IMG/VR virus record: IMGVR_UViG_3300017435_000029
DNA: 64,000 nucleotides
Reading direction: 5' to 3' (one strand)
DNA from: a virus
The translations under genes and the position numbers were made by a program. The notes under the pieces were generated by a model, which saw nothing but the letters and a program-made list of their open reading frames with translations, searched no databases and was not told the origin of the DNA. Of the stretch, positions 1 through 64,000 are shown one piece after another; positions within the stretch are counted from its first letter, which is position 1; each line of letters opens with the position of its first letter.

Positions 1-1
1 G

Positions 2-235
2 AGGCCGTCGTCCGACACCCACAAGTCGCTCGTCGGCGCGCGCAGCTTCTCCAACGGGAGGAACGTGCCGCGCTACACCAACAACCACGTGCTGATCGTC
101 GACACGCCCTACCACCGGTCGGCGGTCATGCAGGATGTCGCCGAGTACTCGCAGTTCAAGGAGAAGTTGTACCAGACCAAGCGGGAGTTCGGCCACGAGA
201 ACGTACACATGCTGCGGGAGATGCGAATTGACTGA
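2..235 (+). CDS. 3' end of a gene that starts upstream of the window (hypothetical). Frame 2 reads ...HVLIVDTPYHRSAVMQDVAEYSQFKEKLYQTKREFGHENVHMLREMRID, stop TGA 233-235.
   Basis: Protein-like translation, high GC3 and a stop codon; its start lies outside the window. Confidence 0.4.
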   Translation, partial: RPSSDTHKSLVGARSFSNGRNVPRYTNNHVLIVDTPYHRSAVMQDVAEYSQFKEKLYQTKREFGHENVHMLREMRID

Positions 236-1151
236 TATTGACCTGGTCAAGCCTCAGCTGGCCCCGACGTTCAGCCCCCAGGGCAACCCCGAGTACATGC
301 CCCGCATCGAGAGAGGGCTCAAGGAGCACGGCTGGTTCGTCAGCCCGAAGATCGACGGCATCCGCTGCATGGTGCAGCAGGGTCTCTGCCTGTCGCGCCG
401 GGGCGACCCGCTGCGCAGCTACCAGCTGCAGGAGATGTTCGGCGACCTGAACGGCTACGACGGCGAGGCGGTGTGCGGCGACCCCGCCGCCCCGAACGTC
501 TACAACACGTCCTCGTCGCACATCATGGCTTACAACAAGCCCGGCGCTCTCTCTCTACACGTCTTCGACTACTTCCACCCGGACTGGCTGGCCAAGGCCT
601 ACCACCGTCGGCTGGAGGAGCTGGAGCGCGTCGACGCGTCGCTGGAGGGCGTCAACCTCGTGCCGCACGAGCTCGCCACCGACATGGACGGCCTGCTGAG
701 GGCCGAGGCGCACATGCTCGAGCTCGGCTACGAGGGCGTCATGCTGAACAACCCCGAGGCGCCCTACAAGCAGGGCCGGGGCACCGTCAAGCAGGGCATC
801 GTCTTCAAGCTGAAGCGCGAGGAGGACGTCGAGGTCGAGCTGACCGGTCTGATCGAGCGGATGCGCAACGAGAACGAGCAGGAGCGGGGCGCGCTGGGCC
901 AGGCGAAGCGCTCCACGGCCAAGGAGGGCCTCGTCCCCTGCGGCAGCGTCGGCAAGTTCCGGGGCACCTACATGGGCCGCGAGATCAGCGTCGCTCCCGG
1001 TCAGTTCAGCCACGAGGAGCTGCAGGACATCTGGGACAGCTGGCCGCGCGACAAGGGTCGCCTGCTCAAGGCGCGCCACTTCCCGCACGGCGCGAAGGAC
1101 GAGCTCCGGCAGGCCCGAGCGCTGGGCTTCCGCGAGGCCACGGACCTCTGA
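228..1151 (+). CDS. ATP-dependent DNA ligase (minimal Chlorella-virus/T7-like type)
   Basis: Motif I KIDGIR (SPKIDGIRCM), motif III LHVFDYF, motif IV EGVMLN and motif V IVFKLKR are present in the correct order. The likely start is TTG 228, overlapping the upstream stop; the ORF-track start at 135 gives non-protein-like N-terminal residues. Confidence 0.85.
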   Translation: MTDIDLVKPQLAPTFSPQGNPEYMPRIERGLKEHGWFVSPKIDGIRCMVQQGLCLSRRGDPLRSYQLQEMFGDLNGYDGEAVCGDPAAPNVYNTSSSHIMAYNKPGALSLHVFDYFHPDWLAKAYHRRLEELERVDASLEGVNLVPHELATDMDGLLRAEAHMLELGYEGVMLNNPEAPYKQGRGTVKQGIVFKLKREEDVEVELTGLIERMRNENEQERGALGQAKRSTAKEGLVPCGSVGKFRGTYMGREISVAPGQFSHEELQDIWDSWPRDKGRLLKARHFPHGAKDELRQARALGFREATDL

Positions 1152-1166
1152 CAAGGAGATGGGCGC

Positions 1167-1433
1167 ATGCCCGGTGAAAAGTACAACCTGTTCTCGCCGA
1201 TCAAGAAGTCGGACGGCGGGACCTACTGGCACAAGGTCGGCTCTGCGTGGCCGCACCGCAACGGACGCGGTTTCAACCTGAGCTTCAACTCCCTGCCCAT
1301 CACGATGGAGAACGGCCAGGTCGTGGTGTCGATGTTCCTGGACGAGGGCCCACCGCCCGACAACAAGCGGGAGGAGCCGAGGACGGGCGGCTGGGTGCCG
1401 CGCGACGACCTCGACGACGACGTGCCGTTCTGA
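1167..1433 (+). CDS. hypothetical protein (88 aa)
   Basis: RBS AAGGAG sits 8 nt upstream, GC3 is high, and the stop overlaps the next start (ATGA). Confidence 0.6.
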   Translation: MPGEKYNLFSPIKKSDGGTYWHKVGSAWPHRNGRGFNLSFNSLPITMENGQVVVSMFLDEGPPPDNKREEPRTGGWVPRDDLDDDVPF

Positions 1434-1693
1434 TGGCAGGCAACAGATCAGGCGAGCCGACGCTGGCCCGCAACTACTCGAACGACGGCAAGGACTTCTT
1501 CGGGCGCGAGCTGAAGCAGGGTGACCTCGTGGTCAAGCTGCTCGGCAACGGCGTGTCCACCCTCCTGGAGGCCCGCGAAGTGCACGGGGTCGCGGGCGAC
1601 GACGTCTGGCTCAAGCCGCGGCTCGAGACCGGACACATCAGCAAGATGACGTACTCGGGGCGGCTGGCCCTGGTGCGCAGGGCGGAGGAGTAG
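1433..1693 (+). CDS. hypothetical protein (86 aa, MAGNRSGEPT...)
   Basis: ATG 1433 is in frame with ORF 1247..1693; the translation upstream of it is RAP-rich artefact. Translationally coupled to the previous gene. Confidence 0.5.
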   Translation: MAGNRSGEPTLARNYSNDGKDFFGRELKQGDLVVKLLGNGVSTLLEAREVHGVAGDDVWLKPRLETGHISKMTYSGRLALVRRAEE

Positions 1694-1771
1694 AGTGACC
1701 AGACCAAGGGGCGCCCGGGACCCTCCCGAGAGCGCCGACAGACCGCAACCTACAACCAAGAGACTGGACAC

Positions 1772-1972
1772 ATGAAAGACTTCGAGGGAACTGAGATAAA
1801 GGCCGGCGACACCGTCATCCAGATGTCGACCGGACCCGGCACGCCGGAGATGAGGCGGCGCGAGGTGCTGGAGACGGGCGAGCGGAGCGCGCTGCTCGGC
1901 CCGTGCAAGGAGGCCAGCCGCGAGAGCACCGTCATGCGCGGCAAGAACCTGTTCGTGGTGCCGACGCGGTGA
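1772..1972 (+). CDS. hypothetical protein (66 aa)
   Basis: ORF with high GC3; an AGACTGGACACATG RBS-like purine stretch precedes it. Confidence 0.45.
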   Translation: MKDFEGTEIKAGDTVIQMSTGPGTPEMRRREVLETGERSALLGPCKEASRESTVMRGKNLFVVPTR

Positions 1973-1983
1973 CGGTCGTCGCC

Positions 1984-2184
1984 ATGGAGACGCGCTTCGA
2001 GCGCGGCGTGGAGGTGGCCTACGTCACCGAGCGTGTGAAGCAGATCGCCCCGACCGACATCTACCTGGGCGACATCCTGGTGGCCGAGCAGGGTCAGCCG
2101 TACGACGCGCTGGTCAAGACGCGCTCGGCGGACCCGACGGCGGTCCGCAAGGTGAAGGAGAGCATGACCTCATGGCTGGGATGA
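1984..2184 (+). CDS. hypothetical protein (METRFERG..., 66 aa)
   Basis: In-frame ATG inside ORF 1903..2184 where the translation becomes protein-like. Confidence 0.4.
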   Translation: METRFERGVEVAYVTERVKQIAPTDIYLGDILVAEQGQPYDALVKTRSADPTAVRKVKESMTSWLG

Positions 2185-3161
2185 AGCGCAGCACAGTCGC
2201 CAGCGTCATCCGCAAGAAGATGACGAACCTCCTGGCCAGCATCGACGACACCGCGGTCCGGGACCTGATGGCGCGCGACATCATCGTGACCGGCGGCTGC
2301 GTCGCCTCGATGATGACCGACGAGAAGGTCAACGACTACGACGTCTACTTTCGCACGCGCGAGGCGGCCCTGGCCGTCGCCAACTACTACGTGCGGAAGT
2401 TCAACGAGGCCGTCGCGACGCGCTCTAAGGTCAAGGAGTACGCGCCGGTCGTCAAGGAGATCACGCGGCAGAACGTCCTGGGCGAGGACGAGGACCGCAT
2501 CGTGATCTGGATGCAGTCGGCGGGCGTGGCAGGTGAGGTCAGCGAGGAGGCCCCCGGCAGCGTCGACTACGACTACTTCGAGAGCCGGCCCGAGCACGAG
2601 GCGGGCGAGTTCCTGGACGCCATCACCCACGACCCGGCGCAGGACGCCGAGGCCGTCAGGGAGGAGATGTCCGGGCGCGACAAGAAGACCAAGCCGCGCT
2701 ACCGGCCGGTCTTCATCTCGGAGAACGCCATCACGCTGTCCGACCAGGTGCAGCTGATGATCCGGTTCTGGGGCGAGCCCGAGCAGCTCCACCGGAACTA
2801 CGACTACGCCCACGCCATGGGCTACTACGAGCACTCGACGGGCAAGGTCACGGTCAGCGCCGAGACCATGGAGTGCATGCTCAGCAAGACCCTCAAGTAC
2901 AAGGGCTCGCTGTACCCGATCGCGTCCATCTTCCGGCTGCGCAAGTTCCTGGCGCGCGGCTGGCGGATCACCGCCGGCGAGATGCTGAAGATCGTCTGGC
3001 AACTCAAGGGTATCAACCTGGACGACCCCGCCGTGCTGAGGGAGCAGCTGCTCGGCGTGGACCAGGCCTACATGCACCAGCTCATCAGCGAGCTGTCTAA
3101 GGCGGAGGGGCGCGTCGACGCCACCTACCTCGCCAAGCTCATCGACAACCTCTTCGACTGA
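2172..3161 (+). CDS. putative nucleotidyltransferase-fold protein (Pol-beta superfamily signature), function unknown
   Basis: IIVTGGCVASMMTDEKVNDYDVYF fits the hG[GS]-x(9-13)-DhDh signature. 329-aa ORF with high GC3. Confidence 0.55.
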   Translation: MAGMKRSTVASVIRKKMTNLLASIDDTAVRDLMARDIIVTGGCVASMMTDEKVNDYDVYFRTREAALAVANYYVRKFNEAVATRSKVKEYAPVVKEITRQNVLGEDEDRIVIWMQSAGVAGEVSEEAPGSVDYDYFESRPEHEAGEFLDAITHDPAQDAEAVREEMSGRDKKTKPRYRPVFISENAITLSDQVQLMIRFWGEPEQLHRNYDYAHAMGYYEHSTGKVTVSAETMECMLSKTLKYKGSLYPIASIFRLRKFLARGWRITAGEMLKIVWQLKGINLDDPAVLREQLLGVDQAYMHQLISELSKAEGRVDATYLAKLIDNLFD

Positions 3162-3162
3162 A

Positions 3163-3552
3163 ATGGAGAACACTGAAATGGATACGAACACCATCACCGT
3201 CGTCGCCCTCGTCCTCGCCGCCGCCTACTTCGCGATGCGCACCTTCTACCTTCGCCGCGAGCTCACGTCGCAGCGCGAGGAGTTCGAGGTCATCGAGAAG
3301 GGTCTGCGCCGGGAGATTGGCTCGCACACCAGCGCGTACGGCGAGCTGGCTGAGTCGGCGCGCAAGCGCAACGACGCGCACACCACCGAGGTCGCTGCCT
3401 TCCGGGGCAGCGTGACCAAGCTGCGCGAGCGCGGCGACACGTACCGCACGGCGCTGGACGAGATCCTGGCGCTCAGCGGCAACATGATCGGGCGCGCGAA
3501 GGCGGCGCAGCACATCGCCGCGCAGGCCCGCAGCGCGACCCAGGCCGAGTGA
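3163..3552 (+). CDS. membrane-anchored coiled-coil protein (129 aa)
   Basis: N-terminal hydrophobic segment ITVVALVLAAAYFAMRTFY followed by a charged helical region. Confidence 0.6.
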   Translation: MENTEMDTNTITVVALVLAAAYFAMRTFYLRRELTSQREEFEVIEKGLRREIGSHTSAYGELAESARKRNDAHTTEVAAFRGSVTKLRERGDTYRTALDEILALSGNMIGRAKAAQHIAAQARSATQAE

Positions 3553-3776
3553 AGCTCGAGGTCGACCGCGAGTACGTCACGAGGGAGGGCCGCCCAGCGG
3601 TGGTCCTCCAGGCGTACCAGAAGAAGTCCGGCAACCGCGACTTCGTCAAGATGTCCGAGCAGGTCGGCTTCGCCGTCCGCGTCGAGGGCAAGCTGGAGAA
3701 GTACAACTATGACGGAACCTACCTCGGCGGAGGACGAGAGTCACCGATGGACATCGTGGCCGAGAAGGGCGACTAG
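3549..3776 (+). CDS. hypothetical protein (75 aa), GTG start
   Basis: GTGA overlap with the upstream stop; protein-like translation. Confidence 0.5.
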   Translation: MKLEVDREYVTREGRPAVVLQAYQKKSGNRDFVKMSEQVGFAVRVEGKLEKYNYDGTYLGGGRESPMDIVAEKGD

Positions 3777-4071
3777 GGCCGACCTCTACCACGAGCTGGC
3801 GCGGCACTGCACCTCCCCGGCCTTCGTGTGGCACAACGTGCCGTGGCTGCACCAACACGCGCCGCACGCGCCCCTCTGCGACTTCGCGGAGAACAGCTAC
3901 GAGGCCAAGCTGGCTCTCTGGCTCCTGCAGAACAACCAGGTCAACATTCAAGGGTTCCAAGATCTATGGACGCTACACTGGCGGACGCTCGGCGGGTGGA
4001 GGCTGCGAAGCCCCTCGAGCTGCGGGGCTTCAACAAGCCCACCTTCCGCACCAACGACGGGTTCATCCTGA
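3709..4071 (+). CDS. anomalous frame-1 coding segment. High-GC3 coding signal runs 3778-3965 with no canonical start after the upstream stop. It may be an overlapping gene or a frameshifted part of a larger gene.
   Basis: In frame 1 the third positions are almost all G/C from 3778 to about 3965 (DLYHELARHCTSPAFVWHNVPWLHQHAPHAPLCDFAENSYEAKLALWLLQNNQVNIQGFQDLW). Frame 0 is RAP-rich over the same stretch. Confidence 0.3.
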   Translation: MTEPTSAEDESHRWTSWPRRATRADLYHELARHCTSPAFVWHNVPWLHQHAPHAPLCDFAENSYEAKLALWLLQNNQVNIQGFQDLWTLHWRTLGGWRLRSPSSCGASTSPPSAPTTGSS

Positions 4072-4277
4072 ACCTGATCAACGTCTCGCCCTTCGGCAGC
4101 CTCGGCACGGCGTTCGTGCTGGAGGCTATCCGACACTACTCAACCACCGTCGCGGCCCAGGAGCTGGGCGAGGAGACTGAGGAGGACAAGAATGCGGTAC
4201 TGAGCAAGCATACGTGGCGGCGCGTCGCCGTAGACGTGCGCGACCGCGTGACCAACTATCTCAACACCAAGGGGTGA
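3966..4277 (+). CDS. hypothetical protein (MDATLADARRVEAAKPLELRGFNKPTFRTNDGFILNL..., 103 aa)
   Basis: Strong GC3 from 3966 onward in frame 0; the translation upstream of this ATG in the same frame is artefactual. Confidence 0.55.
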   Translation: MDATLADARRVEAAKPLELRGFNKPTFRTNDGFILNLINVSPFGSLGTAFVLEAIRHYSTTVAAQELGEETEEDKNAVLSKHTWRRVAVDVRDRVTNYLNTKG

Positions 4278-4284
4278 TCGAAGC

Positions 4285-4659
4285 ATGAGCGAGTTCGAGA
4301 ACAACCAAGTCAGGGTCATCAAGGCGTTCCGCGATCGGGACGGCAACTCGGTGCCCCGGGACACGCAGCCGCTGCTGGCCGCCTTCCTGGTCTACGGTGA
4401 GGTGAAGGACAACACCTTCCTCCACGCCGTGCTGGCCAGGGACTTCGACATGCTGTCCTCCGTTCCCATGAGCGGCGCACAGCGCGAGAAGTTCCAGACG
4501 GTGGTCGCCTGCGTAAGGGAGCTCGCCCCCGCACGCGCCTGGGGCAGCCACGAGCGCGTGTACGAATACCAGAGCTACGTGCGCTCGGGGGCGATGGCCC
4601 GAGAGCGCGCCTCCTACGAGGAGCGCGAGCGCACCAAGTCTTCCGCCACCCCCGCGTAG
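4285..4659 (+). CDS. hypothetical protein (124 aa)
   Basis: RBS-like AAGGGGTGA precedes the ATG; protein-like translation. Confidence 0.6.
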   Translation: MSEFENNQVRVIKAFRDRDGNSVPRDTQPLLAAFLVYGEVKDNTFLHAVLARDFDMLSSVPMSGAQREKFQTVVACVRELAPARAWGSHERVYEYQSYVRSGAMARERASYEERERTKSSATPA

Positions 4660-4800
4660 GGTGCGGAGAGCGCGCCGAGTCGCCGGGGCGGGGGAGAGTG
4701 ACCCCGACCCCCGCGGCGCTCACCAGCGGGGCTGAGGCGTGCCAGAACGGGCCAACCCGCCGACGGGCCGGGGAGGCCGCGTGTCACCGCGCGTGACGAA

Positions 4801-4816
4801 CCCGTTAAATTAACCC
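4801..4816 (+). promoter_or_regulatory. conserved element CCCGTTAAATTAACCC, copy 1 (candidate phage-RNAP promoter or operator)
   Basis: Exact 16-mer, AT-rich core in a GC-rich intergenic region; one of 5 identical copies. Confidence 0.6.
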
Positions 4817-4846
4817 AGGAACTGGGCAGGTTGACGGGGCGACGAG

Positions 4847-4862
4847 CCCGTTAAATTAACCC
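4847..4862 (+). promoter_or_regulatory. conserved element CCCGTTAAATTAACCC, copy 2, 52 nt upstream of the ATG at 4915
   Basis: Forms a tandem pair with copy 1, 46 bp apart, immediately upstream of a gene with a strong RBS. Confidence 0.6.
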
Positions 4863-4914
4863 TGAAAGGGTCGGCGAGACCGGCCCCGACATCCAGAGAA
4901 AGAGTGTAAGACAC

Positions 4915-5544
4915 ATGACCGACATCACCGATATCAAGCAGGTCTACATCATCGAGGGCCGTCAGTTCGAGACGAAGGCCGAGGCGCAGGACTTCCTCCG
5001 TCGCCCCAAGAAGGTCGACGCGTTCAAGACGTTCATCGCGGCCGGCGACAACCAGGACAAGATCATCGACTGGCTGCTCGACAACCAGGAGAGCGTCGAG
5101 AGCGCGTTCGAGGCGGGCGTCATCAAGCGCGTGTCGAAGTCCGAGACCAAGCAGCTCGAGGTCGCGTTCGCCGAGATCGCGGCGGCGGCAGCCGAGGGTC
5201 GCGCGATCGACACCAAGAAGGCGCGCATCGTCCTCGACAACATCGAGACCGCTCGCGACTCGTTCCGCTGGCCGACCGTCAAGCGCATGAACGACGAGGA
5301 GAAGGCCGCCGAGGCGCTGCGTCAGCTGACCGAGGTCGCCGAGGGCAACGAGCGCCTGGCTCAGTTCGTCGTCGAGAACAAGGACCGCGTCCTCGAGTCG
5401 TACGCGGCCGGCAAGCCGAAGCGCGAGGTCTCGCCGCAGGCCGCGGCTGGCCTGCAGGAGTACCGCGAGCGCATGGCCCGCGAGAAAGCGGAGCGCGAGG
5501 CGAAGGCCGCCGAGGGCGCTGACGCGACCACCGAGGCGGAGTAA
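4915..5544 (+). CDS. hypothetical protein (209 aa), probably highly expressed
   Basis: Strong RBS AGAGAAAGAG; two promoter-like elements upstream; terminator-like structure downstream. Confidence 0.7.
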   Translation: MTDITDIKQVYIIEGRQFETKAEAQDFLRRPKKVDAFKTFIAAGDNQDKIIDWLLDNQESVESAFEAGVIKRVSKSETKQLEVAFAEIAAAAAEGRAIDTKKARIVLDNIETARDSFRWPTVKRMNDEEKAAEALRQLTEVAEGNERLAQFVVENKDRVLESYAAGKPKREVSPQAAAGLQEYRERMAREKAEREAKAAEGADATTEAE

Positions 5545-5562
5545 CCCGCACACGTCCTAGGC

Positions 5563-5581
5563 ACTGACGTTAAACTGCCCC
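5563..5581 (+). promoter_or_regulatory. variant conserved element GCACTGACGTTAAACTGCCCC (type B)
   Basis: Near-identical to 9586-9605 and shares CGTTAAAyT...CCC with the type-A elements. Confidence 0.5.
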
Positions 5582-5682
5582 ACGCGCCGCGAAGGGAGGG
5601 TCGTAGTAGCTGACCGCCCTCAAACGACGACAGCCGCAGGTCTGTCCGGTCCCCGAAAGTCGCGTCCCGACGCCGCGCGGTA

Positions 5683-5738
5683 GAAGCCCCACGTACGCAT
5701 AGCCCTTGAGGTAAGCGAGCGTGGGGCTTTTATTTTGA
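5683..5738 (+). terminator. putative intrinsic terminator: 9-bp stem AAGCCCCAC/GTGGGGCTT followed by TTTATTTTG
   Basis: Inverted repeat at 5684-5692 and 5721-5729 followed by a T-run. The loop is large (28 nt), so it is atypical. Confidence 0.4.
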
Positions 5739-5754
5739 CCAAGAGGAGGTAGCA

Positions 5755-6054
5755 TTGACCGAAGAGGAGATGGCCGAGCTCCGGGAGATCTCGGACAGCA
5801 TCGTGGACGCCCGGAAGAAGCTCCGCAGGGAGGGCAACGCCACCCTGGACAACTACGACCTGTCCACCAAGATCCAGTCGCTGGCCCGTCGTCGGAAGCA
5901 GATCCTGGGCGAGAACCCCCTGGACCGCATAGACCACCCCGACCCGGACAGCCTGCCGCCCTTCCAGCGGGCGGACCCCGAGTACGTACGGGAGCTGGCG
6001 AAGGCCATCATCAGCAACCCGGACCCCAACGCAATCAAGTTCAAGAGGCTCTGA
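5755..6054 (+). CDS. hypothetical protein (99 aa)
   Basis: RBS AAGAGGAGG; TTG start as given in the ORF track. Confidence 0.6.
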   Translation: MTEEEMAELREISDSIVDARKKLRREGNATLDNYDLSTKIQSLARRRKQILGENPLDRIDHPDPDSLPPFQRADPEYVRELAKAIISNPDPNAIKFKRL

Positions 6055-6609
6055 ATGACCGACTTCCGACTGTACCAACAAGCGGTGTCGCCCGCGCTGG
6101 TCGACCTGATCAGCGGGGCGCTGCTCCACGTGCGCATGAGCCGTGACCCCAACCAGCGCATCGAGCGGAACGGGAACGCCTACATCAACCGCTGGATGCT
6201 GGCCCGCAAGGGTCAGGTTCCGCTGTACGACGACCCCGCCGAGCTGCTGGGCTACGCGGGCATGATCCCGAGCGAGCTCGAGAACCTGTACATGCACGAG
6301 TACGCCCGCAGCGACGCGGACGACCCGCACTGCCACCCGTGGCCGAACGTCACCCTCGTGGTCGACGGCTGGTACCGCGAGAACATGTACGAGGCCGGCA
6401 CCAACGTGCTGGTCGGCACCGCGACCCGCCTGCCGGGCGACGTGGTCGTGCGGTCGAGCGGCTCCGTCCACGCCATCGTGGAGACCAGCTCCGACTGCGT
6501 CAGCCTGTTCGCCACCCTGCCGAAGGAGAAGGACTGGGGCTTCCACACGGACGCTGGCTTCGTCCACTCCCGCGACTACTCCCCCAACAACGTGAGGCCG
6601 CTGTCGTGA
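6055..6609 (+). CDS. hypothetical protein (184 aa)
   Basis: ATG overlaps the upstream stop (TGAATG); high GC3. Confidence 0.6.
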   Translation: MTDFRLYQQAVSPALVDLISGALLHVRMSRDPNQRIERNGNAYINRWMLARKGQVPLYDDPAELLGYAGMIPSELENLYMHEYARSDADDPHCHPWPNVTLVVDGWYRENMYEAGTNVLVGTATRLPGDVVVRSSGSVHAIVETSSDCVSLFATLPKEKDWGFHTDAGFVHSRDYSPNNVRPLS

Positions 6610-6899
6610 GCGAGTACACCGCGCTGCTGGCCAAGATGAGCGAGCAGGACCGGGAGATCGTCCAGGCGAAGATGGCGCAGGTCCAGCTGACGGCCGCGAG
6701 GGACACCAAGAACCGCATGTACGTGGTGGCCGAGATGCGGGCCGGACCCATGCGCCTCGAGGCCGTGGACTTCGAGGGCAAGGTGACCTTCACCATGTGC
6801 TACGACAACGACGTGATGGCTCACATGGGCGAGGAGGCTGCGAGGCTGTTCAGCACCTTCGTCACCGACACCATGGAGCGACGCCCCAAGGAGGGCTGA
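6606..6899 (+). CDS. hypothetical protein (VSEYTALLAKMSEQ..., 97 aa)
   Basis: GTG 6606 overlaps the upstream stop; the earlier part of ORF 6339..6899 is RAP-rich artefact. Confidence 0.55.
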   Translation: MSEYTALLAKMSEQDREIVQAKMAQVQLTAARDTKNRMYVVAEMRAGPMRLEAVDFEGKVTFTMCYDNDVMAHMGEEAARLFSTFVTDTMERRPKEG

Positions 6900-7648
6900 T
6901 GAACATATTCTACGTGGACCTGGACCCCGCGAAGGCGGCCCAGGCCCTCCACAACCGACACATCATCAAGATGATCAGCGAGAGCTGCCAGCTGCTGTCC
7001 GTCTGGGCTAGCCGCTGGACCCCGATGGACCGGGGCAAGCTCTCGTTCATGACCGACGAACAGCACGCCGCCATGATGGCCGAGGTCGAGGCGGCGGACT
7101 TCGACCCCGAGGTGACCGACGCGATGGCGGAGGTGCCGCCCGACGTGCCCTGGACCGGCATCTCCCACCAGAACCACCCCGCCGCCCTGTGGCTCAGCGA
7201 GGGCCTCGGCAACGTGAGGTGGCTGGTGGAGCACCTCAAGGCTATGGTCGACGAGTACGACTTCCGCTACCCCGGCAACAAGGACAAGTTCGAGCGCGCG
7301 AGGGTCATCGTGCCCGCGATGCGCTACTGGCTGGGCAAGTTCGTGACGCTCAACCACACCTGCCCGAAGGCCTGCTTCCCGGACAAGTACAAGCACGAGC
7401 CCCTGGACCGCGAGAACGTGATGCAGGGCTACCGGGACTACTACCTGTCGGAGAAGATCGCCGGCAACGAGTGGGGCAAGCGGGAGCCGCCGAGCTGGGT
7501 GATCCGGTACAAGGAACTCTACAAGCCTCCTCCCCCGATCGACGTGGGCGACATCTTCGCCGTGCCGTCGAAGCCCAAGGTCGAGCACGCTCTGCCGGTC
7601 GCGGAGCCGACTCGGCAGAAGGTCAGCGCGAAGGACATCGTGTTCTAA
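6899..7648 (+). CDS. hypothetical protein (249 aa; MNIFYVDLDPAKAAQALHNRHIIKMISESCQLLS...)
   Basis: ATG 6899 overlaps the upstream stop. The N-terminus is loosely reminiscent of pyrimidine-dimer glycosylase family N-termini (L-D-Q-H-L-x-A-E), but the match is weak. Confidence 0.55.
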   Translation: MNIFYVDLDPAKAAQALHNRHIIKMISESCQLLSVWASRWTPMDRGKLSFMTDEQHAAMMAEVEAADFDPEVTDAMAEVPPDVPWTGISHQNHPAALWLSEGLGNVRWLVEHLKAMVDEYDFRYPGNKDKFERARVIVPAMRYWLGKFVTLNHTCPKACFPDKYKHEPLDRENVMQGYRDYYLSEKIAGNEWGKREPPSWVIRYKELYKPPPPIDVGDIFAVPSKPKVEHALPVAEPTRQKVSAKDIVF

Positions 7649-7848
7649 TGTTTATCGAAGTCAAGGATAAGTTCGGCGAGATGCAGACGGTGAACCTGCT
7701 CAAGGTCTGCCGTCTCATCAACCGTGCGGGCGAGGCGGTCATCTGCTTTGGCCCCTCGCCCTACAACGAGATCCTAGCCGTGGAGGAGACCTACGAGTCC
7801 CTCCGCGACAGGGTGAACCGCGCCCTCGGGTGCACAACGAAGGAGTGA
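7648..7848 (+). CDS. hypothetical protein (66 aa, MFIEVKDKFGEMQTVNLLKVCRL...)
   Basis: TAATG overlap with the previous gene; protein-like translation. Confidence 0.5.
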   Translation: MFIEVKDKFGEMQTVNLLKVCRLINRAGEAVICFGPSPYNEILAVEETYESLRDRVNRALGCTTKE

Positions 7849-7853
7849 ATCGA

Positions 7854-8168
7854 ATGGCCGACGAGATCGAAGTGAACGAGATCGAGGTCCCCGAGACGGT
7901 CGAGGACGTCGTGGAGGACACGCCCGCGCCGCAGCCGGAGCGCCGCGAGCCGCCCGCGTCGAAGACCGACGAAGACCCGGTCGACGTCATGACGCGCCAC
8001 CTGCGCGACCACCCGGAGAACACCGCCGCCGACCTCGCGGACGTGATGAACGTTCTGGTACCCGGCACCACCGGCAAGGACGAGCGCGTCCGCGTCGCCG
8101 AGGCGGCGATCCGCGCCTCCGACCACCCGCTCAAGGGCTCGCTCAGCGAGGTCCGCGAGCGCCTCTGA
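7854..8168 (+). CDS. acidic hypothetical protein (104 aa)
   Basis: RBS AAGGAG sits 8 nt before ATG 7854; very acidic N-terminus (DEIEVNEIEVPETVEDVVED). Confidence 0.55.
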   Translation: MADEIEVNEIEVPETVEDVVEDTPAPQPERREPPASKTDEDPVDVMTRHLRDHPENTAADLADVMNVLVPGTTGKDERVRVAEAAIRASDHPLKGSLSEVRERL

Positions 8169-8220
8169 CACAACCACGGGAGTGGGCCTTCGGGCCTGCT
8201 CCCTTTTAAACGGACCGGAC

Positions 8221-8505
8221 ATGAAGGTGAGACAACTCAAGGCCATGCTTGAACGCTTCGACGAGGACGCCAGCGTGTCCCTGCTCGGGGCCGTCCAGGA
8301 GGTCCAGATCACGGGCTACAGGCCGGGGCTGCGCGTCAGCTCCGTGGAAGGAGAGATACATGATAAAGCGGGCCCTGTCGTGGATATTTCGCCGCTTCCG
8401 CCGCAGAGCTACGTCGTCCTCGACGGCGGGCTCTCGCCGGACAGCGTCATCCCCGGAATTCTCGATGCCGTACGGACAGCAGGTCCGGCGAGGCTCCTCC
8501 AGTGA
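8221..8505 (+). CDS. hypothetical protein (94 aa)
   Basis: ATG 8221 inside ORF 8182..8505; high GC3. Confidence 0.5.
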   Translation: MKVRQLKAMLERFDEDASVSLLGAVQEVQITGYRPGLRVSSVEGEIHDKAGPVVDISPLPPQSYVVLDGGLSPDSVIPGILDAVRTAGPARLLQ

Positions 8506-8831
8506 GCGACCCCGCCGCTGAGCGGCTGCGGTGGGCCGAGGCGCTGGAGAGCGGCAAGTTCGAGCAGGCCGAGGGCGCGCTGAAAGACAGTGCGGGACAC
8601 TTCTGCTGCCTAGGCGTGGCGTGCGAGCTCTACGACCCGAGCAAGTGGAAGGTCGACGAAGAGCTTTACGTCGAATACGAGGGCATGCTCGGCATACCGC
8701 CCCCTCCCGTGCTGGAACGCTTCGGCATAACGGAAGACCAAGCCAACTACTTGGCGACCTTGAACGACAGCCAGGGCAAGACCTTCAAGGAGATTGCCCA
8801 GGTCATTCGTGAAGGCATCCCTTCGTGCTGA
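8502..8831 (+). CDS. conserved small Cys-containing protein, paralog 1 of 3 (W-EALESG-F...FCCLGV-CE...LATLND--G-TF--IA)
   Basis: GTGA overlap with the upstream stop; shares a motif pattern with 9636..9956 and 17187..17525. Confidence 0.6.
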   Translation: MSDPAAERLRWAEALESGKFEQAEGALKDSAGHFCCLGVACELYDPSKWKVDEELYVEYEGMLGIPPPPVLERFGITEDQANYLATLNDSQGKTFKEIAQVIREGIPSC

Positions 8832-9094
8832 CCGCGCTGGAGGGTGAGCCCACGGACGGCGTGGTCCTGTTCTGGGCAGGTTGGGCACCGCCCTCGACCG
8901 ACATGCGAGACATGATGCACGCGCTGCCGGACGAGTTCCGCCACGTGGACGTCGAGGCTAACCCCGAGGCCGCGCTCAAGAACGACGTCAGGGGGCTGCC
9001 GACCGTCGTGCTCTACAGGCGCGGCGTCGACATGTCGCGCAAGATCGGCTACATCAACGAGCAGGCCCTCCGCGCGTGGATCGCGGAGAACTGA
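8825..9094 (+). CDS. thioredoxin-fold protein lacking the CxxC active site (WAGWAPPS instead of WCGPC)
   Basis: VVLFWAGWAPPS...DVEANPEAALKNDVRGLPTVVLYRRG aligns to Trx VLVDFWAEWCGPC...[22 protein letters not shown]. Confidence 0.7.
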   Translation: MLTALEGEPTDGVVLFWAGWAPPSTDMRDMMHALPDEFRHVDVEANPEAALKNDVRGLPTVVLYRRGVDMSRKIGYINEQALRAWIAEN

Positions 9095-9198
9095 GCATCT
9101 TATATGATATCCACAGAGGAGGTCTCATGGGACCCTGACTACGTCCGACCAAGACCGGACAAGACTACACCACTCTGAACTCAAGTGAGGAATGAAAT

Positions 9199-9570
9199 AT
9201 GAAGATCGCGAACATGAACCAGGTCTGGCTCGCCAGCAAGGGCAAGCTCATCGCCTCGGCGGACGACATCGCCAACACCCTGGCCGACAAGCACAAGGTG
9301 CTGTGCGTCTGCGACCCCGACTCCGCTATCGTGATCCTCGAGACCTCCGACGAGGTCCTGGAGCAGCCCGACGACGCCGCGATCTACATCGTGGACAAGG
9401 GTGAGTTCGACGAGGTCCCCGGCGAGCTCGACCCGTTCGTCGCCACCGCCACCCCGACCGAGCGCTTCTTCGAGGAGAAGATCGAGTCGGCGTTCGGCGA
9501 GCCCGAGGAGGAGGACGAGCGGGAGACCGAGGACGCAGAGCTCAGCGAAGAGCACCAGCGGGCGCAGTAA
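9199..9570 (+). CDS. acidic hypothetical protein (123 aa)
   Basis: RBS AGTGAGGAATGAAAT upstream; acidic C-terminus EEEDERETEDAELSEE. Confidence 0.65.
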   Translation: MKIANMNQVWLASKGKLIASADDIANTLADKHKVLCVCDPDSAIVILETSDEVLEQPDDAAIYIVDKGEFDEVPGELDPFVATATPTERFFEEKIESAFGEPEEEDERETEDAELSEEHQRAQ

Positions 9571-9585
9571 GCGCCCACGTCCCGA

Positions 9586-9605
9586 GCACGACGTTAAACT
9601 GCTCC
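9586..9605 (+). promoter_or_regulatory. variant conserved element GCACGACGTTAAACTGCTCC (type B, copy 2)
   Basis: Near-identical to 5563-5581; preceded by the GGGCGC/GCGCCC hairpin that spans the stop codon. Confidence 0.5.
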
Positions 9606-9635
9606 TTCCCCCTAAATTTTTAGCGGAGTACGAGT

Positions 9636-9956
9636 ATGAAGCAGCTGGTGAGGGACGCCTTCGTGGCCAACCTCCGGAGCGGCGCGTACAAGCAGGGCAG
9701 GTTCAGCATGGGCTCCGGCCCGATGAACGAGACCATGAAGCCCCCGTGCATGTGCGCGGCGGGCGTCCTGGCCGACACTCTGGGCGCTACGTGGTGCATG
9801 TACCGAGAGGACACGTGGGTACCCACGGCCACCCGGTTCCAAGAGGCTAACGTCACGCTTCGCGAGGAGTGCGAGCTGGTGCAGATGAACGACAAGCTGG
9901 GGATGACCTTTCCCCAAATAGCAGAGGAGGTGCTCAAGTGGGAATGCACATCGTAG
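9636..9956 (+). CDS. conserved small Cys-containing protein, paralog 2 of 3 (LRSGAYKQG...CMCAAGV...NDKLGMTFPQIAEE)
   Basis: Same motif pattern as 8502..8831 and 17187..17525. Confidence 0.6.
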   Translation: MKQLVRDAFVANLRSGAYKQGRFSMGSGPMNETMKPPCMCAAGVLADTLGATWCMYREDTWVPTATRFQEANVTLREECELVQMNDKLGMTFPQIAEEVLKWECTS

Positions 9957-10267
9957 TGGGCGACGGCGGGTGGCTGCTGTCGCCCGGACTGACGCCCGAG
10001 GGACCCGCCCTCATCTTCCACAAGCTGGAGGCGGCAGGCGCCGTCGACGGCTCCCTAGGCCCGGTCCCGCAGCGCGAGCCGGACCTCTACATCGCTTTCA
10101 AGGAGATGCAAGGTGTGCACGCGTTCGTCGGAACACTCCAGGTCGTGGCCCAGCACATCGCCGCTCGTGCGGGTGCAGCTTACGGAGACGGCCCACGTGG
10201 GGCCGAGTGCGGCGGCGAAGATCCAGGACCTGGTGAGGGAGCACCCGACCCAATTCACCGCGACTGA
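9938..10267 (+). CDS. hypothetical protein; GTG start after RBS GAGGAGG. The 3' portion probably overlaps the next gene, or the two are one frameshifted gene.
   Basis: GC3 in this frame decays after about 10150 while the frame of the next gene becomes strongly GC3-rich. Confidence 0.4.
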   Translation: MGMHIVVGDGGWLLSPGLTPEGPALIFHKLEAAGAVDGSLGPVPQREPDLYIAFKEMQGVHAFVGTLQVVAQHIAARAGAAYGDGPRGAECGGEDPGPGEGAPDPIHRD

Positions 10268-10556
10268 GGTCGGCTACGGCTTCGAGCCCACGATCAAGGT
10301 CGAGACGTCGTCGGCGACCATGGCCTATGCGATCAGGCGCAAGATGTACCCGAGGGGCGACAAGCCGTCGAGCTTCTTCATGGTCATGTCCGACGACGCC
10401 TCCCGACCCCCTCCCAGGGTCCGCCACGCGGACTCCATGAAGGCGGAGACGGAGGCCACCCGGCTGGCCAAGCTGCACCCAGGGACCTCCTTCTACGTGC
10501 TGGAGGCGAGGTCTGAGTTCGTTATGACAGGGGTCGCTCGCCGTGAGCTGGCCTGA
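10167..10556 (+). CDS. hypothetical protein (start uncertain: GTG at 10167, 10173 or 10197)
   Basis: Strong GC3 and a protein-like translation (AKIQDLVREHPTQFTATEVGYGFEPTIKVET...) from about 10150. Confidence 0.45.
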   Translation: MRVQLTETAHVGPSAAAKIQDLVREHPTQFTATEVGYGFEPTIKVETSSATMAYAIRRKMYPRGDKPSSFFMVMSDDASRPPPRVRHADSMKAETEATRLAKLHPGTSFYVLEARSEFVMTGVARRELA

Positions 10557-10575
10557 ATTCAAGAGGAGAACCTAC

Positions 10576-11052
10576 GTGAAGGCAGTAATCTACGCATCCG
10601 TCATCGCCGCGTCCATGCTGGTCGCCTGCAGCCCGCAGGCCCAGGAGGACGGCTGCGCGAAGGCCAAGGACCCGACCGAGTGCCGCACCTACGTCGAGGC
10701 GGGCGGCTCCGACAACGACTACCTGCTGTACGGCCTCGGCGGCTACCTGCTCGGGCGCTCCGCCAGCGGCCAGCCGACGCTCCAGCCCCGACCGGACTAC
10801 CGGGGCTACCGCGCGCCGGTGACGACCCCGCGCCCCGTGGCCACCTACCGCGCGCCCGCGCCGTCGGCAGCTTACAAGGCACCCGCCGCGACGTACAAGG
10901 CTCCGGCTCCCTACAAGGCGCCGACCAGCTCGTACGTCTACAAGGCACCCCCGACGGTGACCTACTCGGCTCCCCGTGCGTACACCGCGCCGACCTACAC
11001 CGCCCCGGTGCGCGCCTACTCGCCGCCGCCCTCGGTGTCCTTCCGCCGCTGA
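10576..11052 (+). CDS. putative lipoprotein with Tyr-rich (A)PxYKAP repeats
   Basis: RBS AAGAGGAG sits 7 nt before GTG 10576. Signal peptide with lipobox MLVAC; C-terminal repeats YRAPAPSAAYKAPAATYKAPAPYKAPTSSYVYKAP. Confidence 0.6.
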   Translation: MKAVIYASVIAASMLVACSPQAQEDGCAKAKDPTECRTYVEAGGSDNDYLLYGLGGYLLGRSASGQPTLQPRPDYRGYRAPVTTPRPVATYRAPAPSAAYKAPAATYKAPAPYKAPTSSYVYKAPPTVTYSAPRAYTAPTYTAPVRAYSPPPSVSFRR

Positions 11053-11087
11053 TACCGCAACAACCACTCTGAAAGGTACTACCTGAC

Positions 11088-11681
11088 ATGGTAAAGGGAT
11101 ACACGAACTACCCGTTCCTCACGAAGCGGAACCTGGACAACCTCTGGAAGCTCTGCCGCCACCTCGAGCGCCTGCCGACGTGGTACGAACACTTCAACAT
11201 GGCGACGTACCACAACCAGAAGATCGCCGAGGAGCAGGTGAAGCCGCACAGCCAGTGGCCCTGCGGTACGGTCGCCTGCGCAGCCGGCCACTCGATCGAC
11301 GCGGGCGTGCCGTTCAACGCCCGCTTCATCGAGAAGCAGGAGGACCAGGAATGGGGCGAGCCGGCGTTCGAGTACCTGGCCGTCGACTGGGCCTCCTTCG
11401 CGGCGGACGCCTTCATGAATGACGAGACGCTCGAGAACAAGGAGGCGCAGCGCCTCTACTCGTGGCTGTTCAGCGGCGGGTGGCACTCGCTGGACAACAC
11501 CCACCGGGGCGCCGCGGCCCGAATCCGCTGGGTGCTGTACAACCTGCCGTTGCCGGGAGACCCCGAGGGCTACTACCCGGCGATGGACCACGGCGTCGTC
11601 GAGGCGTACCAGCCGTACGTGGTCAAGGGCGACAGCCTGCTGAACCACGCCAAGCGCTTCCTCGCCGGTCTCCGCCGGTGA
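11088..11681 (+). CDS. hypothetical protein (197 aa)
   Basis: Long ORF with a protein-like translation. Confidence 0.6.
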   Translation: MVKGYTNYPFLTKRNLDNLWKLCRHLERLPTWYEHFNMATYHNQKIAEEQVKPHSQWPCGTVACAAGHSIDAGVPFNARFIEKQEDQEWGEPAFEYLAVDWASFAADAFMNDETLENKEAQRLYSWLFSGGWHSLDNTHRGAAARIRWVLYNLPLPGDPEGYYPAMDHGVVEAYQPYVVKGDSLLNHAKRFLAGLRR

Positions 11682-11701
11682 CGGAGCGGGAGGCCAAGAG
11701 G

Positions 11702-11812
11702 ATGGGTGCCCTGGAGCAGGCGCTCCGGGACATCGCCAACGCGGCGCAAAGCGCCAACTGGCAAGTTATCAAGACCATCGCGCAGAGCGCGCTTGAGGAG
11801 AACAGAGCATGA
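11702..11812 (+). CDS. small hypothetical protein (36 aa; the alternative GTG 11678 would give 44 aa)
   Basis: RBS GGAGGCCAAGAGG before ATG 11702; its stop overlaps the start of the next gene. Confidence 0.35.
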   Translation: MGALEQALRDIANAAQSANWQVIKTIAQSALEENRA

Positions 11813-12591
11813 AGAAGATCATTGCAGCAGCGGCCCTCGCCCTCGTGTCGGCCTGCTCCAACGTCACGACCGAGGCGAACGAGGAGAAGGTGCTCAACGC
11901 CAAGCCCGTGTTCTTCGGCTCCGGCGGCGTCTACGACCAGCCCGTCAAGGGCTCGGAGTGGGTCGCGTGGTCGACCCAGGCCATCCCGGTCAACATGCAG
12001 CCCGAGCAGCACACGTTCGAGCTGAACGACCTGATGACCAGCGACGGCGTGCCGCTGGACTTCGACGCGTCCGTCGTGACCCAGGTCACGGACTCGGTCG
12101 GCCTGATCAAGCGGTTCGGCACCGGCTGGTACGACAACAACCTCCGCACCGAGCTGCTGTCGTACATCCGCGACGCCGTCAAGAAGCACGGCATGAACGA
12201 GACGGCGATCACGTCCAGCGCGGCGGCCAGCATCGACGCCGAGGTCTCGCGCCGCATCGAGGACTACCTCGCCCGCACCAAGTTCCCGGTGCGCCTCGTG
12301 CGCTTCACGATCGGCCGGGCCAACCCGCCGGACAGCGTGAAGAACCAGCGCATCGCGACGGCGGCGCAGCAGCAGCGCGTGCTGACGCTGAAGTCGGCGG
12401 TGGTCGCGGAGGAGCAGCGCGCGCTCTCCGAGGCCAAGCGCGCCAAGGCCGACCAGGCCTACAAGGAGGGCCTCGGGCTGTCGAGCGACCAGTACATGGA
12501 GAAGCTCAAGCTCGACACGCTCGGCCAGGTCTGCGGCAACAAGAACTGCACGTTCGTGCAGCAGGGCACGCCCCTGATCCTGAGCCGCTGA
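11809..12591 (+). CDS. putative lipoprotein with an SPFH/band-7-like domain
   Basis: Signal peptide with lipobox LVSAC. The C-terminal region VRLVRFTIGRANPPDSVKNQRIATAAQQQRVLTLKSAVVAEEQRALSEAKRAKADQAYKEG resembles the SPFH core plus its Ala/Glu-rich helix. Confidence 0.6.
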   Translation: MKKIIAAAALALVSACSNVTTEANEEKVLNAKPVFFGSGGVYDQPVKGSEWVAWSTQAIPVNMQPEQHTFELNDLMTSDGVPLDFDASVVTQVTDSVGLIKRFGTGWYDNNLRTELLSYIRDAVKKHGMNETAITSSAAASIDAEVSRRIEDYLARTKFPVRLVRFTIGRANPPDSVKNQRIATAAQQQRVLTLKSAVVAEEQRALSEAKRAKADQAYKEGLGLSSDQYMEKLKLDTLGQVCGNKNCTFVQQGTPLILSR

Positions 12592-12593
12592 GC

Positions 12594-12776
12594 GTGGACC
12601 TCGACTGGGGTCACGTGGACCGCATCGTCCGCTCGGTGGAGAAGCTGACACAGTCGGGGAGGGAGCGCGCCCTCTCCGACGTCTTCTCCGGCGTCTACGC
12701 GTACACCGAGGGCAGCAACGCGGAGAGGCTCGAGGCGGCCAAGGCCGCGACGGAGACCTTCAAGGAGCTGCTCTGA
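12594..12776 (+). CDS. hypothetical protein (60 aa)
   Basis: GTG 12594 is in frame with the 3' end of ORF 11706..12776; protein-like translation. Confidence 0.45.
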   Translation: MDLDWGHVDRIVRSVEKLTQSGRERALSDVFSGVYAYTEGSNAERLEAAKAATETFKELL

Positions 12777-12944
12777 TGACACCGCTCCACCTGCTCGCGG
12801 GCAGGACGGAGTACCGGCTGACCCCCTCCCAGTTCAGCTACCCTGGGAGAGGGCGCTACTTCACCCTCCGGCACCCGTCGTCGCCCCTCGTCCTGGCGGG
12901 AGGCGACCTACTGTACGTCTGGAGGGCGGCTCGGAGACACAGGG

Positions 12945-13700
12945 ATGCACTACTACGATCTGCCCTGCATGCGCGCGGGTAAGTCAACGTTCAACGACAC
13001 CATGGTGCTCGCTCACCTCCTGCGCGGCTCCACCGCCTGCACCTACGACGCGGGCTACACCACCATCACCCACAACGAGGAAGACAGCATGAACGACATC
13101 CAAATCCGCCGCGGCGACATCCTGACCTACCGCAACATGCACCCCGAGGGCAAGCCGGGGCAGGAGACCGTCAGCTCGTACTACGACGGCGTCTACCTCG
13201 CGATCGACGACAAGGTCGGCGACTTCGTGCCCGCCATCCGGTACACCGACCGGATCGGCGACTACTACTCGGCCAGCACCGAGCGGCGCACGATCGACCT
13301 GACGAAGGCCGTCGTCGAGAACCACGGGCGCGACGGCGACCGGGTCAAGCGCATGATCGACGCGCTGCGCCGCTTCTCGGAGACGCCGCCCAACCCGGTC
13401 AGCGGGAAGCGCGGCTACGTCGAATCCGTCTACACCGGGGCCGCGCACCTCGCCGACGAACTCGAGCTGCTCTTCGGCGACATGGACGACGAGCCGGACA
13501 CCCCAGAGGACGCGCGCCTCGACGAGCTGGCGACCGGGCTCGTGGTCGGCGTGGAGGTCTTCTCGGACGACGCCCCAGCTATCCAGGAGATCAGCGCCGA
13601 GCAGGCGATCGGCCTCTTCTACCTCCTGCTCAAGGACTGCGGCATGTCCCCGCAGGAGGCCGTGGCCGCGATCGAGGTCCTCGACGAGGCCCTGGGGTGA
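12945..13700 (+). CDS. hypothetical protein (start uncertain; ATG 13089 has the better RBS GAGGAAG)
   Basis: Long ORF with a protein-like translation. Confidence 0.5.
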   Translation: MHYYDLPCMRAGKSTFNDTMVLAHLLRGSTACTYDAGYTTITHNEEDSMNDIQIRRGDILTYRNMHPEGKPGQETVSSYYDGVYLAIDDKVGDFVPAIRYTDRIGDYYSASTERRTIDLTKAVVENHGRDGDRVKRMIDALRRFSETPPNPVSGKRGYVESVYTGAAHLADELELLFGDMDDEPDTPEDARLDELATGLVVGVEVFSDDAPAIQEISAEQAIGLFYLLLKDCGMSPQEAVAAIEVLDEALG

Positions 13701-14113
13701 TCTACGTCCTCGGGGAGCGACCCGGCCCCAACACGGACCCGGACTCTCCGCTCGACCCCGAGGGCAGCATGTCCGGCAAGCGCCTCAGCCAGCTCCTCGG
13801 ACTCACCCCCGAGGAGTACCTGGAACGTACGGTCCGGGTGAACGCCAACCCGGACCACCACGGCTCCACCGCCTCCAGGGGCGCTCGGGACAGGGCCGCC
13901 AACCACCTGGAAGCCAGCGCCTACAGACCGTTCCTGGTGCTCGGCAAGCAGGCCCTCAGGGCCATGCCCGAACGTTTCCGGAGCATGGAGATCGGGGACG
14001 TGCGAGAGAACGTCCTGCTGCTCCCGCACACCAGCGGGGTCTGCAGGGTGTGGAACGACAAGGAGTACATGGCCGCGCTCGGCGAGTTCGCCAGGGCGTT
14101 TGTGTCAGTCTAG
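13697..14113 (+). CDS. small UDG-superfamily-like protein (GERPGP motif A-like, HTSG motif B-like)
   Basis: IYVLGERPGP...SGKRLSQLLGL...LLLPHTSGVCRVW resembles family-4/5 uracil-DNA glycosylase motifs, but the protein is short (138 aa). Confidence 0.45.
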   Translation: MIYVLGERPGPNTDPDSPLDPEGSMSGKRLSQLLGLTPEEYLERTVRVNANPDHHGSTASRGARDRAANHLEASAYRPFLVLGKQALRAMPERFRSMEIGDVRENVLLLPHTSGVCRVWNDKEYMAALGEFARAFVSV

Positions 14114-14129
14114 CCCAGAGAGGGAACAC

Positions 14130-14345
14130 ATGGAGATCGACCGCAAGGACTTCCCGGAGACGGGCAAGTTCATGGTTATGAAGAAGCGGGGCGGCAAGAA
14201 GCCCCGCCGGATGCACGACACCTTCGACGAGGCCTCGCAGGAGGCCGTGCGCCTCAGCGGCAAGACCGACGGGGCGACGTTCATCGTGATACAACAGCAG
14301 GGCCGAGCCAAGGGGCTTCCCTCCAACCAGGAGAACACGCAATGA
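14130..14345 (+). CDS. hypothetical protein (71 aa)
   Basis: RBS GAGAGGGAAC precedes ATG 14130. Confidence 0.5.
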   Translation: MEIDRKDFPETGKFMVMKKRGGKKPRRMHDTFDEASQEAVRLSGKTDGATFIVIQQQGRAKGLPSNQENTQ

Positions 14346-14842
14346 CCGACATGCACATCCCGGAGGGGTTCCTCCGCGGGCAGACCGTGCGCGACCGGGT
14401 GACCGGCTTCACGGGCGTGCTGGTGTCCTTCGCCGAGCTGGCCAACGGCTCGGTGCACGCGCAGCTGCAGCCCAAGATGAAGGAGGGCGAGGCCTCCATC
14501 CCCGACCTCGTGAGCATGGACTTCTTCACCCTCGAGGTGGTGGACAACGCGCTGGTCGGCATCATGCCGCCGGTGGAGGGCTCTTTCGCCGTCAACCTGG
14601 GCGACCGGGTTCGCGACCGCGTCACCGGCCTCACGGGCGTCGTGAGCGAGCGCGTGGTCCAGCAGAACGGCTGCTTGTTCGTCCACGTCCAGCCCAGCAC
14701 CGACCACGGCCTCAACAGCCCGCGCGGCGCCTGGGCGGACCACAAGCAGGTCACGAAGATCGGCGGCACCAACCCGATCACCACGCCCGTGACGCCCCGC
14801 ACGTCGGGCTGCGCCACGCGGACGGGCACCCGCTGCCGTTGA
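14342..14842 (+). CDS. hypothetical protein with a tandem internal duplication (VRDRVTGFTGV / VRDRVTGLTGV; KOW-like)
   Basis: Two repeats of about 35 aa; ATGA overlap with the upstream gene. Confidence 0.55.
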   Translation: MTDMHIPEGFLRGQTVRDRVTGFTGVLVSFAELANGSVHAQLQPKMKEGEASIPDLVSMDFFTLEVVDNALVGIMPPVEGSFAVNLGDRVRDRVTGLTGVVSERVVQQNGCLFVHVQPSTDHGLNSPRGAWADHKQVTKIGGTNPITTPVTPRTSGCATRTGTRCR

Positions 14843-14901
14843 GCTGCATGATACTTGACGTCCTCGCGCTTCTCGAGGCGGAGGAACACGGGAGAGAGAA
14901 G

Positions 14902-15219
14902 ATGACCGACATCGAGGCGGCCATGCCGCCGGTCAAGCAGGAGCTGGACAGGCTGGGCCTCCGGCTGCTGCACATGAACAACACGTCGAACCCCTGGAAC
15001 GCGGGCACCCGCTCCTGGACCGCCGTGTACAAGGTCGAGGGGCCCTTCATCTACGTCTCCGTGACGTGGCTGAACCCCAAGGACAACTACTCGAGGCGTA
15101 TCGGAGCCCGCAGGGCGATCGACCTGTTCGAGAGCGGGGAGACCTTCCGGGTGCCCCGCAGCAAGGTCGTGCCGGCGGACAGGATCCTCACCGGCATGTT
15201 CAACGTACCCGTCAAGTGA
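14902..15219 (+). CDS. hypothetical protein (105 aa)
   Basis: RBS GGGAGAGAGAAG precedes ATG 14902. Confidence 0.5.
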   Translation: MTDIEAAMPPVKQELDRLGLRLLHMNNTSNPWNAGTRSWTAVYKVEGPFIYVSVTWLNPKDNYSRRIGARRAIDLFESGETFRVPRSKVVPADRILTGMFNVPVK

Positions 15220-15239
15220 TCTCAAGAGAGGAACAGAAG

Positions 15240-15686
15240 ATGAACGCACTACTCAGCTACGAGAACATGGTCGCCGCCACGCAGCGCCTGCGCGACCTCA
15301 ACACCCCCGAGGCGCTCGAGGGGGACGAGCGGGTGCTGGCCGTGGCCGAGAAGCTCGCCGCCTCGGACTTCGGCTGCCAGCACCATAACGTGCGCACCCT
15401 CGTCGCGGCCATACTCGGCGTCGACGAGGTGCCCGACCTGCGAGCCGCGGCCGTCCGCGAGTTCGTGGAAGGAGCCGTCATCAGCGTCGGCGACAGCAGG
15501 TACCTCGTTAGGGCCCTCGACGGCGACAACGACGCGCACGTCTTGCGAGAGGACTTCAGCCTGACGTACGGCCCCTCAGGCAACCGCTACGTCACGCGGC
15601 GAGATACCCTGTGGCGCGTCGCCAGCGACGAGGAGATCCGAGGCTTCTGCGTAGCGATCGGCGTGCCCGTGCCGGAGGCGGACTGA
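15240..15686 (+). CDS. hypothetical protein (148 aa)
   Basis: RBS AGAGAGGAACAGAAG precedes ATG 15240. Confidence 0.55.
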   Translation: MNALLSYENMVAATQRLRDLNTPEALEGDERVLAVAEKLAASDFGCQHHNVRTLVAAILGVDEVPDLRAAAVREFVEGAVISVGDSRYLVRALDGDNDAHVLREDFSLTYGPSGNRYVTRRDTLWRVASDEEIRGFCVAIGVPVPEAD

Positions 15687-15706
15687 ACAACCCAGGGGAG
15701 GCCAGC

Positions 15707-16435
15707 GTGGTCTCCCCACCTACAGGAGCGACTGAATTGAGCGATACAATCAAGATCGACAGCCGGGTGCGAGAGCTCGGCCAGTTCGCCATGGAGGTCC
15801 GCAACGAGGACCTCAAGAGCGAGCCCATGTTCTTCAACTGCGACCTCAACTTCGCGATGGAGGAGGGCGGAGACGTGACCCGGAGCTTCATATCGGCCCT
15901 GCCGCCGGAGTGGTTCATGGGCGACGTCGTGTTCGACAGCCGCGTCCACATGCTGATGCCCGGCTGGTACCCGGCGATCCCCGGCTTCCACCACGACGAC
16001 GTGCCCCGCCCGGAGCGCATCCCGGTGGGCCAGCACTTCGCCACGGCGGGCCAGCCCGACTACCGCGACATGCGCTACAAGGCCGAGCACATCCTTGGCC
16101 TGGTGCACGCGGAGGTGGCCCCGACGGAGTTCGCCGTCGGCGAGATCGAGCTGCCCCTGCTCGACCTGTCGGACCCGACCCAGCTGGTGTACCGCACCTG
16201 GCACTACAAGGTGCTGGAGGCGCTCGCCGAGGGCCGGATGCAGCGGTACGAGGCCCCGGACAGGACCCTCGTGCAGTTCGACTGGCAGTCGTTCCACCAG
16301 GCGGTGCGCGCGAGGGCGAACGGCTGGCGGTGGTTCGGCCGCGTGACCCGCAACAGCGACCGGACGCGCCGGATCACCAACGAGATCCGCTCGAACGCGC
16401 AGGTGTACCTCGAGTTCCCGATGGAGGGCTGGTGA
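15707..16435 (+). CDS. hypothetical protein (242 aa; His/Asp-rich segment PGFHHDDVP)
   Basis: RBS GGGGAGG sits 6 nt before GTG 15707. Confidence 0.55.
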   Translation: MVSPPTGATELSDTIKIDSRVRELGQFAMEVRNEDLKSEPMFFNCDLNFAMEEGGDVTRSFISALPPEWFMGDVVFDSRVHMLMPGWYPAIPGFHHDDVPRPERIPVGQHFATAGQPDYRDMRYKAEHILGLVHAEVAPTEFAVGEIELPLLDLSDPTQLVYRTWHYKVLEALAEGRMQRYEAPDRTLVQFDWQSFHQAVRARANGWRWFGRVTRNSDRTRRITNEIRSNAQVYLEFPMEGW

Positions 16436-16707
16436 TGGACTTCAAGATCGACCACAGGGGCAACCCGCGGCTTCACAGGCTGTACGTACGCTACGCCATC
16501 GAGCATTTGAAGCCGATGATGGAGTGCGTCGACGACCTGGAAGGCCAGAGCCGGGTCAACGCTCTCGTCACTGCGGGTCTGCTCCGGCAGCGCATGCGGG
16601 AGCTCGTCCTCGAGGACAGCGCGTACTTCGAGGCCGGCGCTCTCCTGTTCGCGGGGGCAGACACTACCTCCTACTTCGTTGATGAGAAAGGAAAACCGAG
16701 TGGTTAA
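16435..16707 (+). CDS. hypothetical protein (90 aa)
   Basis: TGATG overlap with the upstream gene. Confidence 0.5.
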   Translation: MDFKIDHRGNPRLHRLYVRYAIEHLKPMMECVDDLEGQSRVNALVTAGLLRQRMRELVLEDSAYFEAGALLFAGADTTSYFVDEKGKPSG

Positions 16708-17185
16708 GATCTTCCTGGACTGCGACGGCGTGCTCGCGGACTTCGACAGGGCCGGCGAGATGACCTTCGGCCGCCCTCCCCGCGAGGCGGAGCGCGTCCT
16801 GGGCACTTCGGTGTTCTGGACGACCCTCCAGAACGAGGGCGGCTTCTACCGGCGCATGCCGCTCATGCCGGACGCGATGGAGCTGTACGAGGGCGTGCGG
16901 CACCTGTCGCCGACCATCCTCACCGGCTGTCCCCGAGGCGACTGGGCGGAGGCGCAGAAGGTGGGCTGGGCGGAGGAGCACTTCCCCGGCGTGCCCATCA
17001 TCACCTGCCGCAGCGCGGACAAGCGCGACAGCATCGAGTCTCCGGGCGACGTGCTGATCGACGACTGGCCGCAGTACCGGCACCGCTGGATCGAGCACGG
17101 CGGCGTGTTCATCAGCCACTACGACGCGGCCAGCTCGCTGTCGGCCCTCTGGGCGCACTACCCCGAACTCAAGCGAGGAGAATGA
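16700..17185 (+). CDS. HAD-superfamily phosphatase, 5'(3')-deoxyribonucleotidase-like
   Basis: HAD motif I KIFLDCDGVLADF (DxDGVxxDF, typical of the NT5C family); RBS GAAAGGAAAA before the GTG. Confidence 0.6.
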   Translation: MVKIFLDCDGVLADFDRAGEMTFGRPPREAERVLGTSVFWTTLQNEGGFYRRMPLMPDAMELYEGVRHLSPTILTGCPRGDWAEAQKVGWAEEHFPGVPIITCRSADKRDSIESPGDVLIDDWPQYRHRWIEHGGVFISHYDAASSLSALWAHYPELKRGE

Positions 17186-17186
17186 A

Positions 17187-17525
17187 GTGGACAAGGAACT
17201 GAAGGCCAAATGGCTAGAGGCGCTGCGCTCGGGCGACTTCCCGAAGACCAAGGGAAGGCTCAAGTCGGCCCGTGCGCGCGGCACCGGCGTAGCGGGTTTC
17301 TGCTGCTTGGGCGTGCTCTGTGAGGTCATCGAGCCAGGCAGCTGCGACCGGTGGGCGCGGAACGAGGCTGGCTACTTGGCCTCCCAGCATGGCTACATCC
17401 CCGAGAAGTTGGCCGGCACTGCCGGGATCGACGAGCAAAAGCAGGTTGAGCTGGCTACCCTCAACGATGCGTTCGGCTCCAACGACTTCACGTCGGTGAT
17501 CGGGGTCATCGAACGCGATCTCTAG
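17187..17525 (+). CDS. conserved small Cys-containing protein, paralog 3 of 3 (WLEALRSGDF...FCCLGVLCE...LATLNDAFGSNDF)
   Basis: Same motif pattern as 8502..8831 and 9636..9956. Confidence 0.6.
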   Translation: MDKELKAKWLEALRSGDFPKTKGRLKSARARGTGVAGFCCLGVLCEVIEPGSCDRWARNEAGYLASQHGYIPEKLAGTAGIDEQKQVELATLNDAFGSNDFTSVIGVIERDL

Positions 17526-17544
17526 AACTCAAGCGAGGTTAACG

Positions 17545-18528
17545 ATGAAGCTATTCCCATCCATCGAGCAGTTCCGGCACGTCGTCCGCGCCGTCCGCGA
17601 CAGGGCAGCCTTCGACGACGCGCCGGTGCCCATCCTGCACTGCTCCGGCACCGTGAAGATCCACGGCACCAACGCGGGCATCCGGCGCTGCGAGGACCGC
17701 AGCCTGCGCTACTTCTCCCGCAGCCGGGAGATACAGGTCGGCAACGACAACGCCGGCTTCTGCGCGGCCATGTCCGAGCTGGCCGACAACGTCCTCCAGG
17801 ACCTGTTCGACGACCTCGAGCGGGACCTAAAGGGCGAGGGCCCCGTCACAGTGTTCGGCGAGTGGTGCGGCCCCGGCATCCAGAAGGGCGTCGGGGTGAA
17901 CCTTTTGCCGAGCAAACTGTTTGTCATCTTCGCTGCCCTGCGCGGCGACGAGTGGATGGACATCCGGCACCTCAGGCTGGCGGACTCGGCCGGCCCGCAC
18001 GGCATCTACTCCGTGTACGACTTCGGCGAGTACGCCATGGTCGTCGACTTCAGCAAGCCGGAGCTCTCGCAGAACCGTCTGGTCGAGGTCACGGAGCGGG
18101 TCGAGGCTCTCTGCCCCGTGGCGGAGTTCTTCGGCCTCGAGGGCATCGGCGAGGGCGTCGTGTGGAAGCCCACCTCGCCCGAGTACTCGGACAGCCGCTA
18201 CTGGTTCAAGGTCAAGGGCGAGAAGCACTCCTCCAGCAAGGTCGCCAAGCTGGTCGAGGTGGACGTCGAGGCCTTCCGCCGCAAGGAGGAGCTGGTCGCG
18301 GCGGTCGTCACCGAGAACCGCATGGCGCAGGGCATGGCCCTGTTCCTGCAGGAGCACGACCTCGAGCTCAAGAACATCGGGCACTTCCTGCGGTGGGTCT
18401 TCAACGACGTGCTGAAGGAGGAGCGCGACCGCATCGAGGCGAGCGGGTTCAAGGAGAAGGACCTCGGCAAGAACATCGCCGACGTCGCCAAGCGGTACTA
18501 CCTCTTGAAGATGGGAGAGAAGACTTGA
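17545..18528 (+). CDS. RNA ligase (Rnl2-like)
   Basis: Motif I KIHGTN, motif III FGEWCGPGIQKG, motif IV EGVVWK and motif V WFKVKG. Confidence 0.8.
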   Translation: MKLFPSIEQFRHVVRAVRDRAAFDDAPVPILHCSGTVKIHGTNAGIRRCEDRSLRYFSRSREIQVGNDNAGFCAAMSELADNVLQDLFDDLERDLKGEGPVTVFGEWCGPGIQKGVGVNLLPSKLFVIFAALRGDEWMDIRHLRLADSAGPHGIYSVYDFGEYAMVVDFSKPELSQNRLVEVTERVEALCPVAEFFGLEGIGEGVVWKPTSPEYSDSRYWFKVKGEKHSSSKVAKLVEVDVEAFRRKEELVAAVVTENRMAQGMALFLQEHDLELKNIGHFLRWVFNDVLKEERDRIEASGFKEKDLGKNIADVAKRYYLLKMGEKT

Positions 18529-18863
18529 AGACCATCAAGAGCGGGCACCGCTACGAGCTCGACAACCTGAAGACGGACGGCACCCAGGTGCTGCAGTTCT
18601 ACCAGGACCCCGAGATCCACGGGAGCCTCGTGCAGGGCACCTCCTCCCAGGAGGTCCTGCGGGCCCTGATCGAGCGCATGATCTCGCTCGACAAGGAGTG
18701 CCCCGGCGACGAGAACAAGAAGATCATCGAGCACCTCCGTGCGGCCCTGATCCTCCACGAGGTGCGGGCCCTGCGGCGCAAGCTCGAGAAGCGGGGCCGT
18801 CCCGAGCTCGAGTTCGTCGGGCAGGACGGCCACGTCGCCTCCATCAACGGGACACGCCGCTGA
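18525..18863 (+). CDS. hypothetical protein (TTG start; 112 aa)
   Basis: In-frame TTG overlapping the upstream stop; protein-like translation. Confidence 0.45.
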   Translation: MKTIKSGHRYELDNLKTDGTQVLQFYQDPEIHGSLVQGTSSQEVLRALIERMISLDKECPGDENKKIIEHLRAALILHEVRALRRKLEKRGRPELEFVGQDGHVASINGTRR

Positions 18864-19039
18864 TGGGTAACAAGCACCAGGTCTACGGCTGGACGTTCGG
18901 CCGCCCCTGGGGCCTCGATGACGAGCCCGAGGTGTGGTACTACAAGACGCTGTACGACGGCAACAGCCTGCTCGCGGCCCTGTGGACGGCGCTGGGCAGC
19001 AGGGGCAGCTACGGCTGCGTGAAGATCAAGATCCGCTGA
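18863..19039 (+). CDS. small Trp/Tyr-rich hypothetical protein (58 aa)
   Basis: TGATG overlap with the upstream gene; high GC3. Confidence 0.45.
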   Translation: MGNKHQVYGWTFGRPWGLDDEPEVWYYKTLYDGNSLLAALWTALGSRGSYGCVKIKIR

Positions 19040-19061
19040 CTCAAACGAGAAGGAACATAGT

Positions 19062-19547
19062 ATGCTGTACATCACGGTCGGAGACACCAACGCCTACGTC
19101 ACCCTGAGCAACGAGGCGGCGGACAAGCTGGGCGCCCGCGCGGACGTCTCGCTCGACGGCGGCTTCCTCGTCCTGGAGCCCGTCGAGAGCGGCGGCCTGA
19201 AGGTCCAGCGCAAGGCGAGTAACCGCCACATCCTCAACATCCGCGGGGTCGACGCCCAGCTGTTCGAGCTCACGTCGATGACGCCGACGCCGCGCGTGAT
19301 CAACACCCAGCGGGGCTTCCGCATCGACGTGTCGGCGTTCCTCGCGGACGCGCCGCCCAAGCCGGAGGCCAAGCCCGAGGTCGTGGAGGCCGAGGAGGTG
19401 GTCCACAAGAGCGACGCTGAGATGAACGCTAGCGAGGCCGCCAAGGCCGTCCGCGTGCTCAACGCCTGCCTGCGCCGCTTCCCCGGCCTGCTCGTGGCCA
19501 CCTTCGACAACAACAAGCGCGTCGAGGTCTACGCCAAGGTCAACTGA
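19062..19547 (+). CDS. hypothetical protein (161 aa)
   Basis: RBS GAGAAGGAAC upstream. Confidence 0.6.
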   Translation: MLYITVGDTNAYVTLSNEAADKLGARADVSLDGGFLVLEPVESGGLKVQRKASNRHILNIRGVDAQLFELTSMTPTPRVINTQRGFRIDVSAFLADAPPKPEAKPEVVEAEEVVHKSDAEMNASEAAKAVRVLNACLRRFPGLLVATFDNNKRVEVYAKVN

Positions 19548-19568
19548 ACCCAAGCCAAGGAGGCAACA

Positions 19569-19883
19569 ATGTTCTATCTTTTTAAGAAGCCGAAGGGCAA
19601 GCTGTCGGAGGTGGACTGCAGCGCCGAGGCGTTCCTCGCTTGGGCGAAGGGACGCGACCCGGACGAGGGGTACCAGTTCACCGACTGCACCGACTGTGCC
19701 TTCGCCCGGTACCTGCGCTCTCAGGGCGTCGACGCGAGCGTGTCCGTCGGCACCTGGCGGGAGAGGAAGGGCAGTTTCTACTACCCGTACGACAGGCGCC
19801 TGGACTTCTCCGGCGCTCTGCAGGCGAAAACCATGGGCGAGGCGGTCAGCCTGCTCGAGAAGAACCTCAAGGGAGACAACTGA
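19569..19883 (+). CDS. hypothetical protein (104 aa)
   Basis: RBS CAAGGAGG upstream. Confidence 0.6.
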   Translation: MFYLFKKPKGKLSEVDCSAEAFLAWAKGRDPDEGYQFTDCTDCAFARYLRSQGVDASVSVGTWRERKGSFYYPYDRRLDFSGALQAKTMGEAVSLLEKNLKGDN

Positions 19884-19884
19884 T

Positions 19885-21852
19885 ATGACCGACAACTTCC
19901 CAGCATTCGCCCGTCGCGTCGCAGACAACTGGGAGCGCATGAACGCGGGCGAGCTCTTCGTCGTCGAGGTCTCGGACCCGTTCGCGCTCTACCTGGGCGC
20001 GTTCCCCGCCGGCACCGACCCGATGTTCCGTGAACGCACCCAGCACGACTGCAACTGCTGCAAGTCGTTCGTCCGACACCTCGGCGTGGTGGTCGGCTTC
20101 ATGGACGGGCAACGCGTCACGGCCTGGGACGGCTGCGACGACCTGCCCGAACCGTACCCCACGGTGGCCCGAAGGATGCGCGACCTCGCCCTCCAGGCCC
20201 CGATCTCGGGCGTCTTCCGGGCGTCGGAGCGCGGCTACGGGGCCGAGAGGAACCTCGACAACTACATGGTCGGGCACTGGTGGCACCACTTCCACGGCGC
20301 GGTGGCCAACCGCCACTTCTCGCACCAGCCAGGCGCCGATCGCGGCGCTCGGGACACCCTCGCCAAGGTGTACCTGCGCGGCCTCCGGGAGATCCAGCCC
20401 GAGGCTCTCGCCACGGTCGTGGACCTGATCGAGTCGGACTCGCTGTACCGCGGTGCCGAGTTCCTCGAGAAGGTCAAGAAGTTCGCCGCCCTCAAGCGGC
20501 GCTTCGACGAGGCCGCGGGCGACGCCGACTTCGCGTGGCAGACCTTCTCGATCGACACGGCGGGCTTCCGCAACGAGGTCATCGGCACCCTCGTCGTGGA
20601 CCTGTCCTCGGGCGTGGAGCTCGACCAGGCCGTGCGTATGTTCGAGAGCAAGGTGGCCCCGACCAACTACCGCCGACCGACGGCCGTGGTCACCCCGAAG
20701 ATGGTCGAGTCCGCGCTCGGCACGCTGCGGGAGCTCGGCCTGGAGGACGCCGTCCAACGCCGCCACGCGCGGATGGAGGACGTGTCCGTCGACGACGTGC
20801 TGTACGTGGATAACTCCGAGAGGAGCCGCGTGCGGGGCGGGCTCGAGTCGCTGCTCATGTCAGACGCGAAGCGTCCCGCGAAAAAGAGGCCGGCGGAGGG
20901 GGCCACCGAGGTGTCCGCCGACGAGTTCTTCCGCGAGGTGGTCCCCGGAGCCTCCCTCATCGAGGCGGTCCTGGAGCCCCGCCACGGGCGCAACTTCGTG
21001 TCGCTCACGGCGGGCGACCCAGGGCTGTTCAAGTGGGACGGCGGCCTGTCGTGGTCCTACGACGGCGACGTGACCGACTCCATCAAGGAGAAGGTCAAGC
21101 GCGCGGGCGGCCGCGTGGACGCCCCCATGCGGGCGTCGTTGGCGTGGAACAACCACGACGACCTCGACCTGCACGTCGTAGAGCCGGGCGGCAGCCGGGT
21201 CTACTTCGGCAGCAAGGTGGGCCGCTACGGCACGCTGGACATCGACATGAACGCGGGCGGCCACCGGAACCGCCAGCCGGTCGAGAACGTGTACTTCCGC
21301 TCGGTCCCGCAGGGGCAGACGACGGTGCGCGTGAACCAGTTCCACAAGCGCGAGTCGGTGGACACCTCCTTCGAGCTCGAGATCGAGCTGCTGGGGGCGC
21401 TCTACCGCTTCGAGCACGACGGGCCGCTCGCCGACGGGCGCAGCCTGTCGGTGGACGTCAACGTGGTCGGCAGCAACGTGGTGGTCACCCCCGAGAAGGG
21501 CTGGCGCACCTCCGAGGGCCGACAGGTCGACAAGTGGGGCGTCCGCACGGGCGTCCCGGTCCGCGTCCGCGCCGCGATGGTCTCGCCGAACCACTCGGGG
21601 GAGACCTGGCAGGGCGGCCAGAAGCACCACTTCCTGGTGCTGGACGAGTGCCTCAACCCGGACCCGGTGCGGGGGCTCTACAACGAGCAGCTCAAGCCGG
21701 AGCTGGCGGACAAGCACAAGCGGGTGTTCGAGCTCCTCGGCTCGCGCACCAAGGCCGACTACTCGGACGAGCAGCTGAGCGGCGTGGGGTTCTCCTCGGG
21801 GGACGTCACGCTGCTGGCGGACGGTCGACCCTACAAGGTCACGTTCGCTTGA
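19885..21852 (+). CDS. large hypothetical protein (655 aa; N-terminal Cys cluster HDCNCCKSF)
   Basis: Long ORF with a protein-like translation; I could not assign a family. Confidence 0.7.
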   Translation: MTDNFPAFARRVADNWERMNAGELFVVEVSDPFALYLGAFPAGTDPMFRERTQHDCNCCKSFVRHLGVVVGFMDGQRVTAWDGCDDLPEPYPTVARRMRDLALQAPISGVFRASERGYGAERNLDNYMVGHWWHHFHGAVANRHFSHQPGADRGARDTLAKVYLRGLREIQPEALATVVDLIESDSLYRGAEFLEKVKKFAALKRRFDEAAGDADFAWQTFSIDTAGFRNEVIGTLVVDLSSGVELDQAVRMFESKVAPTNYRRPTAVVTPKMVESALGTLRELGLEDAVQRRHARMEDVSVDDVLYVDNSERSRVRGGLESLLMSDAKRPAKKRPAEGATEVSADEFFREVVPGASLIEAVLEPRHGRNFVSLTAGDPGLFKWDGGLSWSYDGDVTDSIKEKVKRAGGRVDAPMRASLAWNNHDDLDLHVVEPGGSRVYFGSKVGRYGTLDIDMNAGGHRNRQPVENVYFRSVPQGQTTVRVNQFHKRESVDTSFELEIELLGALYRFEHDGPLADGRSLSVDVNVVGSNVVVTPEKGWRTSEGRQVDKWGVRTGVPVRVRAAMVSPNHSGETWQGGQKHHFLVLDECLNPDPVRGLYNEQLKPELADKHKRVFELLGSRTKADYSDEQLSGVGFSSGDVTLLADGRPYKVTFA

Positions 21853-22253
21853 CCGACGACCTGGTGTACGGGGGCTGGGCGGCCCTCGTGCTCCTGTTCG
21901 TAATCGTCCAGCTCTGGAAGCTCTTCGAGCAAGGTAAAAGGATGCGGCCCGTGGAGGAGGCGATCGAGCGGCTGGTGTCCCACAAGGACGGCCTGCCGCT
22001 GCTGCGGATGATCGCGTCGGGCGAGGTGCGGTGGCGCACCAGGGGTCCTACGGCGGACTCGCTGGACGGGCTCATCTCGATCGACAAGGACATCTACTTC
22101 TACATGTACGTCCGCTGGCGGGGCAACCGCTACAACGTGGACAACCTCGCGCCGCACCACATGGCGAGCATGCTCACCTGCGCGGCCTTCAACCAGTCGA
22201 GGGTCTCGCGGGCGACCGACGACTACACGGCCTACCTGGAGAAGATGCAATGA
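21849..22253 (+). CDS. membrane protein (N-terminal TM GGWAALVLLFVIVQLW); ATG 21942 is an alternative start
   Basis: TTGA overlap with the upstream gene. Confidence 0.5.
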   Translation: MTDDLVYGGWAALVLLFVIVQLWKLFEQGKRMRPVEEAIERLVSHKDGLPLLRMIASGEVRWRTRGPTADSLDGLISIDKDIYFYMYVRWRGNRYNVDNLAPHHMASMLTCAAFNQSRVSRATDDYTAYLEKMQ

Positions 22254-22477
22254 GCTTCGCAGACCTGCACGAGCGGGAGACCGCTCTCAAGCACGGGAGG
22301 GTGTACGACCTGGACGGCCTGCCGCCGTACGGGGAGTCGCCGACGTCTCCCGTGGTCAAAGGAGGCCCTCCCAGGCCTCCCTGCCACGAGGGACCGGGGA
22401 AGAAGTTCTTCCTCGCCGTCTTCCTGCTCATCGTTTCCGTAGCGGTCGGCATCCTCGCCCACCGCATCTACAACTGA
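22250..22477 (+). CDS. small protein with a C-terminal TM (75 aa)
   Basis: ATGA overlap with the upstream gene; hydrophobic tail FFLAVFLLIVSVAVGILA. Confidence 0.5.
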   Translation: MSFADLHERETALKHGRVYDLDGLPPYGESPTSPVVKGGPPRPPCHEGPGKKFFLAVFLLIVSVAVGILAHRIYN

Positions 22478-22490
22478 AGGAGTGAACACC

Positions 22491-22901
22491 ATGGACAAGA
22501 TCTTCGAGACCGCCTCGCGCAAGAAGCTGCGCTTCCCCTCGGCCCGCGGCGACCTCACCGTCGAGCAGCTGTGGGACATGAAGATGACCTCGGTCAACGG
22601 CTTCTCGCTGGACGCCGTGTACCGCGGCATCAAGACCGAGCTCAACGGCCAGATCGACGAGGGCCTCGTGCCCGTCGGGTCGAACCCCGAGAAGGAGCTG
22701 AACGAGCTCCGCCTCGAGATCGTCAAGCGCGTCTTCGACGTCAAGCAGGAGGAGGCCGCGAAGGCCGCCAACCGCGTGCAGCGCTCGGAGGAGCGTCGCA
22801 AGGTGCTCGAGGCGATCGCCAACAAGAAGGACGAGCAGCTGTCGCAGGCCTCCATCGAGGACTTGGAGAAGAAGCTCGAGGCCATCGACTCGGCCGACTG
22901 A
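22491..22901 (+). CDS. hypothetical protein (136 aa)
   Basis: RBS GAAGGAG sits 9 nt before ATG 22491. Confidence 0.6.
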   Translation: MDKIFETASRKKLRFPSARGDLTVEQLWDMKMTSVNGFSLDAVYRGIKTELNGQIDEGLVPVGSNPEKELNELRLEIVKRVFDVKQEEAAKAANRVQRSEERRKVLEAIANKKDEQLSQASIEDLEKKLEAIDSAD

Positions 22902-22956
22902 GCCGCACACGGGAGGGCTCATCGGCGGGCCCTCCCCACCTCAAAGGAGAGACTAG

Positions 22957-23166
22957 TTGACACACTTCATCCCGGCCCTCTGGGCCCTATCGTTCGTCGG
23001 ACTTCTCGCGCTGTTCGCGGTCGTGTGGAGCCACTTCATGCTCTACAGGTACCTGTACTACACACGCGATTGGGACCAGGACGAGGCGGGCGCCGCCACC
23101 TTCGTCTACCTGCTCTTCTGGCTCGCGGGCGTGTTCGCCCTAGTGCTGGCGACCTCGTCGTCGTGA
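22957..23166 (+). CDS. two-TM small membrane protein
   Basis: RBS AAGGAGAG before the TTG; two hydrophobic helices. Confidence 0.5.
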   Translation: MTHFIPALWALSFVGLLALFAVVWSHFMLYRYLYYTRDWDQDEAGAATFVYLLFWLAGVFALVLATSSS

Positions 23167-23396
23167 GCGTCGACGTCAGGGAGACGAGGGAGCTCACGTT
23201 TACCCTCGGCAAGGTGACGGTGCTCGCCACCATCAAGCCCGAGAAGACGACGCTCAAAGTCATCAACAAGGAACCCAAGGAGGGCGTCACGCGCGGCCTG
23301 GGCCACACGCTCGACCTGTCCACGGAGGGCTTCCTCGACCTCGTCGAGCTGGGCCCCGAGGTGGTCCGCCGCGCGTCCATAGAGAGAAAGGAATAG
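23163..23396 (+). CDS. hypothetical protein (77 aa)
   Basis: GTGA overlap with the upstream gene. Confidence 0.45.
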   Translation: MSVDVRETRELTFTLGKVTVLATIKPEKTTLKVINKEPKEGVTRGLGHTLDLSTEGFLDLVELGPEVVRRASIERKE

Positions 23397-23399
23397 GAA

Positions 23400-23588
23400 T
23401 TGTTGATCAACGTACTGATGACGCTGCTCGTGCTCGCAGGCTTCGGCCTCCTCGTGGGGTGGACCATGGCGCGCGTCGCCCACAATAACTTCGAGGACCC
23501 GACCCTCGGCCACGGCATCGCCGGGCTGTCGTTCATCGTGTTCGTGGTCGACCTCGTCGCGCTGCTGCTGGCGACGATCTGGTCGTGA
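23400..23588 (+). CDS. two-TM small membrane protein (similar in architecture to 22957..23166)
   Basis: TTG start; two hydrophobic helices. Confidence 0.5.
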   Translation: MLINVLMTLLVLAGFGLLVGWTMARVAHNNFEDPTLGHGIAGLSFIVFVVDLVALLLATIWS

Positions 23589-23785
23589 GCGTATCCGCGA
23601 CCGCGCGCTTCACGCTCACCGTCGACGTGCCCCTGGGCACATGGGACGAGGGCGAGAAGATGTCCCACCTGCGCGAGATCGCCAGGCGCGAGGGCATACC
23701 GAAGCTCCGCAGGGAGATGGGCGAGGTCCGCTACGCCATAGTCGGTGAGCCGAAGCTCATCTCCATGATGGCGGCCGACACCTGA
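23585..23785 (+). CDS. hypothetical protein (66 aa)
   Basis: GTGA overlap with the upstream gene. Confidence 0.45.
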   Translation: MSVSATARFTLTVDVPLGTWDEGEKMSHLREIARREGIPKLRREMGEVRYAIVGEPKLISMMAADT

Positions 23786-23806
23786 ACCAAGAGGAGAACT
23801 GACGAC

Positions 23807-23983
23807 ATGTACTACCTGCTGCTCATCGTGTGCGCGCCCCAGATGCGCTGCCACGCGGAGCCCCTGACCTTCCCCTCCCTGGCCGAGTGCCAGCGTGGGC
23901 AGGCCAAGCTCCGGACGCTGCCCAACAAGGGCAACTACACCTGGAACGAGTGCCGCTCGGTCGACGAGGACTTCAAGCGGTGA
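23807..23983 (+). CDS. small Cys-rich protein (58 aa; absent from the ORF track): MYYLLLIVCAPQMRCHAEPLTFPSLAECQRGQAKLRTLPNKGNYTWNECRSVDEDFKR
   Basis: RBS AAGAGGAG sits 10 nt before ATG 23807; GC3 is very high and TGA at 23981-23983 is in frame. Confidence 0.5.
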   Translation: MYYLLLIVCAPQMRCHAEPLTFPSLAECQRGQAKLRTLPNKGNYTWNECRSVDEDFKR

Positions 23984-24189
23984 TCCACGTCTTCAGGGAC
24001 GAGACCGAGTACACCTCGGCCAACATGACCATGCGACAGCTCGCGGCGGCCACCCTCGTGGTCTTCGGCATCGGCCACGGCGTGTACAAGGTGGTCAAGA
24101 ACCGCAACAGCCCCGCGCTGTACCTCGACAGGGAGCACCTGCTCGAGCTCGTCTCGACGGCGACCCAGAAGCAGGCAGCGCCCAGCTGA
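23980..24189 (+). CDS. hypothetical protein with a TM segment (69 aa)
   Basis: GTGA overlap with the upstream gene. Confidence 0.45.
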   Translation: MIHVFRDETEYTSANMTMRQLAAATLVVFGIGHGVYKVVKNRNSPALYLDREHLLELVSTATQKQAAPS

Positions 24190-24198
24190 CCACAAACA

Positions 24199-24272
24199 GC
24201 CCCTCCGGGGACACAATCGGCGCGCCCCTCGGGGTACGTCGGTCGTGTCCTCGGAGGGGCAACCACCCTTAT
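24199..24272 (+). terminator. putative intrinsic terminator: stem CCCCTCCG...CGGAGGGG followed by a T7 run (TTATTTTTTTCC)
   Basis: Inverted repeat at 24201-24210 and 24251-24260, then seven T residues; it sits at the end of the left arm. Confidence 0.5.
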
Positions 24273-24296
24273 TTTTTTCCGACGGCCTTGGCGCGA

Positions 24297-24314
24297 CCCC
24301 GTTAAATTAACCCC
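24297..24314 (+). promoter_or_regulatory. conserved element CCCCGTTAAATTAACCCC, copy 3, upstream of the terminase module
   Basis: Exact core 16-mer. It is followed by a leader that is conserved with the one after copy 5. Confidence 0.6.
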
Positions 24315-24527
24315 TATGCCGCTCCCCCGCCGTACCCTCACGGGGTAGGGTATGAGGTATGTCCCCCTAAGAGAAGACCCTAAGGGGTGCCCTCTCCCAG
24401 GGAGGACAAGAGTGGGGAGGGGTGGGCCACCGCGCTTGGGGAAGCGAGGGGATGCCCGTTGACTTAACGATGCGCGGGCGGCGGGATGCCAGCTCGTGCC
24501 ACAACCACGCAATCGAGAGGACACGCA

Positions 24528-24986
24528 ATGGACGCGCGGAACGCCGTCATTGAGCAGCCCCGAGCGAGCGGCGGCGCGATCGACCACGTGAAGCGCTACC
24601 ACGCCGGGTCCGAGCGGTCGAAGGACAAGCTCAGGCAGCTCAGGTTCGACCCAATAGAGAGGCTCGTGGACGAGTACCACGACATCAACCGCCTGATCAA
24701 GGAGGAGGAGGACTACAGAGACGAGCGGAAGGTGCGGCTGCACCCGGAGAGCGGCAAGGCCGTGCTCTGGCGGCCGGACATGCTGCTCAAGCTCATGGAG
24801 GAGCGCTCGAAGATCTCCGACAGGCTGCTGCGCTACGGCTACGGCAGGGTGCCCGAGGTCAACGTCAACGTGGACCAGGCCCCTCCGCCGTTCATCGTGC
24901 AGACCACCCGCAAGGGCGAGGTCTACCACACCGGCGTGGCGGACATCGACATGGACGAGGTGGAGGACCTGGGGGCCGGTCTCTGA
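24528..24986 (+). CDS. putative terminase small subunit (assigned by position)
   Basis: Lies immediately upstream of the large terminase, to which it is translationally coupled (TGATG). Confidence 0.45.
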   Translation: MDARNAVIEQPRASGGAIDHVKRYHAGSERSKDKLRQLRFDPIERLVDEYHDINRLIKEEEDYRDERKVRLHPESGKAVLWRPDMLLKLMEERSKISDRLLRYGYGRVPEVNVNVDQAPPPFIVQTTRKGEVYHTGVADIDMDEVEDLGAGL

Positions 24987-26344
24987 TGAGCGGCGTCCAC
25001 CTCCACGAGGGCCAGACCGAGGCCTACGAGGACCTGTTCGTGGACCAGCTGCACCGCTTCGTGGTGGTCAACTGCGCCCGCGGCTGGGGCAAGAGCTACT
25101 TCATGGCCGCCTGCGCCGTGACCGCAGCGTACGAGCTCATGGCGCTCCCCGCGACCGTGCCCAACAAGCGCGTCGCCGTGATCGCCCCGACGTACGACCA
25201 GGTGACGGACATCTACTGGCCCGTGCTGGCCTACGACATGGGCCTCGAGGCGCTGGCCGTGAAGTCCTCCCAGGACCAGGCCCGCTTCCTGCTGCCCAAC
25301 AACGTCGAGGTCCGCCTGCTGTCCTACGAGGCGGTCGAGCGGATGCGCGGCAAGGGCTACTACTTCGTGGCCTGGGACGAGGTCACCAGCTGCGTGCGCG
25401 GGCAGGACCCGAAGAAGGCCTGGGAGAAGATCATCAGGCCGTGCATCTCCACCCGCTGGTCCCCGAAGAACGCTGCCCGGCTGGGCGCGAGGTCGGCGGG
25501 CAGGGCGGTGATCGCCTCGACCCCCAACGGCTTCGACTACTTCTACGACCTGTTCAACATGCAGGACGGCGACCCCGCGAACTGGAAGTCGTACCACTAC
25601 GACTACACCGGCTCGCCCTTCCTGGACCCCGACGAGATCGAGTCCATCAGGGGCTCCATCGACACCCGCGCCTTCGCGGCGGAGTACCTGGCCCAGTTCA
25701 AGGACTCGGGCAACAGCGTGTTCTACTGCTTCGACCGCAAGGTCCACGTGCGCAGGGACCTGGAGCCTTTCAGGCCGCCGACCCACAGGACCGTCCAGGA
25801 CGGCGAGGACGTGCACGCCTGCATCGACTTCAACGTCGGCATCCAGGCCACGAGCATCTTCGCCAAGAGGGGCGACCAGATGCACTTCCTGGACGAGCTC
25901 CACGGGCACCCGGACACCGAGCAGCTGGCCGTGGCCCTCAGGGGCCGCTACCCAGGGCACAAGATCTACGCCTACCCCGACCCCAGCGGGCGGGCGAGGA
26001 AGACCTCCAGCCCGGTGGGCACGACCGACTTCGCCATCCTCGAGAGCAACGGGATCAGGTGCCTGGCCCACGCCAAGGCTCCCCCGCTGGTGGACTCCGT
26101 GAACGCCGTCAACGGTCTGCTGATGAACTGCAGGGACGAGTCCCGCATGTTCTTCCACCCGGACTGCAAGCGGACGATCGAGAGCATGGAGAGGTCCCGC
26201 TGGGTCGACAACAACCCGAACACCGCGACCATAGACAAGAGCGAGGGCGTGGAGCACCACTCGGACGGCGTCAGGTACGCCTCCGACTACCTGTTCCCCG
26301 TCAGGAGCGCCAAGAGGGCCTCCGCGCGCGGGTTCAACTTCTAG
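24986..26344 (+). CDS. terminase large subunit
   Basis: Deviant Walker A VVVNCARGWGKS, a Walker-B-like YYFVAWDE, and a C-terminal nuclease region containing DPSG. Confidence 0.85.
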   Translation: MSGVHLHEGQTEAYEDLFVDQLHRFVVVNCARGWGKSYFMAACAVTAAYELMALPATVPNKRVAVIAPTYDQVTDIYWPVLAYDMGLEALAVKSSQDQARFLLPNNVEVRLLSYEAVERMRGKGYYFVAWDEVTSCVRGQDPKKAWEKIIRPCISTRWSPKNAARLGARSAGRAVIASTPNGFDYFYDLFNMQDGDPANWKSYHYDYTGSPFLDPDEIESIRGSIDTRAFAAEYLAQFKDSGNSVFYCFDRKVHVRRDLEPFRPPTHRTVQDGEDVHACIDFNVGIQATSIFAKRGDQMHFLDELHGHPDTEQLAVALRGRYPGHKIYAYPDPSGRARKTSSPVGTTDFAILESNGIRCLAHAKAPPLVDSVNAVNGLLMNCRDESRMFFHPDCKRTIESMERSRWVDNNPNTATIDKSEGVEHHSDGVRYASDYLFPVRSAKRASARGFNF

Positions 26345-26354
26345 GAGGGCTGAG

Positions 26355-26654
26355 ATGCTCGACAACACTGAGTACGCGCTCAGGAGCCTGGCCATCTTGG
26401 TCTGGGGCCTGGCCGCGCTGGGGGCCTTCGCGACGGCGGTCCCCCGCATCTTCTTCGGGCACAGGACCGAGGAGAGGGACACGCTGGTCGCCGTCCTCGG
26501 GCTGGCGGCGCTGCTGTTCGTCGGCTACAGCACCAACATCGTATTCCTGTCCACCGACACGGACGTGGCCTCGGCGCTGACCGCCCTGTCCATCTGCCTG
26601 TCGTTCTACTCCGTCAACATGGTGTACCGCTACTGGAAGGACAAGCGCTCGTGA
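26355..26654 (+). CDS. three-TM membrane protein (99 aa)
   Basis: Hydrophobic helices; ORF with high GC3. Confidence 0.55.
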   Translation: MLDNTEYALRSLAILVWGLAALGAFATAVPRIFFGHRTEERDTLVAVLGLAALLFVGYSTNIVFLSTDTDVASALTALSICLSFYSVNMVYRYWKDKRS

Positions 26655-27205
26655 GCGGCCCCGCGCAGGTAGCCATCGACGGCATCAGCATGGGCTCCGC
26701 CATCACGGGCGCGGGCGTGTGGACGGGCGTGCTGACCCTGTTCGGCATCATCTGGAAGAGCCGCGTCCCCATGCGCAAGCTCAACCTGGACGCCGACGAG
26801 ACGCTCCGCAAGGACCTGATGGAGCAGATCAACAAGAAGGACGCCGAGCACGGGGAGCGCGTGAAGGACCTCGAGACGAAGATCGAGGGGATGCGCAAGA
26901 GCTACGAGGGCAAGCTCGAGGCCATGCGGGCGGGCTACGAGGCGAAGCTCGAGGCGGAGAGGGCGACCCACGCCGCGGAGCTCGCCATCGTGCGCCACCG
27001 CATGAACAACCTGGACCAGTGTCTGACGATGATGCTGGCCCTCATCGAGTCCAACCCCGACAAGGCGGGCTCCGTAGTCCAGAAGGTCACGGAGATGCGC
27101 GTCAGGCAGGAGCAGATGGAGGCCGACGAGAAGGCCCGCATCAGGGAGGCCCAGATCACGTCCAGCGCGGCGGCGGCGGCCTTCGCAGAGACGAAGGAGG
27201 AGTAG
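26651..27205 (+). CDS. TM plus coiled-coil protein (184 aa)
   Basis: GTGA overlap with the upstream gene; N-terminal TM followed by charged helices. Confidence 0.55.
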   Translation: MSGPAQVAIDGISMGSAITGAGVWTGVLTLFGIIWKSRVPMRKLNLDADETLRKDLMEQINKKDAEHGERVKDLETKIEGMRKSYEGKLEAMRAGYEAKLEAERATHAAELAIVRHRMNNLDQCLTMMLALIESNPDKAGSVVQKVTEMRVRQEQMEADEKARIREAQITSSAAAAAFAETKEE

Positions 27206-27208
27206 CAC

Positions 27209-27790
27209 ATGGCGCGTTCCCTCATCGCACAGACCACGCTGGACCCCGCCTCCGACCCAGGCTCCGTCCTGTTCTCGCTGGTCATGGGCGAGCAGCTGGA
27301 GTTCCCGGTGGACCTCAGCTTCTACCCGGACGCCAGCCAGCTGGTGTTCAAGCCCGTGGTCATGGAGTCGGACAACCAGCCGGGCCAGAGCTCGCCTCCC
27401 CTGTCGGTCAAGACGGGAGGGGCGTCCACCCTGCTCACCACCCGGCTGCCCTCCTTCAGGGGCGACTGGACCAACACGGTGTACAGCAGGGGCGACCTCG
27501 TGCAGTACGCGGGCACCTACTGGGAGCTCTCCCAGGGCGGCTCGTACAAGACGCTCACCGACCCCGCCCGCGACCCGCTGTGGAGGCCCTCGGGGCTGAA
27601 CCGGGTCTACGTGCGCTTCCCGCTCACGCTGGGCTCGAACTGGTCGCAGAAGCCGACCCCGACAAGCAGCGTGTACGGGTTCGTCGAGCTGGCCTGCACC
27701 GAGAACCCCATGACTAGCTTCCCCTACACCTGGAAGCCCGTGCGCGGCGTGGTCGAGCTGCAGTTCTCGCCGACGCAGCTGGTGACGTAG
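27209..27790 (+). CDS. hypothetical protein (193 aa)
   Basis: RBS GAAGGAGG upstream. Confidence 0.55.
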   Translation: MARSLIAQTTLDPASDPGSVLFSLVMGEQLEFPVDLSFYPDASQLVFKPVVMESDNQPGQSSPPLSVKTGGASTLLTTRLPSFRGDWTNTVYSRGDLVQYAGTYWELSQGGSYKTLTDPARDPLWRPSGLNRVYVRFPLTLGSNWSQKPTPTSSVYGFVELACTENPMTSFPYTWKPVRGVVELQFSPTQLVT

Positions 27791-27791
27791 C

Positions 27792-28037
27792 GTGAGGGCG
27801 GACTCCAGGCCGGAGGTCGTCAGCGCCTCGTCGGACAGGCCGCCCCTCGTGGCGTCCAGGGCTCCCGAGGCCGTGAGGTCAGGGGGAGCGCCCACCGCGC
27901 AGCAGGCGCAGGTGTCCCCGGACGCCAGCACCGTCGGGCCCCAGAGGCCGGGCGGGATACAGAACCAGGCCACGGGGGGTGCCAACCAGTACCTACTCCA
28001 CAACTACGTGGCCAACAACTACACGGGGACCTCGTAA
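27792..28037 (+). CDS. low-complexity hypothetical protein (81 aa)
   Basis: ORF is present but the composition is weakly protein-like. Confidence 0.35.
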   Translation: MRADSRPEVVSASSDRPPLVASRAPEAVRSGGAPTAQQAQVSPDASTVGPQRPGGIQNQATGGANQYLLHNYVANNYTGTS

Positions 28038-28040
28038 GAC

Positions 28041-28250
28041 ATGGCTCAGCCAGCCTACCCCACGCTGAGGAGCACCAACGGCGGCCCCATCTCGTTCGCG
28101 CAGATGGACGCCAACCTGCTCCTCCTCAACAACCTCTTCATCGGGGACACGCCGCCCGTGGGGCAGCAGGGCAAGCCGTACGTCTGGATCCAGACCAACG
28201 TCAACGGCGTCACCGGTGACCTAGCCATCTGGGTAGAGGACGGCAACTAG
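28041..28250 (+). CDS. hypothetical protein (69 aa)
   Basis: ORF with a protein-like translation. Confidence 0.45.
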   Translation: MAQPAYPTLRSTNGGPISFAQMDANLLLLNNLFIGDTPPVGQQGKPYVWIQTNVNGVTGDLAIWVEDGN

Positions 28251-28505
28251 ATGCTGCAGAACGTATTCGGCGACGTCGCCAGCGAGCGGACGACGGGCAT
28301 CGTCTCCGTGCTGCTGGGCCGCATCGCCAACATCCTGGGCTACCTCAGCCCTGACACCAGCGGCAGGCTCCGCGTCGTCCTGGCCGACGGTGCCAGCTCC
28401 ATCGCGGGCATGGGCTCGGTCGGGGGCTACAACGCCCAGTACGACCAGTACGGCCAGATGATGCAGGGCGCCATGAACAACCGCGCATTCATCCAGGTGA
28501 GCTGA
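28251..28505 (+). CDS. hypothetical protein (84 aa)
   Basis: ORF that directly abuts the previous stop. Confidence 0.45.
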   Translation: MLQNVFGDVASERTTGIVSVLLGRIANILGYLSPDTSGRLRVVLADGASSIAGMGSVGGYNAQYDQYGQMMQGAMNNRAFIQVS

Positions 28506-28508
28506 CAC

Positions 28509-29909
28509 ATGCCGACGCAAGTAAACCTCCGCAAGCTGCTGGACCGGAAGCAGTGGGAGCCCTGCTCCTTCGCCCCCGGCAACAGCGGCCCCAACACCTT
28601 CGTGGCCGCGAGCAAGGCCGACAGCCACAAGTTCATGGCCACCTCGAGCACGAACGTGTTCATGTACGACCCCCTGGACGACGGCTGGACCTACCTGCCG
28701 AACCCGGCGATGGGCGGCACCTTCGGCGGCGGCACCTGCGGGGGCTGCGGGCTGCAGGGGCCTTCCGGGACCGCCACCGGCGGCGGCGCGAGCTCGATCA
28801 ACACCAACCTCAACCTGCCGATCGACCTGCGCGGCTACCGCGTGCGGATCATCTCGGGCCCTGGGGCGGGCTCCGAGCGCGTCATCCGGTCGAACACCAT
28901 CGGCGCGAACTCGGTCATCACCGTCACCGCGCCCTTCTCGGCCGCCATCACCAGCGCCAGCCAGTACGTGCTGCTGACGGGCCGCTTCTACTTCTTCAAC
29001 GGCGGCACGCTGTCCGCGACGAGCTTCAAGTACTACGACACCGCGACCAACGCGTGGGTGGCCCTCTCGGTCACCGGCCTCCCGGCCTCGTTCGGCACCG
29101 ACGCCAAGCTCATCGTCACGGACTCCGTGGCCACGTACATCTCCGGCACCGCCACCGGGGGCAGCGCCAACACGCTGGTCAACTCGGGCAAGACCTGGGC
29201 AACCAACGCCTGGGCCAACATGCAGATCCGCGTGACCGAGGGCACCGGCGCCGGCCAGGTGAGGACGATCGCCAGCAACAACGGCACGACCCTCACGACG
29301 ACCGCTAACTGGGCCATCAACCCGGACAGCACCAGCAAGTACGTGGTCGAGGGCAACGACGACTACATCTACCTGCTGGGCAACAACTCGACGGCGATGT
29401 ACCGCTACAGCCTGACGGCGAACGCGTGGACCACGCTGGCCCCCACGACGGCCCGCGCCGCGCAGCCCTCCTCGGGCATGACCGCCAACTGGATCAACGG
29501 CGTCACCGCCGCGGACTGGCTGGACGAGAGCGTGCCCGTGAGCAACGGCCGGTACATCTACTCGTTCCGGGGCAACGGCTCCCAGAACCTGGACGTCTAC
29601 GACATCTCCCTGAACACCTGGGTGGCACAGCCCTACGCGCCGGCCAACGACGCGATCGGCAGCTCCGGGTGCGCGGAGAGCATCGGCGGCTTCATCTACT
29701 TGATGCTCGGCTCCGGCGGGCGCATGATCAAGTTCAACATCGCCACCAACACGATGGAGCCCTGCGGGCAGCTCTGGTACTCCCAGGCTAGCGCGATCAC
29801 GGGCGACCGCATGTTCAGCCACTCGTACATCGACGGGGCTACCCGGCTGGACTTCCTGTACTACAACACCGCATCGCAGAACATGCTGTTCCGCATGCTC
29901 ATCATCTGA
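28509..29909 (+). CDS. Kelch-like beta-propeller repeat protein (466 aa)
   Basis: About five repeats of the pattern [RD]YIY/FYF..G........Y.YS...N.W (RFYFFNGG...KYYDTATNAW; DYIYLLGNN...YRYSLTANAW; RYIYSFRGN...DVYDISLNTW; GFIYLMLGS...IKFNIATNTM). Confidence 0.6.
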   Translation: MPTQVNLRKLLDRKQWEPCSFAPGNSGPNTFVAASKADSHKFMATSSTNVFMYDPLDDGWTYLPNPAMGGTFGGGTCGGCGLQGPSGTATGGGASSINTNLNLPIDLRGYRVRIISGPGAGSERVIRSNTIGANSVITVTAPFSAAITSASQYVLLTGRFYFFNGGTLSATSFKYYDTATNAWVALSVTGLPASFGTDAKLIVTDSVATYISGTATGGSANTLVNSGKTWATNAWANMQIRVTEGTGAGQVRTIASNNGTTLTTTANWAINPDSTSKYVVEGNDDYIYLLGNNSTAMYRYSLTANAWTTLAPTTARAAQPSSGMTANWINGVTAADWLDESVPVSNGRYIYSFRGNGSQNLDVYDISLNTWVAQPYAPANDAIGSSGCAESIGGFIYLMLGSGGRMIKFNIATNTMEPCGQLWYSQASAITGDRMFSHSYIDGATRLDFLYYNTASQNMLFRMLII

Positions 29910-29922
29910 AGGAACGAGTGAA

Positions 29923-30195
29923 ATGAGCGACATCGACATGAACGACGACGTGTTCGACCCGAAGCCCGCCGCAGAGGCGCCGGACCGTCCCCAGGTGCTG
30001 ATCGACGACGACCAGAAGTTCGACGTCCAGCCCGAGAACTCGGCGAACCCCGACGCCGCGCCCTTCCGCGACCGCGTGCCGGCCAACTGGATCGTGCACG
30101 AGATGGAGGACGGCCGCGTCGCGGCGCGCAACCCGCTCACCCAGGAGCGCTTCGAGGGCACCCGTGAGGCCCTGAACGAGAAGCTCGCCGGCTAA
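29923..30195 (+). CDS. acidic hypothetical protein (90 aa)
   Basis: ORF with a protein-like translation. Confidence 0.5.
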   Translation: MSDIDMNDDVFDPKPAAEAPDRPQVLIDDDQKFDVQPENSANPDAAPFRDRVPANWIVHEMEDGRVAARNPLTQERFEGTREALNEKLAG

Positions 30196-31832
30196 TGGAC
30201 GAGGCCACCTTCGACCAGCTCAGGGGAGCCGGCTTCCGTAACAGGACCTCAACGGCCAAGACCTCTGCTGCGGCGGAGGTGGCCAAGACCGTCGCCGACC
30301 CGTCGCTGGCCTACGAGAGCCTCGCCTACAGCAGGCTCAAGGCCAGGGCGGTGTGCTCGGGCGAGCAGGCGGTGAAGGACATGGACTCCGTGCTGGACGT
30401 CTACGCCTTCACCAACCTGCTGATCCCCTTCTCCCCGAGCATGACGCAGCAGCAGTACAACTTCTACAAGGCCGAGGCGGAGCTGCCCGGCATCTGCGCG
30501 CAGTTCGCCAAGACGCTCGTGGGCGGCCTCCTGCGCAAGCAGCCGACCCTGGAGCTCCCGGACTCCGTGCCCGACGACGCCAAGAGCTGGATCGTGGACG
30601 AGTTCGGCAAGGACGACAGCCCGCTGTCCGCCTTCATGGACGAGGCCATCTACGAGGAGGTCAAGACCTCCGGCGCGTGGGTCTTCGTCGACTACCCCGA
30701 CGTGGACGACAAGGTGGAGGGCGCGAAGCCCTACCCCGTGCTGCAGCCCGCCGAGGCCGTCATCCGCGCCCGCACCAGGACCAGCCCCACGGGCAGGACC
30801 GTGCTGGACCGCGTCATCGTGCGCGGCTACGTGGAGCGATACGACGAGGACGAGTACGAGTTCCACCCGCGCTACGTGCCCACGATCTGGGTGCACGAGC
30901 TGAACTCAGCCGGCAAGTACCAGGTGCGCATCTTCGAGGTGCCCGAGAGCACCGACAGCGTGGAGAGCACCTCGGGACGCACCCAGGTGGACCCGAGCAC
31001 GACCAAGCGCCCGGTCCTGGTGGACACAGTCAAGGTGGAGATCAGGGGCGAGGAGATCGACATGATCCCCGCCTGGCCGCTGAACGGCAGCATCGACGGG
31101 CAGGAGCCCATGCTGACGCCGATCATCGACAAGGAGGTCGCGCTCTACAACAAGATCAGCCGCCGCAACCACCTGATGTACGGGGCGGCTACCTACACGC
31201 CCGTCATCTCGTCCAACATGACCGACGACAAGTTCGACGACGTGGTCAAGGGTGGGCTCGGCACCTGGCTCCACCTGGAGCAGGGCGACACCGCCGACGT
31301 GCTGGAGACGCCCACCGCGGCGCTCGACAACATGGAGAAGGCCATCGCCGCCGGCTACGAGGAGATCGCTCGGCTGGGCGTCCGCATGCTGGCCCCGGAG
31401 ACGGGCGACCAGAGCGGCGTGGCGCTGGAGCTGAGGAACGCGGCGCAGACGGCCCAGATGGGCAGCCTGAACACGAAGGTCAGCAACGTCATGCGGCAGG
31501 TCATCTGCTTCATGATCAACTGGGAGTACGGCCTGGACATCAAGGTCGCGGACGTCGACTTCGAGCTGTCCAGCGACTTCAACCCAACGCCGCAGGGGCC
31601 GGACTGGCTCAGGCTGGCCACGGAGTGGTACCAGCAGGGCCTGCTCCCGCGCACCACGTGGCTGCTGATCCTCAAGCAGAACGACATGCTGCCGCCGGAC
31701 TACGACGACGAGGACGGCCAGAAGGAGATCAACGCCGACGACCGCATCGTGTCAGCCCGCGAGCAGAACGACCAGCAGCAGGACAACTTCGCTGCCGGGA
31801 TGGAACAGAAGCTGAAGACCCAGGAGAAGTAG
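30195..31832 (+). CDS. putative portal protein (assigned by position and size)
   Basis: 545-aa protein located between the terminase and the MuF-domain gene, the canonical terminase-portal-MuF order. Confidence 0.55.
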   Translation: MDEATFDQLRGAGFRNRTSTAKTSAAAEVAKTVADPSLAYESLAYSRLKARAVCSGEQAVKDMDSVLDVYAFTNLLIPFSPSMTQQQYNFYKAEAELPGICAQFAKTLVGGLLRKQPTLELPDSVPDDAKSWIVDEFGKDDSPLSAFMDEAIYEEVKTSGAWVFVDYPDVDDKVEGAKPYPVLQPAEAVIRARTRTSPTGRTVLDRVIVRGYVERYDEDEYEFHPRYVPTIWVHELNSAGKYQVRIFEVPESTDSVESTSGRTQVDPSTTKRPVLVDTVKVEIRGEEIDMIPAWPLNGSIDGQEPMLTPIIDKEVALYNKISRRNHLMYGAATYTPVISSNMTDDKFDDVVKGGLGTWLHLEQGDTADVLETPTAALDNMEKAIAAGYEEIARLGVRMLAPETGDQSGVALELRNAAQTAQMGSLNTKVSNVMRQVICFMINWEYGLDIKVADVDFELSSDFNPTPQGPDWLRLATEWYQQGLLPRTTWLLILKQNDMLPPDYDDEDGQKEINADDRIVSAREQNDQQQDNFAAGMEQKLKTQEK

Positions 31833-31833
31833 A

Positions 31834-32295
31834 GTGCTCGACGAGGTCAAGTTCATGAGGGCGCGCCCGTACCCGGTCTCGGTGGGCGTCGTCGACAACA
31901 AGAAGGCCTTCCGTAAGGCGCTCAAGGAGATGGGCGTCCCGAAGAACATGCGGGACACGGACCCCAACGGCTACGCCACGACGCACTTCTTCGGCACCCC
32001 GAAGGGCACGTTCGTCGTCATGCAGTTCCCAAAGGACATGACCAAGAACGCCGAGGAGATGTGCCCCGCAAGCGTGATCGCGCACGAGTGCATGCACGCT
32101 GTGCAGATCATCTTCCAGACGGTGGGCGAGGACAGCCCGAGCATGGAGGCCGAGGCGTACCTGCTGGACGAGATCGTCGAGTTCGCCTTCCGCGAGCTCG
32201 GCTACGCCGTCGTCAAGCGGGACCAGCTGGCGGCGCAGGCTGAGGAGCCCGCCGAGGAGCAGATCGAGATGGACCTACCAACGAAGGACGACTGA
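31834..32295 (+). CDS. small HExxH-motif protein (possible zinc metallopeptidase)
   Basis: Contains IAHECMHAVQ, plus an E about 25 aa downstream. Confidence 0.5.
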   Translation: MLDEVKFMRARPYPVSVGVVDNKKAFRKALKEMGVPKNMRDTDPNGYATTHFFGTPKGTFVVMQFPKDMTKNAEEMCPASVIAHECMHAVQIIFQTVGEDSPSMEAEAYLLDEIVEFAFRELGYAVVKRDQLAAQAEEPAEEQIEMDLPTKDD

Positions 32296-32296
32296 C

Positions 32297-35200
32297 ATGG
32301 CCGAGGCCGTCAACGCAAACACACAGATGTACGATCGCGTGATCGATCGCGCCGCCATGATCCGCATGTACGAGGATCGTGTGCAGGGTAAGGTCACCCT
32401 GACGCTGGACGGTCACGAGAAGCGCCTGGACGACCTTGTCCGGGCAGCGCGCACCGACGTCAAGGGGCTGGACCGGCTGAGGGAGGCCGTGGACCAGGAG
32501 CTGCAGCGCACCTACCAGGAGGCGCACGCCGTCACCAAGAGGTCGCTAGTGGATCTGGCCGTGGACCAGCTGTCCTTCGCCTACCAGAACGTCGAGGTCG
32601 CCATGGGGCCGATCTGGCGCACCGCCCGCCCGACGCGGAGGGTCGCCGAGGAGATCGCCCTGGAGCGGCCGCTGTACGAAGACCGGACGCTGTCGCAGGG
32701 GTGGGCCGGCGTCTCGCTCTCCGAGAGGAAGCGGCTGGACGCCCTCATCCGCAGGGGCGTGGCCCAGGGTTGGACCGTGGACGAGATCGCCCTAGAGGTC
32801 CGCCGAGGCAACGTACACAACATCACGAGGATGCAGGCCAGGACGCTCGTCACGACGGCGGTCACCAGCGTGCACAACCAGGCAGATCATGAAGTCTACA
32901 AAGCGAACGCGAAGGCCCTGCAGGGGTGGCAGTACGTGGCTGTTCTGGACAGCCGTACTACTTCTCTATGCGCCCATCGCGACGGACATATTTACCCGAT
33001 CGGCGACGTGGAGCACCTACCTCCAGCTCACTGGAACTGTCGCAGCACTTCTGTTCCTGTGTTCAAGAGCTGGGAGGACATCGCCAACCTCGAGGGCGCG
33101 GCGGAGGTCCGCAAGAGGAACCTGCGCAACCTGACCCCGGAGGAGCGCGCCTTCTACGACGGCCTGACGCCGGCTCGAGAGGGCTACGAGGCGTGGCTCA
33201 AGAGGCAGCCCGTGCCCGTACAGCTCAGGCACCTGGGCGAGTACAAGAAGGTGGAGATGCTGAACGCCGGGGAGCTGTCCCTGGACAAGTTCACCAAGCC
33301 CGACGGCGCGACGCTCGGCATCCGAGAGCTGCGAAAGCTCACCGACCAGGACGCCGTGGTGCCGGGCGACACGAGGCGCTTCGCCAACGCGAAGGCGCGA
33401 CTGGACGCGATGCGCCTGGGCGCCTCCACGCCCGAGGACCTGTACAAGATGCAGGGCACCCTCGTCGACTACTACCTCCTGCAGGCGGGCGACCTGAACG
33501 GCAACCTCGCCGTCACCAGCTACCGCGGCACCCTGCTGCACAACAAGCGCAACACCCGTAACCGCGTGCTCTCGTCGCCCCCGACCGAGGAGCAGCTGCG
33601 CTACAACCCGCTGACCCAGCGCTACGACGACGTGCGCATCTACCAGCCCAACGCCGACGTCTACGACGGGGCGCTCAGGCGCGTGAGGGACAGCGAGGAC
33701 CTGTTGCAGGGCGACAAGGACTTCGTGCTGTCCACGCTGGACAAGCTGTCCATGAAGATGGGCATGAACGAGCGGGCCGCGGTGGCGGACAACCTCCGCG
33801 TGACCATCGGCCGCTTCCGCAAGAACGGCGAGGTCTGGGGCAACTTCAAGGCCGTCTCTAACAGCCAGATGAAGTTCGACGTGATGAACGTGTCGGACGC
33901 CATCGAGACCCAGCTGCGCCGCGACGGCGACGTGCTGAGGAAGCTGTCCAGGGACGTGTACGTGGACCCGGTACTCGGGGAGACCCAGCTGAGCGAGCTC
34001 GGCGGCGACCTCGTGAAGAACATCAAGGAGCGCAACAGGTGGGACGACACGGTGGCCCCGGCCATCGCCCGAGAGCTCCGCGACTACTTCGACCTCGCCA
34101 TCCCGAAGAAGATCCGCTCCCGCCTGTCCGAGAGGCAGGTGCAGGGCTTCTACCAGCGCTTCGCCGAGAGGCTGGGCGCGGCGGACAGCCCCGACAGGGA
34201 CGCCCTGGCAGTGGCGCTGGGCCGCGACCTGTACAACAGCGCGAACTACAACGGCAACCGCCGGGACTGGTACAACCTGGGGCTCAAGCTCCTGGAGCAG
34301 AAGGCGGGCCACCTCTTCCAGATCGACACCTTCGGCGTGCAGAAGCGCCGGATGCGGTCGAGGCTGAGCGGCGCCTACTTCGGGCCGTACTACGACACCG
34401 TCAGCTACTACATCAAGGTCGAGGACCCGCGCATCGTCCGCTACGCCCGCCTCAACAGGCAGGTGGAGATCGGGCTGCGCGTGCCCGTCACGTCCGAGGG
34501 CCAGAGGCTGACGCTCCGGGAGGGCTACAAGACGTACTTCGTGAGGGACGGGCTGGGCTGGTACGACACCCGCCTTCCGATCGTCTCCTCGTCGAGCTTC
34601 AGCAACTTCCCCACCGAGTTCGTGGACAAGGACTTCGTGTCCGCCATGAACTGGGCGTCGGAGACTAAGTACAAGATCGACCCGGAGTTCCACGAGTTCA
34701 TCCGCAAGCTGCTGTACTTCAAGGACGACCGCGGCAACGCGAAGAAGTACGACGAGCTCAACCACTACCGGAAGTACATGCTGGGGCGCGGCGACGCGTA
34801 CGAGCACTTCAAGACGATGCAGTGGCTCACCGAGGGCGACCGCACGTTCTCCAACCACACCTTCATCGACATGCGCGGGCGCGTCTACTCGCGGGGCTTC
34901 GTGACCCCGCAGAGCGGCGAGAGCTTCCGCCCGTTCTTCAACACCGAGCGCAAGAAGCCCCTCGGGGAGGCCGGGCACGACGCCCTGGTCGACCAGATCG
35001 GCTCCTTCCTCGGGGGCCTGACCGACTACTTCGAGGGCAACTTCGACTCGCTCACCTTCGTGGGGCGCAGGCGGATCGCCGAGAAGTGGCGGCCCGAGCT
35101 GAGGAGGCTGGGTCAGGCCATGTTGTCGGGCAAGCCCGCGGACATGCGCTACGTGCTGGAGAGCCCGGTCGTGGCCCAGGTGGACGGCGAGGAGCTCGGC

Positions 35201-36955
35201 AAGTTCTTCCGCTTCGCAATGGAGGTGGCCCGCATCGACGGTCACCTGCAGGACGGCGGGACGCTGGGCAACTTCTACACGGCGCTGGCCATGGAGCAGG
35301 ACGCCTCGTCCTCGGGGGCGCAGATCATCGCGCTCACGACCAGGAACAAGCAGCTGGCCGGCCTTTCGAACGTGGTGCCTACCAACCAGAAGCGCCGCCT
35401 CTACGACGAGATCGCGGCGGCCACCTACAACGACCCGCGCTTCAAGGTGCTGAACGAGAGGCTCGGCCTCAAGCTCAAGGACCTGCAGAAGGCCGCGAAG
35501 GCCCAGAACATGGTCACGTTCTACGGCGCGGGCGAGAAGACCGGCATCCTCAACGTCGAGGGCAAGCTCGGCAAGGTGCTCAACAAGCGCGAGGGTACCT
35601 TGGTGGTGACCGCCTCGGACAGGCAGAAGGTCTTGAACGAGATCGACGCCCGCATCGCACGCGTGGAGCGGTACGACCCCGAGGGCGGCCAGATGCTCCG
35701 GGTGCTGCGCCAGGACGTGCGCGACATCTTCAACAAGGGGCAGGACCCCGGCGACGACATCATGGAGTCGCTGTACTTCCTGGACCCCGCCACGAAGGAG
35801 CTCGTGGAGAAGCTCACCCGCAGCTACGAGCAGGTGGTCACCCCGGACGACTTCAAGGGCATCGCCAAGATCATGTCCGAGCACCTGGCGGAGCAGGTCC
35901 CCATCCTCAAGGACTTCACCCGCTTCTTCGGCCGCCTCGCGAGGGCGTACCTGGAGACGGCCAAGCCCGCCAACGCCGACTTCGACTGGAAGAAGATCGC
36001 CACGCTGGCGACGAGGGGTTCCGAGAGGGGCAGGGCCAAGCTGCCTCCCCTCGTGGCCGAGACCCTGGGGCTCCCCGCGAACACCCCCGTGACGGAGCAG
36101 CTGCTGTCCCGCCTCTTCACCGACTGGAACCCCAACTCGGGGCTGGCCCAGCTGGTGTTCGGCGCTAAGAAGTCCGACACGAGGGCCGTGGGCAGACGCC
36201 TGTGGAAGCTGGACCTCGGCAGCGCCCCCGACATAGCGTCCAAGTACCTGGGCACCGACGTGCTCAAGGACGCGACGAAGGCGAGCGAGGTCAGCCTGCT
36301 GTACACCGACCAGAACGACCTGCCGAAGAGCTGGTCGAACGTGCCGTGGGTCAACTTCGACGGCAAGACGATCGAGCAGAACTTCACCCAGAGCTTCGAG
36401 GAGAGACTGGTCTACAAGGACAAGGAGGGCAACTGGATCACCAACATCCTGATGATCCCCCAGAAGACCGAGGCCAGCTACTGGGACCAGGTGCTGAACA
36501 AGGCGGGCTCCATCAACGACATCGCGGACGCCGGCAAGGCCAACACCGCGTTCGCCGTGAACGGGAACCACTCGAACGACGCCGTGATCGTCAAGCGCTT
36601 CCACCTGTGGGGCCGCGACAACAACGTGCCGACCAGCACGGTGCACGACGCGTTCTTCACCCACATCGCGGACCTGCTGCCCGGCAGGACGGCCCTCCGC
36701 GGCATCTACGCCAAGACCCTGGACAAGAACGTGGTCAAGATGACGCTCGACGAAATGAGGGCGCGCGGGCTGTCCAAGGAGTTGTACGACGCCTTCCTTG
36801 ACGAGGCCATCGACAAGGGGCTGATACCCGTCGCGGGTCGGTCTGTCGTCGGCGGGAAGGTGCTGGCCGAGGAGGACATCCTCACCCAGGACGATGTGCT
36901 CGAGGAGGTCCCCTACGACTTCGAGCGTAACTACGGCTGGTACGGGGTCGGGTAG
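32297..36955 (+). CDS. fusion of a Mu-F/SPP1-gp7-like minor head domain (N-terminus) to a T7-like single-subunit DNA-dependent RNA polymerase (C-terminal, about 1000 aa)
   Basis: MuF signature VLDSRTTSLCAHRDGHIYPIGDVEHLPPAHWNCRST. RNAP motif A LAMEQDASSSGAQIIALTTRNKQLAGLSNVVP (T7: [30 protein letters not shown]), motif B KAQNMVTFYGAG (T7: KRSVMTLAYGS), and motif C TVHDAFFT (T7: IHDSFGT). The C-terminal ...VPYDFE is analogous to the T7 FAFA foot. Confidence 0.85.
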   Translation: MAEAVNANTQMYDRVIDRAAMIRMYEDRVQGKVTLTLDGHEKRLDDLVRAARTDVKGLDRLREAVDQELQRTYQEAHAVTKRSLVDLAVDQLSFAYQNVEVAMGPIWRTARPTRRVAEEIALERPLYEDRTLSQGWAGVSLSERKRLDALIRRGVAQGWTVDEIALEVRRGNVHNITRMQARTLVTTAVTSVHNQADHEVYKANAKALQGWQYVAVLDSRTTSLCAHRDGHIYPIGDVEHLPPAHWNCRSTSVPVFKSWEDIANLEGAAEVRKRNLRNLTPEERAFYDGLTPAREGYEAWLKRQPVPVQLRHLGEYKKVEMLNAGELSLDKFTKPDGATLGIRELRKLTDQDAVVPGDTRRFANAKARLDAMRLGASTPEDLYKMQGTLVDYYLLQAGDLNGNLAVTSYRGTLLHNKRNTRNRVLSSPPTEEQLRYNPLTQRYDDVRIYQPNADVYDGALRRVRDSEDLLQGDKDFVLSTLDKLSMKMGMNERAAVADNLRVTIGRFRKNGEVWGNFKAVSNSQMKFDVMNVSDAIETQLRRDGDVLRKLSRDVYVDPVLGETQLSELGGDLVKNIKERNRWDDTVAPAIARELRDYFDLAIPKKIRSRLSERQVQGFYQRFAERLGAADSPDRDALAVALGRDLYNSANYNGNRRDWYNLGLKLLEQKAGHLFQIDTFGVQKRRMRSRLSGAYFGPYYDTVSYYIKVEDPRIVRYARLNRQVEIGLRVPVTSEGQRLTLREGYKTYFVRDGLGWYDTRLPIVSSSSFSNFPTEFVDKDFVSAMNWASETKYKIDPEFHEFIRKLLYFKDDRGNAKKYDELNHYRKYMLGRGDAYEHFKTMQWLTEGDRTFSNHTFIDMRGRVYSRGFVTPQSGESFRPFFNTERKKPLGEAGHDALVDQIGSFLGGLTDYFEGNFDSLTFVGRRRIAEKWRPELRRLGQAMLSGKPADMRYVLESPVVAQVDGEELGKFFRFAMEVARIDGHLQDGGTLGNFYTALAMEQDASSSGAQIIALTTRNKQLAGLSNVVPTNQKRRLYDEIAAATYNDPRFKVLNERLGLKLKDLQKAAKAQNMVTFYGAGEKTGILNVEGKLGKVLNKREGTLVVTASDRQKVLNEIDARIARVERYDPEGGQMLRVLRQDVRDIFNKGQDPGDDIMESLYFLDPATKELVEKLTRSYEQVVTPDDFKGIAKIMSEHLAEQVPILKDFTRFFGRLARAYLETAKPANADFDWKKIATLATRGSERGRAKLPPLVAETLGLPANTPVTEQLLSRLFTDWNPNSGLAQLVFGAKKSDTRAVGRRLWKLDLGSAPDIASKYLGTDVLKDATKASEVSLLYTDQNDLPKSWSNVPWVNFDGKTIEQNFTQSFEERLVYKDKEGNWITNILMIPQKTEASYWDQVLNKAGSINDIADAGKANTAFAVNGNHSNDAVIVKRFHLWGRDNNVPTSTVHDAFFTHIADLLPGRTALRGIYAKTLDKNVVKMTLDEMRARGLSKELYDAFLDEAIDKGLIPVAGRSVVGGKVLAEEDILTQDDVLEEVPYDFERNYGWYGVG

Positions 36956-36962
36956 GGCCCAC

Positions 36963-36979
36963 CCCGTTAAATTAACCCG
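36963..36979 (+). promoter_or_regulatory. conserved element CCCCGTTAAATTAACCC, copy 4, upstream of the scaffold and capsid operon
   Basis: Exact core; a small hairpin CCCGCaaGCGGG follows it. Confidence 0.6.
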
Positions 36980-37088
36980 CAAGCGGGCGCGACAGGCTGT
37001 GCCTCACCCGCGCTCCCTCGCGGACAACATTCCAGGCGACGGGCTGTGCCCTTAGCCGCATGCGAGCTGTGCTCGAAGGAAGACACGA

Positions 37089-37814
37089 ATGAAGGTGAAT
37101 CCGAAGCAGATCGAAGACCCCGACAACGAGGGTCAGATGATCGACAACCCGAACTACGACTCGACCAAGGACGAGGACGGCAACCCGATCGAGGGCGGCG
37201 GAGACGACGACGACGAGGACGACGCTCCTGCAGGCCAGACCGAGATCGAGAAGGCGGTAGCTGCCGCCCTGAAGCCGATCAAGGCCAAGCTGAACAAGGC
37301 CTACGAGGAGCGCAACACCGCGCTGACCGAGAAGGCCAAGCTCGAGAAGGCCGAGCGTGACCGGGAGACCCAGCGCCTCAAGGACGCGGGCGAGGCCGAC
37401 AAGGCACACGCACGCGAGCTCGAGGACCGCGACCAGGAGCTGGAGCAGCTCCGCGAGGCCAACGTCAAGCTCACTCGCGACCGCGACGTGGGTGACGCGC
37501 TGGCAGCGTACGACTTCAAGACGCCCCGCGCGAAGGCCAACGCGATCCGTGACATCACGGAGGACCTGACCCGCAACGAAGACGGCACTTGGACGACGCG
37601 GGCGGGGGAGTCGATCGAGGAGTTCGCCAAGGCTTTCATGGAACAGGAGGATAACTCCTACCTGCTCAAGCCGAAGCAGAACCGTGGATCTGGCACGGAC
37701 CGCACCAAGACCGACCAACAGGTTCGCCAGGACGGCAAGCCGAAGTCGTTGTTCGACATGTCCACCGAGGACGTGATGCGCAACATCCTTGCGGGCAAGC
37801 CGCCCCAGGGATAA
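37089..37814 (+). CDS. putative scaffolding protein
   Basis: Acidic, coiled-coil-rich 241-aa protein immediately upstream of the major capsid gene; RBS GAAGGAAGACACGA. Confidence 0.6.
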   Translation: MKVNPKQIEDPDNEGQMIDNPNYDSTKDEDGNPIEGGGDDDDEDDAPAGQTEIEKAVAAALKPIKAKLNKAYEERNTALTEKAKLEKAERDRETQRLKDAGEADKAHARELEDRDQELEQLREANVKLTRDRDVGDALAAYDFKTPRAKANAIRDITEDLTRNEDGTWTTRAGESIEEFAKAFMEQEDNSYLLKPKQNRGSGTDRTKTDQQVRQDGKPKSLFDMSTEDVMRNILAGKPPQG

Positions 37815-37836
37815 CCATACACAAGGACACGAATAG

Positions 37837-39021
37837 ATGCCCGCACTCCAGGTACCGCCCGGTGCCGAGAACTTCGTTCTTCGTTCGACCATCGGCGCGT
37901 ACAGCGACGAGGCGTACACGAACGCTAAGAAGATCTCCACCACGGCGGTCGTCGGCGGCAACTCGCTGATCGACAAGAACACCGAAACCTTCGTCGGCCA
38001 GATGCGCTGGTTCACGCCGATGAACCCCGTCATCAACATCGCGTCGATCACCGACCCGACCGACGGTCTGTACAACGACTTCGCGAGCGAGTTCTCGCAG
38101 TACATCAAGACCGCGCGCACGTGGGGCGCCAAGCGCCGCAACCTGAGCGAGCTGATCACCAAGGTCGACGACATCAAGCAGATGTCGAAGAGCTTCGGCG
38201 AGCACCGCGCGCAGGACGAGGACAACGCCGTACGCGCCGTGCTCAAGGGCGTGGCCGTCGCCGAGATCCTCCACGGCGCAGGCACCGCAGGCGGCGGCGC
38301 AGGCAAGGGCGGCCAGACGTTCTACAACGACCCGAACGACAAGAAGTTCGGCTTCTACGTCGACCTCGGCAACGACAAGCTCGTCGAGGACCGCGGCTCG
38401 TACGAGGGCGCTGCCCGCGCCGAGGCGATGATCCGCGCGGTCGGCATGGCCTACAAGGACTACGAGCCGGACTACATGTACTGGGTCATCGACCCGGCCG
38501 TCCGCGCCAGCATCCGCTCGGCCAACCTGATCGACGGTGACAAGGTCGTCGACGGCGACGTCGAGTTCGAGACCGTGTTCAACGGCAAGTTCCGCCTCCT
38601 GCACTCGCGCGCGGACACCTCGTTCTCGCCCGAGGAGATCGCTGCCCTGAACGGCGGCGGCGGCGTCGACATCGTCGGCCGGTACACCTCGTACCTGATC
38701 CTGCCGGGCGCGATCGCCATGGAGCAGCTGGACATCCCGAACCCGGTCGGCGTGGACAACCGCGAGGCCAGCTACCACGGCACCGGCGTGGCGGAGATCT
38801 GGCACCGCTGGGGCTTCGTCATCCATCCGGGCGGCTACACCTGGGCTGGCGACGAGGAGCACTTCCCGACCAACCAGGACTACGCCTCGGTCCGCGTGGG
38901 CAGCACGACCAAGCGCGTCGCTGACCTCCAGGCCGGCGACCACGCGACCGTAAAGGGCGTCTGGCAGCGCAAGACCGCCTCGGTCCTGTCGCTCGGCATC
39001 CTGCCCGTCTTCCACGGGTAA
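37837..39021 (+). CDS. putative major capsid protein (HK97-like, assigned by position)
   Basis: 394-aa protein that follows the scaffold; RBS AAGGACACGAATAG; Gly-rich loops. Confidence 0.65.
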   Translation: MPALQVPPGAENFVLRSTIGAYSDEAYTNAKKISTTAVVGGNSLIDKNTETFVGQMRWFTPMNPVINIASITDPTDGLYNDFASEFSQYIKTARTWGAKRRNLSELITKVDDIKQMSKSFGEHRAQDEDNAVRAVLKGVAVAEILHGAGTAGGGAGKGGQTFYNDPNDKKFGFYVDLGNDKLVEDRGSYEGAARAEAMIRAVGMAYKDYEPDYMYWVIDPAVRASIRSANLIDGDKVVDGDVEFETVFNGKFRLLHSRADTSFSPEEIAALNGGGGVDIVGRYTSYLILPGAIAMEQLDIPNPVGVDNREASYHGTGVAEIWHRWGFVIHPGGYTWAGDEEHFPTNQDYASVRVGSTTKRVADLQAGDHATVKGVWQRKTASVLSLGILPVFHG

Positions 39022-39027
39022 GCGGCC

Positions 39028-39504
39028 ATGGTCACCCTCGTGGTAGGTTTGAACAGCAACGTGACGTACGAGCAGGCGGTCGAGTACTTCACCACCCGCA
39101 TCGACGTCGCGGCCTGGGACGAGGCTCCGGAGGATGACCAGAAGAAGGCGGTCGCCACCGCTACGGCCATGCTCGACCAGCTGGACTGGGAGGGCAGGGC
39201 TCTGGACGCGTCTCAGCGCGGCGCGTTCCCCCGCAAGCTGTGCTTCTTCGACCCCCGCCTGGGCTTCCGGGTAGAGGTCGAGGGGGTGCCCGACCGGGTG
39301 GAGCAAGCCACCTGCGAGTTGGCGTACCACCTCCTGAACAACGACGGCGTGCTCGACGAGACGGGCGGGGTGCAGAGCCTCAGCCTGGGACCGATCGAGC
39401 TGTCCGGCGTGACCTCGGCAGCCCCGATACCGGAGAACGTCCGGCGTCTGGTCAAGCCGCTCCTGCTCAGCAGGAAGCGCCCTCCGGTGTGGAGGGCCTG
39501 GTGA
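39028..39504 (+). CDS. putative head-tail connector/adaptor protein
   Basis: 158-aa protein after the capsid gene; its N-terminus YEQAVEYFTTRIDVAAWDE is typical of head-tail joining proteins. Confidence 0.5.
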   Translation: MVTLVVGLNSNVTYEQAVEYFTTRIDVAAWDEAPEDDQKKAVATATAMLDQLDWEGRALDASQRGAFPRKLCFFDPRLGFRVEVEGVPDRVEQATCELAYHLLNNDGVLDETGGVQSLSLGPIELSGVTSAAPIPENVRRLVKPLLLSRKRPPVWRAW

Positions 39505-39505
39505 C

Positions 39506-39859
39506 GTGGGGTACTCCAACCTAGTCGACAGGCAGGTTGCCCTGGCCTTCAACAAGGTCAAGGACCTCGCCGTGGTGGCTACGCTGCGCAAGGCCACGGA
39601 CGTCAAGTTCGACTTCAACGCGGGCGAGGTGAGAGCCTCCGGTCCCGGCGACAAGGCCGTCAAGGTCGTGGTCGTAGACGAGAAGAAGCCGAACAAGGGG
39701 TCTAACACCCTGGTCCGCAGCCTCATGGCCAAGGCGTCCGACCTCGGGGAGCTCAACGGCTCCGACGTCTTCGTCATGGACGGCTACGAGTGGTCGGTCG
39801 GCGGAGTCCTTCACAGGACCGGCCGCGTCTGGCTGTTCGAGGTCTACAGGGAGACGTAG
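39506..39859 (+). CDS. putative head-closure or tail-completion protein (117 aa)
   Basis: Assigned by position; GTG start. Confidence 0.45.
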   Translation: MGYSNLVDRQVALAFNKVKDLAVVATLRKATDVKFDFNAGEVRASGPGDKAVKVVVVDEKKPNKGSNTLVRSLMAKASDLGELNGSDVFVMDGYEWSVGGVLHRTGRVWLFEVYRET

Positions 39860-39861
39860 AC

Positions 39862-40266
39862 GTGGGTCGCTTCGAAGACACACAGAAGGCGGTCTTCTCC
39901 GTGTTCGGCAGCCCCGCCTGGGTCACCGAGGACATACAGACCGTCCCCCAGGACGTCGCCCTGACCAGCCTCGGCAACGAGTTCGTCAGGGTCAGCGTCG
40001 TGGCTTCCGGACTGAGCGTTAACTCTCTGTCCGTATCAGGCGTCGTTATAGCAGACATCTTCACGGCCGCAGGCAAGGGTCCGACCCGAGCCATGCAGAT
40101 CGCCGACGCCCTCGACCGTCACCTACTGGACAAGCTGGTGCCCATCTCGCCGACCCGCTCGGTGCAGTTCAGGCAGTCCACGCTCTCGCCCAGGGGCACC
40201 GACGGCGACAACAACACGCTCTCGAGGTCACAGTACACTGTGCCCTTCAACATGTTCGGAGTTTGA
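39862..40266 (+). CDS. putative neck or tail-terminator protein (134 aa)
   Basis: RBS AGGGAGA sits 8 nt before GTG 39862. Confidence 0.45.
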   Translation: MGRFEDTQKAVFSVFGSPAWVTEDIQTVPQDVALTSLGNEFVRVSVVASGLSVNSLSVSGVVIADIFTAAGKGPTRAMQIADALDRHLLDKLVPISPTRSVQFRQSTLSPRGTDGDNNTLSRSQYTVPFNMFGV

Positions 40267-40270
40267 ACGA

Positions 40271-40843
40271 ATGGCTCACTTCACCGGCATCGGCGCCGGC
40301 ATCTACACCGACCTCGCGGTCGCGACGCCCGCCGCCGAGCTGACCGTATTCCCGACCACGCAGGCCGGCTTCGCCGCTCTGTTCGCGACGGAGATCCAGA
40401 ACCAGGGCGGTACCCGCGCAGCCGGCGCGTTCGTCCGCATCAAGAACGTCCGCGAGTTCCCGCCCATCGGCACCCCGGCGAACATCGTCAACGTGCCCGT
40501 CTACGGCGCGCCGACGAGCTCGCAGGTCCAGGGCCAGTCGGACGCACCGACGCTGGAGCTGACGCTCAACTACGTCTCCAACGACTGGGGCAAGGACGCG
40601 ACCACGATCACGTCCTACATGGTCGGCGACGGCATCCAGCGCGTCTTCCGCTTCTCGCTGCTCAACGCGCAGCCGGCGGACTACGGCCACGCGGCGGCGA
40701 AGATGGGCGCGGTGCCCAACTCGTCGTACTTCTTCATCGGCCGCATGGAGGCGCTGCAGGTCAACCCGCAGCTCACCGACGCCAACACCGCCACGCTGAC
40801 CCTGTCGATGCAGGGCCAGTTCTACGGCGCGTACACCGTCTAA
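40271..40843 (+). CDS. putative major tail (tube) protein
   Basis: 190-aa protein immediately upstream of the chaperone genes and the tape measure gene. Confidence 0.55.
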   Translation: MAHFTGIGAGIYTDLAVATPAAELTVFPTTQAGFAALFATEIQNQGGTRAAGAFVRIKNVREFPPIGTPANIVNVPVYGAPTSSQVQGQSDAPTLELTLNYVSNDWGKDATTITSYMVGDGIQRVFRFSLLNAQPADYGHAAAKMGAVPNSSYFFIGRMEALQVNPQLTDANTATLTLSMQGQFYGAYTV

Positions 40844-40881
40844 TCGACGGCAGGGAGGGTCCTCAGGGCTCTCCCTCTTGT

Positions 40882-40956
40882 GGGGAGGTCGTCCAGTAGG
40901 TAGGACTCCGGTCTCCAAAACCGGCAACTCTGGTTCGAGCCCAGACCGCCCCGCCA
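40882..40956 (+). tRNA. tRNA-Trp (anticodon CCA), 75 nt, CCA end encoded
   Basis: Hand-folded cloverleaf: acceptor GGGGAGG/CCGCCCC (one A.G mismatch), D arm GTCC-AGTAGGTA-GGAC, anticodon arm CCGGT-CTCCAAA-ACCGG, variable loop CAAC, T arm TCTGG-TTCGAGC-CCAGA, discriminator G, then CCA. Confidence 0.75.
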
Positions 40957-40974
40957 ACCATATAGAGAAACATC

Positions 40975-41214
40975 ATGCCAGACGATCAGGCCGCCAAGCC
41001 GTTCGACACCGGCTACGTGATGCGTACCACGGCCAAGCACTGCCGCCGTGACATCGACATCTCGATCCGGAAGACGTACGACCGGGTGCAAGACTTCCCT
41101 GCGGACAGTCCGCAGTCGCGCGAGGTGTTCAAGGCTCTCGGAGCCCTGCACGCTTTCCGCAAGATGCTGGACGATTTCCAGCGCATCAACCAGATATATT
41201 TCAAGAGTGAGTGA
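40975..41214 (+). CDS. hypothetical protein (79 aa)
   Basis: ORF between the tRNA and the chaperone genes. Confidence 0.5.
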   Translation: MPDDQAAKPFDTGYVMRTTAKHCRRDIDISIRKTYDRVQDFPADSPQSREVFKALGALHAFRKMLDDFQRINQIYFKSE

Positions 41215-41221
41215 GGACGAC

Positions 41222-41557
41222 ATGGACGACACGACCAACAAGAGCGCGCCGACCGGCATCATGGCGCTGCTCGGCCGGAAGATGCACAAGACCGTCAAGT
41301 TCCTGGGCGCCGACGTCAAGATCTACAAGCTGACGGTCGCCGAGGTCAAGGAGATCCAGGACAAGGCCAAGAGCCTGGAGTCGGACGAGGAGGCGGGCCT
41401 CGACATCCTGCGCACGGTGATCCGTCGCGCGGTCGAGGGGGGCGCGGAGCTCCAGGACGCCGACTTCGAGGCGTGGCCCATGGACGAGCTGTCGAAGCTG
41501 TCGAACGAGATCATGAAGTTCTCGGGCATCGCCGGTGACCAGGGAAAGTCCGACTAA
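41222..41557 (+). CDS. tail assembly chaperone (G-like)
   Basis: Lies between the major tail and tape measure genes; RBS GAGGACGAC; ends just after the slippery heptamer. Confidence 0.6.
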   Translation: MDDTTNKSAPTGIMALLGRKMHKTVKFLGADVKIYKLTVAEVKEIQDKAKSLESDEEAGLDILRTVIRRAVEGGAELQDADFEAWPMDELSKLSNEIMKFSGIAGDQGKSD

Positions 41558-41883
41558 CAGACGAACAGCTGGCCCTGTACGAGGTCGCCCACAACCTAGG
41601 CAAGTTCGTCTGGGAGGTGGCCGACCTGCCGTACACGGAGCTGCTCGGCTGGTACGACTACTTCGAGCGCCGCCCGCACGGCTGGAGGGAGGACGACAGG
41701 GCCTCCAAGATAATCCAGTCCGCGGGCGTGAAGGAGAAGCCGTGGGTGCTGTTCCCGTCGCTGGAGCGCATCTACAAGCCCGAGAGCGCGGTCGAGGGCG
41801 ACGAGGCCGGGAAGAGCCTCGGAGGCTCCGCGTTCTTCCAGAAGATGATGCAGGCCGTAGGAGGGGACAAGATCGCGCTATGA
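41222..41883 (+). CDS. tail assembly chaperone G-T fusion, produced by a -1 programmed frameshift at GGGAAAG (41542-41548)
   Basis: Canonical X XXY YYZ heptamer G GGA AAG in the zero frame, 9 nt before the G stop. The -1 frame is open from 41539 to 41883 and is protein-like (LTDEQLALYEVAHNLGKFVWEV...). Confidence 0.55.
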
Positions 41884-42176
41884 TCAAGGTCAAGATAAAG
41901 GGCGACCTGTCCCGCGAGATAGCCGCCAAGGTGGCTGCCTCGACCACGACGGTCGTGAAGAGTGCCGTCGAGGCGCTCAGGGACGCTACCCCGGTCGACA
42001 CCGGGGAGGCGAGGGACGGGTGGCGCCTGGAGAAGGACGCCATCGTGAACGACGTGGAGCACGTCTCGTTCCTCAATGATGGAAGCTCGCAGCAGGCCCC
42101 GGCCTACTTCATCGAGCAAACTCTGTTGTCACAGAAGGGCGTAGTCCCTAGTGGAACAATCGTTAGGCCGCAATGA
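41880..42176 (+). CDS. tail-component protein (98 aa, HK97-gp10-like DTGEARDGWRLE)
   Basis: ATGA overlap with the upstream gene; weak DTG motif. Confidence 0.45.
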   Translation: MIKVKIKGDLSREIAAKVAASTTTVVKSAVEALRDATPVDTGEARDGWRLEKDAIVNDVEHVSFLNDGSSQQAPAYFIEQTLLSQKGVVPSGTIVRPQ

Positions 42177-42236
42177 CCTACACCCCTGCTAGGCTGTTAT
42201 GTCTGGCGGGGGTTTAATTTTAGAGAAGGAGGTACT

Positions 42237-45200
42237 ATGTCGGGCGTTATTATCGACGTAGAAACGAACTCTGAGAAGGCCAAGAGCGACCTGCGTTCAC
42301 TGAACCGGTCGCTGGCAGACATGGTACTGTCCGGCAACAAGGCCGGTCGCTCGCTGTCCACCGTGGACAACGGGCAGTTCAAGCAGCTCGACAAGAGCGT
42401 GCAGCGGTCCACCGAGAGCATGAAGAGCTTCGGTCGCTCCGGCTCCTCCTCGCTGAGGGCCGTCGCCAGCGACACCGCCGCGCTCCGGGCCAACATCGAC
42501 ATCCTCAAGGGCTCCGTGCTCGCGGTCGCGGGCGTCTTCGCGGCCACGCAGGGCGCTAGGCTCTTCACCCGCGCGGGCGACGACCTGCTCGAGATGCAGA
42601 ACCGCCTCAAGCTGGTGACCGAGGGCACCCGCGAGCTGGCCACGCGCCAGCGGCAGCTGTTCTCGACCGCGCGCGACACCCGGACCTCGTTCGCGGCCAA
42701 CGTCCAGATCTTCACGACCTTCTCGAAGGCGCTGGAGAAGGCGAACGTGTCGGGCGACCGGGTCGTCAAGATCAACAAGACCATCCAGCAGGCGGGCACC
42801 CTCTCGGGCGCCTCCGTGGAGGGCCTCAACGCCGCGCTCATCCAGCTCGGCCAGGGCATCGGCTCCGGCGTCCTCCGCGGCGAGGAGTTCAACTCCGTCA
42901 TGGAGCAGATGATGTACCTCGGCAACGGGCTCGCGAAGAGCCTCGGGGTGAGCATCTCCCAGCTGCGCAAGATGGCCAACGACGGTGAGCTGACCACCGA
43001 GAAGCTGGTCGGGGCGCTGGAGAAGATGGCGTCCACCACGGAGCGCGACTTCCAGAAGACCGCCGTGTCGACGTCGAAGGGCATCGCCTCGCTCCGCCAG
43101 TCGCTGGCCTACTTCTTCGGAGACCTGAACCAGACCGTCGGCGTCAGCCAGACGATGGGCTCGGCCTTCCAGAAGATGAGCGAGCGGGTGAGCTTCGGGG
43201 CGGACGGCATGGTGATCCGCCTGACGACGGTCCGCCGAGCTTTCAAGAACTACTTCGACCAGCTGCGCACCGTCGCCGGCTCGGGGTTCGACCTCAAGAA
43301 GGCGTTCTACCTCAGCGACGACGACCGCGTGAACGAGACCCAGCGCGCCCTCAAGGAGCGCAGCGCCTCGATGGTCAAGCGCATCCAGGAGCTCATGCGG
43401 GGCCAGCGCGACGCCGACTCGCAGGCGGGCAACCTCGTCAGCAAGCTCTTCGGACGAATCAAGCGTCCGTCGAAGGAGGACGGGGGCTTCTTCGACATGG
43501 GCGACACCCGCCGTACCGTCCGGGCCATCGTCGACACCTCCGCCCAGATCGCCAAGGCGGTCGAGACCACGGGCTGGATGATCAAGCGCATCGTCCCCAC
43601 GGTCCGCACCCCGATGATCCGCTTCCGCGAGGAGATCCTCAGCAGCTTCGCCGTCACCAACAAGGAGATGGAGACCTCCGTCTACAAGAAGATGCTGCCC
43701 CTCATCCGCAAGGTCGAGGTGGCGCGCGACGCCTTGACGGTGGGTATCAACGACGACGCGGCGCCCCGCGCCTTCGTGGAGCTGTTCAAGTCGGCTGACA
43801 TCGAGCAGTTCGCGGAGCGCCTGTCGCGCCTGAACGACCTGATGGACAACCACTTCATCCGCTGGAACAGCATGGGCTACTTCCTCGGGGAGAAGCGCCG
43901 CGCCCTGGTCTACAGCTGGCTGTTCCCGACGCAGGACCTCCTGGTCAAGCTCGGTCTGATGCAGAACCGGCTGTTCATGATCCGCGACACCAAGCTGGAT
44001 CGCACGGTCGCGTACTTCAAGCTCATCGGCGACATGATCGCCCGCGCGTACAACGACCTCGTAGCGCCTGACCTGAACCTCTTCGCCTACAAGGTGAAGA
44101 TCGGCATCCTCGTGGTCGCCAAGACCGCGCTGGACATGCTCAAGGATACCTTCAACTTCGCGAACGGCAAGGCCCTCGGGGCCGGTCTCGTGAAGGGCGT
44201 GGGGGCGGCGCTCGGTGCCGTCGTCTCGGTGGCTAAGCGGCTGGTCAGCTTCGACTTCGGCTCAGACGCCGAGAGCAAGAAGCTCGCCGCCCGCCTCCGC
44301 GACTCACTCATGGGCGCGATGGCGAGCATCCCCGGCTTCTTCGGGGGCCTGGTGACCGGCATCGGCCGTCAGCTCGCCGACGCGTTCGAGAGCATCGACT
44401 TCTCGGCGCTGCTGGACGGTCTGCGGGGCACCCTGACCGCGGCCGTGGGCTGGGTCAAGAAGATGTTCGATGACATCCTCGGGTACACCGACAAGCCGCT
44501 GGCCTCGGTGGAGCGGCGCGTTCGCGCGTTCGGGGACCGCGTCAAGGGTGTCTTCTACGACGCGTGGGACGCGGTCGTGGGCCACAGCTACTGGCCCGAC
44601 CTCGTGGACGACGTCAACGACTACACTAAGCACCTGTTCAAGTCGAACAAGCTGGTGGACCAGTTCAAGGAGATCATTCTCCGCAGCTTCCGCAGCCTGT
44701 ACGAGTCCGTCTCGAAGATGGGCGGCAAGGCGGCGGACACTCTGAGTCAGGTCAGCCTCACCATCCGCAAGGTGGACTGGGGCCAGAGCGCCAAGAACAT
44801 CGCCGGCCAGCTTGGCACCGTGCTGTACGCCGCCTTCACGATCCTCCGCTCGAGCTCCGGCCCGCTGCGACTGATCTCGGCGGCCTACCTCCTGTCTATC
44901 ATGGACACCGCGACGGGCGGCCTGCTCCGCAACCTCGCGCCGACCATCGGCGACGTGGGCGGTGCCATGGGCGCCCAGCTGGCGGTCATGATGGGCAAGG
45001 GCCTGTTCGAGGGCTTCGTGCTCATCGGCCACGCGCTGCCTAAGTTCCTGGAGTCGATGTTCGTCAACCTGGGGCAGGCCACCTTCGGGTTCGACCTGTT
45101 CGGCAACATCTTCCGCGCGCTGGACAACTTCGTCCCGGTGTTCAGCAACAACATGATCGGGGCCATCGCCGCCATCACCGTGGCGTGGCTGAAGTTCACC

Positions 45201-48200
45201 GGGCAGCTCAAGGTCGACAAGCTCAAGGGCTTGATGGAGATCTTCACCGGGACCAAGAAGAAGGACGGCTCCGTCAAGGAGCACGGCGTCGGCGCGGCCT
45301 TCTTCGAGGGCTACGCGGGTCCGCTGGTCGGCAACGCCGCCAAGTTCCTGCCGTCCGGCCAGATCGCCAAGAAGCTCATCGACCAGCCCGCGTTCGCGCT
45401 GGCGGCGGCGGGCATCCTCAGCGCGGGCCTGACCGACGCCTTCAAGATGACCGACGCCTTCTCGGCGGCCGTCCCGTTCATGGCCATCGCGGTCATGGGC
45501 AAGGGCGGCGGCGCGCGGCTCCTCAAGGACATCGCGTCTGGCCTGTTCAAGGTCGTCAGGGGCGCGTCGGCCATCGTGGCGAGGGAGGTGGCGACCACCG
45601 TCCTGCCCCGCGAGACCGGTGCCGCGTTTCTGCGCTTCATGGACAACTTCGACCTGTCAAAGTACAGGCCGAGGGTCGCCCCAGGCGCCCAGGCCGGCAT
45701 GTTCTCCGACGTCAGCCGCAACTTCAAGCAGATGCTGGTTAACCTCGAGATGAACCGGAAGCGGTACGCCGAGGGTGCCATCGACCTCAGCGAGACGCTG
45801 TTCAAGAGCTCGCCCGTCGGGCCCAACGGACCCGTCCAGCCCGTCGACACGAGCTTCAAGCGCAGCTTCGACGACCTGCTGAACCAGATGGGCTACACCG
45901 AGGGCGCGGTGGCGCGTACTCGGGACCGCATCCGCACCGGGATGGACAACTTCTACCTCGGGCTGCAGGCGGCGGCGACCAACGCCAACGTCGGCCTCCG
46001 TGCCGCGTTCTCGCGGCTGTCCGAGATGATGCTGTCGATACTCCGCAACAAGGCCCTGCTGGTCGCCCTCGCGGCGGCCATCGCTGTGGGCATGGCCGGC
46101 ACCGCCAACGCGGCCACCGGCACCGCCGACGCCTTCTCCCAGCTGGGCGACCGCCTGGCTCCCGTGGCCATCGCGGCTGCGGCCCTCTACGCCACGTTCA
46201 AGGGCATCAAGCTCCTGGCCGGGGCCAGCCGCATCGACATGAAGGTCAAGAGGGACTACTACTCGGAGAACGTTGGCCCCGAGGTCGACCGCTACCGAGA
46301 CGTCCTGCGCGGCAAGGCTAGGGACCGCATCGACGAGTACGACTCCATGTCGCGCTCGGAGCGCAAGGCTAACGGCTACACCACGCGGTCGGCGCTCAGC
46401 GACTCGCTGGACGAGGACATCGCCCGCAAGGCGGCGGCCCGCGAGAAGGAGCTCAAGGGCTACTACAAGAAGGACGCCGACGCGGCGGGTGGCTCCGCCA
46501 TGAAGGCGTACCTGCTGGCCCCGTTTCAGTCCCTCAAGGACGCCCTGACCCAGAAGCCCTCGGTGGACACCGGGGCGCTCAAGGAGAACGCGTCCTACCT
46601 CAAGGGGTTCGCCAGCGCCCTCCGCGCGGCCACCATCGCGACGCTGTTCAACACCAAGGCTCAGGCGGCCCAGGCCGCGCAGGGCACCCGCAGGGCCACC
46701 CAGGGCGCGTTCAGGGACCTCGTCCCGGCCAACCGTCGCCTCGCCGACAACAGCTTCAAGCCCGCCGGGCTGCTGACCTACCGTCTGGACGACGCCGAGA
46801 AGAAGGGGGCCTCCGCGGCCGCCTCCATGCTCAGCGGAGCCGGGCTGGCCGGCGGCCTCAAGAAGATGGGCGGCGCTCTCGCCAAGGGTGCGGGCGGCAT
46901 CGTAGGGTTCGTCCCCAAGCTGCTCGGCTTCCTCGGCCCGTGGGGCAAGCTCGCGGCCGTGGCCCTCACGCTGGGCGGTGTCCTCTACGGGGCGATCGGC
47001 CCTATGGAGGGCTTCATGGACAACCTGAAGCTCGCAGCCGCTAACCTAGCCGCGCTGTTCGGCATCGAGATCAAGACGAAGGCCAAGGAGCTGAACTCGC
47101 TCGTCACCGACTTCGGCAAGTCCGAGGTGGACGGCGACAAGTTCGACATCACCGAGCAGCTGCGCAACATCGACGGCAACAAGCTGTCCGACGCGCAGAT
47201 CGAGGGCCTCCGCAACGCGCTGGCCGCGTCCAACGACACCTTCAAGATGCTGAACGACGCCTCCGTGGCGCAGGGCGGCAAGCTGACGGCGGCGCAGGAG
47301 GCGGAGAAGCAGCGCACCCGCTCCGAGGTGGAGGGGCTCCTGGTCCGCTACCCGCAGAGGGAGACGGCCTCTTCCAAGGACTTCGGCCAGCAGATGGCCA
47401 TCATGCAGCGTCGCCGGGTGCAGGGGGACAACTCGTTCTCCGGCAACTTCAGCAGGCTGCTGGGCGGCGACACCTCCAACGTGGTCGCCAGCGGCAACGG
47501 CGCCTTCTCGCTGTTCTACGACGTACGCGACAACCTGTCCGACTTCTCCACCGGCCTGCAGGGCGCGGTGGCGGCCCTCGGCGCTTGGGTCACGGGAGTG
47601 GCCACCTTCGACGTCGCCAAGTGGCTGGTCCAGAAGGGTCGGGAGAATTCCGAGACGTTCACGGCGGTCGACGACTTCCTGAACGGCATCGGCCCCGCGA
47701 TCCGCGAGCGCATCCGGGACAAGGACAACGCTCCCGCCCAGATGTACAACGAGTTCGAGAAGGGCTTCATGGGTGACACCACGAAGTACTTCAAGGACCT
47801 GCAGCGGGCCCAGCCGGACGTCGCCAACAAGGTGATCTCGGCCCGTGACCAGTACGACAAGGCGGCTCGTCAGGCCGAGTCCACCCGCAAGGTGGTGCAG
47901 GCGGGCGGCTACGACAGGTCCATGGGCGACCGCGACCCCGAGGACGCGCAGAGGCGCTACCAGAGGGAGCTGGCGTTCCTGGCCCGGATCGAGCAGTCCT
48001 ACCGCCGCATCGGCATCGCGGCCGGCAAGATCGGCAAGTTCGAGAACCAGAAGGAGGCCCTCCGGGTCGGCCTGAAGAACTTCGCGAACCGCACCAAGGA
48101 CCTGGGCGTCGACTTCGGTAAGGAGGGCGAGAAGTTCTTCGGGACCGACCGCAACATGGCCTCCTTCGACGCCTACGCGCAGCAGCGCGACCGCGGACAG

Positions 48201-51200
48201 AAGGCGCTCTCTCGGGTGACCGACAACGCGGGCAGGCTCCGCGCCTCCAACATGGTCTACTCCGCCGAGCAGGGCGCTGCCGGGCTCAAGGAGCAGATGG
48301 ACGCTCGTCGTCTGTTCTCCGGTGCCGTCAAGCAGGGCAGCGAGGCCAACGGCGTGTCCAGCGCCACGCTGGCCGCACTGGCGGTCTCCGGCTCTGCGGC
48401 GGGCAAGGCGCTCAAGCAGGCCAGCGAGAGCTACCTAGAGCTCAAGACCCGCCTAGACACCGCGCCCTCGGACGCTACCCCCGCGCAGCTCCGCAAGCTG
48501 CAGGAGGACGCCGACAGGGCCGAGGCCAAGATGCGGTCGCTCGCGACCAGCTTCACCGGCTTCGAGGGGCTGAACCAGGCCCTCAGTGGCCAGGGTCTGC
48601 AGGGCCTCGACCTCAACCAGTACGTTAAGCTCCCCGACCAGAAGATCCTGGGCCTGAACAAGCTGCTCATGGAGGACATCCCCAGGGCGTCCGACGCGGC
48701 GGCCAGGGCTTTGGCGAAGGTTGGCAAGGACGGCAGCGGCCTGGACGAGTACAAGGCCGCCCTCCAGGGCGTGCTGCGCCTCCAGCGTCAGGCCGAGACC
48801 GTACGGGCTACCGGCATCAGGGACGCAGTCGCGGCCGTGAGCATCGGTGGACCCGCTGGGACCGCCGTCGCAGCTGACGTGGCCGGCGTGCAGCTCAACT
48901 CGAGGCAGCTCCGTAACAAGGGTACGCAGGGCGCGGTGGGCAAGCTCACCACCGCCAACGCCTCCGTGGCAGGCTTCCGGGAGCTCATGGCTACCCGGCC
49001 GCTGAGCGCGGACGAGGCTACCAAGTACGGCAACGCCGTGAGAGACGCGGCGGACGCCCAGGAGGCGCTCGACAAGCTCGGCGAGAAGCCCGAGAAGGTC
49101 AAGAAGGACAAGTACGGCTTCAAGGAGCTCCTCGCCGACGTGAACGAGGCGGGCGTCGCCATAGACGCCCTCGGGTTCTCGCGGCTGGAGGCCACCTCCC
49201 GCAAGTCGCTGTCCAGCATCGCCTCCCAGATCCACGGGATCGAGAAGCAGCTGGAGAAGGCGACCCCGACGCAGGATGTGTCGGGCCTGCTGGTCCGCAA
49301 GGCCAAGCTGCTGGCCGACATGCGCCAGAAGCTGGTCGACGCCTTCGACAAGACGGGCAAGGCCATCGGCGAGTCGCTGTCCCGCTCGGGCCTCAGCGAC
49401 AAGGCGCAGCTCGCGCAGCTCAGCGCGGGCCAGGTGAAGCAGATCGTCGAGTACGACAAGCTGATCACCCTGCGCCAGGCCGACCTGGACGACGCCACGG
49501 GGCCGGAGGAGTACGCGCAGGCTCTCCGCAAGGTCCTCAACCTCGAGCAGGAGCGCGCCGCCTACCTCGACCGAGCGACCTCGTCGCCCGACAAGTGGGC
49601 GGAGCGGATCAACGCGATCTTCTCCAGCAGCCTGGACACCACCTCCGCCGACCTCATCGGCTCGGGGCTGGCCGAGTACCTCTCCTCCGCGGCCGACGCC
49701 GTAAAGGCCAAGCTCGAGGAGATGCGCTCTAAGGGGCTGGTCTCGTTCGAGTGGATGCGCGACATCAAGCGCCAGGGCGAGTACATCTCGCTGTTCAGCG
49801 ACGTCGCGACCTCGATGGAGGACTCGATGGTGCGGGGCTCCCGTGCCGCCTTCAAGAAGATCAAGGACCTCGTCCCCGACTACGGCGTCAGCGAGCGCAA
49901 GTTCCGCCGGTTCAGCCCGGACCAGCGGCGCGAGGCGCTCTCCAACGCCGTGAACCTGGACGCGCTCGACAGGGCGCAGTCCCTGCCGAACCTGACGAAG
50001 CCCCTCGCGGACATCCTGAACTCCTTCGACGGCTCTAACCAGGCCGACGTGATGGAGCGCTTCCGCGAGGAGTGGGTTAAGGAGTTCAAGACCAAGTTCG
50101 AGGCGACGCCGCTGGAGTCCTCGATGGACCGGCTGACGACCGCCGTGGACGGCCTGAACACCACCCTCACCGGCAAGAGCGTCATGCCCGCGACCCTGTC
50201 GGCCACCCCGGCCGGCGTCGCTGCCACCCCCGACGACTTCGGCAAGCTGGTCGACATCACCCTGAACACCGAGAGCGGCGGTCGTCGCTACGGCAAGGGC
50301 GGGAAGCTCCTGCGGTCCTCCAAGGGCGCGCAGGGCGAGATGCAGGTCATGCCGGGCACCGCGAGGGACCCCGGCTTCGGGGTGAGGGCTGCTCGGGACG
50401 GCTCGGCGGACGAGCTGGCTCGGGTGGGCAAGGACTACCTGTCCGCCCTCCTCAAGATCTACGGCTCCGTTGACAAGATGTGGGCTGCCTACAACGCTGG
50501 CCCCGGCAACCTGAACAAGGCGATGCGCAGGGGCGGCGAGGACTGGCTCAAGCGGCTCCCCAAGGAGACGCAGGACTACGTGGCCAAGAACATGGCGGCC
50601 TACAAGCCGTCGGTCGCGAGGTCTCCGGAGGCTGAGGGTCAGGACATCGTCGTCACGGCGAACCCTCTCGTGGACTACGGCAGGGGTGAGGTGAACGCCG
50701 ACACGGCCGACAAGATCGACCGTGCTCGCAAGCGCTTCACCGGGGCGAACGGCGGCGGGCTGAAGGACAAGCTGGCTACGGCCGGCATGGACCTGAAGAC
50801 CCTCGACCTCTTCGACCCGAAGCAGCTGGCGAAGCTGGGCGCGTACCAGGAGCGGATCGACGACCTCAACGAGGCCATCGCGGCCGCGGACGCTACCGGG
50901 CAGGACACCTCCGTCCTCGCGCGAGAGCTCCAGAACGTGCAGGGCAACATGGACCGGTTCACCGACCGGGTCGTGCACATGGGCGACTCTCTCCGGCAGG
51001 CCGGGGAGCAGCTGGCCCAGTCCCTGGACCGCAACCTCAACGACGCGCTGTTCAACGCCTTCACCGGTAAGGGCGGCTTCTTCAAGTCGATCTTCAACGG
51101 TCTGTCCCAGGACATCCTCCGTCAGGCCACGGGCGCCATCACCGCCCCGATCACGGGCGAGAACGGCGTCGTGACGCAGGGCATCCGTAGCATCTTCGGA

Positions 51201-52037
51201 GGCAACAAGGACGGCAAGCTCGACCTCGGCGGTGTGGGAGGCTTCTTCGGCGGCCTGTTCGGCAAGAAGAAGAAGAAGGAAGGCCCGCTGGGCTCGTTCA
51301 TGTCGGGCTGGGACTTCAACCCCATCTCCGACAGCCCGGAGAGCGGCGGCATCGGGGGCAACCTCCTGTCCGCCGGCACCAGCGGTATCGGCAAGATCTT
51401 CGGCAAGGGGGCAGGCCTCCTGGACACCGGGATCACCGACGCGGGCACCGGCATCGCCGACCTGTTCGGCAGCACCGGGGGCGACGTCGCCGGCCTGCTG
51501 GGCGACAGCCTGACCAGCGCCGGGACAGACGTTGCCAAGAGCATCGGCGGCTCCCTCAGCGGCATGTCCGCTGGAGGGGTGGTCGGCGCTGCGGCCGGTC
51601 TCGGCTCCCTGTTCGGCACCCTCATCGGGGGCTTCTTCGCAGAGGGCGGGGCCGTCTCGACCAACGGCAAGATCAGCGGCCCCGGCACCGGGACCAGCGA
51701 CAGCATCCTGGCCATGGTCTCCGACGACGAGCACATCATCAAGGCACGGCAGGCACGCAAGTACCGGCCGCTCCTGAACGCCATCAACAACGACACCCTC
51801 CCGAAGTTCGCCACCGGCGGCGTGGTGGGCGCGTCTGAGTCCAGCATGCTAGCCCTGCCCACCGTGGGCACGATCGACGAGTCGAAGCTGCCCTCCCGCC
51901 AGGAGAGCGGCAAGACCGAGATCAACCTTGGCATCACCGGGGACATCAACCGGCAGACCAAGGCGACCATCTACGAGATGCTCCCGCAGATCGCTGCGGG
52001 GGTCAGGCAGCACAATAAGGAACAGGGATACAGGTAA
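42237..52037 (+). CDS. tape measure protein, 3266 aa, with an internal lytic transglycosylase (SLT-like) domain
   Basis: Giant helical ORF downstream of the chaperones. SLT motifs AQGEMQVMPGTA and AAYNAGPGNL lie at about 50330-50520; a Gly-rich C-terminal region follows. Confidence 0.85.
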   Translation: MSGVIIDVETNSEKAKSDLRSLNRSLADMVLSGNKAGRSLSTVDNGQFKQLDKSVQRSTESMKSFGRSGSSSLRAVASDTAALRANIDILKGSVLAVAGVFAATQGARLFTRAGDDLLEMQNRLKLVTEGTRELATRQRQLFSTARDTRTSFAANVQIFTTFSKALEKANVSGDRVVKINKTIQQAGTLSGASVEGLNAALIQLGQGIGSGVLRGEEFNSVMEQMMYLGNGLAKSLGVSISQLRKMANDGELTTEKLVGALEKMASTTERDFQKTAVSTSKGIASLRQSLAYFFGDLNQTVGVSQTMGSAFQKMSERVSFGADGMVIRLTTVRRAFKNYFDQLRTVAGSGFDLKKAFYLSDDDRVNETQRALKERSASMVKRIQELMRGQRDADSQAGNLVSKLFGRIKRPSKEDGGFFDMGDTRRTVRAIVDTSAQIAKAVETTGWMIKRIVPTVRTPMIRFREEILSSFAVTNKEMETSVYKKMLPLIRKVEVARDALTVGINDDAAPRAFVELFKSADIEQFAERLSRLNDLMDNHFIRWNSMGYFLGEKRRALVYSWLFPTQDLLVKLGLMQNRLFMIRDTKLDRTVAYFKLIGDMIARAYNDLVAPDLNLFAYKVKIGILVVAKTALDMLKDTFNFANGKALGAGLVKGVGAALGAVVSVAKRLVSFDFGSDAESKKLAARLRDSLMGAMASIPGFFGGLVTGIGRQLADAFESIDFSALLDGLRGTLTAAVGWVKKMFDDILGYTDKPLASVERRVRAFGDRVKGVFYDAWDAVVGHSYWPDLVDDVNDYTKHLFKSNKLVDQFKEIILRSFRSLYESVSKMGGKAADTLSQVSLTIRKVDWGQSAKNIAGQLGTVLYAAFTILRSSSGPLRLISAAYLLSIMDTATGGLLRNLAPTIGDVGGAMGAQLAVMMGKGLFEGFVLIGHALPKFLESMFVNLGQATFGFDLFGNIFRALDNFVPVFSNNMIGAIAAITVAWLKFTGQLKVDKLKGLMEIFTGTKKKDGSVKEHGVGAAFFEGYAGPLVGNAAKFLPSGQIAKKLIDQPAFALAAAGILSAGLTDAFKMTDAFSAAVPFMAIAVMGKGGGARLLKDIASGLFKVVRGASAIVAREVATTVLPRETGAAFLRFMDNFDLSKYRPRVAPGAQAGMFSDVSRNFKQMLVNLEMNRKRYAEGAIDLSETLFKSSPVGPNGPVQPVDTSFKRSFDDLLNQMGYTEGAVARTRDRIRTGMDNFYLGLQAAATNANVGLRAAFSRLSEMMLSILRNKALLVALAAAIAVGMAGTANAATGTADAFSQLGDRLAPVAIAAAALYATFKGIKLLAGASRIDMKVKRDYYSENVGPEVDRYRDVLRGKARDRIDEYDSMSRSERKANGYTTRSALSDSLDEDIARKAAAREKELKGYYKKDADAAGGSAMKAYLLAPFQSLKDALTQKPSVDTGALKENASYLKGFASALRAATIATLFNTKAQAAQAAQGTRRATQGAFRDLVPANRRLADNSFKPAGLLTYRLDDAEKKGASAAASMLSGAGLAGGLKKMGGALAKGAGGIVGFVPKLLGFLGPWGKLAAVALTLGGVLYGAIGPMEGFMDNLKLAAANLAALFGIEIKTKAKELNSLVTDFGKSEVDGDKFDITEQLRNIDGNKLSDAQIEGLRNALAASNDTFKMLNDASVAQGGKLTAAQEAEKQRTRSEVEGLLVRYPQRETASSKDFGQQMAIMQRRRVQGDNSFSGNFSRLLGGDTSNVVASGNGAFSLFYDVRDNLSDFSTGLQGAVAALGAWVTGVATFDVAKWLVQKGRENSETFTAVDDFLNGIGPAIRERIRDKDNAPAQMYNEFEKGFMGDTTKYFKDLQRAQPDVANKVISARDQYDKAARQAESTRKVVQAGGYDRSMGDRDPEDAQRRYQRELAFLARIEQSYRRIGIAAGKIGKFENQKEALRVGLKNFANRTKDLGVDFGKEGEKFFGTDRNMASFDAYAQQRDRGQKALSRVTDNAGRLRASNMVYSAEQGAAGLKEQMDARRLFSGAVKQGSEANGVSSATLAALAVSGSAAGKALKQASESYLELKTRLDTAPSDATPAQLRKLQEDADRAEAKMRSLATSFTGFEGLNQALSGQGLQGLDLNQYVKLPDQKILGLNKLLMEDIPRASDAAARALAKVGKDGSGLDEYKAALQGVLRLQRQAETVRATGIRDAVAAVSIGGPAGTAVAADVAGVQLNSRQLRNKGTQGAVGKLTTANASVAGFRELMATRPLSADEATKYGNAVRDAADAQEALDKLGEKPEKVKKDKYGFKELLADVNEAGVAIDALGFSRLEATSRKSLSSIASQIHGIEKQLEKATPTQDVSGLLVRKAKLLADMRQKLVDAFDKTGKAIGESLSRSGLSDKAQLAQLSAGQVKQIVEYDKLITLRQADLDDATGPEEYAQALRKVLNLEQERAAYLDRATSSPDKWAERINAIFSSSLDTTSADLIGSGLAEYLSSAADAVKAKLEEMRSKGLVSFEWMRDIKRQGEYISLFSDVATSMEDSMVRGSRAAFKKIKDLVPDYGVSERKFRRFSPDQRREALSNAVNLDALDRAQSLPNLTKPLADILNSFDGSNQADVMERFREEWVKEFKTKFEATPLESSMDRLTTAVDGLNTTLTGKSVMPATLSATPAGVAATPDDFGKLVDITLNTESGGRRYGKGGKLLRSSKGAQGEMQVMPGTARDPGFGVRAARDGSADELARVGKDYLSALLKIYGSVDKMWAAYNAGPGNLNKAMRRGGEDWLKRLPKETQDYVAKNMAAYKPSVARSPEAEGQDIVVTANPLVDYGRGEVNADTADKIDRARKRFTGANGGGLKDKLATAGMDLKTLDLFDPKQLAKLGAYQERIDDLNEAIAAADATGQDTSVLARELQNVQGNMDRFTDRVVHMGDSLRQAGEQLAQSLDRNLNDALFNAFTGKGGFFKSIFNGLSQDILRQATGAITAPITGENGVVTQGIRSIFGGNKDGKLDLGGVGGFFGGLFGKKKKKEGPLGSFMSGWDFNPISDSPESGGIGGNLLSAGTSGIGKIFGKGAGLLDTGITDAGTGIADLFGSTGGDVAGLLGDSLTSAGTDVAKSIGGSLSGMSAGGVVGAAAGLGSLFGTLIGGFFAEGGAVSTNGKISGPGTGTSDSILAMVSDDEHIIKARQARKYRPLLNAINNDTLPKFATGGVVGASESSMLALPTVGTIDESKLPSRQESGKTEINLGITGDINRQTKATIYEMLPQIAAGVRQHNKEQGYR

Positions 52038-52630
52038 TGCCCTACGGTATCGTCGACAACGGGGTCGTCATCGCGCAGTTCGTGGTGCCCATGACGCTAC
52101 GCTCCAACCGGCCCGTGTTCGTCTCCGATACCCTGTCTCTCCGGAGGCAGGTCGGGCGGCGGGCGGCTCAACGCTGGGAACTAGAGACCCGGCTCGAGCC
52201 GCTCGGCGCTGGCGCGCAGGACCTGATGGTCAACCTGGTGACCAGCGGCCACTCGGAGCCGGTTACGATCTACGTCCCCCAGAACGGGGGCGTCATAAAG
52301 AGGCGAACGTCGAACTCGGCGTTCACGGCGACGGGGGCGGCGGGGGCTACGGCCCTCACCGTCTCCGGTAACGGCGGGCTCGTGCCCAAGGGTACGTTCA
52401 TCCGCTTCGCCAACCATTCGAAGGTATATATGCTGACCGCCGACCTGAACGGCAACGGGACGATGAGGATCTTCCCGGAGCTGCGCGTGGCGGTCAACGC
52501 GACATCGCTGACCCACCGAGACAACGTCGTCATGAATTGCCTCTACGACACCGACACAGTGATCGGTATGTCGTACGAGGACGGCGTCCTCATGGACGCG
52601 GGTACGGTCAAGCTAATTGAGAGGATTTGA
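52037..52630 (+). CDS. tail protein (distal tail-like, 197 aa)
   Basis: TAATG overlap with the tape measure gene; assigned by position. Confidence 0.5.
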   Translation: MPYGIVDNGVVIAQFVVPMTLRSNRPVFVSDTLSLRRQVGRRAAQRWELETRLEPLGAGAQDLMVNLVTSGHSEPVTIYVPQNGGVIKRRTSNSAFTATGAAGATALTVSGNGGLVPKGTFIRFANHSKVYMLTADLNGNGTMRIFPELRVAVNATSLTHRDNVVMNCLYDTDTVIGMSYEDGVLMDAGTVKLIERI

Positions 52631-52633
52631 GAT

Positions 52634-53221
52634 ATGTTGCTGTTCAGCCCGAGGGTTCGACAGCTCATCGCCGACGGGCGGGCGAGGGCGTTCTTCTGCC
52701 TTCACCTGCTCAACGCCGATTTGAGCGTCTACCGGGCCTCGACGACCCACTACAACACCGTGAAGCTCGGCAACGACATCACGTACGCCGCGGACGACTT
52801 CATCGTCTCCGTGGACCCACCCAAGATCAGCTCCAACGTCGACCGGGAGCAGTACCGCGTGACGCTGGCCGACCCCGAGTTCCAGGGGGCCGCGGACGCG
52901 GAGAACGGCCTCGTCGGCAAGAGGATGGAGGTTCGCCTCTGCTTCCTGGACCCCGACACCAACCTGCCCCTGACCGACATCGAGGACACGTTCATCGTGT
53001 ACAAGGGGCGGGTCGACGGCATGACGTCCAACGTCAGCACGGAGGAGGTCGGCGAGTCGCTGTTCGACATGACCGGGGCGAGCCCCATGGTCTCGTTGGA
53101 CATGAGCAAGGGCACCTACCTGTCCCGCGACGTCATGCGCGCGAGGGACCCGGAGGACTCGAGCTGCGATAAGATCTATAACGGCTCGGGCGCGCTCGTG
53201 CTAAAGTGGGGGAGGTCCTAA
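52634..53221 (+). CDS. tail protein (195 aa)
   Basis: Assigned by position, between the tape measure and the fibre. Confidence 0.5.
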   Translation: MLLFSPRVRQLIADGRARAFFCLHLLNADLSVYRASTTHYNTVKLGNDITYAADDFIVSVDPPKISSNVDREQYRVTLADPEFQGAADAENGLVGKRMEVRLCFLDPDTNLPLTDIEDTFIVYKGRVDGMTSNVSTEEVGESLFDMTGASPMVSLDMSKGTYLSRDVMRARDPEDSSCDKIYNGSGALVLKWGRS

Positions 53222-56200
53222 TGGGTCTCGAAGTAATCATCATCGCGGCAGCGGCGTTCGTCATCTCGGCGGCGTCCGCAGCCTACCAGGTCGTGCAGGC
53301 CAAGAAGATGAAGGCGCAGGCGCAGGCCGCGGCGGACGCCCGCAAGGGCTTCGAGCTGGTGGTCGAGGGCGAGCCCGAGTACCTGCCCATCGTCTACGGT
53401 CGCGCCATGATCGGCGGCACCCGCACGTACCACAACACGCGCAACGACTTCGCTTTCGATGCGCCGAACTCGGACAAGAGCTTCCTGACGGGCTCCCCGG
53501 CCTACGCCGGGTACAACTACACCTACTCCATCTGGGACGCGAACCTGTACGCTCAGCTGGGGATGCTCGGCACCGTATCGCAGCAGGGGTCCGGCTACAT
53601 GTCCGGCCCGCTGTCCGGCGGCAAGAACGACTTCCTCGCGTACCAGCAGGCCCTCTGCGTGGGGCCGATCAACGCCGTCAGGGACGTGATCATCGACGGC
53701 GCGCGGTTCATCGACGACCCCACCCTGGGGACGTACGGCGAGATCCAGGCCACCACGGGCAAGAAGAAGACGTCCGGGGTCAAGGCCGCGCTGCGCCTGG
53801 ACTACCACTACAACGGCGGGGCGGACTCCGTCATGGCCGCCAACTTCCCCGAGCGCAAGGACTCCAAGTTCACTCGGGCGGCCTACCTGTCGGCCTTCTT
53901 CCGCATCGACCGGGACGACCCCCAGTTCCAGGGCGTCCCCGGCGTGCAGAGCTACATCGAGGGCCGCAAGGTCCGCTGGGTGGCGAACGGCGTCCTGTCG
54001 ACCACCAAGTCGTACGAGGAGGACCCGACCAAGTACCGCTACACGACGAGCCCGTCGCTCTGCCTGCTCGACTACCTGCTCGACAGGGAGAACGGGAAGG
54101 GCTGTGACGTCGGCGACTTGGACCTGTTCAGCTTCGAGGCGGCCGACGCGCTCTGCCGCAAGGTGGTGCAGTCGGGCGTGGCCGTCGGGGGCAAGTTCTG
54201 GAAGCCGACCGACGGGATCGGCGCGACGGACACCCGCGACCTGCCGCTCTACGAGTGCAACATCGTCGTGGACACCAGCAAGCCCGTCCGCGAGAACGTG
54301 GAGGCCATCCTCTCCACGATGGGCGACGCGCGGCTGGTCTGGTCGGGCGGCAAGTACCGTCTGAGCATGCAGTACCCGGAGACGAACGACAAGATCGTTC
54401 TGGCCGGCGTGATCACCGACGACGACCTCGTGATGGGCGAGGACGTCAGCATCGCGTGGCCGACCGCCAGCGACCGCTACAACCACTGCAAGATCCGCTT
54501 CCACAACGAGTACGAGGGGTTCAAGGAGGACAGCGTCTCCTGGCCGCCCAAGTACAACAACAGCTACGCCCGAGGCATCGGTGCCCAGAGCTACCCGCAG
54601 GGCGTGGGCGGCTGGGACGAGCTCAAGGAGGGCGGCCGCCTGCTGAGCGCCTACGGCGTCTGGAACGGGGCCGGCGACAGCACCAGCATGACCTGGAAGC
54701 TGCGCGTGAACCCGGACCAAGCCGGCACCTACGCCCTCGCGGCCACCGGCGACAACACCATCAGCGTCAGCATCAAGGACGACCAGAGCGGGGCCAGCGT
54801 GCTGTCCCTCAGCAACAACAACTGGAAGGTCCCCGCTAAGCGGTCGGTGACGCTCGGCTCCTCGGCGGGCGTCCGGGTCTACACCATCACCGTCAGCGGC
54901 ACGAACGACGGCAACGCGGCCAAGGCGGTGGCGGTCAAGATCGACAACGCCAACGTGGTGCTCTGGACGACCCGCAGCACGTCCTACGACAGCTACGCCC
55001 AGGTCACCGAGAGCGACGCGGTCTACAAGGAGATGCTGGCCGAGGACAACGGGCTGGAGCTCGAGGCCGACATCTTCTCGGACGGCATCACCGACACCCA
55101 GCACGCGCTGGCAAAGGCGGAGGAGCTCGTCCGGTCGAGCCGCACGGCGGCCGGGTACAAGTTCAAGTACGTGGTCACCGACCGCTTCTACGAGCCCGGC
55201 GACTTCGTTCAGCTGAAGAGCCTGACCCTGAACGTCGGCTACGCACAGCCCCTGTACCTCCGTGTCGAGGGCGTCAAGGTGGTCGGCGACGACCGCTGCG
55301 AGGTCGAGGCGTCTCGCTTCGACTACACCCAGCTCGCCTGGAACGTCAAGGACGACGTCAACATCAGCGCCCCGCCGGTGTACAACATCGTCCTGCCGCA
55401 GCCCTACGAGATCAGGTACCTGGCCCCGAACAAGGACAACACGGACAGCTCGGGACGGCTGGAGTGCGACCCCGTCGCGTTCCCGGAGTTCTCGGCCTAC
55501 GTGTGGTTCATGCACAGGGCCGGGGTGGACGGCACGGACGGGGACGGCAAGCCGATCCTCACCGAGATCGCCCGCACCACCACGCCCAGCTACGACCTGC
55601 CGAGCGTCAACGCGGCGAGCGCGTTCTTCGGCGTCAAGGCGCTGTCGTCCAACGGTCGCATGTCTCGGATCACGACGACGGACCCCCGCGCCGCGATCAC
55701 GCTGACCCACAACTGGCTCCGCGCCGTCACCATCGACGCGCCCGTGACCACCTTCCTGAAGCAGGACGGCGGCGGCTTCGCCCCGGTCACCCTCTCCCTC
55801 GTGGCGAGGGCCCAGGGCTTCGTCAGCCCCACGTTCGAGTGGTACCTCGGCTCGACCCGCGTGGGCACGGGCGGGACGCTCGTGGTGGCCGGCTTCAACG
55901 AGAGCTCGCGCGTCTACTCCCTGCTGGCCAAGGAGGCGTCCGACCCGACCGGCGTGACCGCCGACGCGGACGTGACCATCCTGTCCTACTCAGCGGCCGA
56001 GGCGGGCTCCACCCGCGGCTCTCCCAACGACACCTACGTCGCCGGCCAGAAGGCCCAGGACCTCGTCAAGAGCGCCAAGGACAGCAAGGACGCCATCGGG
56101 GACGCCAACAGCGGCCTCACCAAGGCCCTGAACGACACCGCCACTGCCATCAGCAGCGCCGACTCGGCCATCAACAGGTCGATCACCGCCGCAAAGAAGG

Positions 56201-59200
56201 TGGCCGACGACGCGGCCCTGGCGATCAGCAGCTCGACCTCCACCCTGAACGTCAGCATAGCGAACGCCAAGAAGGCGGGCGACGACGCCAGCGCGAAGGT
56301 CGACACCACGGCGAGCGCGCTGCAGGTCAACATCAACGCCGCTAAGAAGGCGGGCGACGACGCGGCGGCCGGGGTGACGGCGGAGGTCAACAACCGGCTG
56401 GCCGATACGCAGTCCATACGCACGACCCTTATCGGGAGCATCCAGAGCGGCAAGACCGTCTCTAGCCTGCTGACCGACGAGGCCGTCACTCGAGCGGCCG
56501 ACGACAGCGCCATGAGCGCCCGCATCACGGTCAACGAGACCAACTACGGCTGGACCGGCTTCACGCCCAACCCGAAGTTCGGCCAGTACGCGACGACCAG
56601 CGGTCGCCCCGCCTACTGGAACAACGAGGGCGACCCCGGAGCCGCCCGCCTGACGCGCGTCCTGGGGGAGGGCGGCGTGGGCTACGCGCTGCGCGCCAGC
56701 ACGACGGCGGGCGTGGGGACCTACATGAGCGCGGCTAGCCCGATGGGTGTCGTGCGCCAGAGCCAGTGGATCGTCCTCGAGATGGACGTGAAGCTGATCT
56801 CCGGCACGCTGCAGGGGCTGGGGATCTTCGCCCGCACCCGGACCAGCGGCGGCGCCAACTCCAACGAGTACTCCCTGAAGTGCGGATCCGACCCGGACAC
56901 CAGCGGCGGCGCTCCTGGGGACGGGGCGGCGGGCAAGACCTACCGATTCCGCAAGCTGATGCAGATCACCAACGCCGACGCGGACCAGCTGGTCACCTTC
57001 CTGGGCCTCAAGATGGGCCAGACCAGCAGCCCGAGCAACAACACCGGCGTGGACAGCGTCTACGAGCTGTACCTGGTCAACGTGCGCCCCGCCACGGACC
57101 CCGAGATCAAGGCGCAGAAGGCCGACGACACCCTCAACACGCCCCAGTCCGGCGTGGTGGCTCGGCTCCAGACGGTCCAGACGACCCTGGGCGACAGCAC
57201 CTCGGGTCTCGTCAAGTCGTTCAACGACCTCAACGTCCAGATCAACCCGACCGGCGGTCCCAGCGTTACGGCGCGCCTGAGCACCGCCGAGCTCGCCATC
57301 GGCGACAGCACCAAGGGGCTAGTGAAGAAGACCAACGACCTCAGCACGAGCGTCACTAAGTCCGGCCAGCAGATCATGCCGGAGAACATGCTCAACCCCG
57401 GCAACTGGACGAGCCAGGAGCTCGTTCTCCAGCCGACGGTGTTCGACCTGACGGAGTCGCGCTTCTACCTCAACGGCGAGGGCGTGATGACCTTCACCAC
57501 CAACGCGGGCGAGAGCATCAAGCTGGCACCGACCTGGTTCTTCAAGCCGCAGAAGGACCGTACCTACCGCGTCACGTGGAAGGTCCGTCGCTGGAACGCG
57601 GCGACGAGCGGGACGTCCCTCGTGGATTTCGGCTTCGTCTGGAAGGGCACCAACGGCGGTGACAACTACGCCACCAAGTCGGTAGACGCCTCCACGCTCA
57701 AGGGCAGCGCGACGGACTACGACGAGCTGTCCTACGAGATGAAGGGCATCGACGGTATGGGCTGGGCTCGGCCCCGCGTCCACCTGAACAACGGCGGCGG
57801 CGCGGGGGCGCGCTTCATGGTGGCCGGGTGCAGCGTCCAAGACGTGACGGAGATCCTGGACACTCGCGCCAGCGTCAAGGACATCTCGACGGCCATCAGC
57901 ACCCCCGGCACCGGCTACGCGGCGAAGATCAGCGCGCTGGAGACCTCGGTAGGCAACAACACCACGGGCAAGAGCCTGACCGCGCGGCTGGAGGCTACGG
58001 AGAGCGCTCTCAACGACGGCACCACCGGCGTAGTGGCGCGCACGAGCAAGCTCGAGGTGCGGCCTATCCCGGCGGGCAACATGCTGCCCAACACCAGCTG
58101 GCCGAACAAGAAGACCACCGGTTGGAACGTTCCGACGGGGCTCAACATCGGGGTGAACAACCCTACCGACGAGTGGCATCCCAAGGACGAGAACGTCTTC
58201 TCCCTGTACTCGCAGGGGGACGCCGGCGTCACCGGCTACGCGGCGGCGCAGATCAGCGAGCGGTTGCCCGTGGACGACACCCGCTGGTACCAGTTCTACT
58301 CCTTCAACGCCGCGCACCGCTGCAGGGCCGAGATGCGGATGATCTGGTTCGACGCCTCGGGTGCGCAGATCACCAGCCAGACCAACTGGACGGGCGGGGC
58401 CACCGTGGCCACCGGCGGCGTGGATCCGAAGAACTACACTCAGATGGGCTTCAAGTCGGTCAAGCCGCCTGCAGGCGCGGTGCAGGTCGAGGTGGGGCTC
58501 GGCAAGTGGGGGACGGTCTCGGGCGAGACTAACAGCTGGATGTTCATCTGGCGCCCCTACTTCGGTGAGACCTACGAGGGCAACACCGCCTGGAACCCCT
58601 ACGTGCCCGGCAACGGCACCACGGTCTTGGACGACACGTCCTCACGCCTCGCTACGGCCGAGACGGTCATCGGCACGGCCAGCTCGGGGCTCGTCAAGAA
58701 GACCGAGGACCTGAACGTCCAGATCAACAAGGCGGGCGACGGCATCAACGCAAAGTTGACCGACACCCGGCTGGTGGTGGGCGACGCCAACAGCGGCCTA
58801 GTCCAGAAGGTCACCTCGCTGGACAGCCAGCTCAACACCCAGGGCACCGGCGTGGCGGCCAAGCTCACGGACCTGACCACCACGGTCACAGATCCGACTA
58901 ACGGTCTCACCAGCCGGATGAGCAGGGCTGAGACGCGTTACGGGCAGCTGCCCGTTCGCTTTCTGGTCAGGTCGGCGGGCTACGCCGGAACGGATGCTCC
59001 CTGGGGCAACACGAGCACGGGCCTGTACGCTGCTGACGGGACGGCTCTGTTTGCCGTGGGTCGCAGCTACGGTGCGGTCGTGTTCGGCAGCGGCAGCAAC
59101 GCCATCTCGTTTTCGAAGGTGTACGACGTCTACGGGAGCACCGCTGCGGCCACCGAGCTGGCCAACATGCTGAACGGCGTGACGAAGGGCCAGACGATCG

Positions 59201-62200
59201 TCATCATGACGAACGACGAGCCTGTCAACAACCACTTGCAGGCCGACCTGCTCGCCGCCATGGAGGGCATCGGCGCTGGACAGGGCTACCGCAACATCAA
59301 GAACCGGGGCGCGTACGTGCTCATCGGTCGTGCGGGCCTGGGCAAGGGCAGGGGCCTGGAGCTGGTCGGCGGCCTCGTCGACAGCGACCCCAAGGCCTTC
59401 GTGGAGACCTACTTCGACCTGTACAAGGGCATCCCCGACCTGTCGGGCAACGGCGACGCCGTCGGCACCAACGCGCGCCTGACCACGACGGAGAGCACCC
59501 TCTCCGACCCGAGCACGGGCGTGGTGAAGCGCCTCGCGGACCTCTACACGGACGTCAACACGGGCTCCACCAGCGTCAAGGGTCGCCTCAGCACCGCCGA
59601 GACGGCCATCAGCACCAACGACACCGCCATCACGAAGCGGGCGTCGGTGCTGGAGAGCGCTGCGCTGCTGGACGGCGCTGCCCTGAACGCGAACCCACGC
59701 TTCGGCGTCTGGCCCACCGACCAGGAGCTGCCGCTGGGCTACAACTGGTGGAACAAGCCCTCGGGCGCCTCTGCTACCCGCATCACGCAGGACGCCTTCG
59801 GCACCGGCTCGAAGAACGTGCGCATCGTCGCGCCCGCCTCCGAGTGCGGCTTGGGTATGGTTAACGTGCCGTTCATTGTCAAGGGCTGGTACGTCATCGA
59901 CGTCGCGGCGGCCATCCGCAGCGGCGACTGGAGGGGTGCCGGCGTGACGGCCGGGGGCCAGGCGAGCATCGACTTTGCCTCTACGCCCGATAACGACGGC
60001 GTGACCACCAGCTCCGCGAGCGTGGTGGACAGGCGGTGGACGCAGCTGGTGTACATCGGCACCGGCGGCAACGTCAACTTCCACTGCATGGCCAATTGGA
60101 CGCCGTTCAACAAGGGGTTGGTGGCTAAGACCGTAGACTTCGTGTCGGCCTCGATCCGCCCCGCCTCCCGCGCGGAGGTGCTGGGTCAGCAGGCCAGCGA
60201 GTCGCTGCTCGGAGACAACGGCGTGATCGCGCGCCTCGGCAGCACCGAGACGGCCATCGGCAACAAGGACAGCGGTCTCGTGAAGAAGACCGAGGACCTG
60301 TCGGTGCTGCTCAACGCCGCCAACACTGGTGTCGTGGCCCGGCTCGGCAGCGTGGTAACCGCGGTGGGTGACGCCAACAGCGGCCTCACGCAGCGCGTGA
60401 ACACTGCGGATACCATCTTCAAGAAGTCGGCGCAGAGCATCCTGCCCACCAGCATCGGCAACCCGAGCCAGTGGACCAACGATGAGGGCAACATCAACGC
60501 CACCGGCTTCGTGATGAACGACGGCCACTTCATCATGATGGACGAGAACTTCCCGGCGTTCGTGTCGGCGGCGGGCGAGTCCATCCTGATCTCGGCGATG
60601 TGGTTCTTCAAGCCGCAGAAGGACCGCACCTACCGCATCGTGTGGAAGGTGCGTCGCCTGGGCAACGTGTCCAGCGGCAACTCGCAGGTTCACGCTGGCT
60701 TCTTCTGGCGGGCGTCCAACAACACCGGCAACTACTCGCAGAGGCAGCTGCAGTCGTCGGAGATCGTGGACAACGCGTGGGACTATACCACGATCGTCCA
60801 CGACATGAGGGCCATCGCCAACATGGCCTGGGCTCGCCCTCGCATCCACCTCAACGTGAACGCGGGCGGTGGCGTGAGGTACGCCGTCGCCGGCTGCGAG
60901 GTCTATGACGTCACCGAGGAGTACGCCTCGAACGGTCGCATCACCAACGTCGAGACGACGCTGGGCGACGACACCAAGGGTCTGGTCAAGCGCACCAACG
61001 ACATGCTGGCCACGTTCAACACCCCGACGACGGGCGTGCTGGCGCGCATCGGCACGGCGGAGACGGCCATCGCCGCCAACGACAGTGCGATCACCCAGAG
61101 GGCGAGCGTGCTGGAGTCGTCGGTGGGCCGGAAGGAGTACCTCAACAGGAACGCGGCCTTCACCGAGCCGGGCTACACGGGCGCGCAGAACAGCCTGCCC
61201 GCGTACTGGGACGTGTGGAGCATGGACGGCGGGGGCTACCGCGGCGGCTGGATCAGCCAGAGCCCCAGCAACTACGGGGCCGTCCGACCGGTCCAGGTGG
61301 ACAGGCAGGGCACCAACTGCGGCCTCCGCAACACCCTGTACGGCCAGTTCCCCAAGGGCTGGTACGTGCTGGAGTGCGAGGTGCGCCTGGAGGACGGCAA
61401 CTCCCTGGGCGCGGGCGTGTACACGGAGTTCAACAACGGCCACACCGGCCGCCTGAACTTCAACACCGACCCCGACACCGACGGCTACACTGGACCGCAC
61501 GGCACGGGCAACTACAGCTTCACCAAGCTGGTGTACAACGGCAACAACACGGGTCAGATCCAGCTCTACATGATGGCTGGCTGGGACGGGTTCGCCGGGT
61601 ACCAGGGCTTCCTGCGCACCATCTGGCAGAAGTGCGGCATCAGGCCGGCGACCACCGCCGAGGTGGAGTCGGGCAAGGTGTCGGGCATCAGCGCCAAGGT
61701 GAGCACGCTGGAGGGCACCGTAGCCGACCAGACCGGCAAGCTGACGGCGTACTTCAGCAAGACGGCCTCCGTGCCGGGGGCGGACGCGACGGTTGAGATC
61801 GTCGCCACCAACGCCTCCGGTCAGCCCACGTCTAACGTGGCGCTCACGGCGACCACCATCTCGCTGAAGAACAAGGCCGACGGCAGGGTGATCCCGGCTC
61901 TCACCGCTGAGGGCGGCAACGTGATCATCGCCAACGACCTGGTGGGCGGTAACGGCCGCATCATCTGGAAGTCGAGCACCCACATGAAGGTGAGCGGGAC
62001 GGGCTTCGGCTCGGCCAACCAGTTCATCGAGTGGTACGGGCCCGTCAAGAACAGCGTCAGCGAGTGCACCGAGGCCCAGGCCGTGTACTACCTGCGCACG
62101 GACGGTCAGGCCTTCTTCAACGGCAGCATCGCCGAGGGCCAGCTCCGCAACCAGAAGACCACCTACGACTACGGCAACAGCTCCGTCGCGGTGGGTCCCT

Positions 62201-62595
62201 TCGTAACCAACGGCAAGACGCGCTACTTCGTGGCGAGCCTGGCCTTCTCGCTCACGGGCACCCGCTGGTCCAACCACGCGGACGGAGGCGCCACCAGGGG
62301 CAACTTCCTGCTGGAGCGTCTGAACAGCGACAACACCTGGACCACGCTAGGCACCGGCTCCCTCGGGAACTACCGCTACGAGAGCGCCAACAACGGCGTC
62401 GCCAACGAGGGCGAGCCGTCTCTCGTGCGCAAGTCCGCTTCCGGGACGATCGAGTTCACCGACACCACCGGCGGCACGAACCCGATCCAGCTGCGCGCGA
62501 GGGTGTACGACTTCAGCGACGGGGGCGTCACCGGCAAGGCCTACCAGGCCGACGTCGTCGTGGAGCAGCTGCAGATCACCACCTACGAGCCCTAG
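53221..62595 (+). CDS. giant central tail fibre / host-specificity protein (about 3124 aa) with internal domain duplications and 30-aa shaft repeats
   Basis: RBS GGGGGAGG sits 7 nt before ATG 53221. Contains repeats T-GD--SGLVKKT-DL-VQIN and a duplicated domain of about 105 aa, WFFKPQKDRTYR...AGC-V-DVTE. Confidence 0.8.
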   Translation: MGLEVIIIAAAAFVISAASAAYQVVQAKKMKAQAQAAADARKGFELVVEGEPEYLPIVYGRAMIGGTRTYHNTRNDFAFDAPNSDKSFLTGSPAYAGYNYTYSIWDANLYAQLGMLGTVSQQGSGYMSGPLSGGKNDFLAYQQALCVGPINAVRDVIIDGARFIDDPTLGTYGEIQATTGKKKTSGVKAALRLDYHYNGGADSVMAANFPERKDSKFTRAAYLSAFFRIDRDDPQFQGVPGVQSYIEGRKVRWVANGVLSTTKSYEEDPTKYRYTTSPSLCLLDYLLDRENGKGCDVGDLDLFSFEAADALCRKVVQSGVAVGGKFWKPTDGIGATDTRDLPLYECNIVVDTSKPVRENVEAILSTMGDARLVWSGGKYRLSMQYPETNDKIVLAGVITDDDLVMGEDVSIAWPTASDRYNHCKIRFHNEYEGFKEDSVSWPPKYNNSYARGIGAQSYPQGVGGWDELKEGGRLLSAYGVWNGAGDSTSMTWKLRVNPDQAGTYALAATGDNTISVSIKDDQSGASVLSLSNNNWKVPAKRSVTLGSSAGVRVYTITVSGTNDGNAAKAVAVKIDNANVVLWTTRSTSYDSYAQVTESDAVYKEMLAEDNGLELEADIFSDGITDTQHALAKAEELVRSSRTAAGYKFKYVVTDRFYEPGDFVQLKSLTLNVGYAQPLYLRVEGVKVVGDDRCEVEASRFDYTQLAWNVKDDVNISAPPVYNIVLPQPYEIRYLAPNKDNTDSSGRLECDPVAFPEFSAYVWFMHRAGVDGTDGDGKPILTEIARTTTPSYDLPSVNAASAFFGVKALSSNGRMSRITTTDPRAAITLTHNWLRAVTIDAPVTTFLKQDGGGFAPVTLSLVARAQGFVSPTFEWYLGSTRVGTGGTLVVAGFNESSRVYSLLAKEASDPTGVTADADVTILSYSAAEAGSTRGSPNDTYVAGQKAQDLVKSAKDSKDAIGDANSGLTKALNDTATAISSADSAINRSITAAKKVADDAALAISSSTSTLNVSIANAKKAGDDASAKVDTTASALQVNINAAKKAGDDAAAGVTAEVNNRLADTQSIRTTLIGSIQSGKTVSSLLTDEAVTRAADDSAMSARITVNETNYGWTGFTPNPKFGQYATTSGRPAYWNNEGDPGAARLTRVLGEGGVGYALRASTTAGVGTYMSAASPMGVVRQSQWIVLEMDVKLISGTLQGLGIFARTRTSGGANSNEYSLKCGSDPDTSGGAPGDGAAGKTYRFRKLMQITNADADQLVTFLGLKMGQTSSPSNNTGVDSVYELYLVNVRPATDPEIKAQKADDTLNTPQSGVVARLQTVQTTLGDSTSGLVKSFNDLNVQINPTGGPSVTARLSTAELAIGDSTKGLVKKTNDLSTSVTKSGQQIMPENMLNPGNWTSQELVLQPTVFDLTESRFYLNGEGVMTFTTNAGESIKLAPTWFFKPQKDRTYRVTWKVRRWNAATSGTSLVDFGFVWKGTNGGDNYATKSVDASTLKGSATDYDELSYEMKGIDGMGWARPRVHLNNGGGAGARFMVAGCSVQDVTEILDTRASVKDISTAISTPGTGYAAKISALETSVGNNTTGKSLTARLEATESALNDGTTGVVARTSKLEVRPIPAGNMLPNTSWPNKKTTGWNVPTGLNIGVNNPTDEWHPKDENVFSLYSQGDAGVTGYAAAQISERLPVDDTRWYQFYSFNAAHRCRAEMRMIWFDASGAQITSQTNWTGGATVATGGVDPKNYTQMGFKSVKPPAGAVQVEVGLGKWGTVSGETNSWMFIWRPYFGETYEGNTAWNPYVPGNGTTVLDDTSSRLATAETVIGTASSGLVKKTEDLNVQINKAGDGINAKLTDTRLVVGDANSGLVQKVTSLDSQLNTQGTGVAAKLTDLTTTVTDPTNGLTSRMSRAETRYGQLPVRFLVRSAGYAGTDAPWGNTSTGLYAADGTALFAVGRSYGAVVFGSGSNAISFSKVYDVYGSTAAATELANMLNGVTKGQTIVIMTNDEPVNNHLQADLLAAMEGIGAGQGYRNIKNRGAYVLIGRAGLGKGRGLELVGGLVDSDPKAFVETYFDLYKGIPDLSGNGDAVGTNARLTTTESTLSDPSTGVVKRLADLYTDVNTGSTSVKGRLSTAETAISTNDTAITKRASVLESAALLDGAALNANPRFGVWPTDQELPLGYNWWNKPSGASATRITQDAFGTGSKNVRIVAPASECGLGMVNVPFIVKGWYVIDVAAAIRSGDWRGAGVTAGGQASIDFASTPDNDGVTTSSASVVDRRWTQLVYIGTGGNVNFHCMANWTPFNKGLVAKTVDFVSASIRPASRAEVLGQQASESLLGDNGVIARLGSTETAIGNKDSGLVKKTEDLSVLLNAANTGVVARLGSVVTAVGDANSGLTQRVNTADTIFKKSAQSILPTSIGNPSQWTNDEGNINATGFVMNDGHFIMMDENFPAFVSAAGESILISAMWFFKPQKDRTYRIVWKVRRLGNVSSGNSQVHAGFFWRASNNTGNYSQRQLQSSEIVDNAWDYTTIVHDMRAIANMAWARPRIHLNVNAGGGVRYAVAGCEVYDVTEEYASNGRITNVETTLGDDTKGLVKRTNDMLATFNTPTTGVLARIGTAETAIAANDSAITQRASVLESSVGRKEYLNRNAAFTEPGYTGAQNSLPAYWDVWSMDGGGYRGGWISQSPSNYGAVRPVQVDRQGTNCGLRNTLYGQFPKGWYVLECEVRLEDGNSLGAGVYTEFNNGHTGRLNFNTDPDTDGYTGPHGTGNYSFTKLVYNGNNTGQIQLYMMAGWDGFAGYQGFLRTIWQKCGIRPATTAEVESGKVSGISAKVSTLEGTVADQTGKLTAYFSKTASVPGADATVEIVATNASGQPTSNVALTATTISLKNKADGRVIPALTAEGGNVIIANDLVGGNGRIIWKSSTHMKVSGTGFGSANQFIEWYGPVKNSVSECTEAQAVYYLRTDGQAFFNGSIAEGQLRNQKTTYDYGNSSVAVGPFVTNGKTRYFVASLAFSLTGTRWSNHADGGATRGNFLLERLNSDNTWTTLGTGSLGNYRYESANNGVANEGEPSLVRKSASGTIEFTDTTGGTNPIQLRARVYDFSDGGVTGKAYQADVVVEQLQITTYEP
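57529..57852 (+). repeat. intragenic duplicated domain, copy 1 (PTWFFKPQKDRTYRVTWKVRRW...AGCSVQDVTE); coordinates approximate
   Basis: About 60% amino-acid identity with copy 2 at 60595-60918. Confidence 0.6.
60595..60918 (+). repeat. intragenic duplicated domain, copy 2 (AMWFFKPQKDRTYRIVWKVRRL...AGCEVYDVTE); coordinates approximate
   Basis: Paralogous to 57529-57852. Confidence 0.6.
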
Positions 62596-62656
62596 GGGGC
62601 CTCTCGGGGGAGGGCAATCCCGCCCTCCCTCCACGATAGACAGAGTGAGACAAGTA

Positions 62657-62938
62657 ATGGCTACCAAGGAAGAGCTCGACAACTTCTACGCCGCGATCCG
62701 GGCCTCCGAGAAGGAGCTCGTCGAGGCGATCGACGCCATCGCCAAGGACGTCACCGGTCGGCTCGACGCGCTGGCGGAGGGCGTGCCCACCAACGGCCAG
62801 GACAGCGCGGCGTGCCAGCTGCTGAACCGGGTGCGCGGCGCTGTTGGCATGGCCTTCGGCTTCGACCTCGAGAACGTGAAGCGCTCGTACGGGGTCGGCG
62901 CGGACGAGGCCGCCGAAGCGCCCGCGACCGAGGCGTGA
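62657..62938 (+). CDS. hypothetical protein (93 aa)
   Basis: ORF downstream of the fibre gene. Confidence 0.45.
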   Translation: MATKEELDNFYAAIRASEKELVEAIDAIAKDVTGRLDALAEGVPTNGQDSAACQLLNRVRGAVGMAFGFDLENVKRSYGVGADEAAEAPATEA

Positions 62939-63519
62939 CCATACGGAGGGCTCGCAGGAGCGACCTGCCGGCCCTCTCGAGGCTGTCGAGGTCGCTCTTC
63001 GAGAAGTACAACGACCCCGACTTCCCCGTGACGGAGGCGTCGTGCGCCGAGGCGTTCGAGACCTTCGCACGCATGCCCTACTTCAGGGTGATGGAGCGCG
63101 GGGACGCGGTGGTGGGGTGGCTGGCGGCGGGCGAGGGGGCTGGCATGTTCCACTCTTCGACCAAGGCGCTGAGCCAGCTGTACTACCACAGCGAGCTGTC
63201 CGGCCTCTCCGCCGCGAGGGCGCTGGTGGAGTTCCACGAGAACCTGTTCCTGTTCGCGGAGTCCAGGGGCTACGAGGTCGTCGTCACGAGCAGCGTGCTG
63301 CCTTCGTCCGAGACGTTCTCAAGGCTCCTGGAGAGGGCGGGGTGGACGCGCGGGGAGCGCCGCCTCACCCGGCGGACCCGCTGGCACCCGCTCGCCAAGG
63401 CAGGGGCGGCTCGGGCGGCTCCCCGGTGCGAGGGTGCCGGGTCGGCGTCGCGCCGCTCTCCGGGGCTCTCTGCTAGGGGCGCGGACCTGCGCACCCGCGA
63501 GGAAGCCGACGCGGGCTGA
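62935..63519 (+). CDS. GNAT-like acetyltransferase (tentative) with a low-complexity C-terminal tail
   Basis: The N-terminus IRRARRSDLPALSRLSRSLFEKY is typical of GNAT proteins; the last ~50 aa are R/A-rich and may not be coding. Confidence 0.4.
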   Translation: MTIRRARRSDLPALSRLSRSLFEKYNDPDFPVTEASCAEAFETFARMPYFRVMERGDAVVGWLAAGEGAGMFHSSTKALSQLYYHSELSGLSAARALVEFHENLFLFAESRGYEVVVTSSVLPSSETFSRLLERAGWTRGERRLTRRTRWHPLAKAGAARAAPRCEGAGSASRRSPGLSARGADLRTREEADAG

Positions 63520-63545
63520 CCGCGTGCGGGGCCGGCTTCGCGCCA

Positions 63546-63562
63546 CCCCGTTAAATTAACCC
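63546..63562 (+). promoter_or_regulatory. conserved element CCCCGTTAAATTAACCC, copy 5, upstream of the holin-like gene
   Basis: Exact core, plus a downstream leader that is conserved with the one after copy 3. Confidence 0.6.
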
Positions 63563-63650
63563 TTAGGCGCCCTCCCCTGCGGCTCCCTAGCGTGAGCTGG
63601 TATAGAGGGGTAGACCCTAAGAGAGACCCTCCCCTAAGGGATGAGATGAG

Positions 63651-63941
63651 ATGGAAGAGGACACGGGTGGTGTGGAGATCCCCACCCAGTCGCAGAGGCG
63701 GGCGGGCCGGTTCATGTACTGGCTCGGCGGCAGCTGGAGCGCGTTTGCGGCCAGCTACATCACCGCCATCACCTTCTTCGACGTTCCGAAGGAGAACGTA
63801 CGCTTCGCCGACACGGTGCTAGGCTTCCTGCTGGGCACGGTAGTGACGAGCGTCCTGAACTTCTACTTCGGGTCGAGCAAGTCGGCACACAACCAGGAGG
63901 AGATACTGATCGCCACCGCCAAGAATGGAGAGCTGAAGTGA
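63651..63941 (+). CDS. holin-like two-TM membrane protein
   Basis: Two hydrophobic helices and a charged C-terminus; lies after the tail genes, at the start of a probable lysis cassette. Confidence 0.45.
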   Translation: MEEDTGGVEIPTQSQRRAGRFMYWLGGSWSAFAASYITAITFFDVPKENVRFADTVLGFLLGTVVTSVLNFYFGSSKSAHNQEEILIATAKNGELK

Positions 63942-64000
63942 TGAAGATCCTGAAGATGCTGGTGGGCCTGTACGAGCTGTACAAGGTCCAGCAGAAGGTG
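63941..64000 (+). CDS. 5' end of a gene that continues beyond the window (MMKILKMLVGLYELYKVQQKV...)
   Basis: TGATG overlap with the upstream gene. Confidence 0.3.
   Translation, partial: MKILKMLVGLYELYKVQQKV

Follow-up and report, generated by a model that had tools for sequence, protein, structure and literature searches.

In phage lambda, the paradigm of tail-length control, the tail genes run in the order tube protein, G and GT chaperones, tape measure protein (TMP) and tip proteins, with GT produced by a −1 frameshift at GGGAAAG. The lambda TMP, gpH, comprises 853 aa and undergoes proteolytic processing. The lambda tail is 150 nm long. In phage TM4, a muralytic module embedded in the TMP contributes to tail length and helps to inject the DNA, and is not essential; removal of a 114-aa muralytic motif cut the tails from 200 to 180 nm (about 20 nm). 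Phage P23-45 of Thermus pairs a TMP of 5,002 aa with tails exceeding 800 nm (about 0.16 nm per residue), while DSS3_VP1, a cultured roseophage of the Naomviridae, has a tail of 230–240 nm.

Here we analyzed a 64,000-nucleotide stretch of viral DNA (the window; IMG/VR record IMGVR_UViG_3300017435_000029) that carries an open reading frame (ORF) of unusual length. All features described below lie on its plus strand. The product of this ORF is very probably the tail length TMP of an uncultivated, apparently virulent siphovirus-type phage with a predicted tail of about 455–475 nm (outer range 425–520 nm).

Gene integrity and tail gene neighborhood

The TMP gene (42237..52037) is a single continuous ORF of 3266 codons with an ATG start, preceded by a strong Shine–Dalgarno sequence, AAGGAGG (42226..42232), that can be read directly and is separated from the start codon by a 4-nt spacer. 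Its stop codon overlaps the start of the next gene (TAATG). The GC content at third codon positions (GC3) is 0.89–0.99 in each 100-codon block of its own frame, and the N-terminus (MSGVIIDV...) is conserved among homologs. An identical protein is encoded on two contigs of 72,639 and 67,641 bp from two sources (JGI and ENA), and a relative of 3,291 aa (P0003), 40% identical over 100% of the query, is itself identical in four assemblies; the phage encoding it has a genome of about 79 kb, seen repeatedly in several samples. The GC3 profile, the Shine–Dalgarno sequence and the duplicate assemblies support the ORF exactly as the first-pass annotation had drawn it: it is genuine and not a chance ORF of high-GC DNA. 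An interruption of the ORF, or two genes in its place, was looked for, and the frame was found intact in the independent assemblies. Self-BLASTP revealed no internal repeats, and internal duplication was rejected as the source of the length of the protein. A Megablast search with the gene through 50,697 phage records returned zero matches; therefore no near-identical isolate is present among those records.

The gene occupies the position expected for a TMP within a tail module, following genes for a tube protein, G/GT chaperones with a slip site and a 98-aa protein, and preceding a distal tail protein gene; from tube to tip, the tail region covers 40271..62595. The putative tail tube protein (190 aa; 40271..40843) is assigned from a weak match to phrog_158 (major tail protein; 2e-5) and from its position after a terminator-like gene; the tube and terminator assignments are both based on weak PHROG matches. 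The tail assembly chaperone gene G (111 aa; 41222..41557), with a GC3 of about 1.0 in its own frame, lies upstream of the TMP gene and ends just past a slippery heptamer, G GGA AAG (41542..41548), which stands in X XXY YYZ register with G, 7 nt before its stop, and which we take to be the same heptamer as that of lambda G/GT. The −1 frame is open from the slip site to 41881, and the T extension of the GT chaperone (41542..41883), which has no convincing start of its own, shows a GC3 of 0.97 over 41580–41850. The 98-aa gene (41880..42176) is tail-completion-like, matching phrog_5 (tail completion/Neck1; 5e-9) and, weakly, HK97-gp10-like proteins. The distal tail protein (Dit; 52037..52630), the start of which overlaps the TMP stop, matches phrog_1302 (distal tail protein) at 1e-16.

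Profile searches agree with this position. The TMP_3/tape_meas_nterm domain at aa 110–299 (42564..43133) matches PF20155 at E = 6e-45 (153.8 bits versus a cut-off of 41; Pfam) and TIGR02675 at 6.6e-20 (71.2 bits versus a cut-off of 21.35; NCBIfam), and at least 13 PHROG TMP families match the protein at 1e-28 to 1e-60. Searched against the PDB, the family profile matches TMP gp18 of 9occ with its N-terminus (1.4e-41) and the C-terminal parts of the TMPs 8zdo gp16 (3.7e-28) and 8rk3 (1.1e-22); its strong PDB matches are TMPs only, the others being weak and of helical-bundle or apolipoprotein-like type. The first-pass annotation had called the product a tape measure protein, and the TMP_3 match, together with G/GT upstream and the distal tail protein gene downstream, bears this out.

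The phage genome is at least 72.6 kb long with a GC content of about 66% and all genes on the same strand. EBPR siphovirus 1 and the Naomviridae roseophages are distant relatives of the phage. A search for prophage relatives in 185,579 species genomes gave ordinary TMP N-terminal-domain matches, mostly in Pseudomonadota, and no giant close relative; a Gram-negative Pseudomonadota host is a weak guess.

Domain architecture and the transglycosylase cassette

About 2,300 residues of the TMP are without domain assignment in Pfam and NCBIfam. The region following the N-terminal domain, aa 331–1300 (43227..46136), is conserved and unannotated, and an AlphaFold2 (AF2) model of low confidence (mean pLDDT only 51) predicts it to be all-alpha, with 76% helix in helices of at most 79 aa, two strand residues (0.2%) and no confident compact domain. 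It contains a signature motif, GHSYWPD (aa 782–788; 44580..44600), which is invariant in a 14-member alignment and reads GNSWWTD in DSS3_VP1. A PDB profile search over aa 1300–2650 gave weak matches of helical type only, and the Chou–Fasman propensity profile of the TMP is flat and uninformative. Four hydrophobic 19-aa windows were found on the Kyte–Doolittle scale. Two transmembrane-like segments lie at aa 1266–1291 (46032..46109; 19-aa mean 1.87), where the family keeps a hydrophobic stretch followed by A-x-AA, and at aa 1572–1590 (46950..47006; mean 1.68), next to a conserved LFGPG..F..NL.WA; a further Kyte–Doolittle peak (aa 3112–3133) falls within a region rich in Gly that includes a GxxxG-like hydrophobic stretch (aa 3000–3140; 51234..51656; 24–30% Gly/Pro+Gly). 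The protein closes with a conserved C-terminal module (GPGTGTSDSI ... ITGDI.RQT ... N.E.GY; 51666..52034) that has many invariant columns, is the part for which the family profile matches the C-terminal parts of the 8zdo and 8rk3 TMPs, and in its last 47 aa shares 45% identity with the DSS3_VP1 TMP.

Given the RNA polymerase carried by the P23-45 TMP, we considered a hidden enzyme of that kind. The motifs DxDxD and HExxH are absent from the whole TMP, which has no Cys. No RNA polymerase match was obtained in Pfam, NCBIfam or the PDB, no extra domain was found in these databases, and the N-proximal third is predicted to be helical without beta-barrels; the candidate was rejected as far as it is testable. 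By motif inspection, the RNA polymerase module of this phage is fused instead to its MuF head protein; a phmmer search of the RNA polymerase-like part of this fusion against the PDB gave no match.

The one enzymatic domain assigned is a cassette of the SLT lytic transglycosylase family at aa 2666–2800 (50232..50636), which matches PF01464 at E = 3e-8 (33.7 bits) in the whole protein and at 6e-10 (39.1 bits) as an isolated segment (cut-off 21.3). A profile built from four cassette sequences matches Pseudomonas aeruginosa Slt and Escherichia coli Slt70 at about 1e-17. The first-pass annotation had placed two SLT motifs in this region, and both are where it put them: motif II, of GLMQ type, is EMQVMPGTA (50337..50363; aa 2701–2709), or GEMQVMPGTA from aa 2700, with Glu replacing the Leu of the consensus GLMQ, and motif III is AYNAGPG (50487..50507; aa 2751–2757), or AAYNAGPG from aa 2750. 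The catalytic Glu-Ser pair, E2679-S2680 (50271..50276), lies upstream of both and had been overlooked; it is shared without change by all four cassettes and corresponds to E478-S479 of Slt70 (1qsa), and its Glu aligns with E503 of P. aeruginosa Slt, read as Q in the deposited inactive E503Q mutant. An AF2 model of the cassette (pLDDT 71, pTM 0.69) finds MltD (8rhf; E = 2.5e-4, TM 0.59) as its best Foldseek match, and the top 38 or so PDB matches are nearly all lytic transglycosylases, joined by T7 gp16 and by a chitinase from Ralstonia that shares the lysozyme-like fold. The profile match, the conserved motifs and the modeled fold thus uphold the SLT domain of the first-pass annotation, and the cassette is predicted to fold as an SLT enzyme, in the all-alpha manner of goose-type lysozymes, with its catalytic Glu and its motifs preserved.

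Among homologous TMPs, the SLT cassette is found in two close relatives; two others carry a different module, and most carry none. The SLT is thus an optional cassette inserted into the TMP family described below and, because it is missing in most members, it is not needed for this tail type to function. The alternate cassette of P0003 and P0005 (RTQAR...H-R-S-x-H-V-P-G-T...VDV...H) was considered as a LAS/M15-type peptidase and set aside, Pfam and PDB profile searches both being blank.

Family membership, tail length and alternative readings

Comparison with relatives, which the first-pass annotation had proposed, places the 3266 aa within a family of giants whose length is conserved near 3.1–3.3 thousand residues. 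Giants of at least 2,700 aa make up no fewer than 80 database clusters, the closest 41 averaging 3145 ± 141 aa, and dozens of full-length homologs of 2,850–3,400 aa are collinear with the TMP. A search with the N-terminal region only, which is unbiased by total protein length, returned clusters of at least 2,800 aa in 44 of its top 50. The GHSYWPD-type motif occurs in 68 of the 80 giants versus 2 of 77 TMPs of ordinary length, and the GPGTGTSDSI C-terminal module in 67 of 80 versus 2 of 77. We define the giant family here by a motif of GHSYWPD type some 800 aa into the protein, a GPGTGTSDSI...ITGDISRQT C-terminal module and a length of at least 2,700 aa; the present TMP has all three, and its family comprises EBPR siphovirus 1-like metagenomic phages. 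Judged by these sequence features, it belongs to a large family and is not unique. The description of the TMP as exceptionally long therefore stands for its size, but holds in a relative sense only, given the 5,002 aa of P23-45 and at least 80 giant clusters of the same family.

Turning to the tail itself, the 1,655-aa TMP and 230–240 nm tail of DSS3_VP1 give 0.139–0.145 nm per residue and therefore a predicted tail of roughly 455–475 nm here (about 0.45–0.5 μm; outer range 425–520 nm), by extrapolation. The rule of 0.15 nm per residue used in the first-pass annotation is backed by this ratio and by the TM4 deletion, and its prediction of a long tail holds as an extrapolation, calibrated slightly more narrowly than the 450–500 nm originally given. 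Such a tail is unusual, not unprecedented.

This estimate assumes that the whole TMP serves as the ruler. Were only part of it to do so, with a substantial remainder folded up, removed by cleavage or kept elsewhere, a tail well below 450 nm would result. The P23-45 TMP hides an N-terminal RNA polymerase that sequence searches missed, the SLT cassette is predicted to be a compact lysozyme-like fold, and the unassigned residues and the low AF2 confidence for aa 331–1300 point the same way. However, P23-45 still shows about 0.16 nm per residue, the TM4 motif deletion gave the shorter tail expected of a ruler, and DSS3_VP1, within the same TMP family, shows 0.14; moreover, the modeled third is all-alpha without strands, neither DxDxD nor HExxH occurs, and the whole-family PDB profile finds no non-TMP domain beyond its weak helical-bundle or apolipoprotein-like matches. 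A partial ruler is thus unlikely. The part outside the ruler could be a globular cargo that went unrecognized, or else the SLT cassette, the Gly-rich region near the C-terminus or the hydrophobic third toward the N-terminus.

Two other readings concern the gene and its cassette. That the giant ORF arose as an artifact of assembly or annotation, either genes fused by sequencing error or a chimeric join of the TMP genes of two phages, might be suspected from EBPR siphovirus 1, the only full-length phage relative in GenBank, in which the corresponding region is annotated as gp63 (1,211 aa) and gp64 (2,141 aa), and from the tendency of high-GC DNA to yield long spurious ORFs, of which a 1,093-aa antisense ORF is an example. 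Yet the EBPR siphovirus 1 split into "tail protein + tape measure" arises because a 74-bp direct duplication, with a period that is not a multiple of 3, divides the TMP gene, and collapsing it restores a single ORF of 3,327 aa. The uniformly high GC3 of one frame, the lack of internal repeats, the identical protein in two assemblies and the dozens of collinear homologs also speak against an artifact, and this reading is largely refuted and scarcely credible. It is also quite improbable that the SLT module is catalytically dead, or a structural remnant acting, for example, in peptidoglycan binding or as a spacer, with no cleavage at entry. In its favor are the GEMQ in place of the usual GLMQ, six residues inserted after the catalytic Glu-Ser and ahead of motif II when compared with the P0024 and P0035 cassettes, and the fact that most family members work without any cassette. 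Against it, Glu-Ser, GxMQxxPxT, AYNAGPG and ETxxYV are all conserved, with E2679 aligned to the catalytic Glu of both Slt70 and Slt; the P0001 and P0002 cassettes share 54% identity versus 43–46% for whole TMPs, which suggests purifying selection on the cassette; and embedded muralytic motifs are active and useful in the TM4 TMP.

We favor a full-length ruler that carries a transglycosylase predicted to be active. By analogy with lambda, TP901-1 and TM4, G and GT would coat the TMP, predicted to be largely alpha-helical, during assembly, and the tube protein would polymerize around it, stopping at its N-terminal end; with polymerization along the whole TMP, tail length would therefore depend on each of the 3,266 residues, those of the enzymatic cassette among them. 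On infection, as proposed from T5 pb2, T7 gp16 and TM4, the TMP would be expelled tip-end (C-terminus) first and its hydrophobic segments may help to form a trans-envelope channel. The SLT cassette, about 470–600 residues from the C-terminus, could then cut peptidoglycan glycan strands locally so that the conduit passes; for an enzyme of this family, the expected reaction is a non-hydrolytic break of MurNAc–GlcNAc bonds that yields 1,6-anhydroMurNAc.

A more tentative possibility is that this uncultivated lineage keeps its TMP at about 3,150–3,300 residues (a tail of about 0.45–0.5 μm) by stabilizing selection, with indels offset elsewhere in the protein. A compensatory length test over eight alignment-anchored segments in all 14 members showed no effect (variance ratio 1.06, P = 0.60); omitting the three shortest members, a post hoc and circular choice, gave a ratio of 0.17 (P = 0.0016), so that length compensation between segments is suggestive at most. 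Clustered at 50% identity, the lineage forms dozens of groups, and identity between N-terminal domains falls to about 30%; a possible example of offsetting is the 130-aa SLT or alternate cassette, present or absent at nearly constant total length. If true, it would offer a natural experiment on why one very long tail length pays, such as in crossing thick sheaths, flocs or capsules, and embedded enzyme cassettes would be "budgeted" within the ruler.

That a long TMP should carry a lytic transglycosylase is to be expected and, alone, leaves current understanding unchanged. More broadly, the gene predicts an abundant group of uncultivated environmental phages with tails of about half a micrometer, some 2–4 times those of typical siphoviruses; among described cases, only the Thermus P23-45 group exceeds them. 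Natural length variants within the family range from about 1,650 aa (the cultured DSS3_VP1), through about 2,950 and about 3,250 aa, to a maximum near 4,700 aa. Together with cassette variants (SLT, another module or none), they would allow tests of how the ruler works, of what becomes of enzyme domains in the tube lumen and of the advantage that a given tail length confers.

Comparison with known systems

The locus follows the ruler paradigm of lambda gpH and G/GT in gene order and slip site; lambda gpH has no enzymatic cassette, and the present phage has the extra 98-aa gene between GT and the TMP. TM4 gp17 also carries a muralytic module inside the ruler, toward its C-terminal part, and the dispensability of that module matches the optional-cassette pattern of the giant family. 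TM4 differs in that its motif 3 belongs to another hydrolase family and its motif 1 is Rpf-like, as well as in its actinobacterial host and its tail of about 200 nm. With the family 1 (GH23) enzymes Slt70, P. aeruginosa Slt and Neisseria LtgA, the cassette shares the catalytic Glu-Ser, GxMQ, AYNAGxG, ETxxYV and the predicted fold, although Glu stands before MQ where the usual residue is Leu. Slt70 has superhelical U and L domains, whereas here the catalytic domain of about 135 aa stands alone within a protein of 3,266 aa that is probably helical. T7 gp16 and the solved TMP gp41 of 9b45 are virion-borne examples.

Among phages, the closest in GenBank is EBPR siphovirus 1 (JF412302), with a capsid protein 50% and a MuF-RNA polymerase 54% identical to those of the present phage. 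Its gp63 and gp64, joined by collapsing the duplication, are collinear with the present TMP at an identity of only about 25%, and BLAST shows no alignment over query residues 2666–2800, where the SLT cassette lies. The DSS3_VP1 and DSS3_PM1 TMPs are homologous in the N-terminal domain, the G(H/N)SWW(P/T)D region and the C-terminal end; their capsid protein is 37% identical and their MuF-RNA polymerase 29% identical over 92% of the query. The DSS3_VP1 gene order (portal, MuF-RNA polymerase, scaffold, capsid, tail) is the same as here. Among the selected proteins compared, the capsid, the MuF-RNA polymerase and the TMP anchor regions, along with the gene order, are shared with these roseophages; membership of the Naomviridae, which would call for a common core proteome, family-level relatedness across the genome and dU-substituted DNA, is tentative. 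DSS3_VP1 differs in the half-length TMP, in which BLAST found no SLT cassette, in its marine host and in the dU of its genome.

The P23-45 gp96 and P74-26 TMPs, to which no sequence relationship was detected in the searches run, resemble the present TMP as giant single polypeptides with membrane segments, transmembrane-like in the present case, and an extremely long siphovirus tail, which is predicted here. The P23-45 TMP is about 1.5 times longer and embeds a cell-wall-active metallopeptidase domain where the present TMP has the SLT. It also bears, in its N-terminal part, an RNA polymerase of two-barrel type that contains the motif DFDGD, in contrast to the predicted all-alpha N-proximal third here, which has no DxDxD; the RNA polymerase module, fused to the TMP in P23-45, is fused in the present phage to the MuF head protein.

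Integrity and setting of the tape measure gene

The giant open reading frame proposed by the first-pass annotation, 3,266 codons from an ATG at 42237–52037 on the + strand, is present exactly as described, as are its motifs EMQVMPGTA (residues 2701–2709, nt 50337–50363) and AYNAGPG (residues 2751–2757, nt 50487–50507). Because the DNA has a GC content of 66%, long ORFs can arise by chance, and an antisense ORF of 1,093 codons sits inside the gene. The giant ORF has a GC3 of 0.89–0.99 in all 100-codon blocks, an AAGGAGG Shine–Dalgarno sequence 4 nt before its ATG, a stop codon overlapping the next start as TAATG, and an N-terminus conserved among homologs. Identical copies of the tape measure protein (TMP) come from two contigs of different source, one of 72,639 bp and one, in ENA, of 67,641 bp. 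The giant ORF is confirmed as real.

All credible genes of the window lie on the + strand. The left half encodes a DNA-binding protein, the large terminase, an ATP-dependent DNA ligase (135–1151, +) and an RNA ligase (17545–18528, +). To the right of the terminase is a textbook siphovirus morphogenesis block, comprising a portal (30195–31832, +), a 1,552-aa MuF-domain protein (32297–36955, +), and then, in order, scaffold, major capsid protein, head–tail adaptor, a terminator-like gene and a 190-aa tube-like protein (40271–40843, +), followed by small genes. One of these, 41222–41557, stops 7 nt past a G GGA AAG heptamer in the X XXY YYZ register, from which the -1 frame is open to 41881 with a GC3 of 0.97; region 41222–41881 is the G/GT tail-assembly-chaperone arrangement, a companion of tape measure genes. 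The heptamer is the same as that of lambda. Directly after the TMP gene come a distal tail protein (52037–52630, +), a 195-aa tail protein (+) and, two genes past the TMP, a second giant ORF (3,129 aa; 53206–62595, +). The tail-module ORFs scanned included no recognisable sheath gene. The second giant gene stands where the gene for a central tail fibre or a host-specificity protein would be expected; it matches only an ILEI domain (residues 1964–2044) and a PHROG labelled "tail protein", and in one relative the syntenic gene has 1,383 aa and a faint match to Phage-tail_3. Between them the two giant genes account for some 19 kb, close to one-fourth of the 72.6-kb contig.

Among GenBank phages the best match is EBPR siphovirus 1 (JF412302), whose homologous region is annotated as two genes, gp63 (1,211 aa) and gp64 (2,141 aa). 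At the gp63/gp64 junction lies a direct duplication of 74 bp (some 70 bp, 2 mismatches; 15556–15704 of the extracted sequence) that doubles the peptide MSRNFGLAIISGMMLVFGDARL and throws the reading frame off; once collapsed, it leaves a single 3,327-aa ORF. The split into a "gp63 tail protein" and a "gp64 tape measure" is caused by this duplication, most simply explained as an unmerged overlap in the metagenomic assembly. Since the duplication accounts for the split, and since the relative P0003 (3,291 aa) is identical across four assemblies (contigs of 79,024–79,040 bp), the gene stands as one, as first proposed.

A family of giant tape measures

The product is a genuine tape measure protein. 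Residues 110–299 match Pfam TMP_3 (E=6e-45) and TIGR02675, and residues 1 to about 330 are matched by more than 12 PHROG tape measure families. Searched against all PDB sequences, the family profile returned tape measure proteins (N-terminus, 9occ gp18 at 1.4e-41; C-terminus, 8zdo gp16 and 8rk3) and otherwise only weak helical-bundle or apolipoprotein-like matches. The 3,266 residues contain no internal repeats, DxDxD or HExxH motif and no cysteine (80 giant relatives likewise have a median of 0), and include four strongly hydrophobic 19-residue windows at 647–665, 1266–1291, 1572–1590 and 3112–3133. The P23-45 tape measure conceals an RNA polymerase in its N-proximal part, so the corresponding conserved, unannotated third (residues 331–1300) was modelled. 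The low-confidence model (pLDDT 51) is 76% helix, with helices of up to 79 residues and 2 strand residues, and contains no compact confident domain; judged by this third, the bulk of the protein would be compatible with an extended helical ruler.

A whole-protein search gave collinear homologs of 2,931–3,292 aa at 25–46% identity and a few of 3,956 and 4,614 aa. As such a search favours long proteins, it was repeated with residues 1–330 alone against 1.84 billion representatives: 44 of the 50 best clusters were at least 2,800 aa, five were short and probably fragments, and ordinary tape measures (600–1,500 aa) appeared only below about E=1e-37. The core 41 clusters have a mean length of 3145 ± 141 aa (CV 4.5%). 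Two motifs mark them: GHSYWPD (residues 782–788, 44580–44600), in 68 of 80 fetched giants versus 2 of 77 ordinary-length proteins, and the C-terminal GPGTGTSDSI, in 67 of 80 versus 2 of 77. The longer form F(Y/F)D(I/A)WDxVVGHSYWPD is invariant in the family and doubled or tripled in some members. The gene is one member of a coherent giant-TMP family. No giant relative was found in any of the 185,579 species genomes searched, which therefore give no evidence of lysogeny; matches there to the N-terminal domain lie mostly in Pseudomonadota prophages.

Within this family, the lytic transglycosylase (SLT) domain called by the first-pass annotation is present as a cassette at residues 2666–2800 (50232–50636), with its catalytic residue, E2679, slightly upstream of the range then given. 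In isolation the cassette matches Pfam SLT (6e-10) and Slt70-family enzymes in the PDB, and a profile of four cassettes matches P. aeruginosa Slt and E. coli Slt70 at about 1e-17, aligning E2679–S2680 with E478–S479 of Slt70. E2679 also aligns with the P. aeruginosa Slt position that is E in the wild type and Q in the deposited inactive mutant E503Q. The GxMQxMPxT, AYNAGPG and ETxxYV motifs are kept. An AlphaFold2 model (pLDDT 71, pTM 0.69) matched almost exclusively lytic transglycosylases among PDB structures (MltD, Slt, LtgA, Slt70, Cj0843, MltF), along with a Ralstonia chitinase, which has this lysozyme-like fold too, and, further down, T7 gp16. Judged from sequence and model, the module looks catalytically competent, and we infer peptidoglycan-cleaving activity.

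Alignment of 14 members places SLT in this protein and in one relative (P0002); in P0003 (2703–2810) and P0005 (2483–2587) the same slot holds a module of about 100 aa that is unrelated to SLT, and the slot is empty in the remaining 10. The alternate module has no Pfam or PDB match but keeps RTQAR, YADG, H-R-S-x-H-V-P-G-T, VDV and a distal H, and may be another cell-wall enzyme. More distant giants carry SLT modules at other positions too. Although segments differ by at least 100 aa, total length is near 3,220–3,290 aa in 9 of the 14. A permutation test for compensatory length change reached significance solely after post-hoc exclusion and is therefore not evidence for compensation. The boldest reading, stabilising selection on a half-micrometre tail throughout the lineage, is less likely than not.

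A MuF–RNA polymerase fusion

In the 1,552-aa protein of the head module, a MuF head-morphogenesis domain (PF04233) at the N-terminus is joined to a single-subunit RNA polymerase of T7/N4 type at the C-terminus, the latter with the motifs DMRGRVY (near residue 858), DASSSGAQ (near 1002), FYGAG and VHDAF (near 1449). The fusion is kept in relatives, as a 1,549-aa protein beside P0003 and in EBPR siphovirus 1; the counterpart in roseophage DSS3_VP1 is a gene labelled "minor head protein-like" (1,463 aa). The fusion is a candidate virion RNA polymerase that a long-tailed siphovirus would package in its head and inject, and may exceed the TMP itself in novelty. Iyer et al. (2017) describe N4-like virion polymerases as confined to N4-like phages. 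In EBPR siphovirus 1 the homolog matches as two pieces, gp47 and gp49 (793–6166 of the extracted sequence; 25771–31144 of the record), separated by the HNH endonuclease gene gp48, which points to insertion of a mobile element of the intron or intein type.

Tail length and comparison with known phages

The cultured roseophages DSS3_VP1 and DSS3_PM1 (Naomviridae, with dU in place of dT in their DNA) share gene order with this phage, a capsid protein of 37% identity and a MuF-fusion protein of 29% identity over 92% of the query. The 1,655-aa DSS3_VP1 TMP is homologous in its N-terminal domain, the GxSWWxD motif region (GNSWWTD in place of GHSYWPD) and its C-terminus. Their tails measure about 230–240 nm, and DSS3_VP1 thus gives 0.139–0.145 nm per residue. 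By extrapolation, 3,266 residues would give a tail of 454–474 nm, within an outer range of 425–520 nm at 0.13–0.16 nm per residue. Deleting the embedded 114-residue muralytic motif of TM4 shortens tails from 200 to 180 nm (17 nm predicted), so enzymatic inserts count toward the ruler. P23-45, with a 5,002-aa TMP and tails exceeding 800 nm, shows that the rule extends to giant TMPs. TM4 and DSS3_VP1 back the roughly 0.15 nm per residue initially assumed.

During assembly, the TMP would be coated by the G/GT chaperones while tube protein polymerises along it, stopping at its N-terminal end. At infection it would exit the tube tip end first, its hydrophobic segments helping to form a membrane channel; the SLT cassette, lying about 470–600 residues before the C-terminus, would therefore enter the periplasm early and open the peptidoglycan locally. 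The TM4 motif is dispensable, which fits the optional spread of the SLT cassette, yet stationary-phase cells are infected better with it.

Giant tape measures (P23-45), muralytic motifs within tape measures (TM4, the transglycosylase-bearing TMPs of enterococcal phages, PDB 9b45 gp41) and virion transglycosylases (T7 gp16) were already known. What is new is modest: membership of a large uncultivated family of TMPs of about 3.1–3.3 thousand residues, marked by signature motifs of its own, a slot in which cassettes are exchanged, a tie to Naomviridae and the EBPR siphovirus 1 lineage, and a corrected reference annotation for the latter.
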